A stretch of DNA of 64,000 bases from positions 14,518 to 78,517 of the forward strand of contig PWEN01000033.1 in the NCBI GenBank assembly GCA_003553505.1, written 5' to 3'. This document shows positions 1 through 64,000 of the stretch, piece after piece. Both the position numbers and the translations under genes were made by a program. A model generated the notes under the pieces. That model was not told the DNA's origin and made no database searches. It saw only the letters and a list, made by a program, of their open reading frames with translations. This stretch comes from Candidatus Nealsonbacteria bacterium (lineage in GTDB: Bacteria; Patescibacteriota; Minisyncoccia; Minisyncoccales; PWPS01). How positions within the stretch are numbered: position 1 is the stretch's first letter; each line of letters starts with the position of its first letter.

Positions 1-972
1 ATAGAAGGATGGGCTTGCGATGAAAGAATAGCGCACTCTTCCATGATAGTAGAAGCTCCTTCTATAAACAGCTCGCGCGTGCTTGCAGTACGTCAAAAAG
101 TAAAGGAAAGCGATAAAAGATACGCCCTTACAGCGATCGGAGGAACACAAGTAGACACGCTCAGCTCTCTAGACGGAGCGCTTACAAGCTCAAACACAGA
201 GGCAGATACGGTAGAAACATGGTTTGAAGTAGGATACGAGGAATACGCCCTTACTGAAGAGTTCGCAAGAGAAACAAAGAGCGCCAGCGACCTAACAGAA
301 AGCTCGTATGCAGGAGACGAGCTGGTGCTTTTCTGGGACAGACAAACATCAGAAGAGGAATACAAAGAGGTGTATGGAGGAGAAACAATATACTACCGTT
401 TTGCCGCAAGTATAGACGGAAGCATTACAAGAGGTGAAACAGTAGAGTTTGAAGTTCCCGAGCCAGAGCCCGAGCCAGAGCCCGAAGACCCCATCATTCC
501 CGATCCCGAGCCAGAACCAGATGTTGATGACTACAATCAGTACGAAGACGCCTCCAATCGCCTCAAGCAGCAACTTTCCTGCATGAGAAGCGAGCTAGAT
601 AACGTACAAGAAGACGACAATAACCCCATAGGAAAAATATCTTACATATCTGATCACAGAATATACTACGGCACTTGCTCGTGGGTGCATGGAGATATTC
701 AGCCGGGAGGGTGTAGCTTCGACCACGGCACATCTTACGGACAAACAAGAATATCACCGCACTACGGAGGAAGAGGGTGCAATGAGTTGCAAAAATCTTT
801 TGCTGTCACATTCAGTGACATGGAAAACGCAGAAGAGATAATAAGGGCAGCAAAATCCTGCAATCCTTCAAGCTACATCTCTTACGTAACCCCAAGGTCT
901 TTTGGAGAAGACAAAACAACCCCACAGCTACAAGTGAGTATTGCTGGAAATTATAACTGCGGAACAAACTAA
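1..972 (+). CDS. hypothetical protein, 5'-partial; (Pro-Glu)n linker plus Cys-containing C-terminal domain
   Basis: The frame of listed ORF 43..972 stays open back to nt 1, so the gene probably starts upstream of the window. PEPEPEPEPEDPIIPDPEPEPD linker; six Cys in the last ~130 aa. Stop lies 5 nt before the next ATG (978). No family recognised. Confidence 0.55.
   Translation: MEGWACDERIAHSSMIVEAPSINSSRVLAVRQKVKESDKRYALTAIGGTQVDTLSSLDGALTSSNTEADTVETWFEVGYEEYALTEEFARETKSASDLTESSYAGDELVLFWDRQTSEEEYKEVYGGETIYYRFAASIDGSITRGETVEFEVPEPEPEPEPEDPIIPDPEPEPDVDDYNQYEDASNRLKQQLSCMRSELDNVQEDDNNPIGKISYISDHRIYYGTCSWVHGDIQPGGCSFDHGTSYGQTRISPHYGGRGCNELQKSFAVTFSDMENAEEIIRAAKSCNPSSYISYVTPRSFGEDKTTPQLQVSIAGNYNCGTN
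457..522 (+). repeat. coding low-complexity (CCN-GAR)n repeat encoding the PE linker
   Basis: cccgagccagagcccgagccagagcccgaagac...cccgagccagaaccagat read directly from the sequence. Confidence 0.8.
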
Positions 973-977
973 AAGAT

Positions 978-3900
978 ATGCTAAAAGAAAAAAAACGATC
1001 CACTTCCTTTTTACTACTAACTCTTGCACTTTTAATTGTTGCGGGAGGGGTGGGACTATTTCACCTTTTGAAAGATGAAGCAGAAGGAGAGTCTCGCGTT
1101 CACTACCCTACTCGCACAGAAGTCATTATTGAAGAAATAGAAGATCTGGTAGAAAACATAAAAAGAGGAGATGATGACGGAACAGCTTTTAGCGAAATAA
1201 TAGAGTCAATGGAGTCCGCAAACTGTGAAAACATGAACTCTATATGTGACACAGGAAATTGCGACCCCATGGAGGACGAGTTTCTTCCCGGAAGCTTTTG
1301 GGATGCAAAAGAAAAAGAGAAAGAGTTTATCGCTAAGCAAGAAGACATCAGAAAAAACAAGGAGCACTTCGCTTTTTTACAAAACATAATCAAAAAAGAG
1401 TTGGCACAAGAAGACGGAGGACTGCGAATGGAGCTTGAAAACATGAGAGAAGAAGGTCAAGAAGAGAAAGCTGACAGCATGGAAGAAGACTTGGAAGTTC
1501 TTCTTTTTATTATGGACCCCGAAGACGAAGAAACACAAGAAATAATAAGCGAGGAGTCTGTCACAAAAGGAGAACAAAGAATGGAGTCCTGGGGTATCGA
1601 TATGGGAATAATGGATATAATGGATAAATTTCTCTCCTTTGACTACTGGGGAGATGCCTGCATTTCTGCTTGTGAGACAGATTGGTGGTTTGAGTTTTGT
1701 GTAGGGCTACAAGTTGTACAAGAAAGCATAGATCTTATTTTCGAAATGGAGCTTGGTCTCGAAGACATGGAAATAGATCCCGTGGAAATAAGCAGTATTG
1801 ATCTCAATCTGCCCGGAGAAATAGACATTCCCGATCCAAAGCTATCTTTTGAGATCCCTATTCCCGATATAGGCGTAAGCTTTCCTCAAGCCACAATAGC
1901 AGAAGTGGGAGCAGGAGGTGCTTTAGATATGAGCATAAATCCCATAGAGCTTCCCTCCGTAAGAATACCTACTCCTATAAGAGAAAGAACTGAGCTTTGT
2001 CCTCAATATGAAAGCCCTGCTAGCGCGGGAAGCTTTGAAAGGCATGAAATGCAAGAAAGAATAGGCACAGTAGCTCTTGACTGGCACCTGCAGGTATACT
2101 CCTATCTTGCTCAAAGATGCATGGAGATTCCTTCCGCCGCCTTTACTAGAATGTACTGTCAAGACATTGAAGATGAAGGAGGAGTGGCAAGCGTTATAAG
2201 TGAGTGCGACACCAAGGATGCAGAAGACCTAGAAGAAGATTATGATTCAAGAAACATATGCTCTTTTGCCATCAGCGCAGACCATGTCTTCGATGCATGC
2301 AGAGACAATGAAGATGCAAAAGGATGTGATCGTGTACTGGACGCTCTTGCGGAAGGGAATGAAAAGTACGCTTGCACTGTTGCTCTTCAAGAAACATCTG
2401 TTGCTGGAGAAGGGTCTCCCACAGAAGGGACAATACTGCGTGAAATGACCATGGACGAAAGGTGCTTTGATCCTGACGAGCTGGTTCCAACAATCAACAA
2501 CACATGCGAATATATATGGAGCGAGTACAGTGAGACGTGGATGTTTACAGACATATTTCGTGAAATGGACAGAGTAGATCTGCTTTTTATTGACGATTAC
2601 GAGGAGTGGTACGACTTTTTTGAGTGGCTAGAAAATTATCCTCTCAACATCGGTCCCAGCTACTCTCAACTAGAGTGGGAAAAGGTGTTTTTTGATGTCT
2701 CCACAGGAACAATAACAAGCTACAAGAACAACTTCAGTACATGGAACAGCAACATAGAGTGGGTCGAAGTAAGAACAGAAGAAGAGTGCGAGACCGATGA
2801 GTATGGAAATGAACATTGTGAAGAGTTCTCGGTAGGATATTACGATCCATGGCACCCAGACCAGTACTCCAACTGGCGTGAAGCGCTAGAAGGCGAAGAG
2901 GGAGCTGTTCCGTTCGAAGCAAAACTTGAAAGCATATGGCACGAATTTCCAGATAGTGGAAGTGTTCAGACATGGGGAAGCTCTCTTCCCTCGGGGTCCG
3001 GGAGGCGCTACGAGTCAGGATACTCTTATAGGCAGTTCGACAAAGATATTCCCGGCTCAATAATAAGCGCGATAAACGAGTTTCTGAGCGAAGACATAGA
3101 AGACATGTTTGAGTTTGTTTTTGAAGAAGAGATCGGGATTTATGCAGACGACAAAACGTCCTGGGCTCTTTTCTTTGATTTTGTTGATGAAGATTTCGAT
3201 GAAGAAGATGAAGGATTTAATTTGGAGAAAATATGGGAAGAGCTTTTCGAGCTCATGGATGAAAGGCCTGACATCCGCGGCGGAATAGTAAGAGAAGATA
3301 AGTTCGGACAGTATGAGCTTCACAGGTTTCTTAAAGAAGAAGAGGTAAAAGAGGAAGACTTAACAGAAGAGTTTGAAGATTATACAGACATATATCCTCT
3401 TCCTCAAGAAATACTAGTACCCCCCAGAATATGTCAGGAAGTCGGAGTGATCGAGGAAGTGGAAGAAGAAATAGATATAGAGATAGATGAAAAATGGCAA
3501 GAACATCAGATGTACAACTACTATCTCATAGACTTCTTTGGAAACTACTTTATTCCTTTTGTAAACACCGCAGCGTTAAGCATGGACCTGGCAGACAAAT
3601 TTAGTGATCTTTACGATATCATTGACGACAAATATGAACGCCTATCTTTTGTAAACTCTTACGGAATATATAAGTTCCTGTCAGAGAATGAACTTATAAA
3701 TGAAAGCTTTGACAACCTTCCTGACTCCGCCGTAGAGTATGAAGACTATGATATTCCTGAAAGCGACTACGACATACCGGACAATTTTTATGAGTGTCGT
3801 GCAGAAGGAGGGTCCGAAGATGATTGCGAAGAATACGCCATACCGCACCAAGAATACATGGATGAATACTACAACGCAACAGGTGGTGTAGGCCATGAAG

Positions 3901-6900
3901 CTGACCAGGACGAGAGGATGTTTCACTTCATAGAAAATTACGAAAACTGGGAAGGGTATGCAGAATATCTTAATCTTTGGGATGATTATGTCGAAATACT
4001 AAAAGACATGGGTACTAGCGAGTTTGGTTTGTTCGATAGATACTCCAGCCATGCAGGCAATTGGAGTGAGTACGAAAAGTTTTTTGAATATTTAACAACA
4101 AGCAGTCCCGGAATCTTTGAAGAATACTCTGAATACGCAAACAACTGGAGTGACTACGAAGATTTTTTCCTCGAAGAGAACGAGGAGGGGGATGAAGAAA
4201 AAGGAGAGCTTTGGGATGCCTATGAAGATTTTATCGATGAAGATAAGGAGTATCCCGACAATCTTATCGAGTTCATAGTTACAGCAGAACAGTGGGAAAG
4301 CTTCCTGGTGTTCGTAGAAGAAGAGAACTTGATGGACGAAAACTACGACTTTCTCATAGATGAAAACAGATTAAGTGCATCTGAAGTGCAAGACATCGAA
4401 GATGATGCAGAAGAAAACCTACTCTCTATTATAGAGGATAGAGGGTACTTTCCTCTTTTTGAAAACTTTCTTGCAGAAAACAGCCACCTACTAAAAGATG
4501 TTCCCGAGTTTCTTATAGAAGAACAGTTAACGCCACAAGAGATGCAAGACGAAAACATAGATTCGGGAGATATGTTTAATCAGTTCGCCTATCTCATAAT
4601 AGGAGAAGATCCTCTCTACGAGTACTTAGAGTTCCTTTCCCGCCACGACATCTCTTCCTTGTCCAGGCTAAGCGGCTATGAAGAAGATGCGGAAGAGTGG
4701 CACATTGGGCCATTTGGAGAGCCATATCAAGAATCTCTTTTTGAGATATGGCAAGAAGAGGAACCGAGCGAGCCACCCATGGACATTCCACCCTACAAAA
4801 ATGAGATACCTTTTCTTCCTACTCCTGTTGATGTTTGCGACATAGTAGAAGATGAATATCCTCCAGGAGAACCAACTTGCCAAGAGGTGGTAGCTGTCCA
4901 GGAAGAATATGTAGAAATGATGATGGAGTATCTTAGAGTATACTGGCAAGAACAAATTGTGTTTGATGATAGATTAAATCAATTTGGTTTTTATGAGATA
5001 TGGGAAAAATTCTTAGAGTTTCTTAGCATAAACAAGCTTTGGGACGAATTTCTTGTCCAAGCAGAAGACGACTGGTATATAAGAAATTCTGGGCTAAACA
5101 GCTCTCTTCGATTTCTTGATGACCAGAGAGAGTTCGAAAATTTCGTAAACTACATGAAGAACCCTGATGCAGAGATATATCCTCGCACATATAGCATGAC
5201 AAGAGAAGACCTTCTTTGGCGCAAAGCCGGAATAGGAGGAGGATTTTATGGGTCCATGCACGGTTACTGGCATGCTTGGCACGGAGATTACTGGGACAGA
5301 ATATGGGTACAAGAAATACTAGACAACCCTCGTGCTCCCCGGCAACTTGAAACATTCTGGGAAGAAGATGAGCTCTGGTTTCGAATGTGGGAAGACTATG
5401 AAGCCGTACAGCCGTCTCCTATACACGATCCAAGCCTTCAACTAGAAGAAGATGCTGATATCGGAAATGTGCACCTTTTCGAGGCGTTTCATAAGACCGT
5501 AATAGACTACGGCATAAAAACAGATGAAGTATTTAATCTCGAGCTGGACGATGGCAAAAGCGAAAGTGTGATGGACATGACAAAAAAAGATTATCGCGCA
5601 CCAACTTACAAAACACACCTCATGAGAATGGAGGAAGGATACGAAGCACTAAGAGACAATCTTTCTTGGTGGGAATTTGGCCTAGATCCAAAATTGCGCA
5701 TAGCAGCAAAAGAAAGGTTTACAATAGATATGATGGACAAGCTAGTTCCGGCACGCAGCGAAGAAAAAGCAATAGCAAGAGCATGTACTGACCTCTATCT
5801 AAACAGAGGAGAAACCCCTCCCGCCTCTTGTGAAAACAGCCCCTTAAGCGCTTTAAGAAGCAAGTGTAAAGCGGTTCTTCACGAAGAAGAGGAAAGAGAT
5901 CCCGCTCTTCGCGTAAGAATGCCTCAGCCCTGCGCTATCCTTCCTCTTTTTGAAAACTATCTCGACGTTCTCGTAGACGAGTTTGATCCGAGTATAGGAG
6001 GTGGCATGGTCTCAAGAGGAGGAGGAGAGCTTACGGGATATCCTTCAGAAGGAAGCTTTACCGGCTGTGGCTCTGTCTCCGGAAGCGTTCCTGGAGCCCC
6101 AGAAATTCCGGAGATACCCGTAATTCCTCTTTCAGATTACAGTGTTGAAATACCAGACATTGAAACGCCTAATTTTGGATTATCAGGAATTCTGGAAGTA
6201 ACCCTCCCTGATGTAATCATAGAAGACCTTACTTTCCCGGACATAGAACTTTGCGATTTAAGTGACTGTCAGGACTTCTTAGACATCTTTCCTTCCATTA
6301 TAGAGTTGATACCTTCCTTGGAGAACATTTACATCCCCACCCCCGCGATAGTGCCCAATCCGCTAACTCTTGATAGCGCAACTGCGCAAGTGAGTGGACA
6401 CGGAGCCATAACAGTTCCTTTACCTGATGTTCACATAGGAGAAGTAAATCTTCCCTCTGTTCTCTTGGACATTCCACAGCTCCCGGAGATAACACCTATA
6501 TCTATATCTTCTCCCGAGTATGATCTTCCCAGCCTTGAAATACCAGAGCCATATGTAGAGTTTAACTGGGGAGGGTTCGATGTAGATGTTGGTTCTGCAA
6601 TTGTAGGAGCAATATTAAACTATTTTGGTTTTAGTGGCGGAAGTCTTTGCGCTAGCGCTGGCGGAGTAAACTTTCTTCCTTTAAGCATAGGGTTTGAAGA
6701 TTATCATGTTCAGTGGCCAGACTTTCCAAAGATACCCGAAATTCCTCTTTGTCGTAACGCGCGTCAGTTCTGCAGAGACGCTGCCAACAGCCTGCAAGAT
6801 GTCATCGATGAACTCGAAGAGATAATGAGAGAAGTAGAGGAAGAGATACAAGAGGCATTATCAATGCCCGCTGATGCAACAGCAAAGCTAGAAGACCTAA

Positions 6901-7328
6901 TAAACGAAGAAGTGCAAGACTTGGAGGATAGCGTGAACAATTACATTCAAAGCACGCACATAGAAGGAGAGCTTATAGGAGAAACGATAAGATTGGACTC
7001 TTACACTATACCAACAGAAGACATAGAAATAGACGTTTATCTTTCCGATTTAATAGAAGATATGCCAAGCAGCGTAGAGGTTTTGGACGAAGAAGACAGG
7101 ACGGTAGAGCTCACAAACCCCATTGAGATTGAAATGCCCACCATTCCACTTGACGACCTAAGCACTACCTGGGAATATATTGTCGAGCTTCCTGCACTTC
7201 AAGGAATAGATGGCGGTGCTGAATTTGATTGGGGAGAATGCGAGATAGGACCTGTAGAGTATGATGACGTCTATGACTGGGAGCCGTTCGAGCTAGAAGG
7301 AATAGAGATAGAAGTAGAAACTTTCTAG
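978..7328 (+). CDS. giant (2116 aa) hyper-acidic membrane-anchored protein, no recognised domain
   Basis: Uninterrupted 6.35-kb ORF. N-terminal Lys-rich stretch then hydrophobic helix (STSFLLLTLALLIVAGGVGLFHLL). Composition visibly dominated by Glu/Asp with many Trp/Tyr/Phe. Short (I/L)P(D/E) motif clusters near both ends. Gly-rich hydrophobic segment VGSAIVGAILNYFGFSGGSLCASAGGV near the C-terminus. Intrinsic terminator follows. Confidence 0.85.
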   Translation: MLKEKKRSTSFLLLTLALLIVAGGVGLFHLLKDEAEGESRVHYPTRTEVIIEEIEDLVENIKRGDDDGTAFSEIIESMESANCENMNSICDTGNCDPMEDEFLPGSFWDAKEKEKEFIAKQEDIRKNKEHFAFLQNIIKKELAQEDGGLRMELENMREEGQEEKADSMEEDLEVLLFIMDPEDEETQEIISEESVTKGEQRMESWGIDMGIMDIMDKFLSFDYWGDACISACETDWWFEFCVGLQVVQESIDLIFEMELGLEDMEIDPVEISSIDLNLPGEIDIPDPKLSFEIPIPDIGVSFPQATIAEVGAGGALDMSINPIELPSVRIPTPIRERTELCPQYESPASAGSFERHEMQERIGTVALDWHLQVYSYLAQRCMEIPSAAFTRMYCQDIEDEGGVASVISECDTKDAEDLEEDYDSRNICSFAISADHVFDACRDNEDAKGCDRVLDALAEGNEKYACTVALQETSVAGEGSPTEGTILREMTMDERCFDPDELVPTINNTCEYIWSEYSETWMFTDIFREMDRVDLLFIDDYEEWYDFFEWLENYPLNIGPSYSQLEWEKVFFDVSTGTITSYKNNFSTWNSNIEWVEVRTEEECETDEYGNEHCEEFSVGYYDPWHPDQYSNWREALEGEEGAVPFEAKLESIWHEFPDSGSVQTWGSSLPSGSGRRYESGYSYRQFDKDIPGSIISAINEFLSEDIEDMFEFVFEEEIGIYADDKTSWALFFDFVDEDFDEEDEGFNLEKIWEELFELMDERPDIRGGIVREDKFGQYELHRFLKEEEVKEEDLTEEFEDYTDIYPLPQEILVPPRICQEVGVIEEVEEEIDIEIDEKWQEHQMYNYYLIDFFGNYFIPFVNTAALSMDLADKFSDLYDIIDDKYERLSFVNSYGIYKFLSENELINESFDNLPDSAVEYEDYDIPESDYDIPDNFYECRAEGGSEDDCEEYAIPHQEYMDEYYNATGGVGHEADQDERMFHFIENYENWEGYAEYLNLWDDYVEILKDMGTSEFGLFDRYSSHAGNWSEYEKFFEYLTTSSPGIFEEYSEYANNWSDYEDFFLEENEEGDEEKGELWDAYEDFIDEDKEYPDNLIEFIVTAEQWESFLVFVEEENLMDENYDFLIDENRLSASEVQDIEDDAEENLLSIIEDRGYFPLFENFLAENSHLLKDVPEFLIEEQLTPQEMQDENIDSGDMFNQFAYLIIGEDPLYEYLEFLSRHDISSLSRLSGYEEDAEEWHIGPFGEPYQESLFEIWQEEEPSEPPMDIPPYKNEIPFLPTPVDVCDIVEDEYPPGEPTCQEVVAVQEEYVEMMMEYLRVYWQEQIVFDDRLNQFGFYEIWEKFLEFLSINKLWDEFLVQAEDDWYIRNSGLNSSLRFLDDQREFENFVNYMKNPDAEIYPRTYSMTREDLLWRKAGIGGGFYGSMHGYWHAWHGDYWDRIWVQEILDNPRAPRQLETFWEEDELWFRMWEDYEAVQPSPIHDPSLQLEEDADIGNVHLFEAFHKTVIDYGIKTDEVFNLELDDGKSESVMDMTKKDYRAPTYKTHLMRMEEGYEALRDNLSWWEFGLDPKLRIAAKERFTIDMMDKLVPARSEEKAIARACTDLYLNRGETPPASCENSPLSALRSKCKAVLHEEEERDPALRVRMPQPCAILPLFENYLDVLVDEFDPSIGGGMVSRGGGELTGYPSEGSFTGCGSVSGSVPGAPEIPEIPVIPLSDYSVEIPDIETPNFGLSGILEVTLPDVIIEDLTFPDIELCDLSDCQDFLDIFPSIIELIPSLENIYIPTPAIVPNPLTLDSATAQVSGHGAITVPLPDVHIGEVNLPSVLLDIPQLPEITPISISSPEYDLPSLEIPEPYVEFNWGGFDVDVGSAIVGAILNYFGFSGGSLCASAGGVNFLPLSIGFEDYHVQWPDFPKIPEIPLCRNARQFCRDAANSLQDVIDELEEIMREVEEEIQEALSMPADATAKLEDLINEEVQDLEDSVNNYIQSTHIEGELIGETIRLDSYTIPTEDIEIDVYLSDLIEDMPSSVEVLDEEDRTVELTNPIEIEMPTIPLDDLSTTWEYIVELPALQGIDGGAEFDWGECEIGPVEYDDVYDWEPFELEGIEIEVETF

Positions 7329-7343
7329 TTGATAAACACAAGT

Positions 7344-7370
7344 AGGCGCTTCTTTTAGAAGCGCCTTTTG
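7344..7370 (+). terminator. rho-independent terminator after the giant gene
   Basis: aggcgcttct-ttt-agaagcgcct perfect 10-bp stem followed by ttttg. Confidence 0.8.
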
Positions 7371-7379
7371 TGTTAAAAT
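7371..7379 (+). promoter_or_regulatory. extended -10 element (TGtTAAAAT) for rsmA; spacing implies a leaderless mRNA
   Basis: tgttaaaat ends 7 nt before the A of the rsmA ATG (7386); no Shine-Dalgarno possible. Confidence 0.45.
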
Positions 7380-7385
7380 AAAAAT

Positions 7386-8216
7386 ATGAAACTAAACAGG
7401 AAAAAAGCGCTGCAAATCCTTTTGAGTAGACACGCTACAAAACCTTTGAAGTCTCTCGGGCAAAACTTTCTTCTCGACGAAAGTGTACTACACGAGATAT
7501 GCTCTGCTGCAAGACTAAGAAAAAAAGATACCGTTATAGAGATAGGCCCCGGAGCAGGCATACTCACTCTTTGTCTCGCAAAAAAGGCAAAGAGGGTTAT
7601 CGCTATAGAAAAAGACCCTAAAATGATCGCCGCCCTAAAAGAAACAACAAAAAAGAACAAAAACATAAAGATGCTCAACGAAGATGCTCTTTATTCAAAA
7701 ATAAGAACAAAAAATCGCAAACTGATTGCAAACTTGCCTTACTATGTCGCCACACAAATAATAAAAAAGTTTCTCACAAAAAACCTTCCTCCTTCCGTAA
7801 TGGTCGTAATGGTTCAAAAAGAAGTAGCGGAAAGAATGATGGCAAAGCCCCCAAAAATGAATATGCTCTCATCTTTTGTTCAATCACTTTCAAGAGTAGA
7901 AAAAATAAAAATAGTAAAAAAAGGGTCTTTTTGGCCCCCTCCCAAGGTAGATTCTACAGTAATAAGAATATCTCCTTTTAAAAAAAGAGAAACTAAAAAT
8001 TTTTACAAAACACTGTTTTTTTTGCTAAAAACGGGATTTTCTCATCCCCGCAAGCAGTTGTCAGCAAACTTTTCCCGTACGGGAGAGCTAAAAGAACAGA
8101 TTTTTCTCGCTGCAAAAAAATCAGAAATAGACACAAAAAGAAGAGCGGAGAGCTTGTCTGTAGAAGAGTGGAGCAAGATAACAAAAGCACTTCTTTATTT
8201 GCAGGGAAATAAATAA
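7386..8216 (+). CDS. rsmA: 16S rRNA (adenine1518/1519-N6)-dimethyltransferase RsmA/KsgA
   Basis: LGQNFLLDESV... and SAM-binding VIEIGPGAGILT motifs typical of KsgA; 276 aa. Confidence 0.9.
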   Translation: MKLNRKKALQILLSRHATKPLKSLGQNFLLDESVLHEICSAARLRKKDTVIEIGPGAGILTLCLAKKAKRVIAIEKDPKMIAALKETTKKNKNIKMLNEDALYSKIRTKNRKLIANLPYYVATQIIKKFLTKNLPPSVMVVMVQKEVAERMMAKPPKMNMLSSFVQSLSRVEKIKIVKKGSFWPPPKVDSTVIRISPFKKRETKNFYKTLFFLLKTGFSHPRKQLSANFSRTGELKEQIFLAAKKSEIDTKRRAESLSVEEWSKITKALLYLQGNK

Positions 8217-8217
8217 G

Positions 8218-9537
8218 ATGATAATCTTTTCAAAAGTACTTGATTTGCAAAAAATGAAAAAAATCTCAACCAAAAAAATACTTTTTTTGCTTCTTGTTTT
8301 CTCTGTTTTTTTTGTTTTTGCAACAGAAATACACGCTGATGACGAAAGAGAACCGAGGCCTCTCGAGATTGAAGATTATCCTTTCGTTGACCCGGCCCCG
8401 GAAGAAACCGATCATGGAGTAGGAGAATATATCGCTTATATCTTCAATGCTGCCGTATTTCTGGTGGGGGGACTGTTGTTTGCATCTCTTATATATCACG
8501 GCGTGCTTTACATGCTCTCCTCGGGTGATCCGGGAAAGGCGGGCGCCGCAATAGGAGGAGTAAAGTCCGCTTTTGTAGGAGCAGTTATACTCGTTTTCTC
8601 TTACCTTATACTCCAAACAATAAACCCGGAGTTGCTTGATGTAGACCTTGAAGACCTAGACCCTATACAGCCAGAGCCCCTCCCTGCAGGACCTTATGTT
8701 TGTAACTTTCCTCTACCAAATGTAAATTCCATAGTTAGTGGGTACAGGGGCGGAGAAGAATCTAGGGCAGAGGCCATTCTAAGTCTTCACGAAAAGGTGA
8801 GAGAGGAGTCTTTAGATAATCCCGAAGCCAACTGTGAAATCGTAACCAGCACAAGAGAAACAATACTTGAAGGAGACGGGCTGGAGAACACATACTTTGT
8901 CATCCCTTCTATAAAAGAAGAAGGGTCAGTGCTAGAAATAGAACACGGGATAATATTTTTTGGAGACAAAAACGGACTGGAGAACGCCATGTCGCGAAGC
9001 GGATCAAGGTGTCAGATACAACTCGGAGGACCACAAGAAGACGAATATTTTCCCGATGGCATGGAGGTAGGGCCTCATAAAAACTTTAATCTATTGAATT
9101 GGAGAAACAGAGCTTACTCTCTGTCTCCTATAAAAATGTATGTTGATGCCGATGTTACTGCAGAAGTAACTTTTTACGAAGGACACGAATATAATCAACC
9201 TGTTGCTAAAAATGCAGATTTCGAGGGAGATGAGATGGAAGAGTGGACAAAGCAAATAACAAATGGCGAAGAAATAACGGTATTAGATCGTGGAGATTTC
9301 CAAGCAGAAGACTTTCATTGTCAGGACGGCTCTTGTGGAGTAAGGTCTATGCAAGTTGAGAACGCATTTGTTGTTTTTTACGACGACAGAGATTGTTACA
9401 TATTCACCTCAAATAAAAAATATCTTCAAGAGACACTTCCGTCATCAAGAGAAGGCTGGTTTGGAGCCACAGACAGAGGCTTTGACAGAAATACGGACTT
9501 TGATAATGTGCTGATAATAAAAGGAGAAATAAGATAA
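8218..9537 (+). CDS. TrbC/VirB2-like pilin domain fused to a ~300-aa C-terminal soluble domain
   Basis: Signal-like N-terminus (alternative start 8254, MKKISTKKILFLLLVFSVFFVFA). Two hydrophobic helices flank the SSGDPGKAGAAIGGVK loop, the same architecture as the three small pilins at 38.7-39.8 kb. A long Cys-containing C-terminal extension follows. Confidence 0.6.
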   Translation: MIIFSKVLDLQKMKKISTKKILFLLLVFSVFFVFATEIHADDEREPRPLEIEDYPFVDPAPEETDHGVGEYIAYIFNAAVFLVGGLLFASLIYHGVLYMLSSGDPGKAGAAIGGVKSAFVGAVILVFSYLILQTINPELLDVDLEDLDPIQPEPLPAGPYVCNFPLPNVNSIVSGYRGGEESRAEAILSLHEKVREESLDNPEANCEIVTSTRETILEGDGLENTYFVIPSIKEEGSVLEIEHGIIFFGDKNGLENAMSRSGSRCQIQLGGPQEDEYFPDGMEVGPHKNFNLLNWRNRAYSLSPIKMYVDADVTAEVTFYEGHEYNQPVAKNADFEGDEMEEWTKQITNGEEITVLDRGDFQAEDFHCQDGSCGVRSMQVENAFVVFYDDRDCYIFTSNKKYLQETLPSSREGWFGATDRGFDRNTDFDNVLIIKGEIR

Positions 9538-11673
9538 ATGCATATGCGAAAACTATCAAAAAGATTTTATGTAGGCATTACTTCTTTCTTCTTTTTACTT
9601 TTGCCTTTGTTTTCTGCTCATGCTGTTGTTGCTGGCGCGCTTGAAACTGCTCTTTCTTGGTTTTTTATAAAAATCGTAAGCATCTTTTACTGGTTTGCAA
9701 GACTGATCACTCTTTTCTTCAACGACATGCTGCAGTTCGTATTGAGTGAAGATTTTATTCAGTGGCCATACACCAGACCGGGAGAGTCTCCTGACGGAAA
9801 TCCAATAATCGAAGCAGGCCTAAGTGTGACGCTTCCCCTCGTAAACGTAATAATTATATTTGCTTTAATTGTTATCGCTGGAGGAATAATTCTTGGACTT
9901 GAAAAGTACGGCACAAAAAAGATGCTTTTTAGTCTTGTTCTTGTTGCTCTGCTCGTAAACTTCTCTCCTCTTCTTGTAGGACTGGTAGTAGACGCCGCAA
10001 ACATAGCCATGTACTTCTTTGTGCAAGAAGCACAAGACTCATTAAAACACGTATACTCGACAATACAAGGAGGGGGCGAAGTTGTTACAGAACAGGAAGG
10101 CGAAAATAAGCTGGATCAAAACACCTACCAAGCATTGGCATTTATTGTAATGCAAACCTTTGTAACTTTCATAATGGGCTTTATTTTCTTTCTTTACATG
10201 CTCCTTTTCATATTCCGATATATTGCCATATGGATGCTAACAATACTCTCTCCTCTTGCCTTTGCATGTCTTGCTCATCCTTTGTTAAATGAGTGGTGGA
10301 AAAAGTGGTGGAGTCAAACCATACAGTGGTCTATTGTAGGAGTAACAGGAGCATTTTTCATATTCCTGTCTTCAAAGATAAACGAACAAGCAGCTGAACT
10401 ATATGACACTCAAGATATGGGCGGAACAGGCGAAGGATTTTCCCGTTTTGCATCTGAAATTGCAACTGTAACCTTTCCCATGTTTGTCGTTGCTGCTTTC
10501 TTTGTTATGGGATACATTCTTGCTATAACAACATCCGCCATGGGAGCAGACAAAGTAGTAAACTTTGCACAAGAAAGAAGAAAGTGGGCTCAAAAACAAG
10601 CGATGAGAGCACCAAGGTACGCAAAAGATTGGTCAAAAGACAAAGCAAGCAAAGGAGCGCGCAAAGGAGCAGCATACGTTTCCGATAAAACAGGGTTGAC
10701 CAAAAAAGCGGGAGAGGTGGCCACCGCACAAAGATGGGGAGAAGGACAAGCAGGGTTTGGAGGATGGGCAAAAAGAAGAGCTTCCGTTGTGCAGGGAGCT
10801 TGGCGAGCGCCAGCATCAAAGATCGCCGGAGCAGCAGAAAAGCAGCCCGGAAAAATGGTAAAAGATGCGGAAAAGAAGTACGAGCATATAGAAAATAAAA
10901 CAGAAATGGCAAGTAAACTATCAGGAGCAAGAAATGAAGAAGACAGACTCGCAATAATAAAGCAAGCAAAAGAGAAAGGAATGCTTAAAGACGTAATGGA
11001 AAAATCAGGAGACTCTGCAAGAAAGAACTTTGAAGGAATATATGGCTTGGCGGAAAAAACAGGAGACGATAAGACTATAAAGAAAGCTCTTCCTATGGAG
11101 TATATAGCAAAAAAGTCAAGACAAAACATTTCTCAAATAGGAGAGAAGAAGCACAATGAAAACATAAAAGAAGTTTCTAGAGAGCTTGGTAAAGATCCTG
11201 AGGCTCTAAAAAGTGCAAGCGATTCAATTGCAAAAGCAATAGAAAAAGAAGGACCGGAAAGAGATGAGGCAGAAAAAATAATTCAAAATCTTATGCAGGA
11301 AAAAGCGTCTGTATTGCAAACGATGGTAGATAGCTCAGACAAGGCACGAGAAGCTCTTTATAAAACAGCTGAAAGGCATGCAGAAACAGCTGAAAAAGAG
11401 CTCCAAGAATTTTTTGGAAAAAGCTTTAATCACAAAAAACTAAATCGGGAACAAAAACTGTATGCTCTTATGAAGCAAAAGAGAGCCCCTGCATTAAGAG
11501 CCATGGAAAGAGGAATGGCAGACATCGCAATACCCTACGAACACATCCCAGAAAGCTCTCAGGAAACAGAAGGCTCTTCACAGAGCCCCTCGCAGAGTCC
11601 TTCGCAAAGTTCGTCGCAAGAAAGCAATATTATCACAGACCACCCTGATATTAATCGCCATAAAAAGTTTTAA
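9538..11673 (+). CDS. polytopic membrane protein, VirB6/TrbL-like, with long Lys/Glu-rich tail
   Basis: Signal peptide plus at least 7 hydrophobic segments in the first ~340 aa. Then a ~370-aa charged tail ending in SSQSPSQSPSQSSSQ. ATG abuts the stop of the upstream pilin-fusion gene. Assignment rests on topology and context only. Confidence 0.5.
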   Translation: MHMRKLSKRFYVGITSFFFLLLPLFSAHAVVAGALETALSWFFIKIVSIFYWFARLITLFFNDMLQFVLSEDFIQWPYTRPGESPDGNPIIEAGLSVTLPLVNVIIIFALIVIAGGIILGLEKYGTKKMLFSLVLVALLVNFSPLLVGLVVDAANIAMYFFVQEAQDSLKHVYSTIQGGGEVVTEQEGENKLDQNTYQALAFIVMQTFVTFIMGFIFFLYMLLFIFRYIAIWMLTILSPLAFACLAHPLLNEWWKKWWSQTIQWSIVGVTGAFFIFLSSKINEQAAELYDTQDMGGTGEGFSRFASEIATVTFPMFVVAAFFVMGYILAITTSAMGADKVVNFAQERRKWAQKQAMRAPRYAKDWSKDKASKGARKGAAYVSDKTGLTKKAGEVATAQRWGEGQAGFGGWAKRRASVVQGAWRAPASKIAGAAEKQPGKMVKDAEKKYEHIENKTEMASKLSGARNEEDRLAIIKQAKEKGMLKDVMEKSGDSARKNFEGIYGLAEKTGDDKTIKKALPMEYIAKKSRQNISQIGEKKHNENIKEVSRELGKDPEALKSASDSIAKAIEKEGPERDEAEKIIQNLMQEKASVLQTMVDSSDKAREALYKTAERHAETAEKELQEFFGKSFNHKKLNREQKLYALMKQKRAPALRAMERGMADIAIPYEHIPESSQETEGSSQSPSQSPSQSSSQESNIITDHPDINRHKKF

Positions 11674-11684
11674 GATAAACTAAA

Positions 11685-12125
11685 ATGAAGCAATTAACTA
11701 AAGAAGAGCGATTCAAGATATATCAAAGCCTTCCTCAGGAGGCAAAGGATCTTTTTTGGTCAGATGAGGTGATAGACATAATGGACCTGCTCAAATCACG
11801 CTATAAAATAGACAGCAATGACAAGCAGCTTCCGAGAATTACTGGTCTTGTTATTCTCGGAGCAATACCTCTTTCAAAGCTACCTCAAACTCTTTCTTCA
11901 AGAACGGGAGTAGACCAAAAAAAGGCAGAAAAGTTAGCAGATGACATTAAAAGGCACATTCTTTTCCCTATAAAGGATTTTCTTGAGGAAGCATATGATG
12001 AGGATTTTTCTATATGGGAATTTAGAGCAAAAGATGAAGAGATAGAGAGAATAAAAAAAGGAAAAGACACGACACAAAAAGAAGAAACAACAAAAAAAGA
12101 AGACCCTTACAGAGAAAATATATAA
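11685..12125 (+). CDS. hypothetical protein (146 aa, soluble, Lys/Glu-rich C-terminus)
   Basis: ORF with ATG 11 nt after the upstream stop; followed by a bidirectional terminator; no family recognised. Confidence 0.6.
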   Translation: MKQLTKEERFKIYQSLPQEAKDLFWSDEVIDIMDLLKSRYKIDSNDKQLPRITGLVILGAIPLSKLPQTLSSRTGVDQKKAEKLADDIKRHILFPIKDFLEEAYDEDFSIWEFRAKDEEIERIKKGKDTTQKEETTKKEDPYRENI

Positions 12126-12130
12126 AAAAA

Positions 12131-12150
12131 GGGGAAGCAAAAGCTTCCCC
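12131..12150. terminator. bidirectional intrinsic terminator between convergent genes
   Basis: ggggaagc-aaaa-gcttcccc hairpin flanked by an A-run (left) and T-rich sequence (right). Confidence 0.75.
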
Positions 12151-12155
12151 TTCAT

Positions 12156-13451
12156 CTACCAGCCCATTTTTTTATCTATTCTGTCCCGCAACTCCTTACT
12201 CATCTCCCTTGACTGAGAGGGAGTCTTTATAGGACTTTCTTTTTTTCCGCCTCCACCTTCTGCTGCCTTGAGCGCCATAGCGCACTTGGCAAACATGCTT
12301 GGAAGGTCGCCATCTCCTTCTCCGAAGTCTCCCACTATAAATCCATTGTTGTCACGCGCGTACTCCTGTTTTCTTATATTATCCACCAGTTTCCACGCCT
12401 CATGCTTTGAAATGCCATACTCAATGCTGTATTTCTCAGCAAGATCTTCCATGTAGCCAAGACTTTGACGTTTTGCTTCTCTGTCCTTCTCCGCCTTTGT
12501 AACTCTTGCATTCCCGAGAAGCTCTTCCTTTTTGTCCTGAGTGAAAGCTGTCACAATCTCGGGATCCTCTATCTCCATTTCCTCGATCCATAGACCTCTT
12601 TCAGAGATCTTTAATCCATACTTCGAGATCTTTTCCTTGTACTCTTTTCTTGAAGAAATGCCTTCAACGGGAACGTCTGTTTTCATGGTATTTTTGTACT
12701 CCTCCCAGTACTGGGAGTCGGGATTTATTCCCTCCCACAGCTCTTTGCTCTGCCTGCCAACACTAAACAGAACATCAAACCCCACACGCGCTGCAAAACT
12801 ACGCATGAAGTCATCTATCATGGTTAGCAAGCCATCGATACTTGAAGAGGGACTAATGAAGAGATATTTCTCAACATTTATTATTCTCACCTCCACATAG
12901 TACTTGAGAAACATCCCTATTCTCCCAAACTGGGGATGTGTAAACACGTGCGTAACGGTGGAATAATAGATCTCTGGGCGCAGCGGTATGGAGTCCATTT
13001 TTTGAACTTTTTCATGTTCAATTCCGCTTTGTCCACGCCCCTCTTTCCAGTTTATGGAATATCTGTAGGGACGAACCATGGGCCAGAAAAGAGGAAAGAC
13101 CAATCCTCCCAAGAGCCTTTCTCCTCTTCTGTATACGACAACGTCCTGCTCGGCCTCTACTGCTTTCTGCTTATCCCAAACCTCGAAATTTTTATCGAGG
13201 AAGTGGTTCTTCCATGAAATATTTACGTCATGGAGCGCGCCGAATCTCGTGAAGGCAACTGCAGTGCCTTCTCTTACTTGTTTTTTTGTTTTAATAATAA
13301 TAAGCAAGAGAAGAGATCCTGCGACAACAGCCGCTCCGATGTGTGTAAAGTGGAGCAAGTACACTCCCAAACACAACACCACCAACAACAAGAGCTTTAT
13401 AAGAAAAACAGTCCCGTCTATAAACCTTCTTCTTCTTTCCTTGATTGCCAT
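12156..13451 (-). CDS. membrane protein with SPFH/band-7-like domain (tentative)
   Basis: Start moved to ATG 13451, which has GGAGG 6 nt upstream; the listed ORF extends to 13622. Two N-terminal TM helices. VREGTAVAFTRFGALHDV resembles the start of SPFH domains. Charged C-terminal tail. Confidence 0.5.
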   Translation of the reverse strand: MAIKERRRRFIDGTVFLIKLLLLVVLCLGVYLLHFTHIGAAVVAGSLLLLIIIKTKKQVREGTAVAFTRFGALHDVNISWKNHFLDKNFEVWDKQKAVEAEQDVVVYRRGERLLGGLVFPLFWPMVRPYRYSINWKEGRGQSGIEHEKVQKMDSIPLRPEIYYSTVTHVFTHPQFGRIGMFLKYYVEVRIINVEKYLFISPSSSIDGLLTMIDDFMRSFAARVGFDVLFSVGRQSKELWEGINPDSQYWEEYKNTMKTDVPVEGISSRKEYKEKISKYGLKISERGLWIEEMEIEDPEIVTAFTQDKKEELLGNARVTKAEKDREAKRQSLGYMEDLAEKYSIEYGISKHEAWKLVDNIRKQEYARDNNGFIVGDFGEGDGDLPSMFAKCAMALKAAEGGGGKKESPIKTPSQSREMSKELRDRIDKKMGW

Positions 13452-13560
13452 AAAAGCCTCCTTTCTTTCTTTACTTAGGCTGGTAAAATGTTTAAAGAGC
13501 AGTTTATTTATATCATTAATTTTCGATTTTGTAAAGTGTAGAATTTTGATAAAAAATTGT

Positions 13561-13588
13561 TTGATAACTTTTCTTGTTGTGCTAGAAT
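13561..13588 (+). promoter_or_regulatory. sigma70-type promoter TTGATA-16-TGcTAGAAT
   Basis: ttgata (13561-66), 16-nt spacer, tgctagaat (13580-88). The ATG at 13599 lies 10 nt after the -10, implying a near-leaderless mRNA. Confidence 0.55.
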
Positions 13589-13598
13589 GCAAAAAGGT

Positions 13599-14000
13599 AT
13601 GAAGTTTAAAGTGCCAAGACACATAGAGTACGAGTCCAAAATTGTTGCAGGAGTAACCTTCAAGCAGATGGCATATCTTGGAGTTGGAGGAATTTCTATA
13701 TTTTTCCTTTATTTCATCCTTCCTTTTATATTGTTTGTACTGGTTTCTATTCCCATAGCGGGAGCCTCGGCGGCTTTAGCCTTTGTTACCGTAGGAACGC
13801 AAACTCTTCCGGAATACCTAAAAAACTTTTTTTACTTTTCTACAACAACAAAAACATATCTTTGGAAGAAGAAAGACCTACCCCCTGTTCTTAAAACAAC
13901 AAAGAAAGAAGAGAAGGAAGAAAAAGAAGAAAAGGCCGACAAAAGACCAAAAGGAAAAAGCAAGCTTGATGATATGTCAACAAAAATAGAAACATCTTAA
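13599..14000 (+). CDS. PrgI/VirB3-like small T4SS membrane protein
   Basis: MKFKVPRHIEYESKIVAGVTFKQMAYLGVGG followed by two TM helices, then a Lys/Glu tail. Sits immediately upstream of the VirB4 ATPase genes. Start chosen downstream of the promoter. Confidence 0.55.
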   Translation: MKFKVPRHIEYESKIVAGVTFKQMAYLGVGGISIFFLYFILPFILFVLVSIPIAGASAALAFVTVGTQTLPEYLKNFFYFSTTTKTYLWKKKDLPPVLKTTKKEEKEEKEEKADKRPKGKSKLDDMSTKIETS

Positions 14001-14001
14001 T

Positions 14002-14634
14002 ATGGCAATAAAAAGCACACAAGATTTTTTGGAAGTAGATCAAATAAGGAACGGGGTTCTTATTCTTAAAAATAAAGGAATAAGAGGAATTTTAATGGTC
14101 TCCTCTATAAATCTTGCTCTAAAATCAGAAGAAGAACAGCGCTCTGTAATTTATGGATTTGAAGAGTTTTTAAACTCCCTTGATTTTGCTTGCCAGATTA
14201 TTGTGCAATCAAGAAAAACAAACATAACAGGATATATAGATAAAATAAAGGAGCTGGAAAAAAATCAAGAAAACGAGATGCTTAAACATCAAACCGCGGG
14301 ATATAGAGAATTTCTGGAACAGTTCATAAAAAGAGAATCTATACTAACAAAAAAGTTTTTTGTTGTTGTTCCTTACTCTATAGGAGAAGCAAAAAAAGGA
14401 CAAGGTGGAGAGAGCAAAAAGCCAGCAACCAATCTTACAGAAGAAAGATTTGAAAGAGCAAAAGTACAGCTTACACAAAGAATGGAATTTGTTGCCTTGG
14501 GGTTACGCAGGTGCGGACTACAATCCTCTCCTCTTACAACATCGGAGATTATGGAGCTTTTTTGGGGTCTTCACCATCCAAGAGAGGCAGAGAGGGGATA
14601 TTATCCGGAATTTCCTGAAGAGTTTATAAATTAA
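14002..14634 (+). CDS. hypothetical protein resembling the N-terminal region of Gram-positive-type VirB4 proteins
   Basis: STQDFLEVDQIRNGVLILKNKG...SSINLALKSEEEQRSVIYGFEEFLNSL pattern, recalled from VirB4/TcpF-type N-termini. 1-nt gap to prgI-like and 3-nt gap to virB4-like. Confidence 0.35.
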   Translation: MAIKSTQDFLEVDQIRNGVLILKNKGIRGILMVSSINLALKSEEEQRSVIYGFEEFLNSLDFACQIIVQSRKTNITGYIDKIKELEKNQENEMLKHQTAGYREFLEQFIKRESILTKKFFVVVPYSIGEAKKGQGGESKKPATNLTEERFERAKVQLTQRMEFVALGLRRCGLQSSPLTTSEIMELFWGLHHPREAERGYYPEFPEEFIN

Positions 14635-14637
14635 TAT

Positions 14638-16440
14638 ATGAACGAAATTTTAAATAAAATAAAAGAGTTTCTTAATTTAGGTCCTTCTGTTCAAAAAAAA
14701 GAAGAGAAGGATAATATTTTAAGTATAAGAGATATTATTGCTCCTTCTTATATTAAAGAAGAACAAGGAAACATAGAAATAGGAGAAAAACTCTCACGAT
14801 CCTTTTTTGTTTTCTCTTATCCTCACTATCTTTCAAGCGGATGGCTGTCTTCCGTTATAAATCTGAACGCCGTAATGGATATCTCTTTCTTTATCCACCC
14901 TATGGACACGATAACAATGCTTAAAAAGCTACGCCGGAAGCTCACGGACGTACAAGCAGAAATATCAGAAAACCAAGAAAAAGGGCTTGTAAGAGACCCT
15001 ACTCTGGAAACAGCATATCAGGATCTTGAAGAGTTGCGAGACAAGCTACAGTCCGCCTCAGAGAGAATGTTCTACTTTGGTCTTTATATAACCGTTTACG
15101 GAGAAACTCAAGAGGAGTTGTCCGACATGGAGAGTACTCTTCGGTCTATATTTGAATCAAGTGTTATATATATAAAACCGGCCTTCTTTCAACAAAGAGA
15201 AGGGTTTATAAGCACCTCTCCTTACGGAATAGATCTTTTAAATGTGCACACGTCCATGAACACAGAACCTCTTTCCAGTGTGTTTCCTTTTATATCGTTT
15301 GATCTTAGTTCAAACGACGGAATTCTTTATGGTATAAACCTTCACAATAGGTCTCTTGTTCTTTTTGATAGATTTTCTTTAGAGAATGCAAACTCGGTTG
15401 TTTTTGGAACCTCGGGAGCGGGAAAGTCTTATCTCGTGAAGCTTGATGTGCTTCGCTCTTTGATGGTGGGAGCAGATGTAATAATTATAGACCCCGACAA
15501 CGAATACGATATCCTTGCAAAATCAGTGGACGGATCTTTTTTTGATATATCTATAAGCTCTAATGATCGCATAAATCCTTTCGATATACCCACCCCAAGA
15601 GAGGGGGAAACGCCAGAAGAGGTAATAAGATCAAACACAATAAACCTTGTGGGTCTTTTGCGCATAATGCTTGGAGGGTTAACTCCGGAAGAAGATGCCA
15701 TAATAGACCAGGCAATAACGGAAACATACGCCGCAAAAGACATAACTCCGGACAGCGATCCCAATACCTGGGAAGAAAAGGTTCCTCTTTTGTCAGACCT
15801 AGAACAAATACTGGAGTCCATGGAAGGAACAGACTCTCTTATTACGCGACTCAGAAGGTTTACGCGAGGAACATACTCTAGCTTTTTTAATCGTTACTCT
15901 AATATATCAGTAAAAAACAGGCTTACAGTTTTTGGAATAAGAGGACTGGAAGACGAGTTGCGCCCAATGGCAATGTTTATAGTTATGCGCTATATATGGA
16001 AAACTATATGTAGTAGCATAAAAAAGCGCATACTTGTGGTAGACGAGGCCTGGGTAATGATGCAAAACGAGGACGGAGCATCCTTTCTGTTTGGACTTGT
16101 TAAAAGAGCGAGAAAATATTGGTTGGGAGTAACAACAATCACACAAGACGTATCAGACTTTATGAAGTCTCAATACGGAAAGCCAATCGTAACAAACTCC
16201 GCACTAAAAATACTTCTAAAACAATCTCCTTCTGTTATCGATGTTGTTCAAAAAACATTCAGCCTTACAGAACAAGAAAAATTCACTCTCTTGGAAGGAG
16301 AGGTGGGAGAAGGAATCTTCTTTGCTGGTCAAAAACATGTAGCGATAAAAATAACTGCCTCATACGCTGAGGATCAAATAATAACATCCTCGCCGGAAGA
16401 CTTGGCAAAAATAAAAAAAGCAAAAAAAGCTTCTCAATAA
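14638..16440 (+). CDS. VirB4/TrbE/PrgJ-family type IV secretion ATPase
   Basis: Walker A VFGTSGAGKSYLVK, Walker B RILVVDEAW, DIIAPSYI...GEKLSRSFFVFSYP N-domain pattern; 600 aa. Confidence 0.8.
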   Translation: MNEILNKIKEFLNLGPSVQKKEEKDNILSIRDIIAPSYIKEEQGNIEIGEKLSRSFFVFSYPHYLSSGWLSSVINLNAVMDISFFIHPMDTITMLKKLRRKLTDVQAEISENQEKGLVRDPTLETAYQDLEELRDKLQSASERMFYFGLYITVYGETQEELSDMESTLRSIFESSVIYIKPAFFQQREGFISTSPYGIDLLNVHTSMNTEPLSSVFPFISFDLSSNDGILYGINLHNRSLVLFDRFSLENANSVVFGTSGAGKSYLVKLDVLRSLMVGADVIIIDPDNEYDILAKSVDGSFFDISISSNDRINPFDIPTPREGETPEEVIRSNTINLVGLLRIMLGGLTPEEDAIIDQAITETYAAKDITPDSDPNTWEEKVPLLSDLEQILESMEGTDSLITRLRRFTRGTYSSFFNRYSNISVKNRLTVFGIRGLEDELRPMAMFIVMRYIWKTICSSIKKRILVVDEAWVMMQNEDGASFLFGLVKRARKYWLGVTTITQDVSDFMKSQYGKPIVTNSALKILLKQSPSVIDVVQKTFSLTEQEKFTLLEGEVGEGIFFAGQKHVAIKITASYAEDQIITSSPEDLAKIKKAKKASQ

Positions 16441-16821
16441 ATGGAGAACAATGAGGAAGTAACGCTTCAATACAAAGGAGAAAAAGGCAGAATAATTACT
16501 CCTGAAGGCATTACGATGCTTATATCCGCTATTATATTTGATTCTGCCGGGCTTTTAGATTTTTTTCCTATTATAGGATGGATAGCATCATCTATAGCTA
16601 ATGCATCCGGTTTTCTTTTTTTTATAGCATGGTTTATGTTGCGCAGAAAAGTAGGAGCAACAAGTAAAATAAAGGTGGGAAAAGCAGCAAAGTGGGCAAA
16701 AAGAAGAAAGTGGATAAGGCCACTTTTTATGGTGCTAAACCTCTTTCCTGTTCCTTATGTTTTTAGTTTAGTTCCTTTATGGACTGTTGTAGTACTGGTA
16801 GAACTTATATACGGAAGCTAG
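16441..16821 (+). CDS. small integral membrane protein (3 predicted TM), last gene of the T4SS-like cluster
   Basis: ATG directly abuts the virB4-like TAA; hydrophobic segments ITMLISAIIFDSAGLL, IASSIANASGFLFFIAWFML, LVPLWTVVVLVELIY. Confidence 0.6.
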   Translation: MENNEEVTLQYKGEKGRIITPEGITMLISAIIFDSAGLLDFFPIIGWIASSIANASGFLFFIAWFMLRRKVGATSKIKVGKAAKWAKRRKWIRPLFMVLNLFPVPYVFSLVPLWTVVVLVELIYGS

Positions 16822-17261
16822 GATTTTCTTTTAACAACAACTCTTTTTTTCTGTCCCTCGTTTACGCTCTCTGTTTCAATATCATCCTTCTCTGATAGAG
16901 CCATATGAACAACCCTTCTCTCATACGCTGACATGGGAGGGAACTTTTTTTCTATTCCCGTAAGAGAAACCTCTTCTGCCGCCTCTAGTGCCAACTCTTT
17001 TAAATAGTCCATTTTTCTCTTTTTGTAGTTATTGATATCCAAATTAACAAAGACTATATCTTTTGTTTTTTTTCTAACTATCTTCTTTAAAAGTGTTTCC
17101 GTATCAGCAAGCGTTTGTCCTTTCTCTCCTATAAAAGATTGTGGTTCTTTTATTTTTATATTTATATTTAAACAGTTCTCCTCTTCTAAGGAAAAATCCA
17201 CCCTTATATCCTCGTCTATCATTTTAAATATCTCTTTTACTGTTTCTTTTATTTCTTCCAT
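16818..17261 (-). CDS. jag: Jag/KhpB-like RNA-binding protein (KH + R3H)
   Basis: Directly downstream of yidC. C-terminal R3H-like SAYERRVVHMALSE. Start set to ATG 17261 (MEEIKETVKE), 1 nt after the yidC stop. Confidence 0.75.
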   Translation of the reverse strand: MEEIKETVKEIFKMIDEDIRVDFSLEEENCLNINIKIKEPQSFIGEKGQTLADTETLLKKIVRKKTKDIVFVNLDINNYKKRKMDYLKELALEAAEEVSLTGIEKKFPPMSAYERRVVHMALSEKDDIETESVNEGQKKRVVVKRKS

Positions 17262-17262
17262 T

Positions 17263-17955
17263 TTAGTAATTCTTATTAATAACCCTTTGTTGGAAAAGCG
17301 AAAAAACAATAGTAACTATCCAGTAAACACCCACAGCAGACGGCAAGCTTAAAAGTATAAAGAATGTTAATCCCGGAAGAAGATACATCATCTGCGACTG
17401 CATTGCTCCCATCATGCCTTCTTTTTTTTCTTCTTTCTTTGAAGATAGTGATATCTTCATTTGAACAAACTGCCCTAAAGCAGCAATAACAGCAAGAAGT
17501 AAACTGGGAGAAGAAAGATCTATAAATCCTAAAAACACAGTGTTTACAGTTTCCGGCTCAGGAACAAAACTGTAAAGATACTTCATTTGATCGGACTCAA
17601 ACCCGTTAATAAAGATCCTTAAAAGAGCAATAAGTATTGGAAGTTGAATAATTAAAGGCAGTATACCGGAAAAAGGATTGACCTTTTTCTGTTTATAAAA
17701 CTCCATTATTTCTTTTGCTTGTGTTTCTTTATCGTCCTTGTACTTTTCTTGAATTTTTTTTATCTCTGGCTGTATCTCTTGGAGTTCTTTTTGTGATTTG
17801 ACTGCCTTTATACTTAAAGGATAAAGAGCAAATTTTATTATCAAAGTAAGAACTACTATTGAAAGACCGAGCTCTTCAAAGGGAATTATATTATATAAAA
17901 ATATAATTAAATTAAAAAAAGGTTCGTAAAGTACTGTATAGAAAAGATCTATCAT
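17263..17955 (-). CDS. yidC: membrane protein insertase YidC (short form)
   Basis: KSQKELQEIQPEIKKIQEKYKDD...MEFYKQKKVNPFSG...PILIAL motifs; canonical rnpA-yidC-jag order. Confidence 0.9.
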   Translation of the reverse strand: MIDLFYTVLYEPFFNLIIFLYNIIPFEELGLSIVVLTLIIKFALYPLSIKAVKSQKELQEIQPEIKKIQEKYKDDKETQAKEIMEFYKQKKVNPFSGILPLIIQLPILIALLRIFINGFESDQMKYLYSFVPEPETVNTVFLGFIDLSSPSLLLAVIAALGQFVQMKISLSSKKEEKKEGMMGAMQSQMMYLLPGLTFFILLSLPSAVGVYWIVTIVFSLFQQRVINKNY

Positions 17956-18284
17956 AACAGTTCTGCTTTATTTAAAACTTCTTCCATTTTATTTTTAATT
18001 TCCTTGTAAGAACTTCTTTTAACGTCTTCCTTTATAAGAACTACTACATCATAGCCATCTAAAACGCTTACGCTTTTTATTGCTTCCACAACCCTTCTTT
18101 TTATTTCGTTTCTTTCTGTTGCTTTTTTGAAAATCTTTGAGGGAGCAATAAAAGCAAAACGAGAAAAAGAAAGCTCATTACTTTTAATTTTTATTATAAA
18201 AAAGGCATTTTTGATAGTTTTGCCTTTTTTAAAAATATCATCAAAATCTTTCTTTTTTTTTATTCTCCTTTTTTTAGGGAGCAT
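17952..18284 (-). CDS. rnpA: ribonuclease P protein component
   Basis: Basic 110-aa protein between rpmH and yidC; 4-nt overlap with yidC. Confidence 0.85.
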   Translation of the reverse strand: MLPKKRRIKKKKDFDDIFKKGKTIKNAFFIIKIKSNELSFSRFAFIAPSKIFKKATERNEIKRRVVEAIKSVSVLDGYDVVVLIKEDVKRSSYKEIKNKMEEVLNKAELL

Positions 18285-18289
18285 AAAAA

Positions 18290-18424
18290 CTACACGGATA
18301 TTTTCTTTCTTCCTCTTTTTAATCTTCTTTTAATAACACCTTCTCCCGCTTTTGTTCTCTTTCTTATCAAGAATCCGTGGGTTTTTTTTCTTTTTCTTTT
18401 TTTAGGATTATAAGTAAAAGACAT
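18290..18424 (-). CDS. rpmH: 50S ribosomal protein L34 (absent from the ORF track because it is under 60 aa)
   Basis: My translation of the minus strand: [44 protein letters not shown]. This is the classic L34 sequence in the classic position upstream of rnpA. Confidence 0.9.
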
Positions 18425-18601
18425 ATAATTAATAGTTATGTTCGAGCTAAATTCTACCTTAAACAAACAATAAAGTCAATTAAAAGATATGCACAAGAAT
18501 TAACACTTTTTACACAAGTTATCAACAATTCCCCTTTTTTAGGGGGTTTTCCCCAATAATGTTTACTGTGTTATAATGCAAATCAGAATAAAAAAATTCC
18601 T
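18425..18601. other. rpmH-dnaA intergenic region: dnaA promoter plus DnaA-box-like sites (oriC candidate part 1)
   Basis: TTATCAACA (18509-17, one mismatch to TTATCCACA). TTTTTACA motif (18497-504) recurs twice after dnaA. Extended -10 tgttataat at 18569-77. CCCC-T6A-GGGGG-T4-CCCC alternative hairpins at 18531-54. Confidence 0.5.
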
Positions 18602-19933
18602 ATGGACAAAACAAAGCTTTGGCAAACAGTTCTCGCTCAATTAAAAACAAATATATCGGAAGCGAGTTTTAATACTTGGTTTAAAAATACAAAAATAGAA
18701 TCAATAGAAAATAAGAGTGTAACCATATCAGTACCAAACTCTTTTGTTAAAGAGTGGTTAGAAAATAAATACAATAAAATAATATTAAAAACTATAAAAA
18801 GCATTGAGGGCGACATAAAACAAATAAACTATACGATAAACAACAATACTCCTGTAAAAGAGAAAGAAGAAAAGACAAACTTTAATCAAATGAATATACA
18901 GGAATTAGTGGTAGATCAAGAAACAGGACTAAACCCAAAATACGAGTTTGATAATTTTATAATAGGTCCTTTTAATGAACTAGCTCATGCAGCAGCTTAT
19001 GCTGTAGCGGAAAATCCCGGCTCAGTATATAACCCTTTCTTTGTATATGGAAAAACAGGACTAGGAAAAACACACCTCTTACAAGCACTCGGAAATAAAA
19101 TAAAAGAAAAAAAGAAAGTAAAATATATTCAAGCTCAAAAATTTATATCAGGAATAGTTTCCGGAATAAGAAACGGAACGATAGAGGATTTTAAAAAACA
19201 ATATAAAAACATAGATGTTCTTATTATAGACGATATACAGTTTCTCTCAGGAAAAGAAAAAACACAAGAAGAGTTTTTTCATGCATTTAATGAGTTATAT
19301 GAAAAAAATAAACAGATAATACTGTCCTCCGATAGACCTCCTAAATCTATAAATGCACTAACAGACAGATTGAGATCAAGATTTGAAGGAGGAATGATAG
19401 CAGATATAAATTATCCCGATACAGAAACAAGAGTAGCTATATTAAAAACAAAAGCACAAGAAAAAAACTTTTATCTAAACAATGATGTTTTGTATTATAT
19501 AGCAGAAAATGTGCAGAAAAATATAAGAGAAATGGAAGGGGTTTTAAATAAACTAATAATTTACCAAAAAATAAACAAAGGAGATCTTGATCTAAATTCC
19601 GCTAAAAAAATACTAGGAAATGTATTCAAGTCTCCTGTTGCTTCTGTTTCTATAAACAAAATAATAAAAGCAGTTGCAGATTTTTATGATATAAACGAAA
19701 AAGAAATAATAAGCTCTTCAAGAAAAAAAGAGGTTGTGAAACCAAGAAGTGTTATTATTTACGTCACAAGAAAAGAACTAGAATACTCTTTTCCTTTTAT
19801 AGGAAAAAAAATAGGAGGAAGAGATCACACTACTGTAATGCATTCATATAACAAGATAGAAAAAGAGTTAGAAACAAATGAAGAAACAAAAGAAGAAATA
19901 TCACTTATAAAACAGTCTATACTTTCCATGTAA
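18602..19933 (+). CDS. dnaA: chromosomal replication initiator DnaA
   Basis: Walker A GKTGLGKTHLL, Walker B VLIIDDIQF, C-terminal DNA-binding IGGRDHTTVMHSYNKI. Confidence 0.97.
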   Translation: MDKTKLWQTVLAQLKTNISEASFNTWFKNTKIESIENKSVTISVPNSFVKEWLENKYNKIILKTIKSIEGDIKQINYTINNNTPVKEKEEKTNFNQMNIQELVVDQETGLNPKYEFDNFIIGPFNELAHAAAYAVAENPGSVYNPFFVYGKTGLGKTHLLQALGNKIKEKKKVKYIQAQKFISGIVSGIRNGTIEDFKKQYKNIDVLIIDDIQFLSGKEKTQEEFFHAFNELYEKNKQIILSSDRPPKSINALTDRLRSRFEGGMIADINYPDTETRVAILKTKAQEKNFYLNNDVLYYIAENVQKNIREMEGVLNKLIIYQKINKGDLDLNSAKKILGNVFKSPVASVSINKIIKAVADFYDINEKEIISSSRKKEVVKPRSVIIYVTRKELEYSFPFIGKKIGGRDHTTVMHSYNKIEKELETNEETKEEISLIKQSILSM

Positions 19934-20095
19934 AACTTGTTTATAATTTAAAATATAAAAAAAATATAAAATTATAAACAGTTTTTACACATATAAAAAA
20001 GCGTTATATCAACAAGTTTTTACAAGTTAATTTTAACCAAAAAAGTAAAGTTATCCAGTTAATTAATTACAAACAATAAGTTAATAATTTATTTT
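19934..20095. other. very AT-rich dnaA-dnaN intergenic region (oriC / DNA-unwinding candidate)
   Basis: 162 nt almost devoid of G/C. TTTTTACA at 19982-89 and 20017-24; TTATATCAACA at 20004-14; TTATCCAG at 20051-58. Confidence 0.5.
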
Positions 20096-21220
20096 ATGAA
20101 AACTACAGTTTTGCAAAAAAGTTTAAAAGAAGGAATTAATACAGTAAGTAGAGCGGTGGGAAAATCTACAACACTTCCTGTTTTGAAAAATATTTTAATA
20201 AAAGTTAAAGATAATTTTCTTAATATATCATCAACAGATTTAGAGATGGGTGTTAAATGGTGGGTTTTAACTAAAACAGAAAAAAAAGGAGAAATAACTG
20301 TACCTTTTTCTACTATCTCAAGTTTTGTTAATCTTTTACCTGAAAAGAATATTGACCTGCAATTAAAAGATAATAAGTTAACTATTAACTGTGAGGGTTA
20401 TAAAACACAAATAAATGGAGTTAGTTCAGAAGAGTTTCCTATTATTCCAGAAGTAAAAAAAGACAAATCTATCTCTATAAATAGTAGATTATTTTGTGAA
20501 GGTTTAATGCAAGTAATAGATATACCTTCTCCTTCTAAAGTAAAACCAGAGATATCAGGTGTACTTTTTCTTTTTTCTGGTAAACAGTTAAAAATGGTCG
20601 CTACTGATAGTTATAGATTAACAGAAAAAACTGTTAATCTTGAAAATTCTGTAAAAAGTGATTTTTCTTTTATTCTTCCTCAAAGAACAGCAAGAGAGAT
20701 CGTTAATATCTTTAAGGAAGAAAATAAGAATGTAGATATATTTTTTAACTCAAATCAGATCCTTTTTGAATTAAAAATGGATGAGGTTGATCATCCTAAG
20801 ACACAGGTTTCTTCAAAACTTATAGAAGGAAATTATCCTGATTATAAAGAGATTATTCCTTCAAAATATGAAACACAAGTTGTTTTGAATAAAGATGAAT
20901 TTTTAAACAAAATAAAAGCAGCAAGTGTTTTTAGTGGAAAAATTAACGAGGTTACCTTGAAGATTGACACTAAAAAAGGAGAGTTATTAGTAAAAAGTGA
21001 GAACCCCGACCTTGGTGACTATAACGCTAATATAAAAGCAAAACTAGAAGGTGATGATGTGAGTATATCATTTAATTATAAATTTTTATTGGATGGACTT
21101 AATAATATAAAAAGTTCACAGGTTTTATTAGGAGTTAATGGAGAATCTAATCCCGGGGTAATAAAGCCTATTGGAAAAGATGACTTTTTGTATGTTGTTA
21201 TGCCTATTAAAAATAATTAA
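20096..21220 (+). CDS. dnaN: DNA polymerase III beta sliding clamp
   Basis: 374 aa immediately after dnaA; three-domain-length protein with MVATDSYRL motif. Confidence 0.93.
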   Translation: MKTTVLQKSLKEGINTVSRAVGKSTTLPVLKNILIKVKDNFLNISSTDLEMGVKWWVLTKTEKKGEITVPFSTISSFVNLLPEKNIDLQLKDNKLTINCEGYKTQINGVSSEEFPIIPEVKKDKSISINSRLFCEGLMQVIDIPSPSKVKPEISGVLFLFSGKQLKMVATDSYRLTEKTVNLENSVKSDFSFILPQRTAREIVNIFKEENKNVDIFFNSNQILFELKMDEVDHPKTQVSSKLIEGNYPDYKEIIPSKYETQVVLNKDEFLNKIKAASVFSGKINEVTLKIDTKKGELLVKSENPDLGDYNANIKAKLEGDDVSISFNYKFLLDGLNNIKSSQVLLGVNGESNPGVIKPIGKDDFLYVVMPIKNN

Positions 21221-23088
21221 TTGAGAAAACTTTCCATAAACATTCTCCATATCGGAGCGGCAACAATCATGCTTTCTCCTCCTGTCATAGACATATTATT
21301 ATTATTTCCCGCCCAAACCCCAACAACAATATCTGGCGTATAACCTATTGTCCATCCATCTCGAAACTCTTGTGTAGTACCTGTTTTTACCGAAACGTTG
21401 TGATCTTTAAAATGTAAAGGAGACTCTGCTCCAAACATAGGCGATCGAGCTTCATCGTCGGAAAGTATATCATTTATAAGATTTGCTGCGGATGAACTTA
21501 AAACTCTTCTGGGAGTGTTTTCATTTTTTTCTATAATCTCTCCTTTATTGTCTGTTATTTTAGAGATAGATAGTGTTGGAGTGTGATACCCTCCTGTTGA
21601 AAATGTGCCATAAGCAGATGTTATCTCTAAAAGTTTTACATCTCCTCCTCCAAGAACAAGAGGTAATCCATAAAAGTCTGCGCCTCTTTTTAGTGTTGTT
21701 ATTCCCATGTTATGTACTTTATTTATAACATTTTCCACTCCAACAGCTTTTAAAACTTTAACAGAAGGTATGTTTAAAGATTGTGCCAAGGATTCGCGAA
21801 GAGTTACTTCTCCTCTAAATCTTCCATCGTAGTTTCGAGGTATATAAGGATCTCTTACTGTTCCAAAGTTTGTTTTTTCATCTATAACCGTTGTTTTATC
21901 ATCATATCCTTCTTCAAAAGCTACAGCATAAGCAAAGGGTTTAAAAGCGGAGCCCGGTTGTCTATTGCTCATTGCAGTATTTGTGTAAGGTTCAAATAAA
22001 CAACTTGATCCCGGTACGCACCCGGAAGGATAAGGCTCTTTAAAGTAATCAGCGGAACCGACCATAGCGAGGATTTCTCCCGTATTAGGATCGATAGCAA
22101 CAAGAGAAGCGTTGTGTGCATTGTATTGGGTGTTGTTTTTTGCTCCGGCTTTTATTATTTCTTCCGCCTCTTTCTGCATATCAAAGTCAATTGTGGTATA
22201 AATATTTAAACCTTTTTCTTTTAGGAAATCTTCTCCATATTTGTTTTCAAGATATCCTTTTATGTGCATTATAAAGTGCGGAGCCTGTAAATAGTTGGAG
22301 AAATTGGAAAAGTCAATAACTTCTTCTTTTGCTTCTTCTTTTTCTGTTTCTGTTATAAAGCCCACTTCTTTCATTCTGTTTAATAAAACATCTTTTCTTC
22401 TCATTAATTCATCTGCGTTTTCACCAAAAGGAGAAAGCATACTTGGAGAAGGAAGTAAAGAAACAAGTACTGCGGATTCTGCTAAAGACAAGTCTTTTGC
22501 TTTTTTATCAAAATATGTGTTTGCTGCAGACTCTACTCCGTAAGCGTTTTGCCCAAAAGGAACTTGGTTTAGATAAAATTCCAATATTTCATCTTTTGAA
22601 TATCTTCTTTCAAGCTCTATCGTTAATATTATTTCTCTTGTTTTACGCATGTAAGTCTTTTCACGCGTAAGGAAAGCGGAACGAATAAGTTGTTGTGATA
22701 TGGTCGATCCTCCTGCCACAGTGTCTCTCATTCTTATGTTTTCCAGTGCAGACCGTGCTATACCTCTAAAATCTATACCAAAATGATTGTAGAAATTATA
22801 ATCTTCCGCTGCAAGAAGAGCTTTTATAAAGTTATCGGAAACTTCTGATAAAGGAACTGGCGTCCTTCTTTCTTCTCCATATATTGTATATAAAACATGT
22901 TCTCCAGTGCGGTCATATATCTTTGTCGGTTCAGCAACAGGAATATCCATAAATCTTTCGGGACGAGGAAGGTCTTTTGCAAAATATATAAATAAAAGAG
23001 ATGATATAAGTATTATTAAAAGAGAAGAAAGCGTAAAAAAATAAAATACGCCAATAAAAAACTTTTTGGTTTTGCTTTTTTTAACCAT
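21217..23088 (-). CDS. class A penicillin-binding protein (glycosyltransferase + transpeptidase), PBP1A-type
   Basis: GT51 motifs AAEDYNFYNHFGID and GGSTISQQL; transpeptidase SAFKPF (SxxK) and KTGT; N-terminal TM anchor. Confidence 0.9.
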   Translation of the reverse strand: MVKKSKTKKFFIGVFYFFTLSSLLIILISSLLFIYFAKDLPRPERFMDIPVAEPTKIYDRTGEHVLYTIYGEERRTPVPLSEVSDNFIKALLAAEDYNFYNHFGIDFRGIARSALENIRMRDTVAGGSTISQQLIRSAFLTREKTYMRKTREIILTIELERRYSKDEILEFYLNQVPFGQNAYGVESAANTYFDKKAKDLSLAESAVLVSLLPSPSMLSPFGENADELMRRKDVLLNRMKEVGFITETEKEEAKEEVIDFSNFSNYLQAPHFIMHIKGYLENKYGEDFLKEKGLNIYTTIDFDMQKEAEEIIKAGAKNNTQYNAHNASLVAIDPNTGEILAMVGSADYFKEPYPSGCVPGSSCLFEPYTNTAMSNRQPGSAFKPFAYAVAFEEGYDDKTTVIDEKTNFGTVRDPYIPRNYDGRFRGEVTLRESLAQSLNIPSVKVLKAVGVENVINKVHNMGITTLKRGADFYGLPLVLGGGDVKLLEITSAYGTFSTGGYHTPTLSISKITDNKGEIIEKNENTPRRVLSSSAANLINDILSDDEARSPMFGAESPLHFKDHNVSVKTGTTQEFRDGWTIGYTPDIVVGVWAGNNNNMSMTGGESMIVAAPIWRMFMESFLN

Positions 23089-23123
23089 AATGCCTTTTAT
23101 TATACATTAAAATTTTATTTTTT

Positions 23124-23603
23124 TCAAAAAGGCTTTTTAAGTATATTTGCTCCGCATATAGCGACCCCCAGAGCATCTGCTGCGTCATCAGGCTGAGGAA
23201 TTTCTTCTAAATTAAGAGTGGCGCATATCATTTTTTGAACTTGTTTTTTATCTGCTTTCCCATATCCTGTAACAGCAAGCTTTATTTGTGGAGGCGTGAA
23301 CTCGTAAACAGGAACGTTTTCTCTTGATGCCGTCATTATAATAACGCCCTTTGATTGGCTTACGGGAATCACTGTTTTTGAGTTTTTAAAAAAATAAAGC
23401 TTTTCTACTGATAGTATCTGCGGATCGTATTTTTTTATTATAGAAAGAAGCTCTTTGTTTAGTATATCTAAACGAAAAGAAGAAGACAGAGACTTGCTTG
23501 TTTCTATTACCCCATAATCTAAACAAATCATATCGCTATCTTTTAATTCAACGACTCCGTATCCTGTTGTTGCTGTTCCCGGATCTATTCCTATAATAAT
23601 CAT
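23124..23603 (-). CDS. ruvC: crossover junction endodeoxyribonuclease RuvC
   Basis: MIIIGIDPGTATTGYGV... RNase-H-fold start and C-terminal DAADALGVAIC motif. Confidence 0.92.
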   Translation of the reverse strand: MIIIGIDPGTATTGYGVVELKDSDMICLDYGVIETSKSLSSSFRLDILNKELLSIIKKYDPQILSVEKLYFFKNSKTVIPVSQSKGVIIMTASRENVPVYEFTPPQIKLAVTGYGKADKKQVQKMICATLNLEEIPQPDDAADALGVAICGANILKKPF

Positions 23604-24244
23604 GTTTTATCGTTTTCAATTGTTTTTTTTAAATAAACCACAACAATCCCCATAACAAAAGACAAAATCACTCCTCTTAAAAATGGCACTCTTTCTTTTT
23701 CTTTTCTTTTTTTATTAAACTCTATTGGTTTTGCGGGTGGAGAAGGAGGAGGGTAGATGTAAAAATTATCAGAGTTTTGTTTATAGGTTTCGTTTTCTTT
23801 TTTTCTTAAAACAGTTTGTCCTTTTTCGGGGTTATTAACAGAAGGTTTGCTATAAGGATTTTTAGGGGAACCCCATGAAAGAGAATCAATAACTTCTCCA
23901 TCTTTATTTATCAATGCTACACTGTTGTCTTGTGAGAGATACTGTTTTGACTTTATATCAGCGTTCATCTTTAAAGGAAAATCTTCGTTTCTCGAACTTG
24001 CCCAAACAAAATAATCATTCTTTTTTATTGTGCTTTCTTTTGGAAACACTCTTATAGAAGACTCACTTCCTGTAGAAGATCTTTTTCTTAAAGAGTACCC
24101 TTCAATATTAACATCTCTATCAAAGGTGTTGTATATTTTTATATAAGCATCATCCGTTCTTTCTCCTTCGGTTTGCACTTCTGTTATTATAATTGCCCAA
24201 GCAAAAGAAGGAAAAAACAAAAAAAATAAAACTGTAAACCTCAT
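23600..24244 (-). CDS. secreted/membrane-anchored lamin-tail-domain (LTD)-like protein
   Basis: Signal peptide. IITEVQTEGERTDDAYIKIYNTFDRDVNIEGYSLRK...FPKESTIKKNDYFVWAS matches the LTD pattern I recall. C-terminal TM (GVILSFVMGIVVVYL). 4-nt overlaps with both ruvB and ruvC. Confidence 0.55.
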   Translation of the reverse strand: MRFTVLFFLFFPSFAWAIIITEVQTEGERTDDAYIKIYNTFDRDVNIEGYSLRKRSSTGSESSIRVFPKESTIKKNDYFVWASSRNEDFPLKMNADIKSKQYLSQDNSVALINKDGEVIDSLSWGSPKNPYSKPSVNNPEKGQTVLRKKENETYKQNSDNFYIYPPPSPPAKPIEFNKKRKEKERVPFLRGVILSFVMGIVVVYLKKTIENDKT

Positions 24245-25239
24245 TTTATCGTTTTTAGATGTTTTTTTGCTTTTTCGGTTATAACTCTTCCTCGAGGAGT
24301 TCTTTTAATAAATCCTATTTGTACTAAATAAGGCTCATATATGTCGATGATAGTTTCCTTTTCTTCCGAGGAGGCTATTGATAAAGAGTGTAGTCCCGCC
24401 GGTCCACCGGAAAACTTTTCTTCCAGTGTTTGCAGTATTTTTCTGTCTCCTGACTCGAGGCCCATTTCATCTATATCAAGAAAAGAGAGGGCTTCTTGCG
24501 CATCCTTTCTTGAAACGGTTTTGTTTCCCTCCACTTCGGAAAAATCACGAACCCTCTTTAATAAACGATTTGCAACTCTGGGATTGAATCTGGAGCAAGA
24601 CGCAATTAGCTTCACGGCGTCGTTTTTTATTTTTATGTCAAGAAGAGAAGAGGATCTTTTTATTATCTCTTCTATTTCATTTTTTTTATAGTTCTCTACT
24701 CTGAAGGTTCCTCCAAAACGACTCCTTAAAGGAGAAGAAAGAAAGGCGAGTCTTGTAGTTGCTCCGATAAGAGTGAACCTGGGAACTTTAAGCTCCATTG
24801 TGCGCGCCATGGGGCCGTTTCCTATAATAAGATTTAATTTGAACTCTTCCATTGCGGGATATATCATCTCTTCACAAACCCTGTTCATTCTATGGATCTC
24901 GTCTATAAAAAGAACATCTCCTTCTCGAAGATTGGTAAGTATGGCTGCAAGATCACCCGCTTTTTTTATTGAAGGTCCGGCAATAACCCTTATTCCGGAA
25001 CCCATCTCTTTTGCCACAATATAGGAGAGTGTTGTCTTTCCAAGTCCGCTTCCTCCATAAAAAAGAATATGTTCTATGCAAGCTTCTTTTCTTTTCTTTG
25101 CTGCCTCTATTATTATAGAAATGTTCTTTTTTATTTTTTCTTGCCCGATATACTGAGAAAAGCTCTGTGGTCTCAGCGCAAGATCAAGAACTTCATCTTC
25201 TTTTTTTGTTTGAGGAGAAACTCTTCGTTCTTTTTGCAT
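24241..25239 (-). CDS. ruvB: Holliday junction branch migration helicase RuvB
   Basis: Walker A GGSGLGKTTLS, Walker B VLFIDEIHR, sensor TTRLAFLSSPLRSRF. Confidence 0.96.
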   Translation of the reverse strand: MQKERRVSPQTKKEDEVLDLALRPQSFSQYIGQEKIKKNISIIIEAAKKRKEACIEHILFYGGSGLGKTTLSYIVAKEMGSGIRVIAGPSIKKAGDLAAILTNLREGDVLFIDEIHRMNRVCEEMIYPAMEEFKLNLIIGNGPMARTMELKVPRFTLIGATTRLAFLSSPLRSRFGGTFRVENYKKNEIEEIIKRSSSLLDIKIKNDAVKLIASCSRFNPRVANRLLKRVRDFSEVEGNKTVSRKDAQEALSFLDIDEMGLESGDRKILQTLEEKFSGGPAGLHSLSIASSEEKETIIDIYEPYLVQIGFIKRTPRGRVITEKAKKHLKTIK

Positions 25240-25242
25240 GAA

Positions 25243-26553
25243 CTAGCTTACTCTATTTACTTCTTCTATGGTTGTTTCTTTATTTAAAACCTTCATCAAT
25301 CCGTCTTGTCTTACGGTTATCATTCCTTTTTCAAGAGCTTTTTTTCTTATTTCTGAAATAGAAGGAGACTGAAGTATTAACTCTTGCATCTCTTCATCAA
25401 CAAGAAGAATCTCAAAAATACCCACTCTTCCTTTGTATCCCGTATAGTTGCATTGACGACACCCTATCGGTCTTACATGTTCCGGACTTTCGGGAATAAA
25501 GAAATCATCTTCTTCTATATCTTTAAGACTTTCCTTTATTTCTGAAAAAAGTTCTTCGGGGATCTCTTCTGTTTTCGCGCAGTTTTTGCATATCTTTCTT
25601 ATTAATCTTTGGGCTATAACCATGTTTGTTGCCGGCGAGATATTTATGGGGTCTTCTCCCAACGACTGCATGCGTGCTACTGCTCCGGGAGCATCGTTTG
25701 TGTGTAGAGTGGAAAAGACAAGGTGTCCTGTAAGGGCTGCCTGTAGGGCAATGTGTATGGTCTCATAATCCCTTATCTCTCCTACAAGTATAACGTCCGG
25801 GTCTTGCCTTACAATGGCGCGTAATCCGTTTGCAAAATCATATCCTTTTTCTTCGTGAACCTCCGTTTGAGATATTCCCGAAAGATGATACTCCACCGGA
25901 TCTTCTATTGTCACAATTTTTATGGAAGGATCTCTTATTGTTTTAAGAAAAGCGTAAAGAGTGGTCGTCTTTCCTGATCCTGTCGGTCCCGTCACAACAA
26001 TCATTCCGTTCGGTCTTGTTATTTCATTTTTAAATGTTTTTAGTATTTTTTCACGCAAACCAAGCTCTTCAAGAGTGATCAGTTTTCTCGGGTCAAGAGT
26101 TCTCATCACTATCGTTTCTCCGTACTCGGAAGGGAGGGTGGACATTCTTATTTCAATTTCAACGTCTTCTCCCGCGATAGGTATAATAATGGAGAACCTT
26201 CCGTCTTGTGCGCGATCTTCCACGTTAAGCTTTACTCCCGAAAGGAGCTTTATCCTGGAGGCGATCTTTTTGTTTATCTTTTCATCCAAAAAGATCACGT
26301 CTTGGAGAACTCCGTCCAGCCTTATTCTCAGTTTTCCGCTATCTTCTTCGGGCTCAAAATGAATGTCGGAAGCTTCTAACATGATGCTTCCTGCAAGTAT
26401 TACTTCAAATATCTTTGAAATATCTTTTTCCAGAGAAGAGGTTATCTTTTCCTTAAAAGAGGGCACATTTGTTACGTTTCTTCTTATGTCTTCGGAAACT
26501 TCCCTTGGTATAGCAACCTCTCCTGCTACTGATGATCTTTGTTCTTGTGGCAT
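25243..26553 (-). CDS. GspE/PilB-family secretion/pilus assembly ATPase (short N-terminus)
   Basis: Walker A GPTGSGKTTT, Asp box, VGEIRD, His box TGHLVFSTLHTN, C-terminal CKNC...CRQC tetracysteine. Confidence 0.85.
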   Translation of the reverse strand: MPQEQRSSVAGEVAIPREVSEDIRRNVTNVPSFKEKITSSLEKDISKIFEVILAGSIMLEASDIHFEPEEDSGKLRIRLDGVLQDVIFLDEKINKKIASRIKLLSGVKLNVEDRAQDGRFSIIIPIAGEDVEIEIRMSTLPSEYGETIVMRTLDPRKLITLEELGLREKILKTFKNEITRPNGMIVVTGPTGSGKTTTLYAFLKTIRDPSIKIVTIEDPVEYHLSGISQTEVHEEKGYDFANGLRAIVRQDPDVILVGEIRDYETIHIALQAALTGHLVFSTLHTNDAPGAVARMQSLGEDPINISPATNMVIAQRLIRKICKNCAKTEEIPEELFSEIKESLKDIEEDDFFIPESPEHVRPIGCRQCNYTGYKGRVGIFEILLVDEEMQELILQSPSISEIRKKALEKGMITVRQDGLMKVLNKETTIEEVNRVS

Positions 26554-26608
26554 AATATAGTTACTGTTATACTTTAATTTATCCCAAAAAGACTAATGAG
26601 TCAATTAA

Positions 26609-27070
26609 ATGAAAATAAAAACTTTTTCTTCAAGAGAAACTAAAAAAAAGGGTGTTCTTCTCGCAAAAAAGATAAAAGCGCCGGCACTTATAGCAATAAA
26701 AGGAGACTTGGGAAGTGGAAAAACAACCTTTTTAAAAGGGTTTGCCAAGGGACTAGGAATAAAGGAAGAGGTGCAAAGCCCTACTTTTGTCATATTTAAA
26801 AAATACAAAACACAAAAAGGAAAATTTTATCACTTTGATGCTTATAGGATAAGTGATGAAGATCTTTCTTCTTTGCGATTTAAAGAGATACTGTCATCAA
26901 AAGAAAGTATAGTTGCCATAGAGTGGAGTGAAAACATAGAAAAATCTCTTCCTTTAAAAAGAATAGAGATACATTTTAGATTTGTTAATAGAAATGAAAG
27001 AGAGTTGATAATAAAAGAAATAAATGGTAAACTGAAAGGTAGTTCAAGGGCCCGTGGCTCAGCTGGCTAG
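26609..27070 (+). CDS. tsaE: tRNA t6A37 biosynthesis ATPase TsaE
   Basis: GDLGSGKTTFLKG P-loop, SPTF motif, HFDAYR. The last 23 nt overlap tRNA-Ala. Confidence 0.85.
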   Translation: MKIKTFSSRETKKKGVLLAKKIKAPALIAIKGDLGSGKTTFLKGFAKGLGIKEEVQSPTFVIFKKYKTQKGKFYHFDAYRISDEDLSSLRFKEILSSKESIVAIEWSENIEKSLPLKRIEIHFRFVNRNERELIIKEINGKLKGSSRARGSAG

Positions 27071-27124
27071 AGCGTCGGCGTGGCACGCCGAAGGTCGCCG
27101 GTTCAAGTCCGGCCGGGTCCACCA
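27048..27124 (+). tRNA. tRNA-Ala(GGC), CCA encoded
   Basis: Cloverleaf folded by hand: acceptor GGGCCCG/CGGGTCC with G3:U70, anticodon loop GTGGCAC, T-loop TTCAAGT. Confidence 0.9.
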
Positions 27125-27160
27125 ATATCTTCCTTTTAAGGATTTTTTGTTTAATTAAGT

Positions 27161-27246
27161 GGAGGGGTACCGAAGTGGACACAACGGCCCCGCCTCGAAA
27201 GCGGATGGTCCGAAAGGACACGTGGGTTCGAATCCCACCCCCTCCG
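27161..27246 (+). tRNA. tRNA-Ser(CGA), class II
   Basis: Acceptor GGAGGGG/CCCCTCC, anticodon loop CTCGAAA, long variable arm, T-arm GTGGG-TTCGAAT-CCCAC. Confidence 0.85.
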
Positions 27247-27256
27247 CAAACTCTTT

Positions 27257-27622
27257 ATGTTTAATTTTAGAAAAAAAGAAGCGCAAACTCCTAAAGAAAA
27301 AGATTGTTCGCATGAATGCATAGAAGGACTGGAAAGGAAGATAAAAGAGATGGAAGAAAAAATAGAGGAGCTAAAGGAGCAACAAAAAAACTTTGTTCAA
27401 AAAGTTTCGCTTGTAAGATTCAATCCTTTTTCAGACATAGGAGGTGATCAAAGCTTTTCTGTTGCGATGTTAGACAAAGAAAATGATGGCATAGTAATGA
27501 CAAGTTTTTACTCCAAAGAGGGTAATAGAGTTTATGGTAAGGAGATAAACAAGGGAAGGTGTGATTATGCGCTTTCAGAAGAAGAGAAGATGGTAATAAA
27601 AAAAGCTTGCAATGAAGAGTAA
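27257..27622 (+). CDS. DUF4446-like protein
   Basis: Coiled-coil N-terminus, then VRFNPFSDIGGDQSFSVAMLDKENDGIVMTSFYSKEGNRVYGKEI, which matches my memory of DUF4446. Confidence 0.5.
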   Translation: MFNFRKKEAQTPKEKDCSHECIEGLERKIKEMEEKIEELKEQQKNFVQKVSLVRFNPFSDIGGDQSFSVAMLDKENDGIVMTSFYSKEGNRVYGKEINKGRCDYALSEEEKMVIKKACNEE

Positions 27623-29081
27623 TAAAAAAAATAAACCGCCGGTAGTAGTTGTTCTTGGACATGTAGATCACGGGAAGAGTTCCCTTTTGGAAGCAATAAA
27701 GGATCTCAAGATAACACAAAAAGAGTCCGGAGGTATAACGCAGCACATAGGGGCTTACTTTATAGAACATGAAAATAAAGGAGTTACTTTTATAGACACC
27801 CCTGGACATGAGGCTTTTTCTGCAATGAGGTCTAGAGGGACCACGATTGCGGATGTGGCCGTTCTTGTTGTTGCTTGCGATGATGGAGTAAAAGAACAGA
27901 CAAAGGAAGCTATAGAGCACGTTAGAAAAACAAAAACACCTTTTGTTGTTGCTTTAAATAAGATAGATAAAAAAGAAGCTAATCCAGAAAGAACAAAACA
28001 GATGCTTGCTTCGGAAGGCGTTTTCGTGGAGTCTTTTGGGGGAGACACTCCCTCAGTAGAGGTTTCTGCTGAAAAAAGAAAGGGAATAGATGAGCTTTTA
28101 GAAATGATACTTCTCGTTGCGGAAATGGAGGAGCTACAGTGTAAAAAAGATGTGCCCGCGAAAGGTTCTGTTATAGAGTCAAAAGTTAACAAGAAAAAAG
28201 GAGCGAGCGCCACTCTTCTTGTAGAAGAAGGAACCCTTCAAAAAGGCGATGTAATAGGAACAGAGTCGTGTTATGGAACGGTGAGGACAATGGAAGATTG
28301 CACAGGAGAAGAGATTGAAAAAGCAGGCCCTTCGCGTCCGGTAAGTATTATAGGGGTAAAAGGGTGTCCGCATGCAGGAGAAAGGTTTGAAGTACACGAA
28401 AAGCTAAGTGAGGCAAAAAAATCAATACCGCAAAAAGAGATTCAAGCAGATGAACAAAAGCCTGAAGTGAAAGAGTTTCCGGTTGTTGTAAAAGCAGACA
28501 CTTTTGGTTCTTTAGAGGCCATTAAAACCAGCATAGACGCCATTCCACGTGATAAGGTTTTTGTAAGAGTGATAAGGTCGGGCGTAGGAAATATTAACGA
28601 GAATGATGCAGACATTGCTAAAGCTGCAGGAGCGGATATTTTTTCTTTTCATGTAAAAACTGATAATGCAGCGAAAAACATGATTTTGCGTGATAACATA
28701 AATGTAAGAAACTTTGATGTTATCTATGAGCTTTTAGATGGTATAAAGAAAGAGGCCTCTAAGATAATAGAGCCGGAAAAGGTAAGGACAGAGATAGGAA
28801 AAATAAAATTATTGGCAGTGTTTCGTACAAAAGGAAACAGGCAGATATTAGGGGGTAAGATAATAAAAGGAGAGGCCTTAAAAGGCGCTTTAGCGGAAGT
28901 TTGGAGGGAGAACGAAAAGCGTGGAGAAGGCAAGGTTGTTAATTTGAAAAAAGAAGAAAAAGATATAGAAAGAGCTCCAGAAAGAGAAGAGATAGGACTA
29001 CTTTTTGAGGGGAGTTGCAGAGCAGAAGAGGGAGATGTTATCTTTATGTACAAAGAAGAAGAGATTGTTATTTCGCTTTAG
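27612..29081 (+). CDS. infB: translation initiation factor IF-2 (short form lacking the N-terminal extension)
   Basis: G1 VLGHVDHGKSSLLEAI, G3 DTPGHEAF, G4 NKID; 489 aa; 11-nt overlap with the upstream gene. Confidence 0.93.
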   Translation: MKSNKKNKPPVVVVLGHVDHGKSSLLEAIKDLKITQKESGGITQHIGAYFIEHENKGVTFIDTPGHEAFSAMRSRGTTIADVAVLVVACDDGVKEQTKEAIEHVRKTKTPFVVALNKIDKKEANPERTKQMLASEGVFVESFGGDTPSVEVSAEKRKGIDELLEMILLVAEMEELQCKKDVPAKGSVIESKVNKKKGASATLLVEEGTLQKGDVIGTESCYGTVRTMEDCTGEEIEKAGPSRPVSIIGVKGCPHAGERFEVHEKLSEAKKSIPQKEIQADEQKPEVKEFPVVVKADTFGSLEAIKTSIDAIPRDKVFVRVIRSGVGNINENDADIAKAAGADIFSFHVKTDNAAKNMILRDNINVRNFDVIYELLDGIKKEASKIIEPEKVRTEIGKIKLLAVFRTKGNRQILGGKIIKGEALKGALAEVWRENEKRGEGKVVNLKKEEKDIERAPEREEIGLLFEGSCRAEEGDVIFMYKEEEIVISL

Positions 29082-29152
29082 GGCCACGTAGCCAAGTGGT
29101 AAGGCAAGGGTCTGCAAAACCCTCATCATGGGTTCGATTCCCATCGTGGCCT
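29082..29152 (+). tRNA. tRNA-Cys(GCA)
   Basis: Acceptor GGCCACG/CGTGGCC, anticodon loop CTGCAAA; starts at the nucleotide after the infB TAG. Confidence 0.9.
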
Positions 29153-29161
29153 CCTTTTTTT

Positions 29162-29246
29162 GCCGGGATGGCGGAACTGGTAGACGCTGAAGACTTAAAA
29201 TCTTTTGGGGTTTTTTCCCGTGTGGGTTCGAGTCCCACTCCCGGCA
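29162..29246 (+). tRNA. tRNA-Leu(TAA), class II
   Basis: Acceptor GCCGGGA/TCCCGGC, anticodon loop CTTAAAA, long variable arm. Confidence 0.9.
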
Positions 29247-29256
29247 CAAATAAAAA

Positions 29257-29276
29257 AATCCCGCTTTTGCGGGATT
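29257..29276. terminator. bidirectional intrinsic terminator
   Basis: aatcccgc-tttt-gcgggatt hairpin flanked by an A-run and a T-run; overlaps the stop codon of the convergent 3D-domain gene. Confidence 0.8.
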
Positions 29277-29838
29277 ATTTTATTATCTCTATGTGTGTTG
29301 TTTTTCTTCCCAACTCTCTCGCTTCCGCTCTTGTTTCAAACCATACATCTACATACCCGTCGTGCCAAACATCTTCGTAAGGAGGAGAGTATCTGCGGTT
29401 CATGCGATCCTTTACAATAAAAGTTTTGTCACCATAAATGTCGGGCACTCTTATCTCTGTTCCAAACTCTAGAAAGTTTGCTGCAACTATTCCGTCTCTT
29501 ACTCTTTCTCCTGACGCGGTAATGAATGGCTCAGAGTTTGTTTGGCATTCAGTACTTGAGTATCCTGTAATCTCTACCCATTTTTTTTCCACTGATTCTT
29601 CTTTTACTGCCACTGTCTGTGGTTTTTTGTAAATAGGAGAAGAAGATGCAAGCAGTGTGTTTCCTTCATATATGTGCTCTTTTTCAACCTCCTTGCTTGT
29701 GCTTGATATAGAGAGAGGGCTGTTTTTATTCTCTTCTTCCGAAAAGCTTATGCTTGTTAGTAGTAAAAAAGAAACTGTTATCGAAAAGAAGAGAGTGCTT
29801 AACCAAGACTCGTCAGAAGATTTTATTTGATTAGACAT
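29275..29838 (-). CDS. 3D-domain (MltA/RlpA-like double-psi barrel) cell-wall protein with N-terminal TM
   Basis: ITGYSSTECQTNSEPFITASGERVRDGIVAAN...FGTEIRVP...FIVKDRMNRRY...VDVWFET pattern typical of 3D domains. Confidence 0.65.
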   Translation of the reverse strand: MSNQIKSSDESWLSTLFFSITVSFLLLTSISFSEEENKNSPLSISSTSKEVEKEHIYEGNTLLASSSPIYKKPQTVAVKEESVEKKWVEITGYSSTECQTNSEPFITASGERVRDGIVAANFLEFGTEIRVPDIYGDKTFIVKDRMNRRYSPPYEDVWHDGYVDVWFETRAEARELGRKTTHIEIIK

Positions 29839-29868
29839 ATTTTAGTAATTGTAACAGATATTTTTAAA

Positions 29869-29891
29869 TTAAAAAACCCTCACGAATGAGG
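29869..29891 (-). terminator. putative terminator of the minus-strand tRNA operon
   Basis: On the minus strand: CCTCA-TTCG-TGAGG (5-bp stem, UUCG loop) followed by GTTTTTT. Confidence 0.45.
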
Positions 29892-29936
29892 ATTAATTCA
29901 TTTTAACACAAACAAGAAATAAGGTCAAGCATTTAT

Positions 29937-30012
29937 TGGAGCGGGTGAGCGGAATCGAACCGCCATTTCATCCTTGGCAAGGATGTGTAATGAACCGTTA
30001 TACGACACCCGC
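29937..30012 (-). tRNA. tRNA-Gly(GCC), CCA encoded
   Basis: Reverse complement folds with acceptor GCGGGTG/CACCCGC and anticodon loop TTGCCAA. Confidence 0.9.
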
Positions 30013-30017
30013 ATTCT

Positions 30018-30092
30018 TGGTGCCGCGGGCCGGGATTGAACCGGCGACCTAACGATTTTCAGTCGTTCGCTCTACCACTGAGCTACCGCGGC
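30018..30092 (-). tRNA. tRNA-Phe(GAA), CCA encoded
   Basis: Acceptor GCCGCGG/CCGCGGC, anticodon loop CTGAAAA. Confidence 0.9.
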
Positions 30093-30169
30093 TGGTGGAC
30101 GGTGTAGGACTCGAACCTACGGCCTCGTCGATGTAAGCGACGCGCTCTAGCCAGCTGAGCTAACCGTCC
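30093..30169 (-). tRNA. tRNA-Val(TAC), CCA encoded
   Basis: Acceptor GGACGGT/ACCGTCC, anticodon loop CTTACAT; abuts tRNA-Phe with zero spacer. Confidence 0.9.
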
Positions 30170-30177
30170 TCTTTAAG

Positions 30178-30261
30178 TGCTCGGGACAGGAGTCGAACCT
30201 GCACAGGCGTAAGCCCACATCCCCCTCAAGGATGCGTGTCTACCAGTTCCACCACCCGAGC
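30178..30261 (-). tRNA. tRNA-Leu(GAG), class II
   Basis: Acceptor GCTCGGG/CCCGAGC, anticodon loop TTGAGGG, long variable arm. Confidence 0.88.
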
Positions 30262-30264
30262 TTT

Positions 30265-30597
30265 TTATTTTATCTTCTTTCTAATGATCTTCTTGGACTT
30301 TTCTCGGATATAGTACAACTTTGCGCGGCGAGTCTTTCCTTTTTTAACAATCTCGATACTTTCTATGTTTTTTCCGTGAACAGGAAACACCTTTTCTACT
30401 CCTACTTTATCCATTACTTTTCTTACCGTTATTGAGGCAGTAACGCCTTTTCCATGCTTTTGGGCTATAAGCATTCCTTCAAAGCTTTGTGTTCTTCCGT
30501 TTACGTTTTGCGTAACGCGCACCGTATCACCGGGACTCATTTCGGGAATATCCTTTTTTTCTTGTTTTTTATTAAATTGATCTATCTTAACAGACAT
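30265..30597 (-). CDS. rplS: 50S ribosomal protein L19
   Basis: PGDTVRVTQNV...RTQSFEGMLIAQKHGKGVTASITVRKV...GVEKVFPVHGKNIESIEIV...RRAKLYYIR. Confidence 0.95.
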   Translation of the reverse strand: MSVKIDQFNKKQEKKDIPEMSPGDTVRVTQNVNGRTQSFEGMLIAQKHGKGVTASITVRKVMDKVGVEKVFPVHGKNIESIEIVKKGKTRRAKLYYIREKSKKIIRKKIK

Positions 30598-31261
30598 CTT
30601 TTTTTAGGTTATGAATAACTTTTTTTAAATCTTTTGGCAGTGGCGCAGTAAATATCATCTTTCCTTTCGGTGTTTTTATCTTTAACGACCTTGCGTGTAA
30701 AAACATTCTGTTTAATTCTTGCGGATCTTTTTGGTCCTTGAATCCGTAAAGAGCATCTCCTGCCACAGGGTGTCCCATGTGTGAAAGATGACATCTTATC
30801 TGGTGTTTTCTTCCGCTTTTCGGGAAAACGCACAAAAGAGAGTGGTTGTTAAATCTTTTTAATGTTTTAAAGAAAGTTACAGCCTCTCTTTTTTCTCCGG
30901 CGCGTGCTATCTGCTTTTTTCTGTTTTTCGGAGACCTTCCTATGGGAACATCTACTCTTCCCTTGTCTCTCTTTACTTTCTTAAACACAAGAGCAATATA
31001 GGTTTTTTTTGCTTTTTGCGCAAGGAACTGCTCCTGCATAAAAGAAAGATCTTTTTCGCTTTTTGCAAAAACAACAACACCGGAAGTGTCCTTGTCCAAA
31101 CGGTGGACCGCTCCACCTCTTTCTCCTCCTATCTCCTTGAGATAGGGGCGATCCAGAGCAAGAACGCTTGCAACGCTGTCTTCTTTGTCGGAAAAAACCA
31201 CCTTTCCGGGTTCTTTATTTACTACTATAATGTGCTTATCTTCGTAAATTACTTCTGTCAT
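30587..31261 (-). CDS. RluA-family pseudouridine synthase (no S4 domain)
   Basis: Catalytic HRLDKDTSGVVVFAKS motif; KHQIRCHL motif. Confidence 0.88.
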   Translation of the reverse strand: MTEVIYEDKHIIVVNKEPGKVVFSDKEDSVASVLALDRPYLKEIGGERGGAVHRLDKDTSGVVVFAKSEKDLSFMQEQFLAQKAKKTYIALVFKKVKRDKGRVDVPIGRSPKNRKKQIARAGEKREAVTFFKTLKRFNNHSLLCVFPKSGRKHQIRCHLSHMGHPVAGDALYGFKDQKDPQELNRMFLHARSLKIKTPKGKMIFTAPLPKDLKKVIHNLKKDVC

Positions 31262-31267
31262 AATGTG

Positions 31268-31341
31268 TGGGCGCGCCTGGACTCGAACCAGGGACCTTCT
31301 GCGTGTCGAGCAGACGCTCTAGCCAACTGAGCCACGCGCCC
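31268..31341 (-). tRNA. tRNA-Val(GAC) with atypical C at position 33
   Basis: Acceptor GGGCGCG/CGCGCCC, anticodon stem TCTGC/GCAGA, loop TCGACAC. Anticodon assignment assumes the standard 7-nt loop. Confidence 0.7.
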
Positions 31342-31352
31342 ATATTTCGGCT

Positions 31353-31429
31353 TGGTGGGCGCACCTGGACTTGAACCAGGGACCTCGACTTTATAAGAAT
31401 CGCGCTCTCACCGACTGAGCTATGCGCCC
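31353..31429 (-). tRNA. tRNA-Ile(TAT), CCA encoded
   Basis: Acceptor GGGCGCA/TGCGCCC, anticodon stem CGATT/AGTCG, loop CTTATAA. Confidence 0.8.
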
Positions 31430-31469
31430 TAACTTCATGGGGGATTATAACATAAAAACAAATTAATCG

Positions 31470-33299
31470 CTACTCTTTGATCATTTTTTCGTATTCATCC
31501 CTTTCAATAGTTTCTTTGTCCATCAGTTCTTGTGTTACCTTTTTGAGTAGTTCTTTCTTGTCTTTAAGTGTTTTGGTTGCAGTTTCTTCCGCTTTTTTTA
31601 TAAATTTTGCAACCTCTTTATCCAGTTTTGCAGCAGTTTCTTCTGAGTACTTCTTTTCTTCATGCATCTCTCTTCCCAGAAAGACGTGCTCTTTTTCTCC
31701 TCCGAAATGAATCGGTCCCATTGCTGACATGCCAAACTCTTTTACTAGTTTCCTTGCGAACTTTGATGCTCTCTCTAGATCGTTTACTGCTCCTGTGGAA
31801 ACTTCTTTAAATATTAGTTTTTCCGCGCAGTATCCTCCAAGCAAAACGGCCATTTCGGAAACAAGCTCCGACTTTCTTTTTATGTGACTGTCTTCCGATG
31901 CCACTTTTAATGTGTATCCTGCTGCTTGTCCTCGAGCAATAATTGATATCTTTCTTACGGGATCTGTGTCGGGCAAAAAAGAGGAAACTATTGCGTGACC
32001 TGCTTCGTGGTATGCGGTTGTTTCCTTTTCTTTTTTGCTCATCGCATAACTCTTTCTTTCCGGACCAAGAAGAACTTTTTCGATAGACTCAAGAAAGTCT
32101 TCTTGTCCTACTTTCTTTTTTCTTTTTCTTGCAGCAAGTATGGCCGCCTCGTTTACCAGATTTGCAAGATCTGCACTAGAGAATCCGGGAGTTCTTTCTG
32201 CTATCTCTTTGTATTTTACGTTTCTCTTCAACGGCTTTCCTTTAGAGTGTATCTTTAATACCTCTATACGACTTTCTTTGTCCGGAAGATCAAGTATTAT
32301 TTTGCGGTCAAACCTTCCCGGCCGTAAAAGAGCGTGATCCAATATGTCGGGACGATTGGTGCTTGCAAGAACTATTATCTTTGTGTCTTGCTTAAATCCG
32401 TCCATCTCCACAAGTATCTGATTTAGTGTTTGCTCCCTTTCGTCGTTTCCTCCTCCCACTCCTGCTCCTCTTGCTCTTCCTACCGCATCAAGCTCGTCTA
32501 TATAAACAATGCAAGGTTGTTTCTTTTTTGCTGTATTGAAAAGATCTCTTACTCTGCCGCTTCCCACTCCCACAAAAAGCTCAATAAACTCTGATCCTGA
32601 TATCTCGAAAAAGGGAACTCCCGCTTCTCCCGAAACAGCTCTTGCTAGTAATGTTTTTCCTGTTCCCGGTTGTCCCGTAAGAAGAACACCTTTTGGTATT
32701 CGCGCTCCTATCTTTAGAAATCTTGAGGGGTCTTTCAGAAACTCTACGATCTCTTTTATCTCTTCTTTTGCTTCTTTTAGTCCGGCTACATCGTCAAATG
32801 TTATGTTCTCACTGGGAAGCCCTCCTTCTCCGAAAAGACGCGCTTTTGCCTTGGAAAAATCCATTGCTTGCATTGCTCCCCCTTTTGCCTGACGGAACAT
32901 GGAGCGGAATATGAATATGATGATAAGAAGAGGGATGAGAAGTATCATCATCGTATACAGGAAAGACCAATCCCTTTCTTCCTCAAACTGTAGATTTAGA
33001 GCTCGTATCTTTTCTTCCTCTACTCCGAAACCTTTTAGCGACTCAGAAAGTGATGTTTCCGGTTCCCTTTGTGTTTTTGCGATTAGCTCATCATCCCTAA
33101 AGGCCTCTATGCTTGTTCCTACAACTACGATCTTGTCTATCTCTTCTTCGTTTATCATGCTTACCAGCTCACTCATGCTTACCTTCTGGTCGTCTTTAAG
33201 GGAGTCAGATGCAATAAACCCGAAAAGCGCCACTACAATAAGTAGTATCAAAAAGAACGAAATTACGTTTTTTGTTAAGTTTTTAGTTATCTTTTGCAT
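31470..33299 (-). CDS. ftsH: ATP-dependent zinc metalloprotease FtsH
   Basis: Two N-terminal TMs, Walker [15 protein letters not shown], zinc site HEAGHA. Confidence 0.97.
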
Positions 33300-33356
33300 G
33301 GCGCTATGATATCACAACAATGAACTCTATTCAAAATTGATATTTCTTGCATTTAT

Positions 33357-33365
33357 TGTTATAAT
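33357..33365 (+). promoter_or_regulatory. extended -10 (TGtTATAAT) for the Arg-His-Arg tRNA operon
   Basis: tgttataat ends 9 nt before the first tRNA. Confidence 0.55.
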
Positions 33366-33374
33366 GGCCGCTAT

Positions 33375-33448
33375 GCCCTCGTAGCTTAATTGGATAAAGC
33401 AATTCCCTTCTAAGGAAGAGAGTGCAGGTTCGAGTCCTGCCGAGGGCA
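33375..33448 (+). tRNA. tRNA-Arg(TCT)
   Basis: Acceptor GCCCTCG/CGAGGGC, anticodon loop CTTCTAA. Confidence 0.9.
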
Positions 33449-33451
33449 CAT

Positions 33452-33525
33452 GGCGGCCGTAGCTTAATCGGCAAAGCACTTGGTTGTGGTCCAAGAGCAT
33501 GCGGGTTCGAGTCCCGTCGGTCGCC
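33452..33525 (+). tRNA. tRNA-His(GTG) with genome-encoded G-1
   Basis: G-1 plus acceptor GCGGCCG/CGGTCGC, discriminator C, anticodon loop TTGTGGT. Confidence 0.88.
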
Positions 33526-33534
33526 CTTTAAAGC

Positions 33535-33607
33535 GTCCTCGTAGCTCAACAGGAGAGAGCGGTGGCCTCCTAAGCCATTGATGCAGGTTCGAGTCCTGCC
33601 GAGGACA
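33535..33607 (+). tRNA. tRNA-Arg(CCT)
   Basis: Acceptor GTCCTCG/CGAGGAC, anticodon loop CTCCTAA; 3' end abuts the stop of convergent rpsA. Confidence 0.9.
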
Positions 33608-34660
33608 CTAGTTTACAAGTCTCAAGCTAAAGCGATGCTCGTTGGCGTTTATAGAGAGTATCTTGAATTTGTATGTTTTTCCGACTTCAAGAGATTCTTC
33701 CATCTTTTCTCTTGTCTGGAACTCTGATATATGACAGAGGCCTTGTATGCCGGGGGTTATCTCTACGAAAGCTCCAAAAGAGATAAACTTTGTCACCGTC
33801 CCCTCTACTACATCTCCTTCTTTATATTTTTCTTCTACGTTTTCCCAGGGATCCTCCTTTAGTGCTTTTAACGACAAGAACACTTTTCCGTTCTCTATCT
33901 TTATGATCTTTGCTTTTATGCTTTCTCCTTCCTTTATTATCTGACGAGGATCATCCACTAGCCCCCAGTCCAGCTCAGAGATGTGCATGAGTCCTTCTAT
34001 TCCGTTGCCGAACTTTACAAATGCACCAAAGTCAACTATCCCGGTAACTTCTCCCTCTACTACATCTCCTTCTTTGTACTCTTCAAGCGACTCCTGTTTC
34101 TTTTCTATTTCGTTTACTTTTTCCGAGAGAATTATCTTTTCTTTATTCTTAGAGAGGTCCAGTATTCTTACCTCCATCTCTTTTCCGACAAACTTTTGAA
34201 GCTCTTTTAGTATTTGAGAGGAGTCTCCTCCTTCAACACGGGGATAGTTCTCAGAAGAAAGCTGAGAAGAAGGAATAAAAGAAGGAATTCCTGATATCTT
34301 TGCCAATAATCCTCCTTTGTTTGCTCCGTCTATCTTTACCTTTACCGTCTCTCCTTTCTCTTTTTTCTCCTCTAAAACTCCCCAAGCAATATCTTTTTTT
34401 GCTTGGATGCGGGAACACTCTACATATCCATCCTCGTTCTCAAGATCGAGTATCTTTACAGTTACAGAGTCCCCTTCTTCGAGGTCTTTGAGTTCGTCCT
34501 TTACGGCATAGAACTCACGTCCATATATTACCCCCGTACCAAATATTCCCAAATCAATAAAAGCGGCGGCTCGCCCCTTACCTGATATTTTTCCTTCCAC
34601 CGTTTCTCCTTCTTTAGGAATATCGAGCAGGTTTTTTTCTTTTAATTCTTCTTTTAACAT
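33608..34660 (-). CDS. rpsA: 30S ribosomal protein S1 (four S1 domains)
   Basis: Four repeats of the G-x-V-x-G-x-V...GAFV...G-L-x-H-I-SE S1 pattern. Confidence 0.88.
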   Translation of the reverse strand: MLKEELKEKNLLDIPKEGETVEGKISGKGRAAAFIDLGIFGTGVIYGREFYAVKDELKDLEEGDSVTVKILDLENEDGYVECSRIQAKKDIAWGVLEEKKEKGETVKVKIDGANKGGLLAKISGIPSFIPSSQLSSENYPRVEGGDSSQILKELQKFVGKEMEVRILDLSKNKEKIILSEKVNEIEKKQESLEEYKEGDVVEGEVTGIVDFGAFVKFGNGIEGLMHISELDWGLVDDPRQIIKEGESIKAKIIKIENGKVFLSLKALKEDPWENVEEKYKEGDVVEGTVTKFISFGAFVEITPGIQGLCHISEFQTREKMEESLEVGKTYKFKILSINANEHRFSLRLVN

Positions 34661-34684
34661 AGTGCCGTAATTTTACATGATTTC

Positions 34685-34712
34685 TTGATTTTTTCAAGAG
34701 TAGTGCTAGAAT
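34685..34712 (+). promoter_or_regulatory. promoter TTGATT-16-TGcTAGAAT (leaderless arrangement)
   Basis: ttgatt (34685-90), tgctagaat (34704-12); ATG at 34722. Confidence 0.55.
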
Positions 34713-34721
34713 GAAAGCAAT

Positions 34722-35393
34722 ATGAATATAGTTTGGTACGGACAATCGTGTTTTAAAATAACTCTACAGGGAAACAAGAAGTCCAAGCGGAAGGTGACCA
34801 TTCTCACGGACCCTTTTGAGGAGGAGATTGGCATAAAAATGCCTAAGACTGAGGCGGATATTGTTCTTATAAGTCACAATCATCATGACCATAGCAATAA
34901 AGGGTGTCTGAAGGGTGACCCGTTTATAATTGAAGGGCCTGGAGAATATGAAGTAAAGGATGTTTTTGTGAGAGGAGTGTTTTCTTTTCATGATGAAAGC
35001 GAAGGAAGTGAGCGTGGAGTGAACACTATTTACACTATGCTTGCGGAAGGGATAAACGTGTGCCATCTGGGAGACTTCGGGGAAAAAGAGCTTAGCAGCG
35101 AGCAGTTGGGAGAAATAGGAAGCGTTGATGTTCTTTTTGTTCCCGTGGGAGGAGTATATACTATTGACGCAAAAGGAGCGGCAAGAGTTGTTTCACAGAT
35201 AGAGCCGCGCATAGTTGTTCCCATGCACTACAGTGTCCCGGGTCTTAAGTTGCAGCTTGGAGGTCTTGCTGATTTCTTAAAAGTTATGGGAGAAAAACAA
35301 ACGGAAGAAGTAGAAAAGCTTTCCTTGCAAAAGAAAGACCTTTTAAAAGAAGACACGAAAATAACTCCTCTTTCTTTATCTTCAAAGAAGTAA
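34722..35393 (+). CDS. MBL-fold metallo-hydrolase
   Basis: ISHNHHDHSN (HxHxDH) motif; 223 aa. Confidence 0.85.
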   Translation: MNIVWYGQSCFKITLQGNKKSKRKVTILTDPFEEEIGIKMPKTEADIVLISHNHHDHSNKGCLKGDPFIIEGPGEYEVKDVFVRGVFSFHDESEGSERGVNTIYTMLAEGINVCHLGDFGEKELSSEQLGEIGSVDVLFVPVGGVYTIDAKGAARVVSQIEPRIVVPMHYSVPGLKLQLGGLADFLKVMGEKQTEEVEKLSLQKKDLLKEDTKITPLSLSSKK

Positions 35394-35394
35394 A

Positions 35395-35730
35395 ATGCTT
35401 CAGAAATTAAAAAATCTTCCGGAAAAAAGAAAGAAGATAATCATCTGGGGCGCTGCTGTAGTAATAGTCGCTCCCATTTTATTTTTTCAAGTGCAGGGCA
35501 CAAAAAATAAACTGGAAAACATAAGCTTTGAGTCTTCGCCTTTTTCTTCGCTTAGCCAGGAGATTAGTTTTGGCATGGACAATGTGCTGGAAGGAATGAA
35601 AGAAGAAGGGTTTTCTCTTGAAGAGATAGAGGAAGAGTTACGGGAGATAAAAGAAGAAGGAGATTTAACAAAAGAGGAGGAAGAAGAAATAGAAGAAATT
35701 TTAGAAGAAATTAAAAATGAAGAGCAGTAA
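35395..35730 (+). CDS. hypothetical membrane-anchored acidic protein
   Basis: N-terminal TM ([17 protein letters not shown]) then a Glu-rich tail; overlaps the gyrA start by 14 nt. Confidence 0.5.
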
Positions 35731-38176
35731 AAAAGAAACAAAAGGAACGGATATAGGGTACGTTAAGCCGCGCAGTATCACTGAAGAGATGCGCAGCTCT
35801 TATATAGATTACGCTATGTCGGTAATTGTAGGAAGAGCACTTCCTGATGTGCGTGACGGGCTAAAGCCAGTGCACCGAAGAATACTTTATGCAATGAAAG
35901 AGGATGGCGTGACGCATAATGCGAGATTTAAAAAGTCTGCCAGTGTGGTGGGAACAACCCTTGCACGCTACCATCCTCATGGAGATATGGCTGTTTATAA
36001 CTCTCTTGTGCGAATGGCGCAGGATTTTTCCATGCGCTATCCTCTTATTCAAGGACAAGGAAACTTTGGGTCTATTGACGGCGATCCTCCTAGTGCGATG
36101 AGGTACTCTGAGGCAAGACTTTCCAAGTTGGGAGAGTATATGCTTCAAGACATAGCAAAAGATACAGTTGATTTTATAGAAAACTATGATGGCACTAAAA
36201 AAGAACCAAAAGTGCTTCCATCTCCTGTGCCGCAGTTTCTTTTAAATGGATCTCTTGGCATAGCGGTTGGCATGGCCACAAGTGTTCCTCCTCACAACTT
36301 GTCAGAGGTAGTGGATGCCTGTGTGCACCTTATAGATAATCCTAATGCAGCAACAGAGGACCTGTTAGAGTTTGTAAAAGGACCTGATTTCCCCACAGGA
36401 GGAGAGATATACAACAAAGAAGACATAATTGCTGCTTACTCAAAAGGAAAAGGCTCCATAGTTGTACGTGGAAAAGCGGAGATAGAGGAAGAAAAAAACA
36501 AGAGTCGTATTGTAATAACAGAAATTCCTTTTGGAGTGAGAAAAGCAAAGATGGTGCAGAGCTTTGCGAACATGGTGCAAAAGAAGAAACTGGAAGGAGT
36601 AAAGGACATAAGAGACGAGTCTGACAGAGAAGGGTTGCGGGTAGTTCTTGACCTCAAAAAGGACGCCTATCCCAAAAAGATACTAAACAGACTGTACAAC
36701 TTCTCTTCACTGCAGGAGACATTTCACCTTAACATGCTTTCCCTTGTTGAAGGAATACAGCCTCAGGTTCTAAGTCTTGCGGAGATACTTTATAACTATC
36801 TAAATCACAGAGAAGAAGTTATAACAAGAAGAACGCGTTTTGATCTGGAGAAAGCAAAACAAAGAGCACATATATTAGAAGGGCTTCACAAGGCACTTTC
36901 TGATATAGATGAGGTTATAAAGACAATAAAAGGCTCTGAGAGTCGGGACAGTGCAAAGGCTAACCTTATAAAAAAGTTTAAATTTTCTGAAGTTCAAGCG
37001 GACGCTATTCTCGATATGCGTCTTCACAAGCTTGCACGTCTCGAAAGAGAAGAGATAGAAAAGGAGTTAAAGGAGAAGCTTGCGCTCATAAAAAAGCTCA
37101 CGGCAATACTAAAGAGCAAGAAAAAAATAAAAGATGTTGTAAAGAAGGAGTTGTTAGAAATGAAAGAGATGTTTGGCGACGAAAGGAGAACAAAAGTGTT
37201 TGACCACGGAGTGGGAAAGATAAGCGAGAGAGACCTTATTCCTCAAGAGGAAACGATAATCACCATAACACAAGGAGGATACATAAAGCGTATAAATCCC
37301 TCTATATACAAGGAACAAAAAAGAGGAGGAAAAGGGCTTTTGGGAATGAAGACGGGCCAAGAGGATGTCGTAGAGCACTTCATAGAAGCGATGACGCACG
37401 ACTTCCTTCTATTTTTCACAGACAGTGGAAAGGTTTTCCGTGTTCCGGTCTACCTTGTTCCCGAGGGAGCAAGAGCGACGCGTGGAAGAGGTCTTTTGAA
37501 CTTTTTGGAGATATCTTCTGATGAAAAGGTTCTTACAGTAATTCCACTAGAAAGAAAAGAAGAAACAACAGAGGAGAATCTGGTAATGCTCACAAAGAGT
37601 GGCATTGTAAAGAAAACGCCTCTTAAGGATTTTGACAATATACGCAGGTCTGGCCTTATAGCTATAACGTTGCGTGAGAATGATGAACTCTGTCGTGTAA
37701 ACAGGACTACGGGAAGTGACGAGATATTTATATCCACAAAGAAGGGACAAGTAATAAGGTTCAACGAAAAGGATGTGCGCACCATGGGCAGGCAGGCTAG
37801 TGGAGTAAAAGGAGTTGCTCTCAAAAAGGGAGATGGAGTGGCGGACATGACAGTAGTTGGCAATGATCTTGCCAAAAAAGGAGATATTCTTTTGATTACC
37901 GAGAACGGATACGGAAAGAGAGTAGGTGTCGGAAGTTATAAGTCTCAGAAGAGAGGAGGTGTGGGAGTAAAAACAATAAAGAACTGGGAAAAAGTAGGAG
38001 ATGTTATTTCCGTGAGAGTAATACTTGACAATGAAGATCTTATTGCTATATCTCGTAATGGGAAAGTGATAAGAACAAAACTGAATCTTATCCCTAAACA
38101 GTCCCGTATAACGCAAGGAGTAACAGTGATGAAGCTTGACAAGGGAGACAAACTTGCTTCAATAATATGTATATAG
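35717..38176 (+). CDS. gyrA: DNA gyrase subunit A
   Basis: [35 protein letters not shown]-terminal beta-pinwheel repeats; 819 aa. Confidence 0.97.
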
Positions 38177-38177
38177 T

Positions 38178-38690
38178 ATGGCATTCCTTAATCCTGAAAA
38201 AATAATTTCGCAGCTTTCTATAAAAAAAGGGATGAGTGTTGCCGATCTGGGATGTGGGTCTGGAGGATGGACGGTTCCTATTGCAAAAGAAGCGGAAGAT
38301 GGTCAGGTTTATGCCGTTGATATACTGGAAGAGTCTCTTTCTGCGCTAAAAAGTAAACTTCATTCGGAGAAAGTTCACAACGTGCGAGTTGTACGCGCGG
38401 ACCTAGAAAAAGGCTCTTCGTTGCGCGTTGAATCTGTCGATCTTGTGGTGGTGTCCAATGTTCTCTTTCAAGCGGAGAGAAAAGAAGATATAATAAAAGA
38501 AGCTTTCCGCATACTTCGCAAAAAAGGTGTTTTGCTGGTGGTTGACTGGATTCCGGAGGCGGAAAACGGGCCCGAGGGTCGCATTTCCCCGCAAGAAGCA
38601 AGAGAGATGGCGGAAAACAACGGGTTTGATTTTTTGGAAGAGCTTGATGCGGGAGCTTATCACTTTGCTCATGTTTACAAAAAAGATTAA
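38178..38690 (+). CDS. class I SAM-dependent methyltransferase
   Basis: VADLGCGSGGWT motif I; 170 aa. Confidence 0.8.
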   Translation: MAFLNPEKIISQLSIKKGMSVADLGCGSGGWTVPIAKEAEDGQVYAVDILEESLSALKSKLHSEKVHNVRVVRADLEKGSSLRVESVDLVVVSNVLFQAERKEDIIKEAFRILRKKGVLLVVDWIPEAENGPEGRISPQEAREMAENNGFDFLEELDAGAYHFAHVYKKD

Positions 38691-39000
38691 AACAGCATTA
38701 ATATTAACACTTATTCTTTTGCCCGGTTTTATAGTGGGAACGATAGACCCTCCCACTGCTCATGGCAGCTTTGCAGATCTTGCAGAGGGGCTCGTGAAGG
38801 ACTTTGCTATTCCGATAGCTATTGCCATAGCTCCTATTTTGTTTATTATTTCCGGATTTTATTATCTTACTGCGGGAGGAAATCCTGATAATGTAACTAA
38901 AGCAAAGAACATATTTATATGGACGGTTATTGGCCTTGTTGTAGTGTTCTTTGCGTGGAGCGTAACATCTTTATTAAAGGATATATTGGAAATACCATGA
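38671..39000 (+). CDS. TrbC/VirB2-like pilin paralog 1
   Basis: Signal peptide MFTKKIKTALILTLILLPGFIV...AHG. Helix - YYLTAGGNPDNVTKAKN loop - helix. An alternative ATG at 38647 is possible; the listed ORF start 38527 lies inside the methyltransferase gene. Confidence 0.65.
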   Translation: MFTKKIKTALILTLILLPGFIVGTIDPPTAHGSFADLAEGLVKDFAIPIAIAIAPILFIISGFYYLTAGGNPDNVTKAKNIFIWTVIGLVVVFFAWSVTSLLKDILEIP

Positions 39001-39314
39001 GAAAAATAATCTTACCAGCAGCTGTTTTGTTTCTTGTTTTGCCTTTTTGTGTTTTGGCAGACCCTCCTGATCTAGGAACTACGGATGATGTGATAGATGT
39101 AATTGAGAACATAAGAAACTTTTTGTATGCCATATTTGGGATATGTGTTACGATATGCTTTATCATAGCAGGGTTTTACTTTATAACAGCAGGAGGCGAT
39201 CCGGATAAAATAAAAACCGCTAAGAGTATGGTGAAGTACGGAATAATAGGCACAGCAATGGGTGTTGTCGCAGGAGGAATGGCAGAGCTCATAGGCGCAT
39301 TTTTAGGAGCATAG
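38997..39314 (+). CDS. TrbC/VirB2-like pilin paralog 2
   Basis: ATGA overlap with paralog 1. Signal peptide MRKIILPAAVLFLVLPFCVLA. FYFITAGGDPDKIKTAKSMVKYGIIG loop between two hydrophobic helices. Confidence 0.7.
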   Translation: MRKIILPAAVLFLVLPFCVLADPPDLGTTDDVIDVIENIRNFLYAIFGICVTICFIIAGFYFITAGGDPDKIKTAKSMVKYGIIGTAMGVVAGGMAELIGAFLGA

Positions 39315-39316
39315 TA

Positions 39317-39344
39317 TTGTCATGTATTTGCAAGGTGCTATAAT
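39317..39344 (+). promoter_or_regulatory. strong sigma70-type promoter TTGTCA-16-TGcTATAAT for pilin paralog 3
   Basis: ttgtca (39317-22), 16-nt spacer, tgctataat (39336-44); AAGGA Shine-Dalgarno before ATG 39399. Confidence 0.65.
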
Positions 39345-39398
39345 GTATTAAATAATGAAAAATAAAAGGTCGATAACAAACCAAAGGATGCGTGCAAA

Positions 39399-39755
39399 AT
39401 GAATAAAGTAAGTAAATTTATTTTGTTTTTTCTTGTTGCCACGATAGTAGCTGTGCCTGCTGGGGGTGCTCATGCTCTCTTTGATGACCCGGGAGAAGAA
39501 CCTCCTGAGCCCATTACAACACCTGGTGACATTGAGGAATTTTTAGAAGGAGTGATGAACTGGCTTTATCTGATAATCGGAATAATAGTGGTTATCATGC
39601 TTATTTTAGCCGGCTGGAACTTTATTACAGCAAGTGGTGATCAGGACAAAGTTAACAAAGGAAAGGACATGGTTAAGTACGCGCTTATAGGTGTGGCTGT
39701 AATGGTTGTCGCTGGAGGAGTGTTTACTCTTATCGAGGCGTTTTTCGGAGAGTAA
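39399..39755 (+). CDS. TrbC/VirB2-like pilin paralog 3
   Basis: Signal peptide ...AGGAHA. WNFITASGDQDKVNKGKDMVKYALIG loop between two hydrophobic helices. Confidence 0.7.
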   Translation: MNKVSKFILFFLVATIVAVPAGGAHALFDDPGEEPPEPITTPGDIEEFLEGVMNWLYLIIGIIVVIMLILAGWNFITASGDQDKVNKGKDMVKYALIGVAVMVVAGGVFTLIEAFFGE

Positions 39756-39780
39756 GGTTAAAGTTCTTACAAGAGATGCT

Positions 39781-39805
39781 AGCCCCGGAACTTGATTTCG
39801 GGGCT
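39781..39805 (+). terminator. hairpin after pilin 3 (putative terminator)
   Basis: agccccggaa-cttga-tttcggggct 10-bp stem; only a weak T-tract follows. Confidence 0.5.
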
Positions 39806-39827
39806 AATGTTTGCAATAATAAAAAAA

Positions 39828-39911
39828 GCCGAGGTGGCGAAACAGGCAACCGCGACAGGTTTAGGACCTGTTGCCCACAAGGGCTTGCGGGTTCGAATCC
39901 CGCCCTCGGCA
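39828..39911 (+). tRNA. tRNA-Leu(TAG), class II
   Basis: Acceptor GCCGAGG/CCTCGGC, anticodon stem ACAGG/CCTGT, loop TTTAGGA, long variable arm. Confidence 0.88.
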
Positions 39912-39919
39912 CAAAAGAA

Positions 39920-40336
39920 CTACAACTCTACTTTTCTCTTTTTCTCTTTTTCTATTTTTGGTATCTCAATAGTAGCAATACCGTCTTCTATGGATGCTTT
40001 TATGTTTGATGGATCCGTTTCTTCCGGAATTATTACTTCTCTTCTAAAACTTCCAAAGAAACACTCTTTTGTGTAGAACTGTTTTATATCTTCTTCTTTC
40101 GGTCTTTCTCTCTTTCCTTTTATTACCACCATGTCTTTCTCTGCTGTTATCTCCAGATCTTCTTTTTTAACTCCTCCCAAAGGAGCCTGAATCACTATGC
40201 TGTTTTCTGTCTCATAGACATCAACAACAAGCTCCCCTTCTTTTTTCATCCAAGACTTGTCCTTTTGGGTGTTGTTTTTTCCGCTTTCTTCTTCTATTTT
40301 TTCTGTTTCCCAGTTTTTCTTTTTTAGGAAAGGCAT
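39920..40336 (-). CDS. Hsp20/alpha-crystallin family small heat-shock protein
   Basis: GELVVDVYETENSIVIQAPLGGVKKEDLEI...FRREVIIPEETDPSNIKASIEDGIATIEIPK pattern. Confidence 0.88.
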   Translation of the reverse strand: MPFLKKKNWETEKIEEESGKNNTQKDKSWMKKEGELVVDVYETENSIVIQAPLGGVKKEDLEITAEKDMVVIKGKRERPKEEDIKQFYTKECFFGSFRREVIIPEETDPSNIKASIEDGIATIEIPKIEKEKKRKVEL

Positions 40337-40375
40337 ATTTTTAAACTTTATACTACTCCAATATTAGTGCAACGA

Positions 40376-41449
40376 TTATGTAAAGTCAATTTTTAAGTTG
40401 GGGTCTGCAAGTATTTCGCTATAATGCTTTTCTTTGCCAATAGCGATGGCCGTCGCTGCGATCATTTCTGCATTGTCAACAGAAAGAAAAGAAGAAGGAA
40501 TGACCGTGTCTTTTTCTATTTTCTCTCTTAATCTCTCGTTTGCAGTTACGCCTCCTCCCACTATTAAGCTTTTTGCTTTGCACTCTTTTCCTGCTTCTTT
40601 TAGTTTTTTGGCAAGGACGTCTGTTATTGCTTCCTCTATCTCTTTTGCCATGTCGCTGATGTATCGTGGGTCATCCGTTTTTTTGAAGTTATAAAGGACG
40701 GCTGTTTTCAGTCCCGAGAAGCTGAAATCGTAGTTCTTGCTGTGCATCATGGGGCGTGGAAGTCTTATATCATAAAGTCCTTCTGCTTTTTTTGCTTCTT
40801 TTGATATTTCCGGTCCTCCGGGATAAGGGAGACCGAGAATGCGTGCTGTTTTGTCGAAACACTCTCCTGCTGCATCATCTCTTGTTTTTCCCAGCGAGTG
40901 AAATTCATCAATGGAGTTTAGTAGTATAAGCTCTGTGTGTCCTCCGCTGGCCACAAGGGCAACGGCGGGAAACTCTATCTTTTTCTTTTGCAAAAGAAAG
41001 GAAAGAGCGTGGGCTTTTATGTGGTTTACCGGAATGACGGGAATATTATATGCACATGATAAAACCTTGGCAAAGTTTACTCCCGCCCACAAGCAAGGGT
41101 CCAGTCCCGGCCCGACAGTTACGGCAATAGCCTCTATTTTTGCTTTTTTGTGTTCTGAGAGGAATTTTTCTGTTTCGAAAAGAAGATGGTCTTCGCGTTG
41201 CATTATCTCTTTTGCTTTCTTGCATGAAACGCCTTTTCCTTTTTCAAGGAGGCCCGCTTTTTTTAGCGCTTCTTTTGTGACGGGCACAAGATTTCTTTGA
41301 TGTTCGCGCCTTGCAAGAGAAGGATAAACTCCTCCCCACTCTCTGTGAACTTCTATTTGAGAAGATATTACTCCTGACAGAGTGTGCATATCTTTTGTGA
41401 CAACTGCAGCGCAAGTATCATCACAAGATGTTTCAATTCCTAGTATCAT
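40376..41449 (-). CDS. tsaD: tRNA N6-adenosine threonylcarbamoyltransferase TsaD
   Basis: MILGIETSCDDT start, metal-binding NHIKAH, ASGGHTEL. Confidence 0.93.
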   Translation of the reverse strand: MILGIETSCDDTCAAVVTKDMHTLSGVISSQIEVHREWGGVYPSLARREHQRNLVPVTKEALKKAGLLEKGKGVSCKKAKEIMQREDHLLFETEKFLSEHKKAKIEAIAVTVGPGLDPCLWAGVNFAKVLSCAYNIPVIPVNHIKAHALSFLLQKKKIEFPAVALVASGGHTELILLNSIDEFHSLGKTRDDAAGECFDKTARILGLPYPGGPEISKEAKKAEGLYDIRLPRPMMHSKNYDFSFSGLKTAVLYNFKKTDDPRYISDMAKEIEEAITDVLAKKLKEAGKECKAKSLIVGGGVTANERLREKIEKDTVIPSSFLSVDNAEMIAATAIAIGKEKHYSEILADPNLKIDFT

Positions 41450-41496
41450 ATCTTGATTTTTTAAGAAAATATATTAAAATAACCATACTTTTTTAT

Positions 41497-41571
41497 GGCC
41501 CCGTCGTCTAGTCTGGTCTAGGACGCCAGGTTTTCATTCTGGTAACACGGGTTCGAATCCCGTCGGGGTCA
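41497..41571 (+). tRNA. tRNA-Glu(TTC)
   Basis: Acceptor GGCCCCG/CGGGGTC, anticodon loop TTTTCAT. Confidence 0.88.
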
Positions 41572-41574
41572 CTT

Positions 41575-43665
41575 TTATTCCAAGTGAATCTTTTTTTCTA
41601 GCGAACCAACCCTCTTTAAAAGAAGAGGGTTTTTCTTAAGATCACTGTCTTTGTTTATTATCTCTTTTGCTTCTTCGCGCGCTTCTTCTACTAGCGCCTT
41701 ATCTTTTAGCGCTTCCATGGTGAAGTCCGGAATGCCCCACTGTCTTTTGCCAAAAAAGTCTCCTTGTCCTCTTATTTGCATGTCTTTTTCTGCAAGCTGA
41801 AACCCGTTGCGGGACTCGACAAGCGCTTTCAGTCTTTTTCTTGTCTTTTCTTTGTGTGAGCTTGTAAACAAGAGGCAGTAAGACTGAAACTCTCCTCTTC
41901 CCACTCTGCCGCGAAACTGGTGCAGTTGAGCAAGTCCGAACATTTCTGCTCCCTCTATCACCATTACGCTGGCATTTTTTATATCTACTCCTACTTCTAT
42001 GACGGAGGTGGAGACAAGAATGTGTGCTTTTCCTTTTCTAAAACGGCTCATAACACTCTCTTTTTCTGAAGACTTCATCTTTCCGTGCAGCATTTCCACT
42101 TTTAGATCCGGAAAAACTTCTTTTTCGAGTTTTTCTTTTTCTTCCTCTACCGCTTTTGCTTCCGCCCAGACAGAGTCTTTGTTTTCCGTTTCTGCGATAC
42201 GAGGACATATGAAGAACGCTTGCCTTCCTTTTTTTATCTCTTCTCTTATAAAACCATAGGCATCATTTCTTTTTTGGGGAGGAACAAGTCTTGTGATTAC
42301 TTCTTTCCTTTCTTTTGGCTGTTCATCGATTACCGATAAGCTCAGGTCTCCGTATACAGTAAGAGCAAGAGTGCGAGGAATAGGGGTTGCAGTCATAGAG
42401 AGAAGATGGGGAACAGCTCCCTTCTTAAGGCAAAGATTTGCTCTTTGTTCTACCCCGAAGCGGTGTTGTTCGTCGAGTATTACCAGAGCAAGATTCTTGA
42501 ATCTTACCTTATCTTGGATGAGGGCGTGAGTTCCGATAAGAATTTTTAACTCCCCTTTTTCTGTTTTTTGAAGAAGTTTTTCGCGGGATATTTGAACAGT
42601 ATCTCCTTTTAGTTTTTGAGACCTTATACAGTCCTTTTTTCCCGTAAGAAGACCCACGTCTACTTTGAATCTCCACATAAGCTTTGAAACTTCTTCAAAG
42701 TGTTGAGAAGAAAGCACTTCCGTGGGAGCCATGAAAGCCACCTGATATCCTGCTCTTATGGCCGTTAAGGCGGCTATAGTGGCAACCACGGTTTTTCCCG
42801 ATCCCACATCTCCTTCAAGCAGGCGGTTCATAGGAACGCTTCTCTCCATGTCTTTTAGTATCTGCCAAGAACATTTTTTTTGGGCATTTGTGAGAGTGAA
42901 GGGAAGATGAGAAAGAAGTTCTTTTACAGACTCTATGTCCATAGGAATAGAAAGCCCTCTATTTTTTTCCAGAGAAGCTCTTTTCTTCAAGAGCATGAGT
43001 TGGATTAAGAATAAGCGCTCGAAAGAGAATCTTCTTTGTGCTTTTTTTGCATTTTCCAGTGATGCGGGAAAATGTATTTGACGAAGAGCTTTTGATAAAG
43101 AAAAAAGTTTCTTCTTTTTTATTATTTCTTGGGGAAGTGTTTCCTTTATGGGTATATCTTTTTGTAATATAGGTTTTAATATAAACCTTATCCATCTTGA
43201 AGAGACACCCTCTGTTTCCGGATAAACGGGAACAACTCTTGCTGTATGCAGCGGGGAAGAAGATATTTTTTCATATACAGGATTTATAAGCTGCAAGCCC
43301 TCCTTCGATCGGGATGCTTTTCCGGAAACAAGAATACTGTCTCCTTTTTTAAGAGAGTCTGCAAGATAAGGCTGGTTGAACCATATTGCTTTTATGGCGC
43401 CACTTTTGTCTTGTAGCAATATCTCTGCAAAGGATATGTTCTTTTTCGGTGTTCTGCCTTTTGCAGAGTCGATCACTTCTCCTCTTATGGTGCACTTTTC
43501 ATCTGTCTTGACGGAAGATATGGGTGTTGTCAAAGAGAGGTCCTCATAGCGATTTGGAAAGTGAAAAAGAAGTTCTCCCACCGTCCTTATTCCCAGCTTT
43601 TGCAGTCTTTTCTGGTACTTGGGACCTACATGAGGTAGTTTTGATACAGGAGTGGAGGTTTTCAT
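41575..43665 (-). CDS. recG: ATP-dependent DNA helicase RecG
   Basis: Wedge domain, Walker A GDVGSGKTVVA, DEQHRFG, QLHQFRGRVGRG. Start set to ATG 43665 because the listed GTG 43674 would overlap the tRNA. Confidence 0.93.
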   Translation of the reverse strand: MKTSTPVSKLPHVGPKYQKRLQKLGIRTVGELLFHFPNRYEDLSLTTPISSVKTDEKCTIRGEVIDSAKGRTPKKNISFAEILLQDKSGAIKAIWFNQPYLADSLKKGDSILVSGKASRSKEGLQLINPVYEKISSSPLHTARVVPVYPETEGVSSRWIRFILKPILQKDIPIKETLPQEIIKKKKLFSLSKALRQIHFPASLENAKKAQRRFSFERLFLIQLMLLKKRASLEKNRGLSIPMDIESVKELLSHLPFTLTNAQKKCSWQILKDMERSVPMNRLLEGDVGSGKTVVATIAALTAIRAGYQVAFMAPTEVLSSQHFEEVSKLMWRFKVDVGLLTGKKDCIRSQKLKGDTVQISREKLLQKTEKGELKILIGTHALIQDKVRFKNLALVILDEQHRFGVEQRANLCLKKGAVPHLLSMTATPIPRTLALTVYGDLSLSVIDEQPKERKEVITRLVPPQKRNDAYGFIREEIKKGRQAFFICPRIAETENKDSVWAEAKAVEEEKEKLEKEVFPDLKVEMLHGKMKSSEKESVMSRFRKGKAHILVSTSVIEVGVDIKNASVMVIEGAEMFGLAQLHQFRGRVGRGEFQSYCLLFTSSHKEKTRKRLKALVESRNGFQLAEKDMQIRGQGDFFGKRQWGIPDFTMEALKDKALVEEAREEAKEIINKDSDLKKNPLLLKRVGSLEKKIHLE

Positions 43666-43669
43666 GGTG

Positions 43670-43743
43670 TGCACCCGGCAGGACTCGAACCTGCACTCTC
43701 TTCCTCCGCAGGGAAACGCTTTATCCAGTTAAGCTACGGGTGC
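43670..43743 (-). tRNA. tRNA-Arg(GCG)
   Basis: Acceptor GCACCCG/CGGGTGC, anticodon stem TTTCC/GGAAG, loop CTGCGGA. Confidence 0.85.
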
Positions 43744-43834
43744 GCATACCTTTCTAATCTAGCAGAAAAAAACATTAAAATCAATTGCTTGTATGTTTGA
43801 AAATATGCACAAAATAGGTTATTATAGAAAGCAC

Positions 43835-43921
43835 GGAGAGGTCGCATAGCCTGGTCCATTGCGGCACACTGCTAATGTGCAGGGCGAATAGCCCACGTGG
43901 GTTCGAATCCCACCCTCTCCG
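43835..43921 (+). tRNA. tRNA-Ser(GCT), class II
   Basis: Acceptor GGAGAGG/CCTCTCC, anticodon loop CTGCTAA, long variable arm. Confidence 0.88.
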
Positions 43922-43933
43922 CATTTTTTGTTT

Positions 43934-44016
43934 GGAGGGGTCGGATAACGGCTATTCCACCGCTCTTGAAAAGCGGCGTGCGCAAGCACATGTGGGTTCG
44001 AATCCCACCCCCTCCG
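43934..44016 (+). tRNA. tRNA-Ser(TGA), class II
   Basis: Acceptor GGAGGGG/CCCCTCC, anticodon loop CTTGAAA, long variable arm. Confidence 0.88.
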
Positions 44017-44039
44017 CACAACTTCTTTCGGAAAACTGT

Positions 44040-44561
44040 ATGACAACAATTTTATTTATAGCTGGATCTGTAACCTTATTTTCTTTGATCTATGCAGCAT
44101 CACAAGGTGCGCCGTTTGTGCCGACAAAAAGAAAAGACGTGCAACGATTTTTGGAAGTGGCAGATATAAAAGATGGTCAAAAAGTGTATGATCTTGGCTG
44201 TGGAGACGGGCGACTTGTTTGTGCCGCTGCAAGCGCTGGCGCTGATGCGGAGGGATTAGAGATTTCTATTTTACCGTTTATTCTTGCTCACACACGAAGA
44301 CTTTTCTCTGAAAACAGAAAGCATATAAAAATATCTTACAAGAACATTTGGGGTGCGAACTTAAGCGATGCGGACGTTATATATATTTATCTTATGCCTG
44401 AAGCTCTGCCAAGATTGAAAGCAAAGCTTGAGAAAGAGCTAAAAAAAGAAACAAAGATCATTACTTATGTTTGGCCTATTGAAGATTGGACGCCGGTGGC
44501 TCAAAATGAAACAAAAGGGCATCCAAGTCTATATCTTTATAGGATTGCTGGAGGATCGTAA
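44040..44561 (+). CDS. membrane-anchored class I SAM-dependent methyltransferase
   Basis: Start set to ATG 44040 (MTTILFIAGSV...), since the listed ORF start 43875 runs through two tRNA genes. VYDLGCGDGRLV motif I. Confidence 0.75.
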   Translation: MTTILFIAGSVTLFSLIYAASQGAPFVPTKRKDVQRFLEVADIKDGQKVYDLGCGDGRLVCAAASAGADAEGLEISILPFILAHTRRLFSENRKHIKISYKNIWGANLSDADVIYIYLMPEALPRLKAKLEKELKKETKIITYVWPIEDWTPVAQNETKGHPSLYLYRIAGGS

Positions 44562-44596
44562 AACAGCAGAGAGGACGCCCTCTGCTTAATATTATC

Positions 44597-45283
44597 GTGT
44601 GCATTTCTTTTACTACACAATTAGTGTTGTGGGTGTTGATTACTCTTGTTTTTAGTGGTTTTGCTGGAATACTGGGGAAGCGATATGGAGTAGAGTATCC
44701 TATTGCTTTTATTTCTGCTCTTGTTGTTATGGCGGGGGTTTTTGCAAACAAGATAATTGAGATTGGCCCTCTTACCGTTCCCGCAGGAGTCATGGTTTTT
44801 TCCATGACTTTTTTTGTTACCGATATTATCTCTGAAAAGTGGGGCAAAAAGGAGGCGCGTAAAGCGGTTTGGGCGGGATTTTTCTCTGCTTTGGTTTTAG
44901 CGGTATCTACTCATATAGTTGTTGGTTGGCAGCCTGCTTATGAATCCTCTAAGGCATTCACAGAAGCCTTATCGCTTACTCCCAGAATAGCTTTTGCTGG
45001 TATAGTTGCTTACCTTTTTTCGCAGCACTATGATGTGTGGTTTTTTCATTTTTTGAAAAGAAAAACAAAAGGAAAGCATCTCTGGATGAGAAACAATCTT
45101 TCCACGGCAACAAGTCAGCTTATAGATTCTATTGTTTTTGTTTCTATTGCTTTTTATGGAGTTTTTCCCGTGATTCCTCTTATTTTCGGACAATGGATAG
45201 TAAAGACGGTAATTGCTGCTATAGACACCCCTTTTATTTATGTGGTTATACGCATTATGGACAAAGTAAAAGAAAAAAAGTAG
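44597..45283 (+). CDS. yhhQ: YhhQ/VUT-family (DUF165) queuosine-precursor transporter
   Basis: FFVTDIISEKWGKKEARKAVWAGF and TSQLIDSIVFVSIAFYG...AIDTPFIY motifs; GTG start as listed. Confidence 0.7.
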   Translation: MCISFTTQLVLWVLITLVFSGFAGILGKRYGVEYPIAFISALVVMAGVFANKIIEIGPLTVPAGVMVFSMTFFVTDIISEKWGKKEARKAVWAGFFSALVLAVSTHIVVGWQPAYESSKAFTEALSLTPRIAFAGIVAYLFSQHYDVWFFHFLKRKTKGKHLWMRNNLSTATSQLIDSIVFVSIAFYGVFPVIPLIFGQWIVKTVIAAIDTPFIYVVIRIMDKVKEKK

Positions 45284-45310
45284 TATCAAGACAAAGTAAT
45301 TTTGCTTAAA

Positions 45311-46981
45311 ATGAGCAGTGTTTCATTAAAAATAGACGGAAAAGATGCTTCTTTAACAACAAAAAAGCCTCTCCTTTTAGCGGTAAAAGAAGAAGGGTAC
45401 AACCCTCCTTATCTTTGTTGCCATGAAGACGTAGAAAAAGATAGCTGTTGTGGTGTCTGCTTGCTGGAAATCGATGGAGAAGTAGTGTCTGCTTGCAAGA
45501 TGACAGCAGAAGAGAACATGGAGATACTTACTGACTCTCCAAGAGTAAGAGAGGAGGTAAAAAAGAATCTTCAAGAGGCTTTTAAAAAACATAAACTAAA
45601 GTGCAAAGACTGTTTCTTTTTCCAAAAATGTAAGTTGCTTGAACTGGGAAGAGAGTTTGGTGTTTCTCCGGCAATAGAGAAGGAAGAGGGGTCTAGTTTT
45701 CAAGTGGGATCTATTTTGTTTGATCAAGAGAAGTGCATTGGTTGCAACAACTGTGTCAGTGTTTGTCCCGTGGGCTTTTTGGAGACAAAAGAAGAAGTTG
45801 TTGAGCCGTCAAGAGATAAAGAAGTTGATTGTACGAGTTGCGGACAGTGTGCTCTTCACTGTCCCGTAGGGGCAATCAAGGGAGAAGGAGAGTTTGAGGA
45901 ACTAGAAGAGTTAGAGGAGGCATTTAAGAAAAAGACAGTGGTTGTTCAGTTTGCTCCTTCTATAAGGACGAGCATAGGAGAGGAGTTTGGGATGGATGCG
46001 GGTACGGTTAGTACCGGTCAACTGGTGTCTGCCCTTAGAAGGTCCGGTTTTCATTACGTTTTTGATACTGCTACGGGTGCCGATTTTACTACCATAGAGG
46101 AAGCGGAAGAGCTTCTAGAGCGCTTGTCTGAAAAGAAGAATCTTCCCGCTATGTCTTCTTGTTGTCCTGCATGGGTAAGCTTTTTGGAGTTCAACTACCC
46201 GCACCTTATTTCTAATTTGTGTACTTCGCGATCTCCGCAGATCATTCTCGGGACGATCATAAAAGAGTATTGGGGCAAAGCAAGAGATGATATTTTTGTT
46301 GTTTCTGTTATGCCTTGTACGGCAAAAAAAGAAGAGATAAAAAGAAAAGAGTTGGAAGTAAGAGGGAAAAAGGCGGTTGATATGGTTATTACCACCAGAG
46401 AGGCTGCAAGGTTGTTTAAGAACAAGAAAGTCTCTTTTGATAAAGAAGAAGTGGCGGACGACCCTTTGGGATCGCCTTCCGGCGCGGGAGTGATATACGG
46501 ATCCAGCGGAGGTGTTTTTGAGTCCGCTCTAAGAACAGCTTTTTTTAGGGCGACAGGAGAGAATATAACGGAAATTACAGAGATAAGAGGAACAGAGAGT
46601 ATAAAAGAGAAAAAGATAGACATAAAAGGAGAAACGCTCAATGTTTGTGTGGTAAGCGGGCTTTGTAATATAAAGAAGGTTTTAAGTGATGTAGAAAAAG
46701 GAGAAAGCCCTTTTCATGCCATAGAAGTAATGGCTTGTCCGGGGGGCTGTGTTGGTGGAGGAGGGCAGCCTGTTCCTTCAAGCAAAAAGACAACATCTCA
46801 AAGAGGAAGATCTTTGTACACCATTGATGCCCAAAAGAGTGTAAGGCGGGCACATGAGAATAAGCAGGTAATGGAGGTTTATAAAGAGTTTCTTTCTAAT
46901 GAAGAAAAACGAAAAGAGATGCTACACACAAGTTACAATCCTAAAAAGAAAAAGTTAATTGAGAAAAAAGATAAAAAGTAA
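45311..46981 (+). CDS. [FeFe]-hydrogenase, monomeric multi-cluster type
   Basis: N-terminal 2Fe-2S domain; HKLKCKDC...C cluster; two CxxCxxCxxxCP ferredoxin motifs. H-cluster motifs SSCCPAW, MPCTAKKEE, EVMACPGGCVGGGGQP. ATG at 45311 preferred over the listed TTG 45302. Confidence 0.88.
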   Translation: MSSVSLKIDGKDASLTTKKPLLLAVKEEGYNPPYLCCHEDVEKDSCCGVCLLEIDGEVVSACKMTAEENMEILTDSPRVREEVKKNLQEAFKKHKLKCKDCFFFQKCKLLELGREFGVSPAIEKEEGSSFQVGSILFDQEKCIGCNNCVSVCPVGFLETKEEVVEPSRDKEVDCTSCGQCALHCPVGAIKGEGEFEELEELEEAFKKKTVVVQFAPSIRTSIGEEFGMDAGTVSTGQLVSALRRSGFHYVFDTATGADFTTIEEAEELLERLSEKKNLPAMSSCCPAWVSFLEFNYPHLISNLCTSRSPQIILGTIIKEYWGKARDDIFVVSVMPCTAKKEEIKRKELEVRGKKAVDMVITTREAARLFKNKKVSFDKEEVADDPLGSPSGAGVIYGSSGGVFESALRTAFFRATGENITEITEIRGTESIKEKKIDIKGETLNVCVVSGLCNIKKVLSDVEKGESPFHAIEVMACPGGCVGGGGQPVPSSKKTTSQRGRSLYTIDAQKSVRRAHENKQVMEVYKEFLSNEEKRKEMLHTSYNPKKKKLIEKKDKK

Positions 46982-47459
46982 AGTTATCGCTATAAGCAGA
47001 GAAAGCATTCTTTTAAGGCTGCTGGTTTTTGTGGTTGTTGCTTTTCTTGCGCCCGTGGTCTTGCACCATCAAGCACTTACCGGGCCGGTAGTCAATGCCA
47101 CGCTTTTTATAAGCACTCTTTCTCTTGGCGTGCGATTTGGGGTGTTGGTTGGTGTTATTCCCAGCATTGTCGCTTTTTCTGTAGGCCTTCTTCCTGCTCC
47201 TCTTTTCCCCATGATTCCTTTTATAATGCTTGCAAATATTGCTCTTGTTTTTGTGTTTAACGCTTTAAGAGAGAAAGGTTTTTGGATCGCGGTCATTGCC
47301 GCCTCTTTTGTTAAATTTGCTTTTCTTTACTCCGCAAGCTCGCTTGCCTTAACGGAGATCCTTCCGCAGAATGTTTCTCTTATGATGAGTTGGCCGCAGC
47401 TAATTACCGCTCTTGCCGGTGGAGTTATTGCTTTTTTTTACAAAAAGATCACTTCCTGA
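46959..47459 (+). CDS. integral membrane protein (about 5 TM), overlaps the hydrogenase 3' end
   Basis: ORF with no ATG near its start (TTG 46959 as listed; start uncertain); HHQALTGPVVNATLF followed by hydrophobic helices. Confidence 0.45.
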   Translation: MRKKIKSKVIAISRESILLRLLVFVVVAFLAPVVLHHQALTGPVVNATLFISTLSLGVRFGVLVGVIPSIVAFSVGLLPAPLFPMIPFIMLANIALVFVFNALREKGFWIAVIAASFVKFAFLYSASSLALTEILPQNVSLMMSWPQLITALAGGVIAFFYKKITS

Positions 47460-48015
47460 AAACGGAAACACCGATCACTTTTTGATATCCTTTCTCTTTC
47501 ATTTTTTTAGCCGCTTTCTCCATTTTAGATGTGTAAAGCAAAGAGAAGATGATAATGTTGTGTGATCTTTTGGCGCAGTGAAGTGGTTCTTTTATTTTTT
47601 TAACGATCTCTTTGTTTATGTCATATCCCGCCACCTTTTTCTTTTTGAAAGGAAGGTGCTTGATGCGGAAGTTTTCTGTTTCGGGGGCTTTCTTTAGCGA
47701 AAGAAAGTGCCTCAGAACAAGGCCTGAAAGAGGATAAGAAAGATCCTTTAAAAAAGGCTCTTTGGTGTATTTTTTGAAGATATCTTTTGCAAGAACACCT
47801 TTCAAGGGGGAGGCAAAATAGAGAGCATCAAGGCTTTGGAGTCGGCATTTTTTGCACTTTAAAACTCCCGTTTTGGGGTTTTCACACAAGCAGTACGTTT
47901 TCTCCATCGCTTCTATCAGGAAAAAGCAGTCTTCGCAAAGAAAAGACCCTTCTTTGTTGCACCCGACACAAAATCGTGGAAAGAATATATTTTCTATTAT
48001 CTTGCTGATATTCAT
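47449..48015 (-). CDS. ComF-family protein (double zinc ribbon plus degenerate PRTase-like domain)
   Basis: FPRFCVGCNKEGSFLCEDC ... CKKC zinc-ribbon pattern and YFASPLKGVLAKDIFKKYTKEP typical of the ComFC N-terminal half. Confidence 0.55.
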   Translation of the reverse strand: MNISKIIENIFFPRFCVGCNKEGSFLCEDCFFLIEAMEKTYCLCENPKTGVLKCKKCRLQSLDALYFASPLKGVLAKDIFKKYTKEPFLKDLSYPLSGLVLRHFLSLKKAPETENFRIKHLPFKKKKVAGYDINKEIVKKIKEPLHCAKRSHNIIIFSLLYTSKMEKAAKKMKEKGYQKVIGVSVFRK

Positions 48016-48055
48016 TGTTTTATCTTATAATAATACTTAAAGATTAATTTTAAAA

Positions 48056-48772
48056 ATGCCTCTTCTTTTGTTTTTGCTTGGGACGGGCGCAGGCTCGTTT
48101 CTTAACTGTTTAACCTATAGAATATATCGCGGGAAAAGCATACTCGGGAGATCTTTTTGTGATAACTGTGGCCATGTTTTGCATATAAGAGACTTGGTTC
48201 CCCTTTTCAGTTATATTCTTTTTCGTGGAAAGTGTCGTTATTGTCTTAAGAGAATATCTTTTCAGCACCCGCTTGTGGAGTTTATGACAGGAGCTTTGTT
48301 TGCTTCTTTTTATATTCCCGTTTACTCTCTTACAGATATTGCAACACTTTTTTATTTCTTATTTATTGCGTCTCTTCTTATTTTTGTTTTTGTCTATAGC
48401 GCGAGACATCTTGTGGTTCCTACAAAACCATCTCTTCTTCTGATTGCATCCTCTTTTTTATATCGTTTTTTTGAGAACTATAAGGACTGGAGCATGCTTT
48501 TTGAGTTTCTTTGTTGTGCGGGAATTGCCTTTTTGCTGCTTCTTTTTTTGAGCGGGAGAACGGGAGAAGCAAGTTATGCTGCTTTTATGGGACTTTTCTT
48601 GGGGTTTCCCTTAATTATTCCCGGTCTTTTTCTTTCCTTTGTTTTTGGTGTTATAATAACAACAGTGTTGTTTGCTGTTGAAGGAAGAAGAAAGATCCCC
48701 TTGGGAGCTTTTCTTGTTACCGGAACGCTTGCTGCTCACTTTGCAGGCAAGGAGATAATTTTATTTTTATGA
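48056..48772 (+). CDS. prepilin peptidase (A24)-fold protein, catalytic Asp residues apparently substituted
   Basis: N-terminal FCDNCGH...RDLVPLFSYILFRGKCRYC zinc-binding segment and C-terminal IPLGAFLV are typical of PilD. Expected Asp positions read SARHLVVPT and SGRTGEAS. Confidence 0.7.
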   Translation: MPLLLFLLGTGAGSFLNCLTYRIYRGKSILGRSFCDNCGHVLHIRDLVPLFSYILFRGKCRYCLKRISFQHPLVEFMTGALFASFYIPVYSLTDIATLFYFLFIASLLIFVFVYSARHLVVPTKPSLLLIASSFLYRFFENYKDWSMLFEFLCCAGIAFLLLLFLSGRTGEASYAAFMGLFLGFPLIIPGLFLSFVFGVIITTVLFAVEGRRKIPLGAFLVTGTLAAHFAGKEIILFL

Positions 48773-50757
48773 AAGAAAAAGAAGCAAGAAAGAGAATAGA
48801 AAAACTAAAAAAGTTGATCGATCATCACCGCTATCTTTACCATGTCTGTGACAGGCAAGAGATATCGCCCGAAGCTCTTGATTCTCTTAAAAAAGAACTT
48901 TTTGATCTGGAAGAGAGATTTCCTCATCTTGTTACTCCTGATTCTCCCACTCAAAGAGTGGGAGGGAAGCCCTTGGAAAAGTTTGAGAAAACGAGACACT
49001 ACACAGAGATGTTGTCGTTGCAGGACGCCTTTGAGGAAAAAGACATGCTTGATTTTGAAAAAAGACTGAAGCGCATAACGGAAGAAGAGTTTTCTTTTTT
49101 CTGTGAGGCGAAGATGGACGGGTTGGCAGTAGAGCTTGTTTACAGCGAAGGCCTTCTTGTTTCCGCTTCTACTCGCGGCGATGGACGTGTTGGGGAAGAG
49201 GTTTTAGAGAACATAAAAACAATAGAAGCAGTCCCTTTGTCGCTTACAAAAGAGGAAAGCATTGTTGTAAGAGGTGAAGTGTTTATAACAAAAGAAGAGT
49301 TTTTGCGCCTCAATGAAGAACGAAAAAAGGAAGGACTTCCCTTGTATGCTAATCCGAGAAATATTGCTGCCGGGTCTGTAAGACAGCTTGACCCGAAAGT
49401 AGCGGCAAGCAGAAATCTTGACTTCTTTGCTTATGATCTTGTTTGTGATGCAAAAAAAGGGGATACGGTGACTCCCCTGGGAACGGAAACACACCAAGAG
49501 AAGCACCACTTTCTTCGTGACATGGGACTCAAAGTGGTTCCTTATGAGAAAGAGTGTTATACCATGAAAGAAGTATTTGACTTCTACAAAAAAGTCTCCG
49601 AGCAAAGAAAAAAGCTTTCTTATGAGATAGACGGAGTTGCTGTTATTGTTAATGAGAACCGCATATTTTCTCACATGGGAACGGTAGGCAAAGCCCCCAG
49701 AGGAGCGATCGCGTACAAGTTTCCCTTAAAGCAAAGAACAAGTGTCATAGAGGATGTTCTTTTTCAGGTAGGAAGAACGGGAGTTGTAACTCCCGTAGCT
49801 CTTCTTTCTCCCGTTTCTTTGGGAGGAGTAGTTGTTTCACGTGCCACGCTGCACAATGAAGATGAGATAAAGCGCCTCGATGCGCGCATGGGGGACAGTG
49901 TTGTTGTTGGCAGAGCCGGAGATGTCATACCACGTGTAGTAAAGGTATTAAAAGAGCTGCGCACCGGAAAAGAAAAGGTGATCCGTTTTCCTAAAAAGTG
50001 TCCGTTGTGCAGTAGTCGCTTGCTTCGCCCTGAAGGAGAGGCACGCTGGTACTGCAAGAACAAGCAGTGTTATGGTGTAAGAAAAGAGCGTTTTGCTCAT
50101 TTCGTGTCCAAGAAAGGATTTGACATAGAAGGGCTTGGAGAAAAAGTTATCGACAAGCTTCTTTCCGAAGGAGTTATTAGTCATCCCGCGGACCTTTTTG
50201 CACTAAAGGAGGGAGATCTTGCCCCGTTGGAACGTTTTGCGGATAAGTCTGCGAAAAACATTGTTTCTTCTATAGAAAAAAGTAAAGAGGTGCCCTTTTC
50301 ACGCTTTCTTTACGCTTTGTCTATTCCTCACGTTGGAGAGCAAACGGCGCGCCTTCTTTCTTACAGATTCAAAGATCTTTCTACGCTAAAAAAGGCCTCC
50401 TTGGAAGAGATAATGCAGATTCCTGATATAGGTCCGTCTACTGCACAGAGTGTGTTTGATTTTATGCGGGAAAACGAAGATACTTTTTATAAACTGCAAG
50501 AGGCGGGAATAAAAATAAAGAGTGAGTCTGCCGGAAGCTCTCTTAAAGGAAAAAGTTTTGTTATAACCGGAACGCTTTCTATTTCAAGAGAAGAAGCAAA
50601 AAAAGGAATAATAAACAAAGGAGGAAGAGTTTCTTCTTCCGTTTCTTCTTCTACGGATTATCTTGTTTGTGGCAATGATCCCGGATCAAAACTTGAAAGA
50701 GCAAAAGAGTTGGGAGTAGAAGTTATAAATGAAAATCAGCTAATGAAGATTTTATGA
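48769..50757 (+). CDS. ligA: NAD-dependent DNA ligase LigA
   Basis: Adenylation CEAKMDGLA (KxDG), Zn finger CPLC...C..C, HhH repeats, C-terminal BRCT (FVITGTL). Confidence 0.96.
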   Translation: MKEKEARKRIEKLKKLIDHHRYLYHVCDRQEISPEALDSLKKELFDLEERFPHLVTPDSPTQRVGGKPLEKFEKTRHYTEMLSLQDAFEEKDMLDFEKRLKRITEEEFSFFCEAKMDGLAVELVYSEGLLVSASTRGDGRVGEEVLENIKTIEAVPLSLTKEESIVVRGEVFITKEEFLRLNEERKKEGLPLYANPRNIAAGSVRQLDPKVAASRNLDFFAYDLVCDAKKGDTVTPLGTETHQEKHHFLRDMGLKVVPYEKECYTMKEVFDFYKKVSEQRKKLSYEIDGVAVIVNENRIFSHMGTVGKAPRGAIAYKFPLKQRTSVIEDVLFQVGRTGVVTPVALLSPVSLGGVVVSRATLHNEDEIKRLDARMGDSVVVGRAGDVIPRVVKVLKELRTGKEKVIRFPKKCPLCSSRLLRPEGEARWYCKNKQCYGVRKERFAHFVSKKGFDIEGLGEKVIDKLLSEGVISHPADLFALKEGDLAPLERFADKSAKNIVSSIEKSKEVPFSRFLYALSIPHVGEQTARLLSYRFKDLSTLKKASLEEIMQIPDIGPSTAQSVFDFMRENEDTFYKLQEAGIKIKSESAGSSLKGKSFVITGTLSISREEAKKGIINKGGRVSSSVSSSTDYLVCGNDPGSKLERAKELGVEVINENQLMKIL

Positions 50758-50861
50758 GTTTTATTATTTCCAAAATAAGACACATAGATCCGTTTATCTT
50801 TTTTTCTGTTATTTGAATCTCTATTATCGGACTTCTTTCCATAAAAAGTTCTAGCCCGGAG

Positions 50862-51839
50862 TTGTTTACAAGACAACTGGTATTTGTGGTCTTTGGATTT
50901 TTTGTGATGTATCTTATTTCTTTTGTTGACTGGAGAGTTTTTCGTGACAATCCGTTGTTTATTCTTGTTTTCTATCTTGGCTCCGTACTTCTTTTGTTGG
51001 GACTTTTTGAGTTTGGAGAAGAAGCAAGAGGGGTTTATCGCTGGTACAGCGTAGGGCCGGTATTCATAGACCCTGCGGAGATCACAAAGCTTGTGCTTAT
51101 AATACTGTTTGCGAAGTACTTTTCTACTCGCCATGCGGAGATGTACAGGGTCTCACATATACTACTTTCCGTTTTCTATGTTCTCATTCCCGCCCTTCTT
51201 ATTTTCCGCCAGCCTGATTTGGGGTCCGCCTTGATCATTGTCATTATGTGGTTTGGAATGCTTCTTCTTTCGGGAATAAAATTAAAACATTTTGCTCTAC
51301 TGTGTCTTGCTGGAGTTCTGATAATTTCTTCCGGCTGGATGTTCTTTATGGAGGATTATCAGAGAGATAGAGTCTTGAGCTTTGTAGAGCCTGATCTTGA
51401 TCCGCGAGGCATAGGGTGGGGTCAAAACCAAGCCAGAATCGCTGTCGGGAACGGAGGACTCTTAGGAGAAGGGTTGGGAAGCGGGTCTCAAACACAGTAT
51501 GGATTTCTTCCGGAGAGTCATACGGACTATATCTTTGCCGCTATAGCAGAAGAGATGGGGTTTTTAGGGGTTCTCGTTCTTTTGTCTCTTTTCTTGGTTC
51601 TTTTGTGGCGGTGCATAGTTATAGTGCTTTCTTCCAAGACGAACTTTCCGCGCCTCCTTGTTTCCGGCTTTGCAATTATCATATTTGTGCAGGTGTTTAT
51701 AAATGTGGGAATGAATCTTGGAATAATGCCTATAGTAGGAACACCGCTTCCTCTTGTGAGTTATGGAGGAAGCAGCTTGCTTTTTGTTTTTGCGGGACTG
51801 GGATTGGTTCACAGTATAAGATTTGACAAAAATAAATGA
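50862..51839 (+). CDS. SEDS-family peptidoglycan polymerase (RodA/FtsW); see finding on the upstream in-frame TGA
   Basis: Multi-TM protein with PESHTDYIFAAIAEEMG and LPLVSYGGSSLL motifs. The listed ORF begins at TTG 50862, but homology-like sequence continues upstream to ATG 50754 across a TGA at 50814-16. Confidence 0.85.
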   Translation: MFTRQLVFVVFGFFVMYLISFVDWRVFRDNPLFILVFYLGSVLLLLGLFEFGEEARGVYRWYSVGPVFIDPAEITKLVLIILFAKYFSTRHAEMYRVSHILLSVFYVLIPALLIFRQPDLGSALIIVIMWFGMLLLSGIKLKHFALLCLAGVLIISSGWMFFMEDYQRDRVLSFVEPDLDPRGIGWGQNQARIAVGNGGLLGEGLGSGSQTQYGFLPESHTDYIFAAIAEEMGFLGVLVLLSLFLVLLWRCIVIVLSSKTNFPRLLVSGFAIIIFVQVFINVGMNLGIMPIVGTPLPLVSYGGSSLLFVFAGLGLVHSIRFDKNK

Positions 51840-51850
51840 TTGAGTATAAT
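51823..51850 (+). promoter_or_regulatory. consensus sigma70 promoter TTGACA-16-TATAAT upstream of rpoBC
   Basis: ttgaca (51823-28), 16-nt spacer, tataat (51845-50); overlaps the 3' end of rodA/ftsW. Confidence 0.65.
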
Positions 51851-51945
51851 TGTGACTACTCAAGAGTTTCTGGAAAGTTCTTATTTTCGGCGTAATACAC
51901 TCTTCTTGTTTGAGATTAAATTTTTTATAGATTAACGCAAAACAT

Positions 51946-51982
51946 CTGCACCCTAACACGTAGGGCAGTTTTGTTTTGTTTT
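51946..51982 (+). terminator. terminator-like hairpin plus T-tract in the rpoB leader (possible attenuator)
   Basis: ctg(ca)cccta-acacg-tagggcag followed by ttttgttttgtttt; ends 9 nt before the rpoB ATG. Confidence 0.45.
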
Positions 51983-51990
51983 CCGTTGCT

Positions 51991-54900
51991 ATGCAAAAAC
52001 AGAAAAATTTTGGAAAAACGAAGATATTTCAACCTTTTCCCTATCTTCTCGCGTTTCAGAAAGAATCGTGGGAAGAGTTTTGGAATAACCGACTAAGTGA
52101 GCTTTTTTATGAGATATCTCCCATAAGGGACTACACTGGAAAAGAGTGGGAGCTTTACTTTACAAATCACAAACTCGGAAAACCGAAATATAAGAACGGA
52201 AAGCAAGCAAAAGAGAACAATGACTCCTATGAAGCTCCTCTTAAGGCGGATATTGAGCTTCATAATCTAAAAACAAAGAAAGTAAAAAAACAAGAGGTTT
52301 TTTTGTGCGATTTCCCCCTCATGACAGAGAGGGGAGTTTTTGTAATAAATGGTGTTGAGAGAGTAGCCGTTTCGCAACTAATAAGATCTCCGGGGGCGTT
52401 CTTTACCGCGCAGATGATGCGCGGGTTGAAGTGTTTCGGGGTAAAAATAATACCGAATCGTGGAACTTGGCTTGAGTTTCAAGCGGAACCCACAGGATTT
52501 TTAGGAGTAAAAATAGACCGCAGAAGAAAGGTGCCTGCGACTGCTTTTCTTCGTGCCATAGGTCTTCCCGGAATGGAGCAGCCGGGATGGAAAGGCGCTA
52601 CAGATGAAGAGATAAAAGAGCTTTTCAAGGACATTGATACGGGAGAAATGCGCTATATAGAAAAAACGCTTGAGCGTGACTCTTCTAAGAATCGTGAAAC
52701 GGGTCTTGTGGAGGTGTACAAGCGTATGCGCCCCGGAGACGTTGTTACCCCTGATACGGCAAAGGAGCTTATAGAAAACACTTTTTTGAGCTTTGATCGT
52801 TACGATCTTTCAGAGGTTGGAAGATGGAGAATGCGTCAAAGGCTTCCGCAAACAAATACAAAAGAAGAGATAAATATAGAGGATAGAGTCCTTTCCCCCG
52901 AAGATGTTGTTGCCGTTTTACGTGAAGTGATAAGAATGAGTAATGATCCACAGGCAAAGGAAGATGAGATAGATCATCTCGGAAACAGAAGAGTAAGACC
53001 TTTTACGGAACTTCTTGAGAACTCTTTGCGAGTCGGTCTTGCGAGAATAGAGCGCAGCGTAAAGGATAAAATATCAACATCTGATGCAGAGGACATGAGC
53101 CCCGTAAAGCTTGTCAGTTCGCGTCCTTTTGCTGCTGCTGTGCAAAGATTTTTCTCCTCCTCACAGGTCTCGCAGTTTATGGACAATGAGAACCCCCTTG
53201 CAGAATTGGAGCACAAAAGGCGTCTTACTGCAACGGGGCCTGGGGGACTAAAGCGTGAACGTGCCGGATTTGAGGCGCGTGATGTGCAGGCTTCACACTA
53301 CGGAAGAATATGTCCCATACAAACTCCTGAAGGAGGAAACGTGGGACTTGTGAGTCAGTTATCTCTTTATGCAAGAGTTAACAGGTTTGGGTTCTTAGAG
53401 ACACCTTATTTCAAGGTCAAAAAAGGGAAAGTAACTTCTGATATACAGTATCTTAATGCTCATGAAGAAGAGAATTATATCATTGCTCACGGAGGGACAA
53501 AAGTTGATAAGAATGGGAAAATAACGGAAGAAAGAACAGAGGCAAGAATAAAAGGAGAACCCGGAATGGCAAGTAGGGAAGATGTTGATTTTATTGATGT
53601 TTCTGCGGAGCAACTTCTTTCTGTTGGAGCCTCTGCAGTTCCCTTTATTCAAAACGATGATGCAAACAGGGCTCTTATGGGAGCAAACATGCAGAGGCAG
53701 TCTGTTCCTCTTTTAAATCCCGAAGCGCCGCTTGTTTCTACTGGTATAGAGGAAACGGTTGCTCGTGACTCGGGACACGTCATTGTCGCGGAAGAGGGCG
53801 GAGAGGTAACTTCCGTAGACTCCAAGCAGGTAACCGTAAAGAGTGGCAAAGGAGAGAAAAGGTATGATCTCGATGTTTTTATGGAAAGCAATCAGAACAC
53901 TTGTTTCCACCACAGGCCGGTAGTAAAGAAGGGTGACAAAGTAAAGAAAGGACAGATAATCACTAACGGAGGAGCGGTGTCAAACGGAAGGCTCGCCCTC
54001 GGGCAAAATATTCTTGTCGCTTTTATGTCTTGGAGAGGAAGGAACTTCGAGGATGCTGTTGTTATTTCGGAGCGTCTTGTAAAAGATGACGTTTATACTT
54101 CCGTTCATATTGAAAACTTTGTGTGTGATGTGCGTGAAACAAAGCTCGGTCCGGAAGTTACTACTGCCGATATTCCCAATGTATCGGAAAAGAAACTAAA
54201 AGATCTGGATGAAGAAGGAATAGTGCGCATTGGCGCGGAAGTGGGTCCGAACGATATACTTGTGGGAAAAATATCTCCTAAAGGAAAAACAGAGTTTACA
54301 GCAGAAGAAAGGTTGTTGAAGGCTATTTTTGGAGAAAAAGCAAAAGATGTTAAGTATACTTCTCTTGTCATGGAACACGGAAAGCGTGGGCGCGTAATAG
54401 GAGTGAAGGTTTTTTCGCGTGATGATGGCCACAAGATGGACACGGGAGTTATAAAGCGCATAGAAGTAAAGGTGGCGCAAACAAGAAAGATCCAAGCAGG
54501 AGACAAGCTTGCCGGCAGGCACGGTAACAAAGGTGTTATCTCTCAAGTTCTTCCGGAAGAAGAGATGCCTTTTCTTGAAGACGGAACCCCCGTGGACATT
54601 GTCTTAAATCCTCTTTCCGTTATTTCGCGCATGAATCTGGGACAGATCCTGGAAACGCATCTTGGGCTTGCTGCTAAGAAAGGAGAATATATAGCGGTGA
54701 CCCCCTCTCTTTCCGGGGCGGTAGATACGGACATAAAAGAAGAGTTGAAGAACAACGATCTTCCGGAGGATGGTAAGATGAGTGTTTTTGACGGGAAAAG
54801 CGGAGATCCTTTCCCGGGCAAAATGACGGTGGGTTATATATACATGATGAAGCTTGCCCACATGGTGGAAGATAAGATACATATGCGTTCCATCGGACCT

Positions 54901-55197
54901 TACTCCCTTATCACCCAACAGCCCTTGGGAGGAAAGGCTCAGTTCGGTGGGCAGCGCTTTGGAGAGATGGAGGTTTGGGCTTTGGAAGGATACGGTGCCG
55001 CACATGCTCTGCAGGAAATGCTTACGGTCAAGTCTGACGATGTTCCCGGAAGAGCGGCGGCTTACGAGTCTATACTTAAAGGTGAGCCAATACAAAATCC
55101 TAATATTCCTGCGTCGTTTGAGCTCCTTGTTGCGGAGATGAAGGCGATGGGAATAAGTGTAGAGGTTAAAAAAAAGAAGGCTGAAGAAGCCAAATAA
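51991..55197 (+). CDS. rpoB: DNA-directed RNA polymerase subunit beta
   Basis: Long conserved ORF with GRHGNKGVIS and FGGQRFGEMEVWALEGYGA motifs; ATG 51991 preferred over the listed TTG 51976. Confidence 0.97.
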   Translation: MQKQKNFGKTKIFQPFPYLLAFQKESWEEFWNNRLSELFYEISPIRDYTGKEWELYFTNHKLGKPKYKNGKQAKENNDSYEAPLKADIELHNLKTKKVKKQEVFLCDFPLMTERGVFVINGVERVAVSQLIRSPGAFFTAQMMRGLKCFGVKIIPNRGTWLEFQAEPTGFLGVKIDRRRKVPATAFLRAIGLPGMEQPGWKGATDEEIKELFKDIDTGEMRYIEKTLERDSSKNRETGLVEVYKRMRPGDVVTPDTAKELIENTFLSFDRYDLSEVGRWRMRQRLPQTNTKEEINIEDRVLSPEDVVAVLREVIRMSNDPQAKEDEIDHLGNRRVRPFTELLENSLRVGLARIERSVKDKISTSDAEDMSPVKLVSSRPFAAAVQRFFSSSQVSQFMDNENPLAELEHKRRLTATGPGGLKRERAGFEARDVQASHYGRICPIQTPEGGNVGLVSQLSLYARVNRFGFLETPYFKVKKGKVTSDIQYLNAHEEENYIIAHGGTKVDKNGKITEERTEARIKGEPGMASREDVDFIDVSAEQLLSVGASAVPFIQNDDANRALMGANMQRQSVPLLNPEAPLVSTGIEETVARDSGHVIVAEEGGEVTSVDSKQVTVKSGKGEKRYDLDVFMESNQNTCFHHRPVVKKGDKVKKGQIITNGGAVSNGRLALGQNILVAFMSWRGRNFEDAVVISERLVKDDVYTSVHIENFVCDVRETKLGPEVTTADIPNVSEKKLKDLDEEGIVRIGAEVGPNDILVGKISPKGKTEFTAEERLLKAIFGEKAKDVKYTSLVMEHGKRGRVIGVKVFSRDDGHKMDTGVIKRIEVKVAQTRKIQAGDKLAGRHGNKGVISQVLPEEEMPFLEDGTPVDIVLNPLSVISRMNLGQILETHLGLAAKKGEYIAVTPSLSGAVDTDIKEELKNNDLPEDGKMSVFDGKSGDPFPGKMTVGYIYMMKLAHMVEDKIHMRSIGPYSLITQQPLGGKAQFGGQRFGEMEVWALEGYGAAHALQEMLTVKSDDVPGRAAAYESILKGEPIQNPNIPASFELLVAEMKAMGISVEVKKKKAEEAK

Positions 55198-55200
55198 AAT

Positions 55201-58200
55201 ATGCGTGTAGAAGATTTAGATTCCATTAGAGTAAAACTTGCTTCTCCGGAAAGTATACTGGAGTGGTCTCACGGAGAAGTGCTTGAGGCGGAAACAATAA
55301 ATTACCGCAATCAAAAACCTGAAAAGGACGGTCTTTTTTGCGAGAAGATATTTGGTCCTGAAAAAGACTATAAGTGTTATTGCGGGAAATATCGCAAAGT
55401 GAGATATAAGGGCGTTGTTTGTGATCGTTGTGGAGTAGAGGTTACTAAGGCCTCTGTGAGACGTGAGCGCATGGGCCATATAAAGCTTGCTTGTCCTGTT
55501 TCTCACATATGGTATCTGCGTGGCGTTCCTTCTAAGATGAGCCTCGTGCTTGATATTCCCATGAAGAATCTGGAGCGTGTAGTTTATTTTACCGCTTATA
55601 TAATAACAAGCGTTGACAAAGAAGAGAAAAAGAAAATACTTCGCGAAATAGACAAGGAGTACAAAAAGAAGGTAAAAGAGAAAAAGGAGCAACTAAAAGG
55701 GGAGTCTCTGCAGGAGGAGCTTGATCTATTAAACAAACAAAGAGAAGAGGCAAGAGAAGAGCTTAAGTCTATAAAAGAAATGAAAACGCTCTTTGAGGCG
55801 GAGTATCACCGTTTGCTCATGAAGTATGGCGAGATATTTAAGGCGGGAACGGGAGCGGAAACCTTGCGTGGTATGTTTGAAGGAATAGATGTAGAGGAGG
55901 AGATAGAGAAAATGAAAAAGGAGAAGGACAAAACTACTTCTTCTGCAAAAAGAAAAAAAGTCTTAAAGCGTCTCCACTTCTTTCGTAAGATGGAAAAAGC
56001 AAAGGTTCGTCCAGAGTGGATGCTTCTCAATACGCTTCCCGTTTTGCCTCCTGATCTTCGCCCCATAATACAGCTTGATGGCGGGAGATATGCGTCCTCT
56101 GACCTCAACGATCTCTACAGGAGAGTTATAAACAGAAACAACAGACTCAAGTATCTTTTAGAAATAAGCGCCCCGGAAGTTATTGTTAGAAACGAGAAGC
56201 GTATGTTGCAAGAGGCGGTTGATGCTCTCATTGATAATCAGATGCGCAAAGGGGTTGTTACACAGGCCTCTACTGGAGGAAAGCGTCTTTTGAAATCCCT
56301 TGCAGATATGCTTAAAGGAAAACAAGGAAGATTTAGGCAGAATCTTTTAGGTAAACGTGTCGATTACTCCGGGAGATCGGTGATCGTAGTTGGTCCTGAT
56401 CTAAGACTTAATCAAGTAGGGCTTCCCAAAAAACTTGCCCTGGAGATATTTAAGCCTTTTATTATCTCCAGAATACTGGAAGAAAGGCTTGCTTATAATG
56501 TACGTGGAGCAACACGTCTTATAGAAGAAGAAACGGACGAGGTTTGGGCGATACTGGAGGAAGTAGTAAAAAACAAGGCTGTGCTTTTGAATCGCGCTCC
56601 CACACTTCATCGTCTCGGAATACAGGCGTTTGAGCCGGTGCTTGTGGAAGGACTCGCGATACGCATTCATCCCTTTGTTTGTGAAGCTTTTAACGCTGAC
56701 TTTGACGGGGACCAGATGGCGGTTCATCTTCCGCTGTCTGAAGAAGCACAAAAAGAAGCAAAAGAGATAATGCTTTCGTCTTTGAATCTTTTAAAGCCTG
56801 CTACCGGACTGCCGGTGGTCTCTCCTTCTCAAGATGTGGTTCTTGGATGTTATTGGCTTACCATGATTAAGGAAAACAGCAAAGGAGAGGGAAGTTACTT
56901 CTCTTCTGGAGATGAGGCAGAGCTTGCTTTTGAGGCGGGAAAGATAGAGTTGCACTCCAAAATAAATGTGCTCATAGAAGGAGAAATGACAGAGACAAGC
57001 CTTGGAAGAGTTATTTTCAACAAAGCTCTTCCGGAAAACATCCCTTTCTTGAATAAATTAATGAACTCCAAAGAGCTAAAGAGAGCTGTAGGAAAGATAA
57101 TACAAGAACATGACGACAACAATGAGGCGCACCTCCTTTTGGACAAAATAAAAGATACCGGGTTTAAGTATGCCACAAAATCAGGTGTTTCTATGGGCAT
57201 GGATGATCTTGTTATTCCTGAAGAAAAGAAAGAGATCATGAGTACGGCGGAAGAAGAAGTAAAAAAGGCGGAAAACTATTTTCATCAAGGACTTTTTTCT
57301 GAAGAAGAAAAGAAAGACAAGATAACAGAGATATGGAGCAGAGCAAAAACAAGACTGGAAAGTCATGTTCCGGAAGCTCTTCCAAAGGATGGATCGATAT
57401 TTATAATAACAGACTCTAAGGCAAGAGGCTCGTGGTCTCAACCGATACAGATGGCGGGAATGAAAGGGCTTGTGGTTAACCCTTCAGGAGACATCATAAA
57501 TCTTCCTGTTAAGAGCTCTTTCAAGGAAGGGTTTGATGTTCTTGAGTATTTTATATCAACTCACGGAGCAAGAAAGGGTACAGTTGATACGGCGCTTAGA
57601 ACCGCTACTGCTGGATATCTTACCCGGCGTCTTATTGATGTGGCTCATGAGGTGATCGTTATAGAAGAGGATTGTGGAGATGGAAGCGGAATAGAGATAA
57701 AAAGAGAAGAAGCAGAGAGCATTGATCAAGACTTTTCCTTTAAGATAGTTGGAAGAACGACACTTGAAGATATAAAGATCGGAAACGAAGTAGTTGTCAA
57801 GAAAGGAGACATAATAGGAATAAGAAAAGCACGCCGCATATCCAGGTCAGACATTGAATCTGTAAGAGTGAGGTCTGTGCTTAGTTGTGCGACTGTGGGA
57901 GGGGTTTGTGTGAAATGTTACGGATGGGATATGGGGTACAATAAGCCTGTAAAAGTGGGGCAAGCAGTTGGAATTGTTGCCGCACAAGCGATCGGAGAAC
58001 CAGGAACGCAGCTCACAATGAGAACATTTCATACAGGAGGAGTTGCCGGAGGTGCGGATATAACTATGGGACTTCCTCGTGTACAGGAAGTGTTTGAGAG
58101 GCGTGTTCCTAAGGGACAAACACATATCTGTGATGTTGATGGAAAGGTGGTCGAGATCACGGAAGACAAAGTGATAAAGATAAAGCCGGATGGAGAAAAG

Positions 58201-58752
58201 AAGAATATAAAGTATCAGATCGAGCCTAAGAAAGCCATATACGTGGAAAAGGGCGATAGAGTAAAAAAGGGAGAGCCGTTGTGTGAGGGTAATTTGGACC
58301 TAAACAAGCTTTTCAGGTTAAAAGGAACAGAAGAAACTCAAAAGCATATCTTGAAAGAAGCACAGTACGTGTATGTTTCTCAGGGAGTGGATATTCACGA
58401 CAAGCACATAGAGATAATCGTGCGACAGATGCTCAGCAGGGTGAATATAAAAGATGCCGGAGACAGCATATTTACTGCAAAAGAAGTTGTTGAAAGAGTG
58501 CGATATGAAGAAGTGCGCCGTGAAATGATAGAGAAAGGCATGAATCCTCCCGTGGGCGAAACGGTGCTTCTCGGAATATCGAAAGTCGCCCTCAGTACAG
58601 ACTCTTTCCTTTCCGCGGCTTCTTTTCAACAAACCTCACGTGTACTCATAGAGGCTTCCTTGGAAGCGAAAGTGGATCACTTAAAGGGGCTTAAGGAAAA
58701 TGTGATCATCGGTAAGCTTATACCAGCCGGAACAGGATTCAAGAAAGAGTAG
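55201..58752 (+). CDS. rpoC: DNA-directed RNA polymerase subunit beta'
   Basis: Zn finger CYCGKY...CDRCG, active site NADFDGDQMAVH. Confidence 0.97.
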   Translation: MRVEDLDSIRVKLASPESILEWSHGEVLEAETINYRNQKPEKDGLFCEKIFGPEKDYKCYCGKYRKVRYKGVVCDRCGVEVTKASVRRERMGHIKLACPVSHIWYLRGVPSKMSLVLDIPMKNLERVVYFTAYIITSVDKEEKKKILREIDKEYKKKVKEKKEQLKGESLQEELDLLNKQREEAREELKSIKEMKTLFEAEYHRLLMKYGEIFKAGTGAETLRGMFEGIDVEEEIEKMKKEKDKTTSSAKRKKVLKRLHFFRKMEKAKVRPEWMLLNTLPVLPPDLRPIIQLDGGRYASSDLNDLYRRVINRNNRLKYLLEISAPEVIVRNEKRMLQEAVDALIDNQMRKGVVTQASTGGKRLLKSLADMLKGKQGRFRQNLLGKRVDYSGRSVIVVGPDLRLNQVGLPKKLALEIFKPFIISRILEERLAYNVRGATRLIEEETDEVWAILEEVVKNKAVLLNRAPTLHRLGIQAFEPVLVEGLAIRIHPFVCEAFNADFDGDQMAVHLPLSEEAQKEAKEIMLSSLNLLKPATGLPVVSPSQDVVLGCYWLTMIKENSKGEGSYFSSGDEAELAFEAGKIELHSKINVLIEGEMTETSLGRVIFNKALPENIPFLNKLMNSKELKRAVGKIIQEHDDNNEAHLLLDKIKDTGFKYATKSGVSMGMDDLVIPEEKKEIMSTAEEEVKKAENYFHQGLFSEEEKKDKITEIWSRAKTRLESHVPEALPKDGSIFIITDSKARGSWSQPIQMAGMKGLVVNPSGDIINLPVKSSFKEGFDVLEYFISTHGARKGTVDTALRTATAGYLTRRLIDVAHEVIVIEEDCGDGSGIEIKREEAESIDQDFSFKIVGRTTLEDIKIGNEVVVKKGDIIGIRKARRISRSDIESVRVRSVLSCATVGGVCVKCYGWDMGYNKPVKVGQAVGIVAAQAIGEPGTQLTMRTFHTGGVAGGADITMGLPRVQEVFERRVPKGQTHICDVDGKVVEITEDKVIKIKPDGEKKNIKYQIEPKKAIYVEKGDRVKKGEPLCEGNLDLNKLFRLKGTEETQKHILKEAQYVYVSQGVDIHDKHIEIIVRQMLSRVNIKDAGDSIFTAKEVVERVRYEEVRREMIEKGMNPPVGETVLLGISKVALSTDSFLSAASFQQTSRVLIEASLEAKVDHLKGLKENVIIGKLIPAGTGFKKE

Positions 58753-58772
58753 TTTTTCAAACTGCTCTTTTG

Positions 58773-58781
58773 TGCTAGAAT
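58773..58781 (+). promoter_or_regulatory. extended -10 TGcTAGAAT for ftsK (leaderless arrangement)
   Basis: tgctagaat ends 10 nt before ATG 58791. Confidence 0.5.
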
Positions 58782-58790
58782 GAACCCTGT

Positions 58791-60851
58791 ATGGCAAAAA
58801 AGAAAAAGACAGAAAAGAAGAAAGAACCCGTTTTGCCGGGGAGAACAAAAAGGGTTATTGCCGGAATGGGCTTTGTCCTGCTCTCCATAGTTACCGCTCT
58901 TGGTTTTATAGATAAAGCCGGAAAAGGAGGAGAGGTGCTGTCTTTTATTTTCAAAGACTTTCTTATGGGAAGAGCTTCTCTGCTTCTTCCCGTTGTTTTT
59001 TTCTTGTGTGCTCTTGTTTTTTTTCGCACTCACCAAAAAAGATTCGTATTGCCTCTTTTTATCTCTGTTATTGTCTTTGTGACTGGTTTTACGGCCATAT
59101 TGGGACAGTTTGACACGGGGGGTTGGTGGGGTGGCTTTGTTTACTCTCCTGTGGAGAGCATACTGGGAAGTATTACCGCAAATATAGTTTTTATTTTTGT
59201 TTCTTTTGCTGGCGTGTTTATTTTTCTAAATCTTCTTTATGAAGATTTTTCGCTTTACTCTTTTATAAAAGATCTTTTTGCAAAAGAGGAGTATTCTGAT
59301 CCTTCTATTATGCGCAAGATATTTGTTGCTCCCTCTTTTGAAACAAAAAAGAAGAAAGAAGAAGCAGAAGAAGACCCTATTCCCGTAAAAAATGTATCAC
59401 AACCTAAAAAAGAGAACTTTCCCGGGCTTATTCCTCCATTTGACCTTCTTAGTATGGGAGATGAGGAGCCGGATCCGGGAGACACGAAAAGAAACTCTTC
59501 TATTATAAAAAAGACGCTCGGTGATTTTGATATTCCCGTTAGTATGGGAGAGATAAATGTGGGACCTGCTGTTACGCAGTATACGCTAAAGCCTGCGGAA
59601 GGAATAAAGCTTACAAAAATAACCTCTCTCTCTGATGATCTTGCGCTTGCTCTTGCTATGCACCCTGTTCGCACGGAAGCCCCTATCCCCGGAAAGTCGC
59701 TTGTAGGAATAGAGGTCCCTAACAGAAAAAGAGCACAAATAACGCTTGGAGGGCTCATAAAGGCTAAAAAGTTTGAAAACAGCTCTCCTCTTACTTTTGT
59801 TGTCGGCAAGGATGTTTCCGGTTATCCTGTATATACTGACCTTTCCAAGATGCCTCACTTGCTTGTTTCCGGTTCTACGGGCAGTGGTAAAACGATATTT
59901 TTAAACACGCTTATATTGAGCCTTATATACAAGAACTCTCCGCAAGATCTTCGTGTTGTTATGGTTGACCCTAAGAGAGTAGAGTTTTCTCTTTATGCTC
60001 ATTTGCCGCACCTTTTAACGCCTGTGATATATGACGCGTCCAAAGCTTCAAATGCCATGGAGTGGCTTGTAGGAGAAATGGAGCGTCGCTTTAAAGTGCT
60101 TGCGGAAGCAGGAAAAAGAGACATTAACGGCTACCGTGAACTGAAAGACAAGAATCTTGAGAACATGCCCTATATTATGCTTATTGTGGACGAGCTTGCC
60201 GATCTTATGGCATCTAAGGGAAACGAGATAGAGGGATACATAGTTCGCGTGGCTCAGATGGCGCGTGCAGTTGGCATACATCTTGTTTTAGCTACACAGC
60301 GTCCTTCCGTAGAAGTGATCACGGGACTAATAAAGGCGAACATTACGGCAAGGATAAGTTTTCGTGTTGCTTCCCAGATAGACTCACGTACGGTTCTTGA
60401 TATGGGGGGAGCAGAAAAGCTTCTTGGATCCGGAGACATGCTTTTACTCTCTGCGGAAAATGCAAAACCGAGACGTGTGCAAGCTCCATACATATCTGAA
60501 AAAGAGATAAAAAACGTTTTAAATTGGCTTAAAGAGAACACTCCTAGCGATGAGGATGACAGTCTTGCAGAAAATATTGAACAATCTCTTGAGCACGCGG
60601 AAGAAAAGGACATGTATGCCGGAGAAGAGGGCGACGACGATCCTTTGTATGATGAGGCGCGCAAGCTCGTTATAGAGTCCAAGAAAGCGTCTGCTTCGTT
60701 TTTGCAAAGAAGGTTGCGCATAGGGTATGTGCGTTCTGCGCGCCTTATTGATATTTTAGAGAGAAGAGGGGTTGTTGGTCCCGCAGAGGGAGCCAAGCCG
60801 CGCGACATATATGTAGAAAATAATGACGATGATATTTGGGATAAAGTTTAA
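58791..60851 (+). CDS. ftsK: DNA translocase FtsK/SpoIIIE
   Basis: Four N-terminal TMs, Walker A GSTGSGKT, Walker B LIVDELADL, C-terminal gamma winged helix (SASFLQRRLRIGYVRSARLID). Confidence 0.95.
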   Translation: MAKKKKTEKKKEPVLPGRTKRVIAGMGFVLLSIVTALGFIDKAGKGGEVLSFIFKDFLMGRASLLLPVVFFLCALVFFRTHQKRFVLPLFISVIVFVTGFTAILGQFDTGGWWGGFVYSPVESILGSITANIVFIFVSFAGVFIFLNLLYEDFSLYSFIKDLFAKEEYSDPSIMRKIFVAPSFETKKKKEEAEEDPIPVKNVSQPKKENFPGLIPPFDLLSMGDEEPDPGDTKRNSSIIKKTLGDFDIPVSMGEINVGPAVTQYTLKPAEGIKLTKITSLSDDLALALAMHPVRTEAPIPGKSLVGIEVPNRKRAQITLGGLIKAKKFENSSPLTFVVGKDVSGYPVYTDLSKMPHLLVSGSTGSGKTIFLNTLILSLIYKNSPQDLRVVMVDPKRVEFSLYAHLPHLLTPVIYDASKASNAMEWLVGEMERRFKVLAEAGKRDINGYRELKDKNLENMPYIMLIVDELADLMASKGNEIEGYIVRVAQMARAVGIHLVLATQRPSVEVITGLIKANITARISFRVASQIDSRTVLDMGGAEKLLGSGDMLLLSAENAKPRRVQAPYISEKEIKNVLNWLKENTPSDEDDSLAENIEQSLEHAEEKDMYAGEEGDDDPLYDEARKLVIESKKASASFLQRRLRIGYVRSARLIDILERRGVVGPAEGAKPRDIYVENNDDDIWDKV

Positions 60852-60857
60852 AAATAT

Positions 60858-61850
60858 ATGAGCAAAAAAAAGGATAACAAAAAAAACTTGGAAGAAGCTA
60901 TTAACGAAATAAAGCAACGTTTCGGAGAAGGATCTCTGATGAAGTTTGAAGACATGAGAGCTGTGGATGTGGACACTATTTCTACAGGATCCATTTCTCT
61001 TGATAGAGCTCTCGGAGTAGGAGGAGTTCCTCGAGGGAGGGTTGTAGAGATATTTGGAAACGCCTCTACCGGAAAAACGACCCTTTCTCTGCACATTCTT
61101 TCTGAGGCACAGAAAAAAGGTGGAGTAGCGGCGTTTATAGACGTGGAAAACGCCCTTGATCCGCATTATGCAAAACGTATCGGGGTAAATGTTGATGATC
61201 TTCTTATTTCACAACCCGACTCGGGAGAGCAGGCGTTGCAAATAGTGGAAACCTTGGTGCGCTCCGGAGAGGTTGACGTTATTGTTGTTGACTCTGTTGC
61301 CGCCCTTGTTCCCAAGACAGAGATAATGGGAGAGATGGGAGAGTTTCAAGTAGGATTGCAGGCGCGTTTAATGTCTGCCGCACTAAGAAAGCTTTCCAAG
61401 ATAATATCTGATACAGGCACCGTGGTCGTTTTTCTGAATCAGACACGCATGAATATTGGGCAGCGCTTTGGCAATCCGCAAACTACCTCTGGAGGAATTG
61501 CCCTTAAGTTTTATTCTTCTGTAAGAATCAGTCTTAGTAGTGTGGCACAGATAAAGAGCAAGGAAGAGATTATTGGAAACAGAATAAAAGCAAAAGTTGT
61601 TAAGAATAAAGTGGGTGCTCCTTTTCGTGAAGGAGAGTTTGATGTTTACTACAATGAAGGTATATCGCGCTATGGAGAGATAATAAATATGGGGCTGAAA
61701 ACAAAAGTGATAACAAAGAGCGGTGCTTGGTATAACTACGGAGACACAAAGTTGGGGCAAGGACCTGAAAAATCAAAAGAGTTTTTAAGAGAAAACCCCC
61801 AAATAATGGGGGAGATAGAGAAAGAAATAAAGGAGGCGATCAAAGATTAG
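60858..61850 (+). CDS. recA: recombinase RecA
   Basis: Walker [21 protein letters not shown]2 region [20 protein letters not shown]. Confidence 0.97.
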
Positions 61851-62037
61851 TGTAGGGCATAAGAGCCAAGTGTCGTGCTCTCTTTATTGCTGTTTTTAGC
61901 TTTCTTTGGTGCTTGGCACAGACGCCGGTCTTTTTTCTCGGTCTTATCTTGTGCATTTCAGAAGTGAATCTCGAAAGTTGATCGGTGTTCTTGAAATCGA
62001 TCTTTTTTATATTGTTTTGGCAAAAATAACACTGCAT
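61840..62037 (-). CDS. rpsR: 30S ribosomal protein S18
   Basis: CYFC...IDFKN...LSRF...[33 protein letters not shown]. Confidence 0.93.
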
Positions 62038-62039
62038 AC

Positions 62040-62863
<824 letters not shown>

Positions 62864-62914
62864 AGTAAGCTTAATAATAGCATTTTTGAGTGTTTGGGTC
62901 AAATTAAAGCGCTG

Positions 62915-62923
62915 TGCTAGAAT
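62915..62923 (+). promoter_or_regulatory. extended -10 TGcTAGAAT for the phosphohexomutase gene (leaderless arrangement)
   Basis: tgctagaat ends 9 nt before ATG 62932. Confidence 0.5.
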
Positions 62924-62931
62924 CACTAATA

Positions 62932-64000
62932 ATGAACAAAGAGGTCTTTAAAGCTTACGACATCAGAGGCGTTTATCCGCAAGAGATAAATGAAGAAACC
63001 GCGTATCTTGCGGCGAGAGCATTTTTTGTTTTTTTAGAAGGAGGCAAGGTGGTCGTTGGAAGAGATGGAAGAAACTCTTCACCCGGCATATTTGAGGCGG
63101 TGTGTAAAGGCATTATTGACTCGGGAGGGAGTGTTATAAATATTGGCATTACCAACACTCCTCTTTTGAATTTCAGCGTTGCTAATAAGAGATACAAGGG
63201 AGGTGTTATGATTACGGCATCTCACAACCCGCCTGAGTTCAATGGAATGAAGCTCATCAAGGAAAACGCTCTTCAGGTTTACGGAGAAGATATACAAAAA
63301 ATAAGAAGAATAGCGGAAAAAGGTGACTTCTTGAAAGGAAAAGGAGAAATGATTCCTTTTGATCCTCTCCCGGAGTACTTAGAGCATATGGAAAGTTTTT
63401 GTGATAACCTCGATGGCTTGAAGGTTGTGGTGGACTGTGCAAACGGGGTTGCCGGCATAAGCGCTGTTCCTTTTCTCTCAAATACTCATGCAGAGGTTGT
63501 TTTTATGAATGAAAAAGTGGATGGTGACTTTCCAAACTATCAAGCAAACCCTCAAAACCCAGAAAACATGAAAGCGCTTCAAGAAAGGGTTTTGCAAGAA
63601 AGGGCTCATGTGGGTATTTTCTTTGATGGCGATGGAGACAGAAGTGTTATGGTAAACCAAAAAGGGGAGTTAGTTTCAATGGATACACTTCTTATTCTCC
63701 TTGCGCAGGAAGAGTTGTCAGGCAAGCCGAATGAAAAGATTTATTACGACCTACGTTTTTCGCGTCTTGTCAAAGAAAAAATAAAAGAGCATGGAGGAGT
63801 TCCTGTGATGATGAGGGTTGGCAATCCTTTCTACAAAGAGAAGTTGTTCATTGAAGGGGGTGCTATGGGAGCAGAGCTGTCTGGCCATGTCATGTTTAAA
63901 GACAATTACTGCATAGACGATGGACTGTTTGCTTTTGTAAAAACGGCAAATCTTTTAAAGAAGGGAGAGCTCTTAGAAAAAGAGGGGGGCTATTTTCAAA
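62932..64000 (+). CDS. phosphomannomutase/phosphoglucomutase (alpha-D-phosphohexomutase), 3'-partial
   Basis: Not in the ORF track because it has no stop in the window. My translation: MNKEVFKAYDIRGVYPQEI..., active-site TASHNP, metal site FDGDGDR, GAELSGH. Open to nt 64000. Confidence 0.9.
   Translation, partial: MNKEVFKAYDIRGVYPQEINEETAYLAARAFFVFLEGGKVVVGRDGRNSSPGIFEAVCKGIIDSGGSVINIGITNTPLLNFSVANKRYKGGVMITASHNPPEFNGMKLIKENALQVYGEDIQKIRRIAEKGDFLKGKGEMIPFDPLPEYLEHMESFCDNLDGLKVVVDCANGVAGISAVPFLSNTHAEVVFMNEKVDGDFPNYQANPQNPENMKALQERVLQERAHVGIFFDGDGDRSVMVNQKGELVSMDTLLILLAQEELSGKPNEKIYYDLRFSRLVKEKIKEHGGVPVMMRVGNPFYKEKLFIEGGAMGAELSGHVMFKDNYCIDDGLFAFVKTANLLKKGELLEKEGGYFQ

Follow-up and report, generated by a model that had tools for sequence, protein, structure and literature searches.

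What is the giant open reading frame that opens this window (the whole 64,000-nucleotide stretch of Candidatus Nealsonbacteria DNA analysed here), and what does it have to do with the genes of a type IV secretion system (T4SS) beside it? The initial annotation had taken it for a surface-displayed polyanionic giant protein of no recognisable domain, and had proposed a part in cell-cell or host contact, as an adhesin, a cation or basic-protein sponge, or a pilus-associated fibre. We find that the giant belongs, in expanded form, to a previously undescribed, Parcubacteria-restricted protein family with an N-terminal anchor and a Cys-rich extracellular body, and that the family gene has a fixed place in a chromosomal monoderm-type T4SS cluster, between the two pilin-fusion genes and just upstream of a VirB6-like gene. 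The cluster contains the following features:

1-972, forward strand: C-terminal 323 aa of a 1,005-aa VirB2-like pilin-fusion protein (complete gene on contig L001, 6978-9995)
978-7328, forward strand: giant ORF, 2,116 aa (expanded form within an unnamed, T4SS-linked family of Parcubacteria)
7344-7366, forward strand: intrinsic-terminator-like hairpin and T-run
7386-8216, forward strand: rsmA/ksgA (TIGR00755, 241 bits)
8218-9537, forward strand: 439-aa VirB2-like pilin-domain protein, the downstream partner (T4SS_pilin, 36.4 bits, cutoff 26.6)
9538-11673, forward strand: VirB6/TrbL_3-like polytopic membrane protein (precomputed PF19590, also in orthologs; phmmer orthology)
11685-12125, forward strand: small 146-aa cluster protein, found in some related loci
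12156-13622, reverse strand: cluster protein of ~480 aa, found in some related loci
13599-14000, forward strand: PrgI/VirB3-like protein (PF12666, 35.4 bits)
14002-14634, forward strand: TrsD/TraC-like protein resembling the VirB4 N-terminal domain (NF041427, NF045975, PF26593)
14638-16440, forward strand: VirB4 ATPase of the monoderm CD1110/MPF-FATA type (NF045971, 363 bits, cutoff 325; P-loop_TraG)

The giant ORF starts with ATG, 5 nt after the TAA stop codon (970-972) of the upstream ORF, and is followed by a strong terminator whose 10-bp stem has six G-C pairs and precedes TTTTGTGTT, both as initially annotated. The upstream ORF itself had been read as a Cys/PE-linker protein and turns out to be the C-terminal part of a longer one, in which an N-terminal VirB2-like T4SS_pilin hairpin (24.2 bits, under the 26.6-bit cutoff) is joined to a large acidic, Cys-containing extracellular part, and which is homologous to the pilin-domain protein downstream of the giant. 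For the product of 9538-11673, TrbL_3 (PF19590) was not listed by hmmscan at E<=0.01. The proposed linkage of the giant to a T4SS-like cluster holds, and its placing merely upstream of that cluster does not: the gene lies inside, because T4SS-type genes also precede the window start, where a LysM+M23 hydrolase and a VirD4-like ATPase are encoded.

Both the gene pair and its linkage to secretion genes are conserved in relatives, and the initial proposal withstands the check set with it, under which missing linkage would have counted against it. A synteny check found the order pilin-fusion, family gene, pilin-domain protein, TrbL_3-like gene in every locus with flanks (~34, without variation), and related loci with long enough flanks carry the PrgI, TrsD-like and VirB4 genes too; LysM-M23, DksA/TraR and dnaA genes also occur near family loci. 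Read across the window and contig L001, the giant's locus has the same order as its relatives with rsmA inserted, a gene which in relatives stands upstream of the pilin-fusion gene and here has moved to the far side of the giant, ahead of the next pilin-domain gene; KsgA is reported to be common near virB4 in Patescibacteria (PMC12102498). The family cores, at 22-38% identity, diverge as fast as the pilin-fusions and VirB6; identity in VirB4 is 62-72%.

In gene set and layout this cluster matches the chromosomal MPF-FATA-type T4SS of Patescibacteria (Quinonero-Coronel et al. 2025, PMC12102498; Wang et al. 2023, PMC10633639), with its CD1110-type VirB4, TrsD-like, PrgI/VirB3, VirB6/TrbL and VirB2-like pilin proteins and LysM-M23 hydrolase, with ksgA, rnpA, yidC and dnaA nearby and with no relaxase seen. 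Patescibacteria T4SSs are described as MPF-FATA-like and usually without a relaxase (PMC12102498), and the T4SS as essential for epibiotic growth in Saccharibacteria (PMC10633639). The giant's family, on the other hand, is absent among the components named in these papers, and the triplet of pilin-fusion, family and pilin-domain protein is not described in the sections consulted. The survey (PMC12102498) detected no adhesin, and left genes without profile matches unannotated, in grey, in its synteny figure.

That no domain is recognisable in the giant was correct, in that Pfam and NCBIfam gave zero matches, and yet the protein is no orphan, being made of a family core of ~950 aa and an insertion of ~1,100 aa. 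By BLASTP, its residues 44-510 align with residues 41-489 of the family member P0002 (29% identity) and residues 1596-2075 with 443-908 (38% identity, E=2e-85), leaving ~1,085 residues unmatched between the two blocks. The family HMM scores 1,148 bits against the giant, with aa 1-456 on profile positions 1-411 and aa 1592-2115 on 394-895, and the HMM coordinates point to three insertion sites. The family is defined by the A3/A6 profiles built in this analysis, and a profile search recovered 105 relatives among 1.84e9 cluster representatives. Their modal length is ~870-1,000 aa, three members reach ~2,000 aa, and the giant is the longest complete member found in this analysis. The core has no Pfam, NCBIfam or PDB match. 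Across 28 members about 18 cysteines hardly vary, and 20 Cys columns are invariant in a five-sequence alignment that includes the giant. With the family the giant shares collinear N- and C-terminal cores, an N-terminal transmembrane (TM) anchor, the Cys set, the gene position and the signature LP[DN]xI[IF]EDLxxP[DE]I[ED]LC (here aa 1743-1765). An AF2 model of the P0002 core from a nine-sequence alignment is poor (pLDDT 54, pTM 0.30), and Foldseek of this model against the PDB gave zero matches. The parts of the giant, all on the forward strand, are:

1008-1070: N-terminal TM anchor, aa 11-31, after the basic tail MLKEKKRSTS (hydropathy)
1071-2129: N-terminal core, aa ~32-384, conserved (BLASTP to P0002, HMM, alignment)
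2130-2462: first inserted segment, aa ~385-495, particular to the giant subclade (alignment; BLASTP against L012)
2463-2519: conserved family island CFDPDELVPTINNTCEYIW, aa 496-514, between both inserted segments (BLASTP, alignment)
2520-5762: main insertion, aa 515-1595, aromatic-rich and hyperacidic (homology to the P0053 and L012 insertions; periodicity)
5763-7325: C-terminal core, aa 1596-2116, conserved (BLASTP to P0002; HMM)
6570-6695: Gly-rich hydrophobic segment, aa 1865-1906, conserved (hydropathy)

Hydropathy (Kyte-Doolittle, 19-residue window, KD19; cutoff 1.6) bears out the single N-terminal TM helix noted earlier: the sole window above 1.6 in the giant lies at aa ~7-31 and reaches 2.42, and across the family the median for this anchor is 2.36, with 88% of 66 members above 1.6. 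The N-terminal core holds helical or coiled-coil segments, conserved cysteines and the motif block LPGEIDIPD...IPIPDIG; in the C-terminal core are the signature LPDVIIEDLTFPDIELCDLSDCQ, beta-type motifs punctuated by prolines, the stretch WPDFPKIPEIPLC, a long hairpin of helices and a TIPL motif. The [ILV]P[DE] clusters are where they had been reported, at aa 284-295 and 1710-1919, and so is the Gly-rich segment, ~240 aa before the C-terminus. This segment is a borderline, not a clear, TM candidate (KD19 1.38 in the giant; family median 1.52, with 43% of members above 1.6); were it membrane-spanning, the topology model would have to be revised, with the final ~210 aa placed in the cytoplasm.

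The first inserted segment is acidic, contains Cys and is missing from the ~950-aa family members; at its site P0053 has an extra ComEA-like HhH domain (HHH_3, 59 bits). The main insertion (aa 457-1591 as defined by the HMM) has 16.2% F+W+Y and 25.6% D+E, the latter the highest within the family. Aromatic enrichment had been described over ~1,800 residues and is limited to aa ~500-1560 (15-22% per 100-aa block). The recurring W-x2-[YF]-x2-F motifs are real, with six copies observed against 0.25 expected, a number reached in none of 2,000 shuffles; 28 aa separate two of them, HAGNWSEYEKFFEYL at aa 1025 and YANNWSDYEDFFLEE at aa 1053, and the insertion also contains a local duplication specific to the giant, NWSEYEKFFEYL / NWSDYEDFF. 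Homologous insertions occur in P0053 (phmmer 2e-45) and in an ORF of locus L012 (phmmer 1e-35; BLASTP 24% over 822 columns), with 28-31% identity; the giant's insertion aligns with these two distant homologs over ~900 columns, and F+W+Y is 16-17% in the insertions of the giant and P0053. The C-core tree pairs the giant with P0053 as sisters, and the cores of both sharers group with the giant. The ~1,100-aa insertion is a module inherited within a small 'giant' subclade.

In the three-way alignment of these insertions, 89% of Cys, 45% of aromatic and 29% of acidic residues are identical, Cys and aromatics being the classes kept best, and the hydrophobic periodicity, of the amphipathic-helix kind, peaks at 100-105 degrees (z ~6). 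An AF2 single-sequence model of the insertion was uninformative (pLDDT 32); periodicity and conservation are what suggest a folded helical module. We considered a disordered acidic low-complexity region, and reject it on the ~900-column alignment, the retained aromatics and Cys, and the helical periodicity. Inserts in other family members comprise an NHL/Reg_prop propeller, a Kre9_KNH Ig-like domain, HHH_3 and coiled-coil, and Trp-rich inserts that are not homologous occupy the central site in P0024 (10% W) and P0044 (8.7% W). A clean indel of 323 aa separates P0002 from P0006 between flanks that are 86-92% identical, and P0008 and P0011 have shorter inserts at the same site. The central region of the family is a hypervariable site, which carries such inserts in other lineages and in the giant has taken up the ~1,100-aa module plus a segment of ~110 aa.

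The best explanation for the giant, and probably the right one, is an accessory scaffold of the T4SS, exposed at the surface and bearing a host-binding module that can be swapped. Display at the surface on a membrane anchor, as initially proposed, is consistent with the robust N-terminal helix and the nearly invariant cysteines, and a role in cell-cell or host contact is still the best reading; a pilus-associated fibre is possible. The N- and C-terminal cores would dock the protein to the secretion or pilus apparatus at the cell surface, and the central region would be an exposed, exchangeable module touching the host cell envelope, a contact that might provide adhesion, something like mating-pair stabilisation, or host specificity. 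Many short helices may, in the giant's lineage, build the fold or a binding surface with their aromatic faces, and the extreme negative charge would mostly mirror the acidic make-up of the secreted proteins of the lineage.

A purely structural role, as part of a channel or stalk, would fit the conserved operon position just as well. The protein might stand in for the VirB8/VirB10-type envelope-spanning scaffold, mostly undetectable in Patescibacteria, with the insertions as tolerated decorations of no binding role; its invariant place within the cluster, the family-wide conservation of the cores and a bitopic topology with an N-terminal TM helix, as in VirB8 and VirB10, all suit such a part. 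We nevertheless hold this reading to be unlikely, if a serious contender. Searches with Pfam and NCBIfam profiles found no VirB5/TrbJ, VirB8, VirB10/TrbI or VirB6/TrbL match in the giant or in the 63 other members scanned, the inserts can be recognised as domains of a binding type (NHL, Ig-like, HhH) and are not random filler, and the giant's own insertion has been kept over long distances with its aromatic and Cys positions maintained, which argues for selection on the insert itself.

It is quite improbable that the protein is a device acting on the host membrane, in which Trp/aromatic amphipathic helices, the Gly-rich segment and long helical hairpins would engage or perturb that membrane and open the T4SS conduit. 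Aromatic or Trp-rich inserts do recur non-homologously at the central site (P0024, P0044, the giant and P0053), the borderline internal hydrophobic segment is conserved, and in the low-confidence P0002 model (pLDDT 54) long helices are predicted to flank it. The proposal would rest wholly on composition and analogy, however; the inserts of other members are of the propeller or Ig-like kind, a protein with -0.19 net charges per residue is poorly suited to bind anionic bacterial membranes, and Foldseek found no structural match in the PDB.

A sponge or electrostatic shield, for which the negative charge itself would be selected to bind cations or basic proteins or to repel, is very unlikely. The giant is extreme in composition (24.0% D+E, 6.0% K+R, 12.1% F+W+Y; net charge -379, pI 4.05), and its insertion tops the family in D+E, but the polyanionic character once thought special to it is matched in the insertion-free orthologs P0002, P0003, P0006, P0008 and P0011 (pI ~4.05, 19-22% D+E) and in neighbouring secreted proteins. 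Sponging is unlikely as the selected function because acidity is common to both; pI is ~4.0-4.4 among the cluster's secreted or envelope proteins and 5-10 among cytoplasmic or housekeeping ORFs in the window. Within the insertion, acidic residues also belong to the less conserved classes, the homologous insertions are far less acidic (16% D+E and 8.6% K+R in P0053), and the rest of the family includes neutral and basic proteins, with pI values reaching 9.2. The ordinary pI of the cytoplasmic ORFs in the window likewise rejects the acidic proteome of a salt-in halophile. Hyperacidity looks like a trait of the lineage and its secretome.

An assembly artefact or decaying pseudogene fusion, suggested by the unusual length and by a whole-protein search that recovered the giant alone, is hardly credible for a 6.35 kb frame that is the only one open across the insertion (frame 1 has no stops, the others 75 and 85), with codon usage like the rest of the genome, an identical protein recorded on two contigs, both family cores intact and collinear, and homologous long forms with the same neighbours in two other lineages.

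Several known systems offer points of comparison for the scaffold with a swappable module. TraN of F-like plasmids, a diderm outer-membrane protein of ~600 aa, stabilises mating pairs, is Cys-rich and has a divergent centre that sets recipient specificity. The giant resembles it, as a functional analogy only, in being a Cys-rich envelope protein encoded with a transfer system and having conserved ends and a variable centre; it differs as a monoderm-type CPR protein with an N-terminal TM anchor, and neither it nor its family members match a TraN profile in Pfam; nothing indicates a shared origin. In the Cag T4SS of Helicobacter pylori the VirB10 homologue, CagY, is itself a giant, its middle region built of DNA repeats. 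Like CagY and the extended VirB6 proteins noted in Rickettsiales (PMC12857230, PMC7648143), the protein studied here is a conserved T4SS component enlarged by a huge hydrophilic region. Unlike CagY, it has no protein repeats and no DNA tandem repeats of note (only 2-5 short copies), and no TrbI/VirB10 or VirB6 profile match. PrgB (aggregation substance) and other adhesins of Gram-positive T4SS operons are, like the giant, large proteins of the cell surface whose genes accompany a monoderm T4SS, with a presumed part in cell-cell contact. PrgB binds eDNA (cited in PMC12102498), which the DNA-binding HhH domain of P0053 recalls. The giant differs in its N-terminal TM anchor, and an adhesin of the PrgB or antigen I/II type is rejected: its C-terminus (...EGIEIEVETF) lacks LPXTG, and Pfam and NCBIfam find no GbpC/AgI/II or other adhesin domain. 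Repeat adhesins (RTX, cadherin, Ig-like/BIg, fibrillar) are rejected as well, with no Pfam match and no significant BLASTP self-match.

The family is thus a concrete candidate for the determinant of host contact or host specificity in a widespread chromosomal T4SS of Patescibacteria, a poorly understood machine, and its profile, with about 100 members, can annotate 'grey' genes of these clusters. Its central region appears to swap modules even between orthologs that are ~90% identical, and the giant shows that more than 1,100 residues can be absorbed there. A bolder version, which we rate as improbable, would see in the family the element, so far missing, by which the T4SS of Parcubacteria engages its host, a disulfide-stabilised anchored scaffold whose central module would select and engage the host envelope through aromatic/Trp-rich amphipathic helices and the Gly-rich segment, opening or stabilising the feeding conduit of the epibiont. 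If that were true, the host range of these ultra-small bacteria would be driven in large part by module swapping at this one site.

The acidic 2,116-aa protein (hereafter the giant) is the largest, insertion-bearing member of an undescribed accessory family of Patescibacteria T4SS, and on the full 93.6-kb contig T4SS-type genes flank it on both sides.

T4SS gene cluster in gene order, with window coordinates and strand where assigned
DksA/TraR
(-), VirD4-like ATPase
(-), LysM+M23 hydrolase
1,005-aa protein with an N-terminal VirB2-like pilin domain (pilin-fusion), whose C-terminus is the ORF initially annotated as 'Cys/PE-linker'
978..7328 (+), giant ORF, 2,116 aa
7344-7366, 10-bp G+C-rich hairpin followed by a T-run, directly 3' of the giant ORF
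7386-8216 (+), rsmA/ksgA, between the giant and the 439-aa pilin-domain gene
439-aa pilin-domain protein
9538-11673 (+), TrbL_3/VirB6-like protein, 711 aa (PF19590 TrbL_3, precomputed annotation)
two conserved proteins, role not assigned
PrgI/VirB3
TrsD-like protein
VirB4, CD1110 type
jag(R3H)/yidC/rnpA, origin GC dip, dnaA

What the initial annotation observed of the ORF is confirmed. Its start is separated by 5 nt from the TAA that ends the preceding ORF, and the product contains 24.0% D+E, 6.0% K+R and 12.1% F+W+Y (net charge -379, pI 4.05), with a single strongly hydrophobic window at aa ~7-31. Every motif quoted at that stage is present, and W-x2-[YF]-x2-F occurs six times against 0.25 expected, a count equalled in none of 2,000 shuffles. 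Internal repeats were also searched for in the giant and rejected.

The annotation had also held that the protein was without recognisable kin, which no longer stands, since a family of ~950-aa proteins matches it at both ends. Pfam and NCBIfam scans of the giant gave no family match, and a word-index search of a 5.8-billion-protein set with the whole sequence returned the query alone, likely because acidic low-complexity words crowded the candidate list; the C-terminal 557 aa, which are less biased, retrieved ~960-aa proteins from Paceibacteria/Patescibacteria MAGs. By pairwise BLASTP against P0002, a family member that lacks the insertion, residues 44-510 of the giant align with 41-489 (29% identity) and residues 1596-2075 with 443-908 (38% identity, E=2e-85), so that the giant is collinear with its ~960-aa relatives at both ends, with ~1,085 residues between that have no counterpart. 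When 1.84 billion cluster representatives were searched with a family profile, only 105 proteins reached E<=1e-3. Full-length members are mostly ~870-1,000 aa, with a tail to ~1,550 aa and three members of ~2,000 aa: the giant, P0053 (>2,012 aa, at a contig end) and P0068 (1,986 aa).

The conserved core has its own signature. An N-terminal TM anchor is general (median Kyte-Doolittle 19-residue hydrophobicity 2.36, above 1.6 in 88% of 66 members), about 18 cysteines are nearly invariant, and the IP(D/E) clusters singled out in the initial annotation are the most conserved motifs of the family, proline-punctuated blocks such as LPDVIIEDLTFPDIELCDLSDCQ. The Gly-rich hydrophobic segment (aa 1865-1906 in the giant) is also common to the family as a borderline TM segment (median 1.52 on the same scale), and the topology of the giant past it is uncertain. 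Scans of 63 members with Pfam and NCBIfam placed no domain in the core, the family profiles matched neither collection, and two of them (A3 and A6) retrieved no PDB sequence at E under 0.05. In an AF2 model of P0002 built from 9 sequences (pLDDT 54, pTM 0.30), a long helical hairpin appears as a further, predicted hallmark of the family, and Foldseek found no match to this model in the PDB at E below 4; the insertion modelled alone reached pLDDT 32.

The place of the family in the T4SS cluster is fixed. In all flanked related loci examined (~34, from GTDB genomes and metagenomes, including those of the other two ~2,000-aa members), the order pilin-fusion, family member, pilin-domain protein, VirB6-like protein is invariant, which strengthens the T4SS linkage proposed from the window alone. 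The named MAGs with such loci belong to Paceibacterota, Nealsonbacteria and the Parcubacteria group. In relatives, rsmA lies upstream of the pilin-fusion gene in nearly all loci showing it (locus L006 is one exception), and its position downstream of the giant is a local rearrangement within an otherwise fixed gene order. Between loci the core diverges at the pace of the VirB6-like protein and the pilin-fusions (22-38% identity), against 55-72% for VirB4 and the TrsD-like protein. The TrbL_3 assignment (PF19590) of the 9538-11673 protein extends to its orthologs in the precomputed annotation, although hmmscan of the 711-aa protein at E<=0.01 gave no Pfam family; a scan of genome contigs with this protein as single query found no match.

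Other genes surround this locus. Upstream of the window start, positions 1-2672 of the fuller contig (L001) encode a 979-aa protein whose low-complexity tail is extremely rich in E and K and a 534-aa protein that has a TM segment at its centre, and homologs of both recur beside DksA/TraR in related loci. About 22 kb from the cluster, 38919-39314 and 39399-39755 (+) encode two short VirB2-like pilins that stand alone (131 and 118 aa; T4SS_pilin 39-40 bits, one with a TrbC match too), which are candidate major pilins, unlike the two long pilin-fusions flanking the giant. The window also holds a PilB-like T2SSE ATPase at 25243-26553 (-) and an [FeFe]-hydrogenase large subunit with ferredoxin-type domains at 45302-46981 (+). 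The cluster adjoins a likely replication origin at ~17200-20000, a proximity that PMC12102498 reports for many Patescibacteria. Here yidC(-) and rnpA(-) are followed by an intergenic region with G+C down to 27.7%, by dnaA (18602-19933) and by an ORF at 20096-21220.

The insertion itself has relatives. Residues 457-1591 of the giant are homologous to the insertion of P0053 (phmmer 2e-45) and to that of a partial 1,432-aa ORF in a GTDB MAG, at locus L012 (1e-35; BLASTP 24% identity over 822 columns). A three-way alignment spans ~900 columns at 28-31% identity to the giant. Conservation in it is highest for cysteines, of which 89% are identical, and for aromatics, with 45% identical and 62% in the same class; acidic residues are kept poorly (29%). 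The HAGNWSEYEKFFEYL / YANNWSDYEDFF pair is a local duplication confined to the giant, its relatives having a single motif. A hydrophobic periodicity of 100-105 degrees (z ~6) points to many amphipathic helices with aromatic faces in the insertion. A tree of the C-terminal core pairs the giant with P0053 as its sister (42.7% identity), beside a clade of ~960-1,280-aa orthologs, which makes the insertion a trait inherited within a small subclade; judged from its sequence, it is not junk. A metagenome scan with the three-sequence alignment yielded no copies beyond the three known carriers, and a weak search found no insertion in other protein contexts. A second giant in the subclade, P0053 (L013, 72-6110), runs off the end of its contig and so exceeds 2,012 aa; just ahead of its aromatic module lies a DNA-binding helix-hairpin-helix domain of ComEA-like type (HHH_3, 59 bits), a hint that some family members touch extracellular DNA.

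Insertions recur in the family at three sites (profile positions ~90-115, ~295-300 and ~362-450, in HMM coordinates), and modules turn over at the central one, where P0068 carries an NHL/Reg_prop propeller, P0034 Kre9_KNH Ig-like repeats, P0053 the HhH domain and other lineages, among other inserts, coiled coils. P0034 (1,553 aa) has Kre9_KNH repeats near its C-terminus as well, and its added C-terminal region holds a HELGH motif resembling a metalloprotease signature. Between P0002 (L002, 10001-12874) and P0006, flanks that are 86% and 92% identical surround an indel of 323 aa with clean borders (P0002 residue ~503-506), a point at which P0008 and P0011 have shorter inserts; this indicates recent gain or loss of modules. 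Extremely Trp-rich helical inserts (8.7-10% W, e.g. GWYQFWKDQWNREESWENFWKEWWSGIWKSF) occupy the central site in P0024 (aa 414-663) and P0044 (aa 412-834), with L015, 10001-14035, as a locus. The insertion of the giant has no detectable homology to these two, and the resemblance may reflect convergent use of aromatic amphipathic helices.

We consider it probable that the giant is an anchored, Cys-rich external protein, whose N-terminal helix would hold it in place with the body outside the cell, whose conserved cores would associate with the pilin-fusion and VirB6 apparatus, and whose exposed central module would contact the host envelope. The surface role first proposed gains strength along with the T4SS linkage. 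TraN of F-like plasmids is Cys-rich, with conserved ends and a variable centre determining recipient specificity, and on these three features it offers the closest working analogy, as opposed to a homologue. A purely structural function, the family standing in for VirB8/VirB10-like components at its fixed place in the cluster, is unlikely, and it is quite doubtful that the helices of the insertion form a host-membrane-active device.

The initial annotation had also entertained a polyanion sponge, which now appears very improbable; the charge does not look like the selected function. In the window, cytoplasmic proteins have ordinary pI and the secreted proteins of the cluster alone lie at ~4.0-4.4; insertion-free orthologs of the same clade are as acidic (pI ~4.05, D+E 19-22%), more distant members reach pI 9.2, and the homologous insertions of P0053 and L012 are less acidic (16-20% D+E). 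The charge is most plausibly a feature of this lineage's secreted proteins, possibly linked to habitat; a salt-in halophile reading was rejected given the ordinary pI of the cytoplasmic proteins. That the giant is an artefact is scarcely credible given that the two alternative frames are broken by 75 and 85 stops over the length of the insertion, that codon usage is native and that the identical protein is recorded on two contigs; no DNA repeats of note were found in the ORF.

The giant belongs to a known system. Passages of PMC12102498 describe the Patescibacteria T4SS as monoderm MPF-FATA-like, near oriC, often with KsgA nearby, with VirB2-like pilins and usually without relaxase, and the cluster studied here matches that description; the same passages state 'no adhesins detected' and leave unannotated genes grey in the synteny figure. 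According to PMC10633639 and PMC12857230, Saccharibacteria cannot grow as epibionts without their T4SS, the function of which is unknown. Within this known Patescibacteria T4SS, the family of the giant is an undescribed one, and its central module would be the exposed part that meets the host envelope.

Follow-up and report, generated by a model that had tools for sequence, protein, structure and literature searches.

Nearly all ultrasmall Patescibacteria carry a type IV secretion system (T4SS) beside the replication origin, and the system is biologically important. Wang et al. (2023; PMC10633639) found the Saccharibacteria counterpart to be indispensable for epibiotic growth; in Southlakia epibionticum, Tn-seq showed this for T4SS genes and pilin genes alike (PMC10633639; PMC12857230). 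Quinonero-Coronel et al. (2025) describe VirB4, TrsD, PrgI, VirB6 and VirB2-like pilins, without a relaxase, adjoining dnaA, rnpA, rpmH and ksgA (PMC12102498), and the conclusion that the system is non-conjugative and vertically inherited is already in print (PMC10633639; PMC12102498). The window analysed here, the whole stretch of 64 kb, almost certainly contains an intact copy of this Patescibacteria (CPR) chromosomal T4SS. The system is already known, the papers of 2023 and 2025 giving the same features that a sequence-only reading of the window had listed.

The VirB4 core and its membrane partners

The C-terminal 600 aa of the VirB4 ATPase (14638-16440, + strand; CD1110/MPF_FATA type) carry the Walker A motif GTSGAGKS and the Walker B motif ILVVDEAW in translation. 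In profile searches this protein scored 363 bits against the CD1110 family model NF045971 (cutoff 325) and matched PF19044 (E 7e-26), and it also matched the solved VirB4 structure (PDB 4AG5, E 8.5e-37) and TrwK (E 4e-7), which bears out its earlier designation as a VirB4 ATPase with both motifs. The 600-aa piece has more than 8000 homologues, and all matches with a source name belong to Patescibacteria. The VirB4 N-terminal domain is a separate gene encoding a TrsD-like protein of 210 aa (14002-14634, +), correctly called VirB4-N-like before: it matches NF041427 TrsD/TraD (E 8e-9) as well as VirB4 models in their N-terminal part, aligning with residues 104-233 of one of them, and has a precomputed match to PF26593 (TraC-like). 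An in-frame TAA separates trsD from virB4 here.

The two-TM protein read as PrgI/VirB3-like (13599-14000, +; 133 aa from its ATG) exceeds the PF12666 cutoff (E 2.2e-8, 35 bits against 27). The longest ORF in this frame begins earlier, at TTG 13557, and 10 nt before the prgI ATG lies the closest match to a sigma-70-like promoter that the region offers, by consensus only (TTGATA-16-TAGAAT with TG; 13561-13588, +). On the other side, abutting the virB4 stop codon, a small membrane protein of 126 aa (16441-16821, +) is a candidate accessory subunit; 11 related loci have it directly after virB4, and it had no family match in Pfam and NCBIfam profile searches.

An extended polytopic membrane protein of 711 aa (9538-11673, +) had been described as VirB6/TrbL-like with a long charged tail. 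Its polytopic part spans aa 1 to ~340 and is followed by a Lys/Glu-rich tail of ~370 aa, probably cytoplasmic by the positive-inside rule; the SQSPSQSPSQSSSQ run was confirmed in the module translations. Profile searches matched the pilin, PrgI, TrsD-like and VirB4 families, whereas no VirB6 profile was reached by this protein in our own hmmscan runs, and its assignment comes from a precomputed PF19590 (TrbL_3) match, from homologues, 3 of 16 of which match PF04610 (TrbL), and from fold. The five best PDB matches of its AF2 model (pLDDT 77) are all TrwI/VirB6 of R388, at weak E-values of 6e-3 to 5e-2, and 7O3V and 8RT9 are among the fold matches. A homologue lies upstream of virB4 in 19 of the 23 close loci with enough flank.

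Between the VirB6-like and PrgI-like genes lie a 146-aa protein (11685-12125, +), which had no family match in profile searches and is found at this place in 9 related loci, and a membrane-anchored protein of 478 aa on the opposite strand (12156-13592, -), which the sequence-only reading omitted and which 4 related loci also have at that position and on that strand. The only match of the latter was to HflK, below threshold (E 0.72). A strong terminator-like hairpin of 11 pairs, 6 of them GC, separates these convergent genes in a consensus scan (12128-12153). All ORF coordinates given in that reading were reproduced, and the junctions 9537/9538, 14000/14002, 14634/14638 and 16440/16441 are as it described.

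Pilin genes and a proposed mechanism

The contig encodes five pilin-hairpin proteins. The first, already recognised as a pilin-hairpin fusion, has 439 aa (8218-9537, +) and consists of a signal peptide, a VirB2-like two-helix hairpin, an acidic Pro-rich linker and a C-terminal domain of ~300 aa; its residues 69-134 exceed the PF18895 (T4SS_pilin) cutoff (36.4 bits against 26.6). The C-terminal domain has 12 representatives only among 1.84e9 proteins, all of 398-461 aa, and six invariant Cys (C162, C206, C265, C368, C373 and C393). A second fusion of 1005 aa, overlooked earlier, enters the window with its C-terminal 323 codons (1-972, +; ORF 43-972). The complete gene occupies 6978-9995 on the source contig, its start and hairpin lying ~2 kb left of the window, and aa 49-106 match PF18895 just under the cutoff (E 3.5e-5, 24.2 bits), and the pilin-like model NF045849 (E 8.7e-6); a custom hairpin HMM gives E 1e-23. 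Three small VirB2-like pilin genes of 105-118 aa (38647-39000, 38997-39314 and 39399-39755, all +), likewise absent from the earlier reading, match PF18895 (E 4e-12, 9e-10 and 3e-10), the second also matching PF04956 (TrbC/VirB2) at 29.5 bits. This array and virB4 are 22 kb apart, and we assume that the small pilins belong to the virB4 machine.

Among relatives, 56 of 82 virB4-linked pilin ORFs exceed 300 aa, most copies in the clade being fusions of 300-2270 aa, and homology is confined to the hairpin region. This pattern, together with the order of N-terminal hairpin, linker and six invariant Cys, argues that the C-terminal parts are extracellular ectodomains. The AF2 model of the 439-aa ectodomain is poor (pLDDT 30-40), so no adhesin fold is shown for it. 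Starting 5 nt after the 1005-aa fusion, a very acidic protein of 2116 aa with one N-terminal TM (978-7328, +) has no Pfam or NCBIfam family and no tblastn match in 80 related loci; it is a candidate surface protein, and its position alone suggests a tie to the T4SS.

In R388, pilus biogenesis is known to be driven by VirB4 and VirB6. Because five pilin-hairpin genes lie on the contig, we favour a pilus-centred mechanism, to which we give about an even chance; the identity and conservation of the parts and the missing mobility genes are shown directly, and we infer pilus assembly, a tip role for the fusions, the topology of the VirB6 tail and the cargo. PrgI/VirB3 would tether the two-piece VirB4 (TrsD-like N-domain plus 600-aa ATPase) to the membrane, beneath a VirB6-like platform with a long K/E-rich tail that would reach into the cytoplasm. 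VirB4 would use ATP hydrolysis to pull VirB2-like pilins from the membrane and polymerise them on VirB6, giving a pilus or conduit across the cell wall. The M23/LysM hydrolase, whose gene lies a short way before the window, may open this wall. The three small pilins (38.6-39.8 kb) would be the likely major subunits, and the 439-aa and 1005-aa fusions, anchored by the same hairpin, would probably be minor or tip subunits presenting fast-evolving, disulfide-bonded ectodomains to the host cell. Such a machine would serve a host-dependent lifestyle through contact and macromolecule transfer. Taken as a whole, a chromosomal Patescibacteria T4SS working in this manner is probably the right explanation of the locus.

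Chromosomal position, inheritance and cargo

Gene order is conserved across 80 species loci, with virB4 in all 80, trsD adjoining it in 75 and prgI upstream of the pair in 68. The T4SS adjoins jag-yidC-rnpA-dnaA in 18 of the 21 well-flanked loci of the closer clade. In the window the flanks are, as previously read, rsmA and jag-yidC-rnpA-rpmH-dnaA, with dnaN after dnaA. The rsmA/ksgA 16S rRNA dimethyltransferase (7386-8216, +; PF00398, E 1.4e-55) is a housekeeping gene lying within the cluster, separated from the 2116-aa gene by a terminator-like hairpin of 10 pairs (7344-7366; consensus scan only). In 36 of the 80 loci it is no more than ~10 kb from virB4, and KsgA is recorded near virB4 in PMC12102498. 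Downstream, the origin-proximal core genes jag, yidC, rnpA and rpmH (all -), dnaA and dnaN (both +) provide context (16818-21220). The placement of the module beside oriC holds by gene order only, DnaA-box consensus matches being not enriched.

Relaxase, integrase and plasmid Pfam families were absent over ~78 kb of the source contig, no att-like repeats were found and no tRNA genes lie within 10 kb of the module, extending what had been noted for the window. No VirB8-like subunit was identified. The recurrence of the triad and of its origin-gene neighbourhood, together with the absence of these mobility features, supports a vertically inherited, non-conjugative T4SS, and the proposal of a VirB4-powered envelope machine agrees with every test made. 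To call the module minimal is an overstatement, since its neighbourhood also includes further pilins, a LysM/M23 hydrolase and a VirD4-like ATPase. The genes for the hydrolase and the ATPase are found 2-6 kb beyond the left edge of the window, so that the reported lack of a coupling ATPase is true inside the 64 kb but not just beyond it. This ATPase (Pfam TrwB_AAD_bind above cutoff; NF045973, E 1e-8) is encoded 18 kb and 12 genes upstream of virB4, which keeps translocation of a substrate, DNA included, possible.

Import of host DNA or nucleotides, as by ComB of Helicobacter or Ced of Sulfolobales, would feed a cell unable to make nucleotides, with the VirD4-like ATPase as translocase; we consider this unlikely. 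The import of DNA or other macromolecules is favoured by the authors of PMC12102498; the position of the VirD4-like gene and the weak similarity of VirB4 to CedB and CedD point the same way, as do recA, ssb and ftsK in the window, though these are housekeeping genes. However, the CedB match reaches 55.7 bits against a cutoff of 700, compared with 363 bits for conjugative VirB4 models, the module has no recognisable DNA-binding component, and none of the 80 loci has a homologue of the VirD4-like gene less than 10 kb from virB4. In S. epibionticum, moreover, the T4CP homologue is non-essential whereas T4SS genes are essential, and loss of comEC ended transformation but left growth unaffected.

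Similarly doubtful is the export of effector proteins into the host bacterium, as by the bacteria-killing T4SSs of Xanthomonas or 89K of Streptococcus suis, with the pilins forming only a short channel. Wang et al. took the lack of relaxase and coupling proteins to suggest that proteins are exported (PMC10633639), and the cluster here encodes large lineage-specific proteins of 1005 and 2116 aa. Yet the former has a signal-peptide-like leader and a pilin hairpin and the latter a single TM, features that fit Sec-dependent surface proteins better than cytoplasmic cargo; no effector, immunity pair or secretion signal could be recognised, and conservation near the locus does not extend to the T4CP-like receptor. 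That the module is an integrated conjugative element's transfer region, or a decaying remnant, is very improbable: although the best-scoring models are ICE and plasmid families (CD1110, Mbov_0397 ICE ATPase, TrsD of pGO1), VirB4 is split by an in-frame TAA and a VirD4-like gene shares the contig, this reading is largely refuted. The position between rsmA and jag-yidC-rnpA-dnaA recurs in many species, and VirB4 across MAGs is 67-86% identical among the best 120 of more than 8000 homologues (self-match 100%) and always ~600 aa long. The split is ancestral, and trsD and virB4 share a frame in 25 of 75 loci, the chance rate. Integrase, relaxase, att-like repeats and a tRNA target are lacking, the GC content equals the genome's (~40% in the module as in most of the window), and two independent assemblies have the same arrangement.

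Comparison with described systems

The machine is of monoderm type and MPF_FATA-derived, and is kept by the phylum as a core cellular organelle, not as a conjugation device. With the MPF_T systems, R388 Trw and Agrobacterium VirB, taken as a structural reference, it shares the VirB4 core, the VirB6 fold (TrwI being the top PDB match) and a VirB2/TrbC-type pilin hairpin, but it lacks VirB5, VirB7-10 and VirB11, divides VirB4 over two genes, adds the 370-aa tail to VirB6 and sits in a monoderm envelope. The monoderm conjugative MPF_FATA systems (CD1110/CD1115 of C. difficile CTn2, TrsC-TrsD-TrsE of S. aureus pGO1, PrgI of E. faecalis pCF10) are the source of the models on which VirB4 (CD1110), the separate TrsD, PrgI and the distant VirD4-like gene (CD1115) score best and, like the locus here, lack the VirB7/9/10 outer-membrane core and VirB11. 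Those systems are mobile, with relaxase, oriT, adjacent T4CP and surface adhesins and without VirB2 pilins, whereas this locus is chromosomally fixed, has several pilin genes and is without a relaxase.

The T4SS of Candidatus Southlakia epibionticum ML1 (SEML1_0006-0019) is likewise chromosomal, origin-proximal and Gram-positive-like, with pilin genes and no relaxase (PMC10633639). Its lineage is of another class (Saccharimonadia), and Tn-seq shows that epibiotic growth depends on it, where the present locus is known from its genes. Its cluster has six small pilins in tandem (PMC10633639), whereas here the small pilins lie 22 kb away and the cluster contains long pilin fusions. In the portion of PMC12102498 consulted, VirB2 homologues are treated as small proteins and the long virB4-linked fusions of this clade draw no remark; that most of the clade's virB4-linked pilin-like proteins are long fusions whose ectodomains evolve fast is possibly a new detail. 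A VirD4-like gene within 12 genes of virB4, as here, is recorded there for only 148 of 5,713 T4CP homologues. The Paceibacteria T4SS of that source agrees with ours, with VirB4 and adjacent TrsD, PrgI/VirB3, VirB6 and VirB2-like pilins, no relaxase, dnaA, dnaN, rnpA, rpmH and ksgA adjoining and an M23/LysM hydrolase nearby, and nothing essential differs.

Components and layout of the T4SS module

The genes at 8218-16821 form a type IV secretion system (T4SS) module, and this module is not mobile. Its VirB4 ATPase (600 aa, 14638-16440, + strand) scores 363 bits against the CD1110-family profile NF045971 (cutoff 325) and matches 4AG5 (E = 8.5e-37) and TrwK (E = 4e-7) in the PDB. It is of an MPF_FATA-related type and probably belongs to the Patescibacteria clade of PMC12102498. 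The best 120 matches to VirB4 are 67-86% identical (self-match 100%), and all named ones are Patescibacteria, including Nealsonbacteria and Paceibacterota. When we collected 80 virB4 loci from related genomes, most of the informative titles were likewise those of Patescibacteria lineages, a minority carrying other or uninformative automated labels ('Bdellovibrionales', 'Pseudomonadota', 'Pacearchaeota archaeon', plain 'bacterium'); the affiliation is one judged by similarity and record names.

Upstream of virB4, a 210-aa ORF (14002-14634, +) matches NF041427, the TrsD/TraD family (E = 8e-9), and in VirB4 models its alignment covers the N-terminal part. It is preceded by a 133-aa protein (13599-14000, +, counted from its ATG; TTG 13557 gives the longest ORF) that matches PF12666 PrgI at 35 bits against a cutoff of 27. 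Neither TrsD nor PrgI has sequence relatives among solved structures. The TrsD-like and 600-aa pieces of VirB4 lie in one frame here, separated by TAA-TAT. Among 75 related loci, however, trsD and virB4 have a common frame in 25, which is the chance rate, and VirB4 homologues are all about 600 aa long, so that the split is an old two-gene arrangement and the in-frame TAA marks neither a pseudogene nor programmed readthrough.

An earlier sequence-only reading had recognized VirB4, PrgI-like, pilin and VirB6-like proteins, and profile searches gave matches above cutoffs for VirB4, PrgI and the pilin. The VirB6-like protein (711 aa, 9538-11673, +) is the weakest family assignment of the module: Pfam scans of the full length and of the N-terminal half returned no match, nor did phmmer against the PDB. 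The assignment rests instead on a precomputed PF19590 TrbL_3 match on record for exactly this protein, on its homologues, 3/16 of which match PF04610 TrbL/VirB6, and on its fold. For the membrane domain, AF2 gave an all-helical model (pLDDT 77), whose top five PDB matches are R388 TrwI/VirB6 chains (E = 6e-3 to 5e-2, TM 0.50-0.59 on the target).

The + strand gene list of that reading was reproduced in our ORF list with the same coordinates and abutting start/stop junctions, from the pilin fusion (439 aa, 8218-9537) through orf146 (146 aa, 11685-12125) to orf126 (126 aa, 16441-16821); the SQSPSQSPSQSSSQ run, Walker A GTSGAGKS and Walker B ILVVDEAW were all found in the translations. The list had omitted orf478, a membrane-anchored 478-aa protein encoded on the minus strand in mid-module (12156-13592), 6 nt from the prgI start, whose one resemblance, to HflK (SPFH), stays below threshold (E = 0.72). 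A strong terminator-like hairpin (12128-12153) lies on one side of this gene and the region's best promoter-like site (13561-13588), directly 5' of the prgI ATG, on the other. This arrangement points to two transcription units on the + strand, one being rsmA-pilin fusion-virB6-orf146 and the other prgI-trsD-virB4-orf126. At the far end, orf126 (+) and jag (-) are convergent and their 3' ends overlap by 4 nt (16818-16821), so the T4SS operon meets the origin gene cluster head-on, without an intergenic terminator.

Chromosomal setting and conservation across species

The source is a metagenomic contig of 93.6 kb (JGI 3300027784), and an independent assembly (SRR490134) shows the identical arrangement. 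Precomputed Pfam annotation, together with scans of leftover ORFs, covered about 78 kb of the contig and revealed housekeeping genes only, including dnaA, dnaN, ruvABC, gyrA, ftsH, rpoBC, ftsK, recA, ssb, 18 tRNAs and type IV pilus parts. Over these ~78 kb no Pfam family belongs to a relaxase, an integrase or a plasmid function, and no oriT was found in the window or the annotated ~78 kb. There are no att-like repeats, the only repeats being of low complexity, and no tRNA lies within 10 kb of the module, whose GC content (~40%) is that of most of the window.

Scanning one genome per species yielded the 80 related loci, against which the window proteins were run by tblastn. Besides virB4 (80), we detected trsD in 75, adjacent to virB4, prgI in 68, virB6 and rsmA in 36 each, a LysM/M23 hydrolase (M23) in 33, pilin hairpins in 25-29, orf126 in 11, orf146 in 9 and orf478 in 4, in the same place and on the same strand in these four species. 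Where VirB4 identity reaches 61% or more and each flank extends over 9 kb, the module adjoins jag, yidC, rnpA or dnaA in 18/21 loci; among more distant relatives it does so in 1/17. The usual order is M23(-), rsmA(+), virB6, ..., prgI, trsD, virB4, pilin fusions, jag(-), yidC(-), rnpA(-), dnaA(+). The module is thus inherited vertically and holds a fixed place in the chromosome, one that is specific to the class. Together with the lack of a relaxase or integrase in ~78 kb and of att-like repeats, this conserved position upholds the proposal that the module is vertically inherited and non-conjugative.

Between the virB4 stop and the dnaA start are 2.2 kb. The DnaA-box consensus occurs 11 times against 13.5 expected and thus shows no enrichment, so oriC itself was not located. 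GC content falls to 27-30% across jag-yidC-rnpA-rpmH-dnaA-dnaN (16800-21500), whereas the rest of the window has 40-44%. Neither chimeric assembly nor foreign origin explains this: an independent assembly spans the junction, and L038, a related locus whose VirB4 is 86% identical, has the same dip (25-30%). The dip therefore belongs to the origin region in this lineage and is no assembly artefact.

Several other genes of the window deserve mention. At 31353-31429 (-) ARAGORN predicts a tRNA-Ile whose anticodon is UAU. This is uncommon in bacteria, most of which read AUA by means of a CAU tRNA carrying lysidine. Between ruvC and ruvB lies a gene (23600-24244, -) for a protein with a lamin-tail domain (PF00932), and precomputed annotation places Fe_hyd_lg_C, Fe_hyd_SSU and ferredoxin domains in a [FeFe]-hydrogenase-like protein (45302-46981, +). 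Two type IV pilus components are also encoded, at 25243-26553 (-) and 48056-48772 (+): an ATPase of the T2SSE family and the N-terminal domain of a prepilin peptidase. The organism therefore has both T4P and T4SS filament systems.

Pilins, pilin fusions and left-flank genes

The module had been described as minimal and free of a coupling ATPase. Its genes are as described, but the organism also carries three small pilins, a 1005-aa pilin fusion, a LysM-LysM-M23 peptidase and an 803-aa ATPase. The 803-aa membrane ATPase is encoded 3.6-6 kb left of the window (-), at 3021-5432 of L005, the source-contig locus that includes this flank, 12 genes upstream of virB4. It matches TrwB_AAD_bind (30.5 bits against 20.5), DUF8128 and, distantly, the CD1115 VirD4-like model NF045973 (only 34.6 against 250), and its PDB match to TrwB is confined to the Walker A region. 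This makes it a candidate coupling protein. In none of the 80 related loci does a homologue of the gene lie within 10 kb of virB4. The original statement holds only inside the 64 kb, which have no VirD4/TcpA coupling protein; the FtsK encoded there is, by its alpha and gamma domains, the housekeeping protein. The LysM-LysM-Peptidase_M23 protein (L005 5829-6767, -), encoded some 2.3-3.2 kb beyond the left end of the window, has a homologue near virB4 in 33/80 related loci, mostly adjoining rsmA, and may therefore be a VirB1-like wall-opening enzyme.

The three small VirB2-like pilin genes (117, 105 and 118 aa), absent from the sequence-only list, stand in tandem at 38647-39755 (+), between a gyrA-adjacent methyltransferase and a tRNA-Leu and 22 kb from virB4. 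All match PF18895 above cutoff and one also matches PF04956 TrbC. In the 439-aa fusion, PF18895 T4SS_pilin aligns at aa 69-134 (36.4 bits against 26.6). The ORF at 43-972 is the tail of the 1005-aa protein begun left of the window, which has a signal peptide and a VirB2-like hairpin as in the 439-aa fusion. For this ORF and for the one at 51976-55197, recorded gene calls have boundaries other than those of our ORFs. For both fusions, relatives were found only for the first ~150 residues. A word-indexed search with the pilin fusion gave just one relative, whereas an exhaustive search of 1.84 billion proteins gave 12 representatives, including the query, of the 300-aa C-domain of the 439-aa fusion. 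All are 398-461 aa long with an identical layout and six invariant cysteines. The AF2 model built from this 12-sequence alignment is poor (pLDDT 50.6; C-domain 30-40), and a PDB fold search with it returned generic helical hairpins only (E >= 1). VirB2 and TraA pilins have an outward-facing C-terminus, a topology by which that of the fusions would point outward too; the conserved cysteines and acidic Pro-rich linker of the 439-aa fusion fit an extracellular domain.

Five nt 3' of the 1005-aa fusion begins the gene for a giant, extremely acidic protein (2116 aa, 978-7328, +) with one N-terminal TM and I-P-x-P / E-I-P motifs that recur along it. Neither Pfam nor NCBIfam gave a match for this protein, and none of the 80 related loci has a homologue within 10 kb of virB4.

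Counted by HMM across the 80 species, 82 ORFs lying no more than 10 kb from virB4 carry a pilin hairpin, placed near the N-terminus; 56 of them exceed 300 aa, 12 exceed 800 aa (the longest has 2274 aa) and just 6 have 160 aa or fewer. This commonness of long, fast-evolving pilin fusions beside virB4 is our sole lead beyond the accessible text of published descriptions; in that part of the literature on Patescibacteria T4SS, we found no discussion of the long pilin-fusion architecture. A tentative reading, which we regard as rather doubtful, is that most virB4-linked VirB2-like proteins in Paceibacteria-type lineages are not structural pilins and instead are pilin-anchored, fast-evolving surface proteins (300 to >2000 aa) that VirB4/VirB6 would load onto the tip or base of the T4SS pilus, where they would set host-cell recognition. 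If so, they would replace the diderm VirB5 tip protein and the Gram-positive PrgB-type conjugation adhesins. Being long and rapidly diverging, the cluster-linked fusions are concrete candidates for host-specificity determinants.

Proposed mechanism and relation to known systems

We favour a pilus-centred model in which VirB4 and TrsD would be docked by PrgI beneath a VirB6 platform, and VirB4 would extract VirB2-like pilins from the membrane into a filament or conduit, for which the M23/LysM enzyme would open the wall. The long fusions would serve as minor or tip subunits showing variable ectodomains to the host, and the filament or conduit would mediate contact and macromolecule transfer. Pilus assembly, the tip role and the cargo are inferred, as is, by the positive-inside rule, a cytoplasmic VirB6 tail. 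Essentiality is carried over from another class: in a Saccharibacterium, Tn-seq by Wang et al. (2023; PMC10633639) showed the T4SS genes (SEML1_0006-0019) and their pilins to be essential for epibiotic growth. A 2025 review (PMC12857230) describes the system as the first T4SS to be essential for its owner and speculates on a pilus conduit for exchange or uptake.

Effector export and DNA import are rivals to this pilus-centred model. Known import machines are not matched here: the CedB model scores 55.7 bits against a cutoff of 700 and CedD 24.8 against 600, and the ComB2-4 and ComB6-10 set of Helicobacter was not found, with VirB8, VirB9 and VirB10 families undetected. An ICE or ICE remnant is essentially excluded, as the relaxase, oriT, integrase, att repeats and variable insertion site of conjugative MPF_FATA T4SSs and ICEs are absent from the window and ~78 kb of contig and position is conserved across species. 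The system also differs from the diderm VirB/D4 T4SS (MPF_T), whose VirB7/9/10 outer-membrane core, VirB11 and VirB5 are lacking; for VirB8/9/10 and VirB11 this absence had been noted from the sequence, and no Pfam or NCBIfam match contradicts it among the cluster genes and precomputed annotation.

The closest likeness is to the chromosomal T4SS of the Patescibacteria clade, a leading candidate for how these ultrasmall, biosynthetically poor bacteria live off hosts. According to the accessible text of Quinonero-Coronel et al. (2025; PMC12102498), VirB4 occurs in 2,417/3,035 Patescibacteria genomes and forms a clade nested in MPF_FATA, TrsD, PrgI/VirB3, VirB6 and VirB2-like pilins lie near virB4, relaxases are almost absent, and in Paceibacteria the T4SS lies near dnaA, dnaN, rnpA, rpmH and ksgA (rsmA). 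The interpretation first drawn from the sequence is therefore right, yet already published, matching point for point. The present copy brings no new principle and is a clean, complete Paceibacteria-type example, with a second fusion, a hydrolase and a VirD4-like gene left of the window. As far as that published text describes the clade, the system here likewise combines VirB4, a separate trsD beside virB4, PrgI/VirB3, VirB6/TrbL and VirB2-like pilins, and it too is chromosomal, relaxase-free over ~78 kb and located near dnaA.

Follow-up and report, generated by a model that had tools for sequence, protein, structure and literature searches.

The window analysed here, a stretch of 64,000 nucleotides from an ultrasmall, Nealsonbacteria-like member of the Patescibacteria, carries on its forward strand a gyrA gene (35717–38176), an open reading frame with a clear gyrase A sequence, followed by a gene for a class I SAM-dependent methyltransferase (38178–38690) that matches Methyltransf_31, Methyltransf_11 and Methyltransf_25; an NCBIfam search returned no specific equivalog for the latter. 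Next come three small genes on the same strand, pil1 (38671–39000, 109 aa), pil2 (38997–39314, 105 aa) and pil3 (39399–39755, 118 aa). The open reading frame list and hydropathy bear out the original prediction that three tandem genes here each encode a signal peptide and a two-helix hairpin: every product has an N-terminal hydrophobic signal-like segment, followed by two hydrophobic stretches with a short polar loop between them. The overlaps that it described are exact, pil1 starting 20 nt inside the methyltransferase gene and pil2 overlapping pil1 as ATGA at the pil1 stop. The loop pattern said to be common to the three proteins holds except at one position in pil2 (K-I-K-T-A-K), while the cleavage site suggested for pil1, between AHG and S, has to be abandoned; judging by the orthologues, cleavage between IVG and TIDPP is likeliest. 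Pairwise identity among the three paralogues is 26–50%, and there are no recent duplicates among the pilin genes inside the window.

The proposed assignment to VirB2/TrbC-like pilins is supported by profile similarity, all three proteins passing the gathering cut-off (26.6 bits) of Pfam PF18895 (T4SS_pilin) with scores of 46.7 bits (pil1), 38.9 bits (pil2) and 40.5 bits (pil3). Against the TrbC/VirB2 profile PF04956, pil2 scores above the cut-off of 27.9 bits (29.5 bits), pil1 below it (24.7 bits), and pil3 gives no match; all three match Mbov_0395 (NCBIfam NF045849), a pilin-like protein of conjugal transfer, below its cut-off. A homologous-protein search with pil3 as the query returned just two proteins, and the alignment behind the fold model of pil3 consists of pilins from loci fetched with gyrA. 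The resulting AlphaFold2 model (pLDDT 83) has a helix at residues 3–27, a disordered acidic segment at 28–41 and a helical hairpin at 42–76/82–117. A profile search of PDB sequences gave chance matches only, with no pilin chain among them, and Foldseek against the PDB, a method that resolves simple helical hairpins poorly, gave nothing significant (best E-value 1.8). These structural searches count neither for nor against a VirB2 fold. No observation or solved structure of a filament made from PF18895 proteins is known.

The genome encodes more pilin domains than had been supposed. The 439-aa protein encoded at 8218–9537 on the forward strand, inside the type IV secretion system (T4SS) cluster, does carry the predicted pilin-type domain at its N-terminus (PF18895, 36.4 bits, residues 69–134), but this is not the last of four such domains; the genome total is six, and further carriers, a pilin of 123 aa and a fusion protein of 1005 aa, are encoded upstream on the contig. 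The T4SS core, of the Patescibacteria type, lies on the forward strand at 13557–16440 and comprises genes for a PrgI/VirB3-like protein (13557–14000), a TrsD-like protein (14002–14634) and a VirB4-like ATPase (14638–16440), recognized by Pfam PrgI, P-loop_TraG and AAA_10 and by the NCBIfam TrsD and VirB4 N-terminal models. Within the window these genes are adjoined by rnpA, dnaA and dnaN. The core is 22 kb upstream of the pilin array, so the array is indeed distant from VirB4; nevertheless, 'remote' has to be qualified, as the two loci share one dnaA-proximal stretch of 45 kb and the pilin locus forms a conserved block in its own right. The proposed functional tie is consistent with the presence of a VirB4-type T4SS in the same genome and with the content of 41 relatives, mostly draft assemblies, all of which have pilins and 37 of which have VirB4. 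The linkage of the array to gyrA and the methyltransferase, rather than to virB4, counts against such a tie.

This linkage extends far beyond the window. Of 79 genomes sampled at class level, 64 have a pilin array no more than 3.7 kb downstream of gyrA, and synteny of gyrA, methyltransferase, pilins and hsp20 was found in 20/20 loci of the window's order. Conservation of the methyltransferase gene behind gyrA extends to most of the class; BLAST gave no methyltransferase match in three of the 20 order loci and in several class-level loci, all of which keep pilins. In most of the class a gene for a membrane-anchored SBP_bac_1 solute-binding protein is interposed between methyltransferase and pilins; throughout the window's order it is missing from the locus and the pilins are retained. 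Overlap of the methyltransferase gene with pil1 recurs in the family at 14–20 nt (14 nt for eight relatives when the start is taken at the conserved MKK), and a methyltransferase–pilin ATGA overlap is found in two other families. Throughout the family comparison pil1 and pil2 are tightly packed.

As judged from the protein tree, the array holds two old pilin types, A (the first gene) and B. The two types separate deeply; pil1 falls in a position-1 clade of type A, while type B is duplicated in the window's family, with pil2 and pil3 in separate position-2 and position-3 clades. The shortness of the proteins keeps support for these two clades moderate (88/68 and 88/51). Changes of position label on the tree are far fewer than in shuffles, best BLAST matches track gene position in almost every family locus, and across 11 family genomes the copies group by position, not by genome. 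The three genes thus keep their order as orthologues within the family, and the A-then-B layout is retained class-wide. Most family loci fetched have three genes, and there is no indication that copy number fluctuates within the family. At one family locus (L026) the first pilin gene is recently duplicated, and another (L021) has one BLAST-detected pilin and one undetected candidate. Within the genus, pilin orthologues are 40–54% identical, as against 82% for gyrA; the best conserved parts are the loop and the ends of the helices next to it, and the least conserved are the signal peptide, the N-terminus of the mature protein and the C-terminal end. Type A retains a mature N-terminus that is conserved in relatives. 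The N-terminus of type B is variable and acidic, long in pil3, and is probably exposed at the surface.

The last gene of the array is set apart by its flanks. Before pil3 lies the predicted promoter, a sigma-70-type site with a TG extension (TTGTCA-16-(TG)cTATAAT; 39317–39344, forward strand) that agrees with the consensus at 11 of 12 positions; it is a consensus match only, and the best on either strand in the 5.1 kb from 35300 to 40400. The spacer of 60–145 nt before pil3 is conserved, and −35/−10-like boxes occur in it in 9/10 family relatives. The leader of pil3 folds into no stable structure (−1.7 kcal/mol). Beyond the gene, the hairpin that had been noticed is real (39774–39812, forward strand; core stem 39780–39806, 11-bp core, dG −23.7, z −3.8). 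It is GC-rich and homologous to intrinsic terminators in relatives; a GC-rich stem-loop follows the last pilin gene in all 16 relatives compared, in most with an evident U tract, although the hairpin of this genome is not followed by a clean one. An Rfam scan of 39250–39950 found a tRNA-Leu and nothing else. The claim of a Shine-Dalgarno sequence for pil3 (AAGGA) is weak, and this sequence is not conserved in relatives. SD-like 4-mers are barely enriched before the genes of this genome (22% versus 19% in a control window), and the CCUCC anti-SD is absent from the 16S rRNAs of two relatives. Taken together, the recurrent methyltransferase–pil1 overlap, the packing of pil1 and pil2 and the conserved spacer, boxes and leader octamer (see below) support, at the level of genome comparison, the view that the array is expressed in two modes. 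Possession of its own promoter, leader octamer and hairpin fits pil3 being separately expressed, probably as the major subunit.

The octamer, AAAGGTCG, lies at 39366–39373 on the forward strand, 26 nt before the pil3 ATG, and is invariant in the corresponding pilin leader of 20/20 order arrays. With at most one mismatch it is found in 25 of 64 class-level arrays, and it precedes a type-B pilin in all 21 cases. Several familiar roles were considered and either rejected or found to lack support. Its distance to the ATG, 12–74 nt, is too great for a true SD. It does not behave as a −10 element or discriminator at a fixed distance from a promoter, as the positions around it carry no information and its spacing to −10-like hexamers shows no preference, and its resemblance to a sigma-28-like −10 is a loose one. 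Pairing with 16S rRNA was also rejected, CGACCTTT being absent from the 16S of two relatives; a 7-nt complement of the octamer does occur at about position 1300 in both, in a region that we take to be base-paired and so unlikely to be available. In a same-family relative, a near copy of the octamer lies 7 nt beyond the 3′ end of the match to the 16S rRNA model. A literature search for the octamer in Patescibacteria found nothing. We suggest, with considerable doubt, that it may be a class-wide cis element of the Paceibacteria that marks a set of genes with strong expression, namely groES, an hsp20-like gene and the genes of the probable major pilin and of small surface proteins, in a lineage where the anti-SD has been lost by at least some members. 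It could act at the RNA level, for instance as an SD-independent ribosome-loading, stabilizing or processing signal. Were this so, the array would stand for an A/B pilus that is heteromeric, conserved and equipped with an expression switch of its own. The octamer is also a candidate tool for approaching the expression of genes in this lineage, where Shine-Dalgarno pairing may be lacking.

We consider it moderately likely, from comparative sequence evidence, that pil1–pil3 encode non-redundant VirB2-like (PF18895) pilin subunits of the chromosomal monoderm-type T4SS that Patescibacteria have close to the replication origin. Their products would be exported by Sec, cleaved by signal peptidase and held in the membrane as two-helix hairpins until used by the VirB4-driven machine, from which they may form a filament. 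pil1 and pil2 would be expressed by read-through from the gyrA–methyltransferase transcript and by translational coupling. pil3 would be a compact unit, with a strong promoter of its own, an SD-less, unstructured leader containing AAAGGTCG and a terminator-type hairpin; its product would be the most abundant, major subunit, and those of pil1 and pil2 its low-copy partners.

Such arrays have also been read as variation repertoires of interchangeable alternative pilins that have multiplied and diverged so as to serve different hosts or escape recognition, as proposed for the VirB2 arrays of Bartonella and Anaplasma and suggested for Patescibacteria (PMC12102498). The low identity between paralogues, the divergence of orthologues within a genus when gyrA is so well kept, and the concentration of change at the signal peptide, mature N-terminus and C-terminal end all fit that reading, which we nevertheless regard as unlikely for this locus. 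Retention of the order and positional orthology of the three genes argues against a fast-turnover variation cassette, as do copies that fail to cluster by genome, an A-then-B layout common to the class, the conserved and distinct regulatory layout of pil3, and copy number, which in the window gives no evidence of recent duplication and in the family no sign of flux beyond L026 and L021.

It is quite improbable, in our view, that the proteins are not filament subunits at all but small membrane parts of the secretion channel, or of some envelope function shared with gyrA, the methyltransferase and, perhaps, the solute-binding protein, 'pilin' being a name that reflects distant homology. Pili are generally absent from monoderm T4SSs (PMC12857230, PMC10633639), no structural match to solved pilins was found, and gyrA, the methyltransferase and, in most of the class, the SBP_bac_1 protein are the conserved neighbours. 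Yet the proteins resemble TrbC/VirB2 profiles, large extracellular proteins within the T4SS cluster also carry fused PF18895 domains, and pilins persist both across the window's order, where the solute-binding gene is gone from the locus, and at the loci where the methyltransferase goes unmatched. The conserved overlap with pil1 would be explained if the methyltransferase, which has no specific assigned family, modified the pilins, by analogy with the N-methylation of type IV pilins. We give this idea very little credence, because the enzyme is separated from the pilins by the solute-binding gene in most of the class or is missing, as far as can be detected, from many arrays; moreover, it has no signal peptide, and we know of no methylation of this kind in VirB2-type pilins.

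With the conjugative TrbC/VirB2 pilins of diderm T4SSs (PF04956) the three proteins share a signal peptide, two hydrophobic helices, a short charged loop and a mature length of about 70–90 residues, but the host is a monoderm and the pilin genes lie outside the T4SS operon. About 60–70 residues of the mycoplasma ICE protein Mbov_0395 (NF045849) are matched by all three (E 8e-9 to 1e-5), and its system is of the monoderm MPF-FATA type, like the Patescibacteria VirB4 lineage; the scores, 25–35 bits against a 40-bit cut-off, indicate distant homology only. In fimbrial operons such as pap, the message of the major pilin is more abundant and more stable than the rest. The predicted layout here is similar, in that one subunit gene has strong signals of its own and a 3′ hairpin while the others would be expressed at a lower level from a longer transcript, but neither the protein families nor the assembly machines are related, and for the present array expression is a prediction only.

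The closest counterparts are the tandem arrays of diverged VirB2-like pilins already published for Patescibacteria (Wang et al., 2023; Quinonero-Coronel et al., 2025), and the locus is no new kind of system. A survey of Patescibacteria reported 441 such arrays, of 2–11 genes, in 383 assemblies, with a mean identity between copies of 25% and a maximum of 54% (Quinonero-Coronel et al., 2025; PMC12102498). Its definition, at least two PF18895/TrbC genes of low identity in tandem or one gene apart, covers the three adjacent genes described here, which share with those arrays the protein family, tandem arrangement, low identity between copies and a monoderm-type T4SS on the chromosome, close to dnaA and next to KsgA and RnpA. 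In the T4SS cluster of Southlakia epibionticum ML1 a predicted pilin series is essential (Wang et al., 2023; PMC10633639), and in the only Patescibacterium that has been subjected to genetic tests the T4SS and its pilins are essential for living as an epibiont. The present array differs in lying 22 kb from virB4, in a gyrA–methyltransferase block on which the papers are silent (PMC12102498 contains neither 'gyrA' nor 'gyrase'), and in the positional orthology of its genes and the conserved separate expression unit of the last. As far as genome comparison shows, the small pilins of the Paceibacteria are a stable, ordered, two-type set in a fixed housekeeping neighbourhood, one copy of which appears wired for separate, probably high expression. 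Such an arrangement speaks for a design of the heteromeric or major/minor kind rather than for a variation cassette, and it points to which pilin gene to tag, deplete or purify first. What is new relative to the published arrays is the class-wide conserved block, the A and B types with positional orthology, and pil3 as a unit of its own.

The three pilin genes lie in tandem on the forward strand: pil1 (38671–39000, 109 aa), pil2 (38997–39314, 105 aa) and pil3 (39399–39755, 118 aa), as read from both the ORF listing and the raw sequence. Upstream on the same strand are gyrA (35717–38176) and, between gyrA and pil1, a gene for a 170-aa SAM-dependent methyltransferase (38178–38690). pil1 starts 20 nt within the methyltransferase gene, and the ATGA ending pil1 is the start of pil2; both overlaps, described in the original prediction, were confirmed in the raw sequence. 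Hydropathy analysis revealed in each protein a signal-like N-terminus and two longer hydrophobic stretches with a short polar loop between them, bearing out the predicted architecture. The loops read TAGGNPDNVTKAK (pil1), TAGGDPDKIKTAK (pil2) and TASGDQDKVNKGK (pil3); the loop pattern proposed originally fits pil1 and pil3, whereas pil2 departs from it at one residue. All three proteins have acidic predicted mature N-termini, as had been claimed, pil3 most strongly so.

Profile searches placed all three proteins above the cut-off of PF18895 (T4SS_pilin; 26.6 bits), with 46.7, 38.9 and 40.5 bits for pil1, pil2 and pil3 respectively. The TrbC/VirB2 profile (cut-off 27.9 bits) was passed by pil2 (29.5 bits), with pil1 slightly under (24.7 bits). 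In NCBIfam, the pilin-like conjugal transfer protein Mbov_0395 of mycoplasma ICEs was matched below its cut-off. pil3 was modelled with AlphaFold2 from an alignment of 22 related sequences (pLDDT 83); in the model, a signal helix is followed by a disordered acidic segment and then by a helical hairpin (42–76/82–117). Foldseek and a profile search against PDB sequences both failed to match any solved pilin, and so it is profiles and topology, rather than a structural match, that tie these proteins to VirB2. We conclude that the observation of three pilin paralogs, and their assignment to the T4SS-pilin/VirB2 family, are right.

A maximum-likelihood tree of 52 pilins resolved two deep types. Type A is the first gene of the array, with a mature N-terminus in relatives of the form I-x-N-P-L...F-x-E-L, and includes pil1; type B, to which pil2 and pil3 belong, has a variable, acidic mature N-terminus. 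Type B is duplicated in the family of the window genome, where the genes at positions 2 and 3 fall into distinct clades with moderate supports (88/68 and 88/51), as expected from only about 100 alignment columns. Position labels cluster far better than shuffled ones (0/200 shuffles as low), and best BLAST matches track gene position in almost every family locus. Pilin orthologues within the genus share 40–54% identity, as compared with 82% for gyrA; these are therefore fast-evolving but stably ordered genes. As judged from these sequences, the two-type, position-stable composition argues against a variation cassette. In one family relative (L013, 4914–5498, minus strand), there is a partial tandem duplication inside the first pilin ORF, in which a truncated pilin module is joined in frame to a complete one.

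The layout of the array is maintained among relatives. With the conserved MKK taken as the start, eight family relatives have a methyltransferase/pil1 overlap of 14 nt; pil1–pil2 spacing is always tight (−11 to 28 nt), and all relatives have a spacer of 60–145 nt ahead of pil3. The spacer in the window contains TTGTCA-16-TATAAT with a TG extension, an 11/12 match and the best within 5.1 kb, and TTGAC(C/T)-type boxes occur in the spacer in 9/10 relatives, upholding the proposal of a near-consensus promoter before pil3 as a promoter-like site. The pil3 leader is unstructured. The hairpin reported after pil3 was likewise recovered (39774–39812, z −3.8, U tract degraded) and is clearly homologous to that of a same-genus relative; a GC-rich stem-loop follows the last pilin gene in 16/16 relatives, mostly with an evident U tract. 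tRNA-Leu (39828) lies 3′ of the window hairpin. A four-codon mini-ORF, ATG CGT GCA AAA TGA (39388–39402), overlaps the pil3 start codon and is probably there by chance.

The case for the Shine-Dalgarno sequence proposed before pil3 is weak. AAGGA is present 11 nt 5′ of the pil3 ATG, and the same position in relatives is plain A-rich; SD-like 4-mers 5′ of genes amount to 22% in the window genome vs 19% in the control window. Separately, the 16S rRNAs of a same-family (L123, genome G008:C12; 3′ end at locus position 3007) and a same-order relative (L124, genome G028:C10) have no CCUCC anti-SD, their tails reading GGAACAAUUAACUU and GGAUCACUACAUUU respectively; this reading covers the two relatives, the window genome's own 16S being absent from the assembly. 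Anti-SD loss has been described in about half of Parcubacteria (PMC9297842).

The arrangement suggests that pil3 is a compact unit, separately and probably strongly expressed. Since such a design is usual for major subunits, pil3 may be the major subunit, made from its own unit, while pil1 and pil2 would be made at a lower level from the gyrA transcript.

The spacer 5′ of pil3 also carries an octamer, AAAGGTCG (39366–39373), which recurs in the corresponding leader in 20/20 arrays of the order and one more distant Paceibacterota locus, always 5′ of a type-B gene (21/21) and usually the one directly after type A. With up to one mismatch it is found in 25/64 class-level arrays. There are 52 exact copies in 502 kb of fetched loci, about 37 of them in pilin leaders. 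In the window genome, 15/37 copies lie 12–60 nt 5′ of an ORF-opening ATG, as compared with a mean of 2.5 for 60 permuted octamers in the same genome; genes so preceded include groES, an hsp20-like gene, those for a response regulator and a KH-domain protein, and several encoding small membrane or secreted proteins. Octamers in 5′ leaders were seen 12–74 nt before start codons, in sense orientation and 3′ of promoter-like boxes. Sites outside the window lie on its genome's contigs C1, C9, C12, C16, C29, C67, C68 (84138) and C69, and in relatives in loci L011–L030, L036, L044–L117 and L123 (4330). We considered a promoter core, which is disfavoured: flanking sequence shows no conservation, and −10-like hexamers are at no preferred distance. 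Both features fit better with a transcript-borne element or a simple site for a protein. A near copy, GAAGGTCGA, occurs 7 nt beyond the 3′ end of the 16S model match in the same-family relative G008. An Rfam search of the region around the octamer (39250–39950) returned no family other than the tRNA-Leu, and no mention of the octamer together with Patescibacteria was found in the literature.

Within the order, PF18895 matches occur in 41/41 genomes (in most cases 3–10 each) and VirB4 in 37/41. All 20 fetched arrays of the order are located in the gyrA block, with the methyltransferase BLAST-detectable after gyrA in 17 and hsp20 3′ of the pilins in most. In a class-level sample spanning about 70 families, 64/79 genomes have a pilin array on the same strand ≤3.7 kb downstream of gyrA, the usual order being gyrA, methyltransferase, SBP_bac_1 solute-binding protein, pilins. 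The membrane-anchored SBP_bac_1 protein (about 430 aa) is encoded between methyltransferase and array in 57/80 class-level loci, about 0.9–2.2 kb past gyrA in L044–L121, and is absent from the gyrA–pilin locus in the window's order.

The window, within a 94-kb contig of an 810-kb draft genome (68% complete), carries the known Patescibacteria T4SS next to origin genes: a 439-aa protein (8218–9537) whose PF18895-type pilin domain was confirmed, PrgI/VirB3-like (13557–14000), TrsD-like (14002–14634) and VirB4-like ATPase (14638–16440) genes, and then yidC, rnpA, dnaA (18602) and dnaN. VirB4 function appears split: the 210-aa TrsD-like protein corresponds to the N-terminal portion of VirB4 models, and the 600-aa ATPase comes directly after it. 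TrsD homologues are listed as a widespread component of Patescibacteria T4SSs (PMC12102498). The array was described as remote from virB4; the two are indeed 22 kb apart but within one dnaA-proximal stretch. Likewise, the four pilin domains originally recognized are all present, but the genome total is six, every one on this contig. The fifth is a 123-aa Cys-rich pilin upstream of the window (C68:164–535), and the sixth is the N-terminal domain of a 1005-aa protein (C68:12472–15489) whose C-terminal part occupies window positions 1–972; the 2116-aa ORF 3′ of it (978–7328) has no Pfam match.

Tandem pilin arrays in Patescibacteria are an already published kind of feature. In Southlakia epibionticum, the T4SS cluster is essential and includes a series of predicted pilins (Wang et al., 2023; PMC10633639), and a search of 3,035 genomes with PF18895 and PF04956 yielded 441 arrays of 2–11 pilin genes in 383 assemblies, with a mean pilin identity of 25% and a maximum of 54% (Quinonero-Coronel et al., 2025; PMC12102498), findings restated in a 2025 review. 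The text of PMC12102498 does not mention gyrA. Our modest additions are the class-wide gyrA-linked pilin locus, the two-type, position-stable make-up of the array, and the conserved separate expression unit of its last type-B gene, including the leader octamer. The layout in the window agrees with the Paceibacteria T4SS as described (PMC12102498), KsgA and RnpA neighbours included, and the likeness to Mbov_0395 of mycoplasma ICEs, a monoderm system, agrees with the MPF-FATA ancestry that has been published for the T4SS of Patescibacteria.
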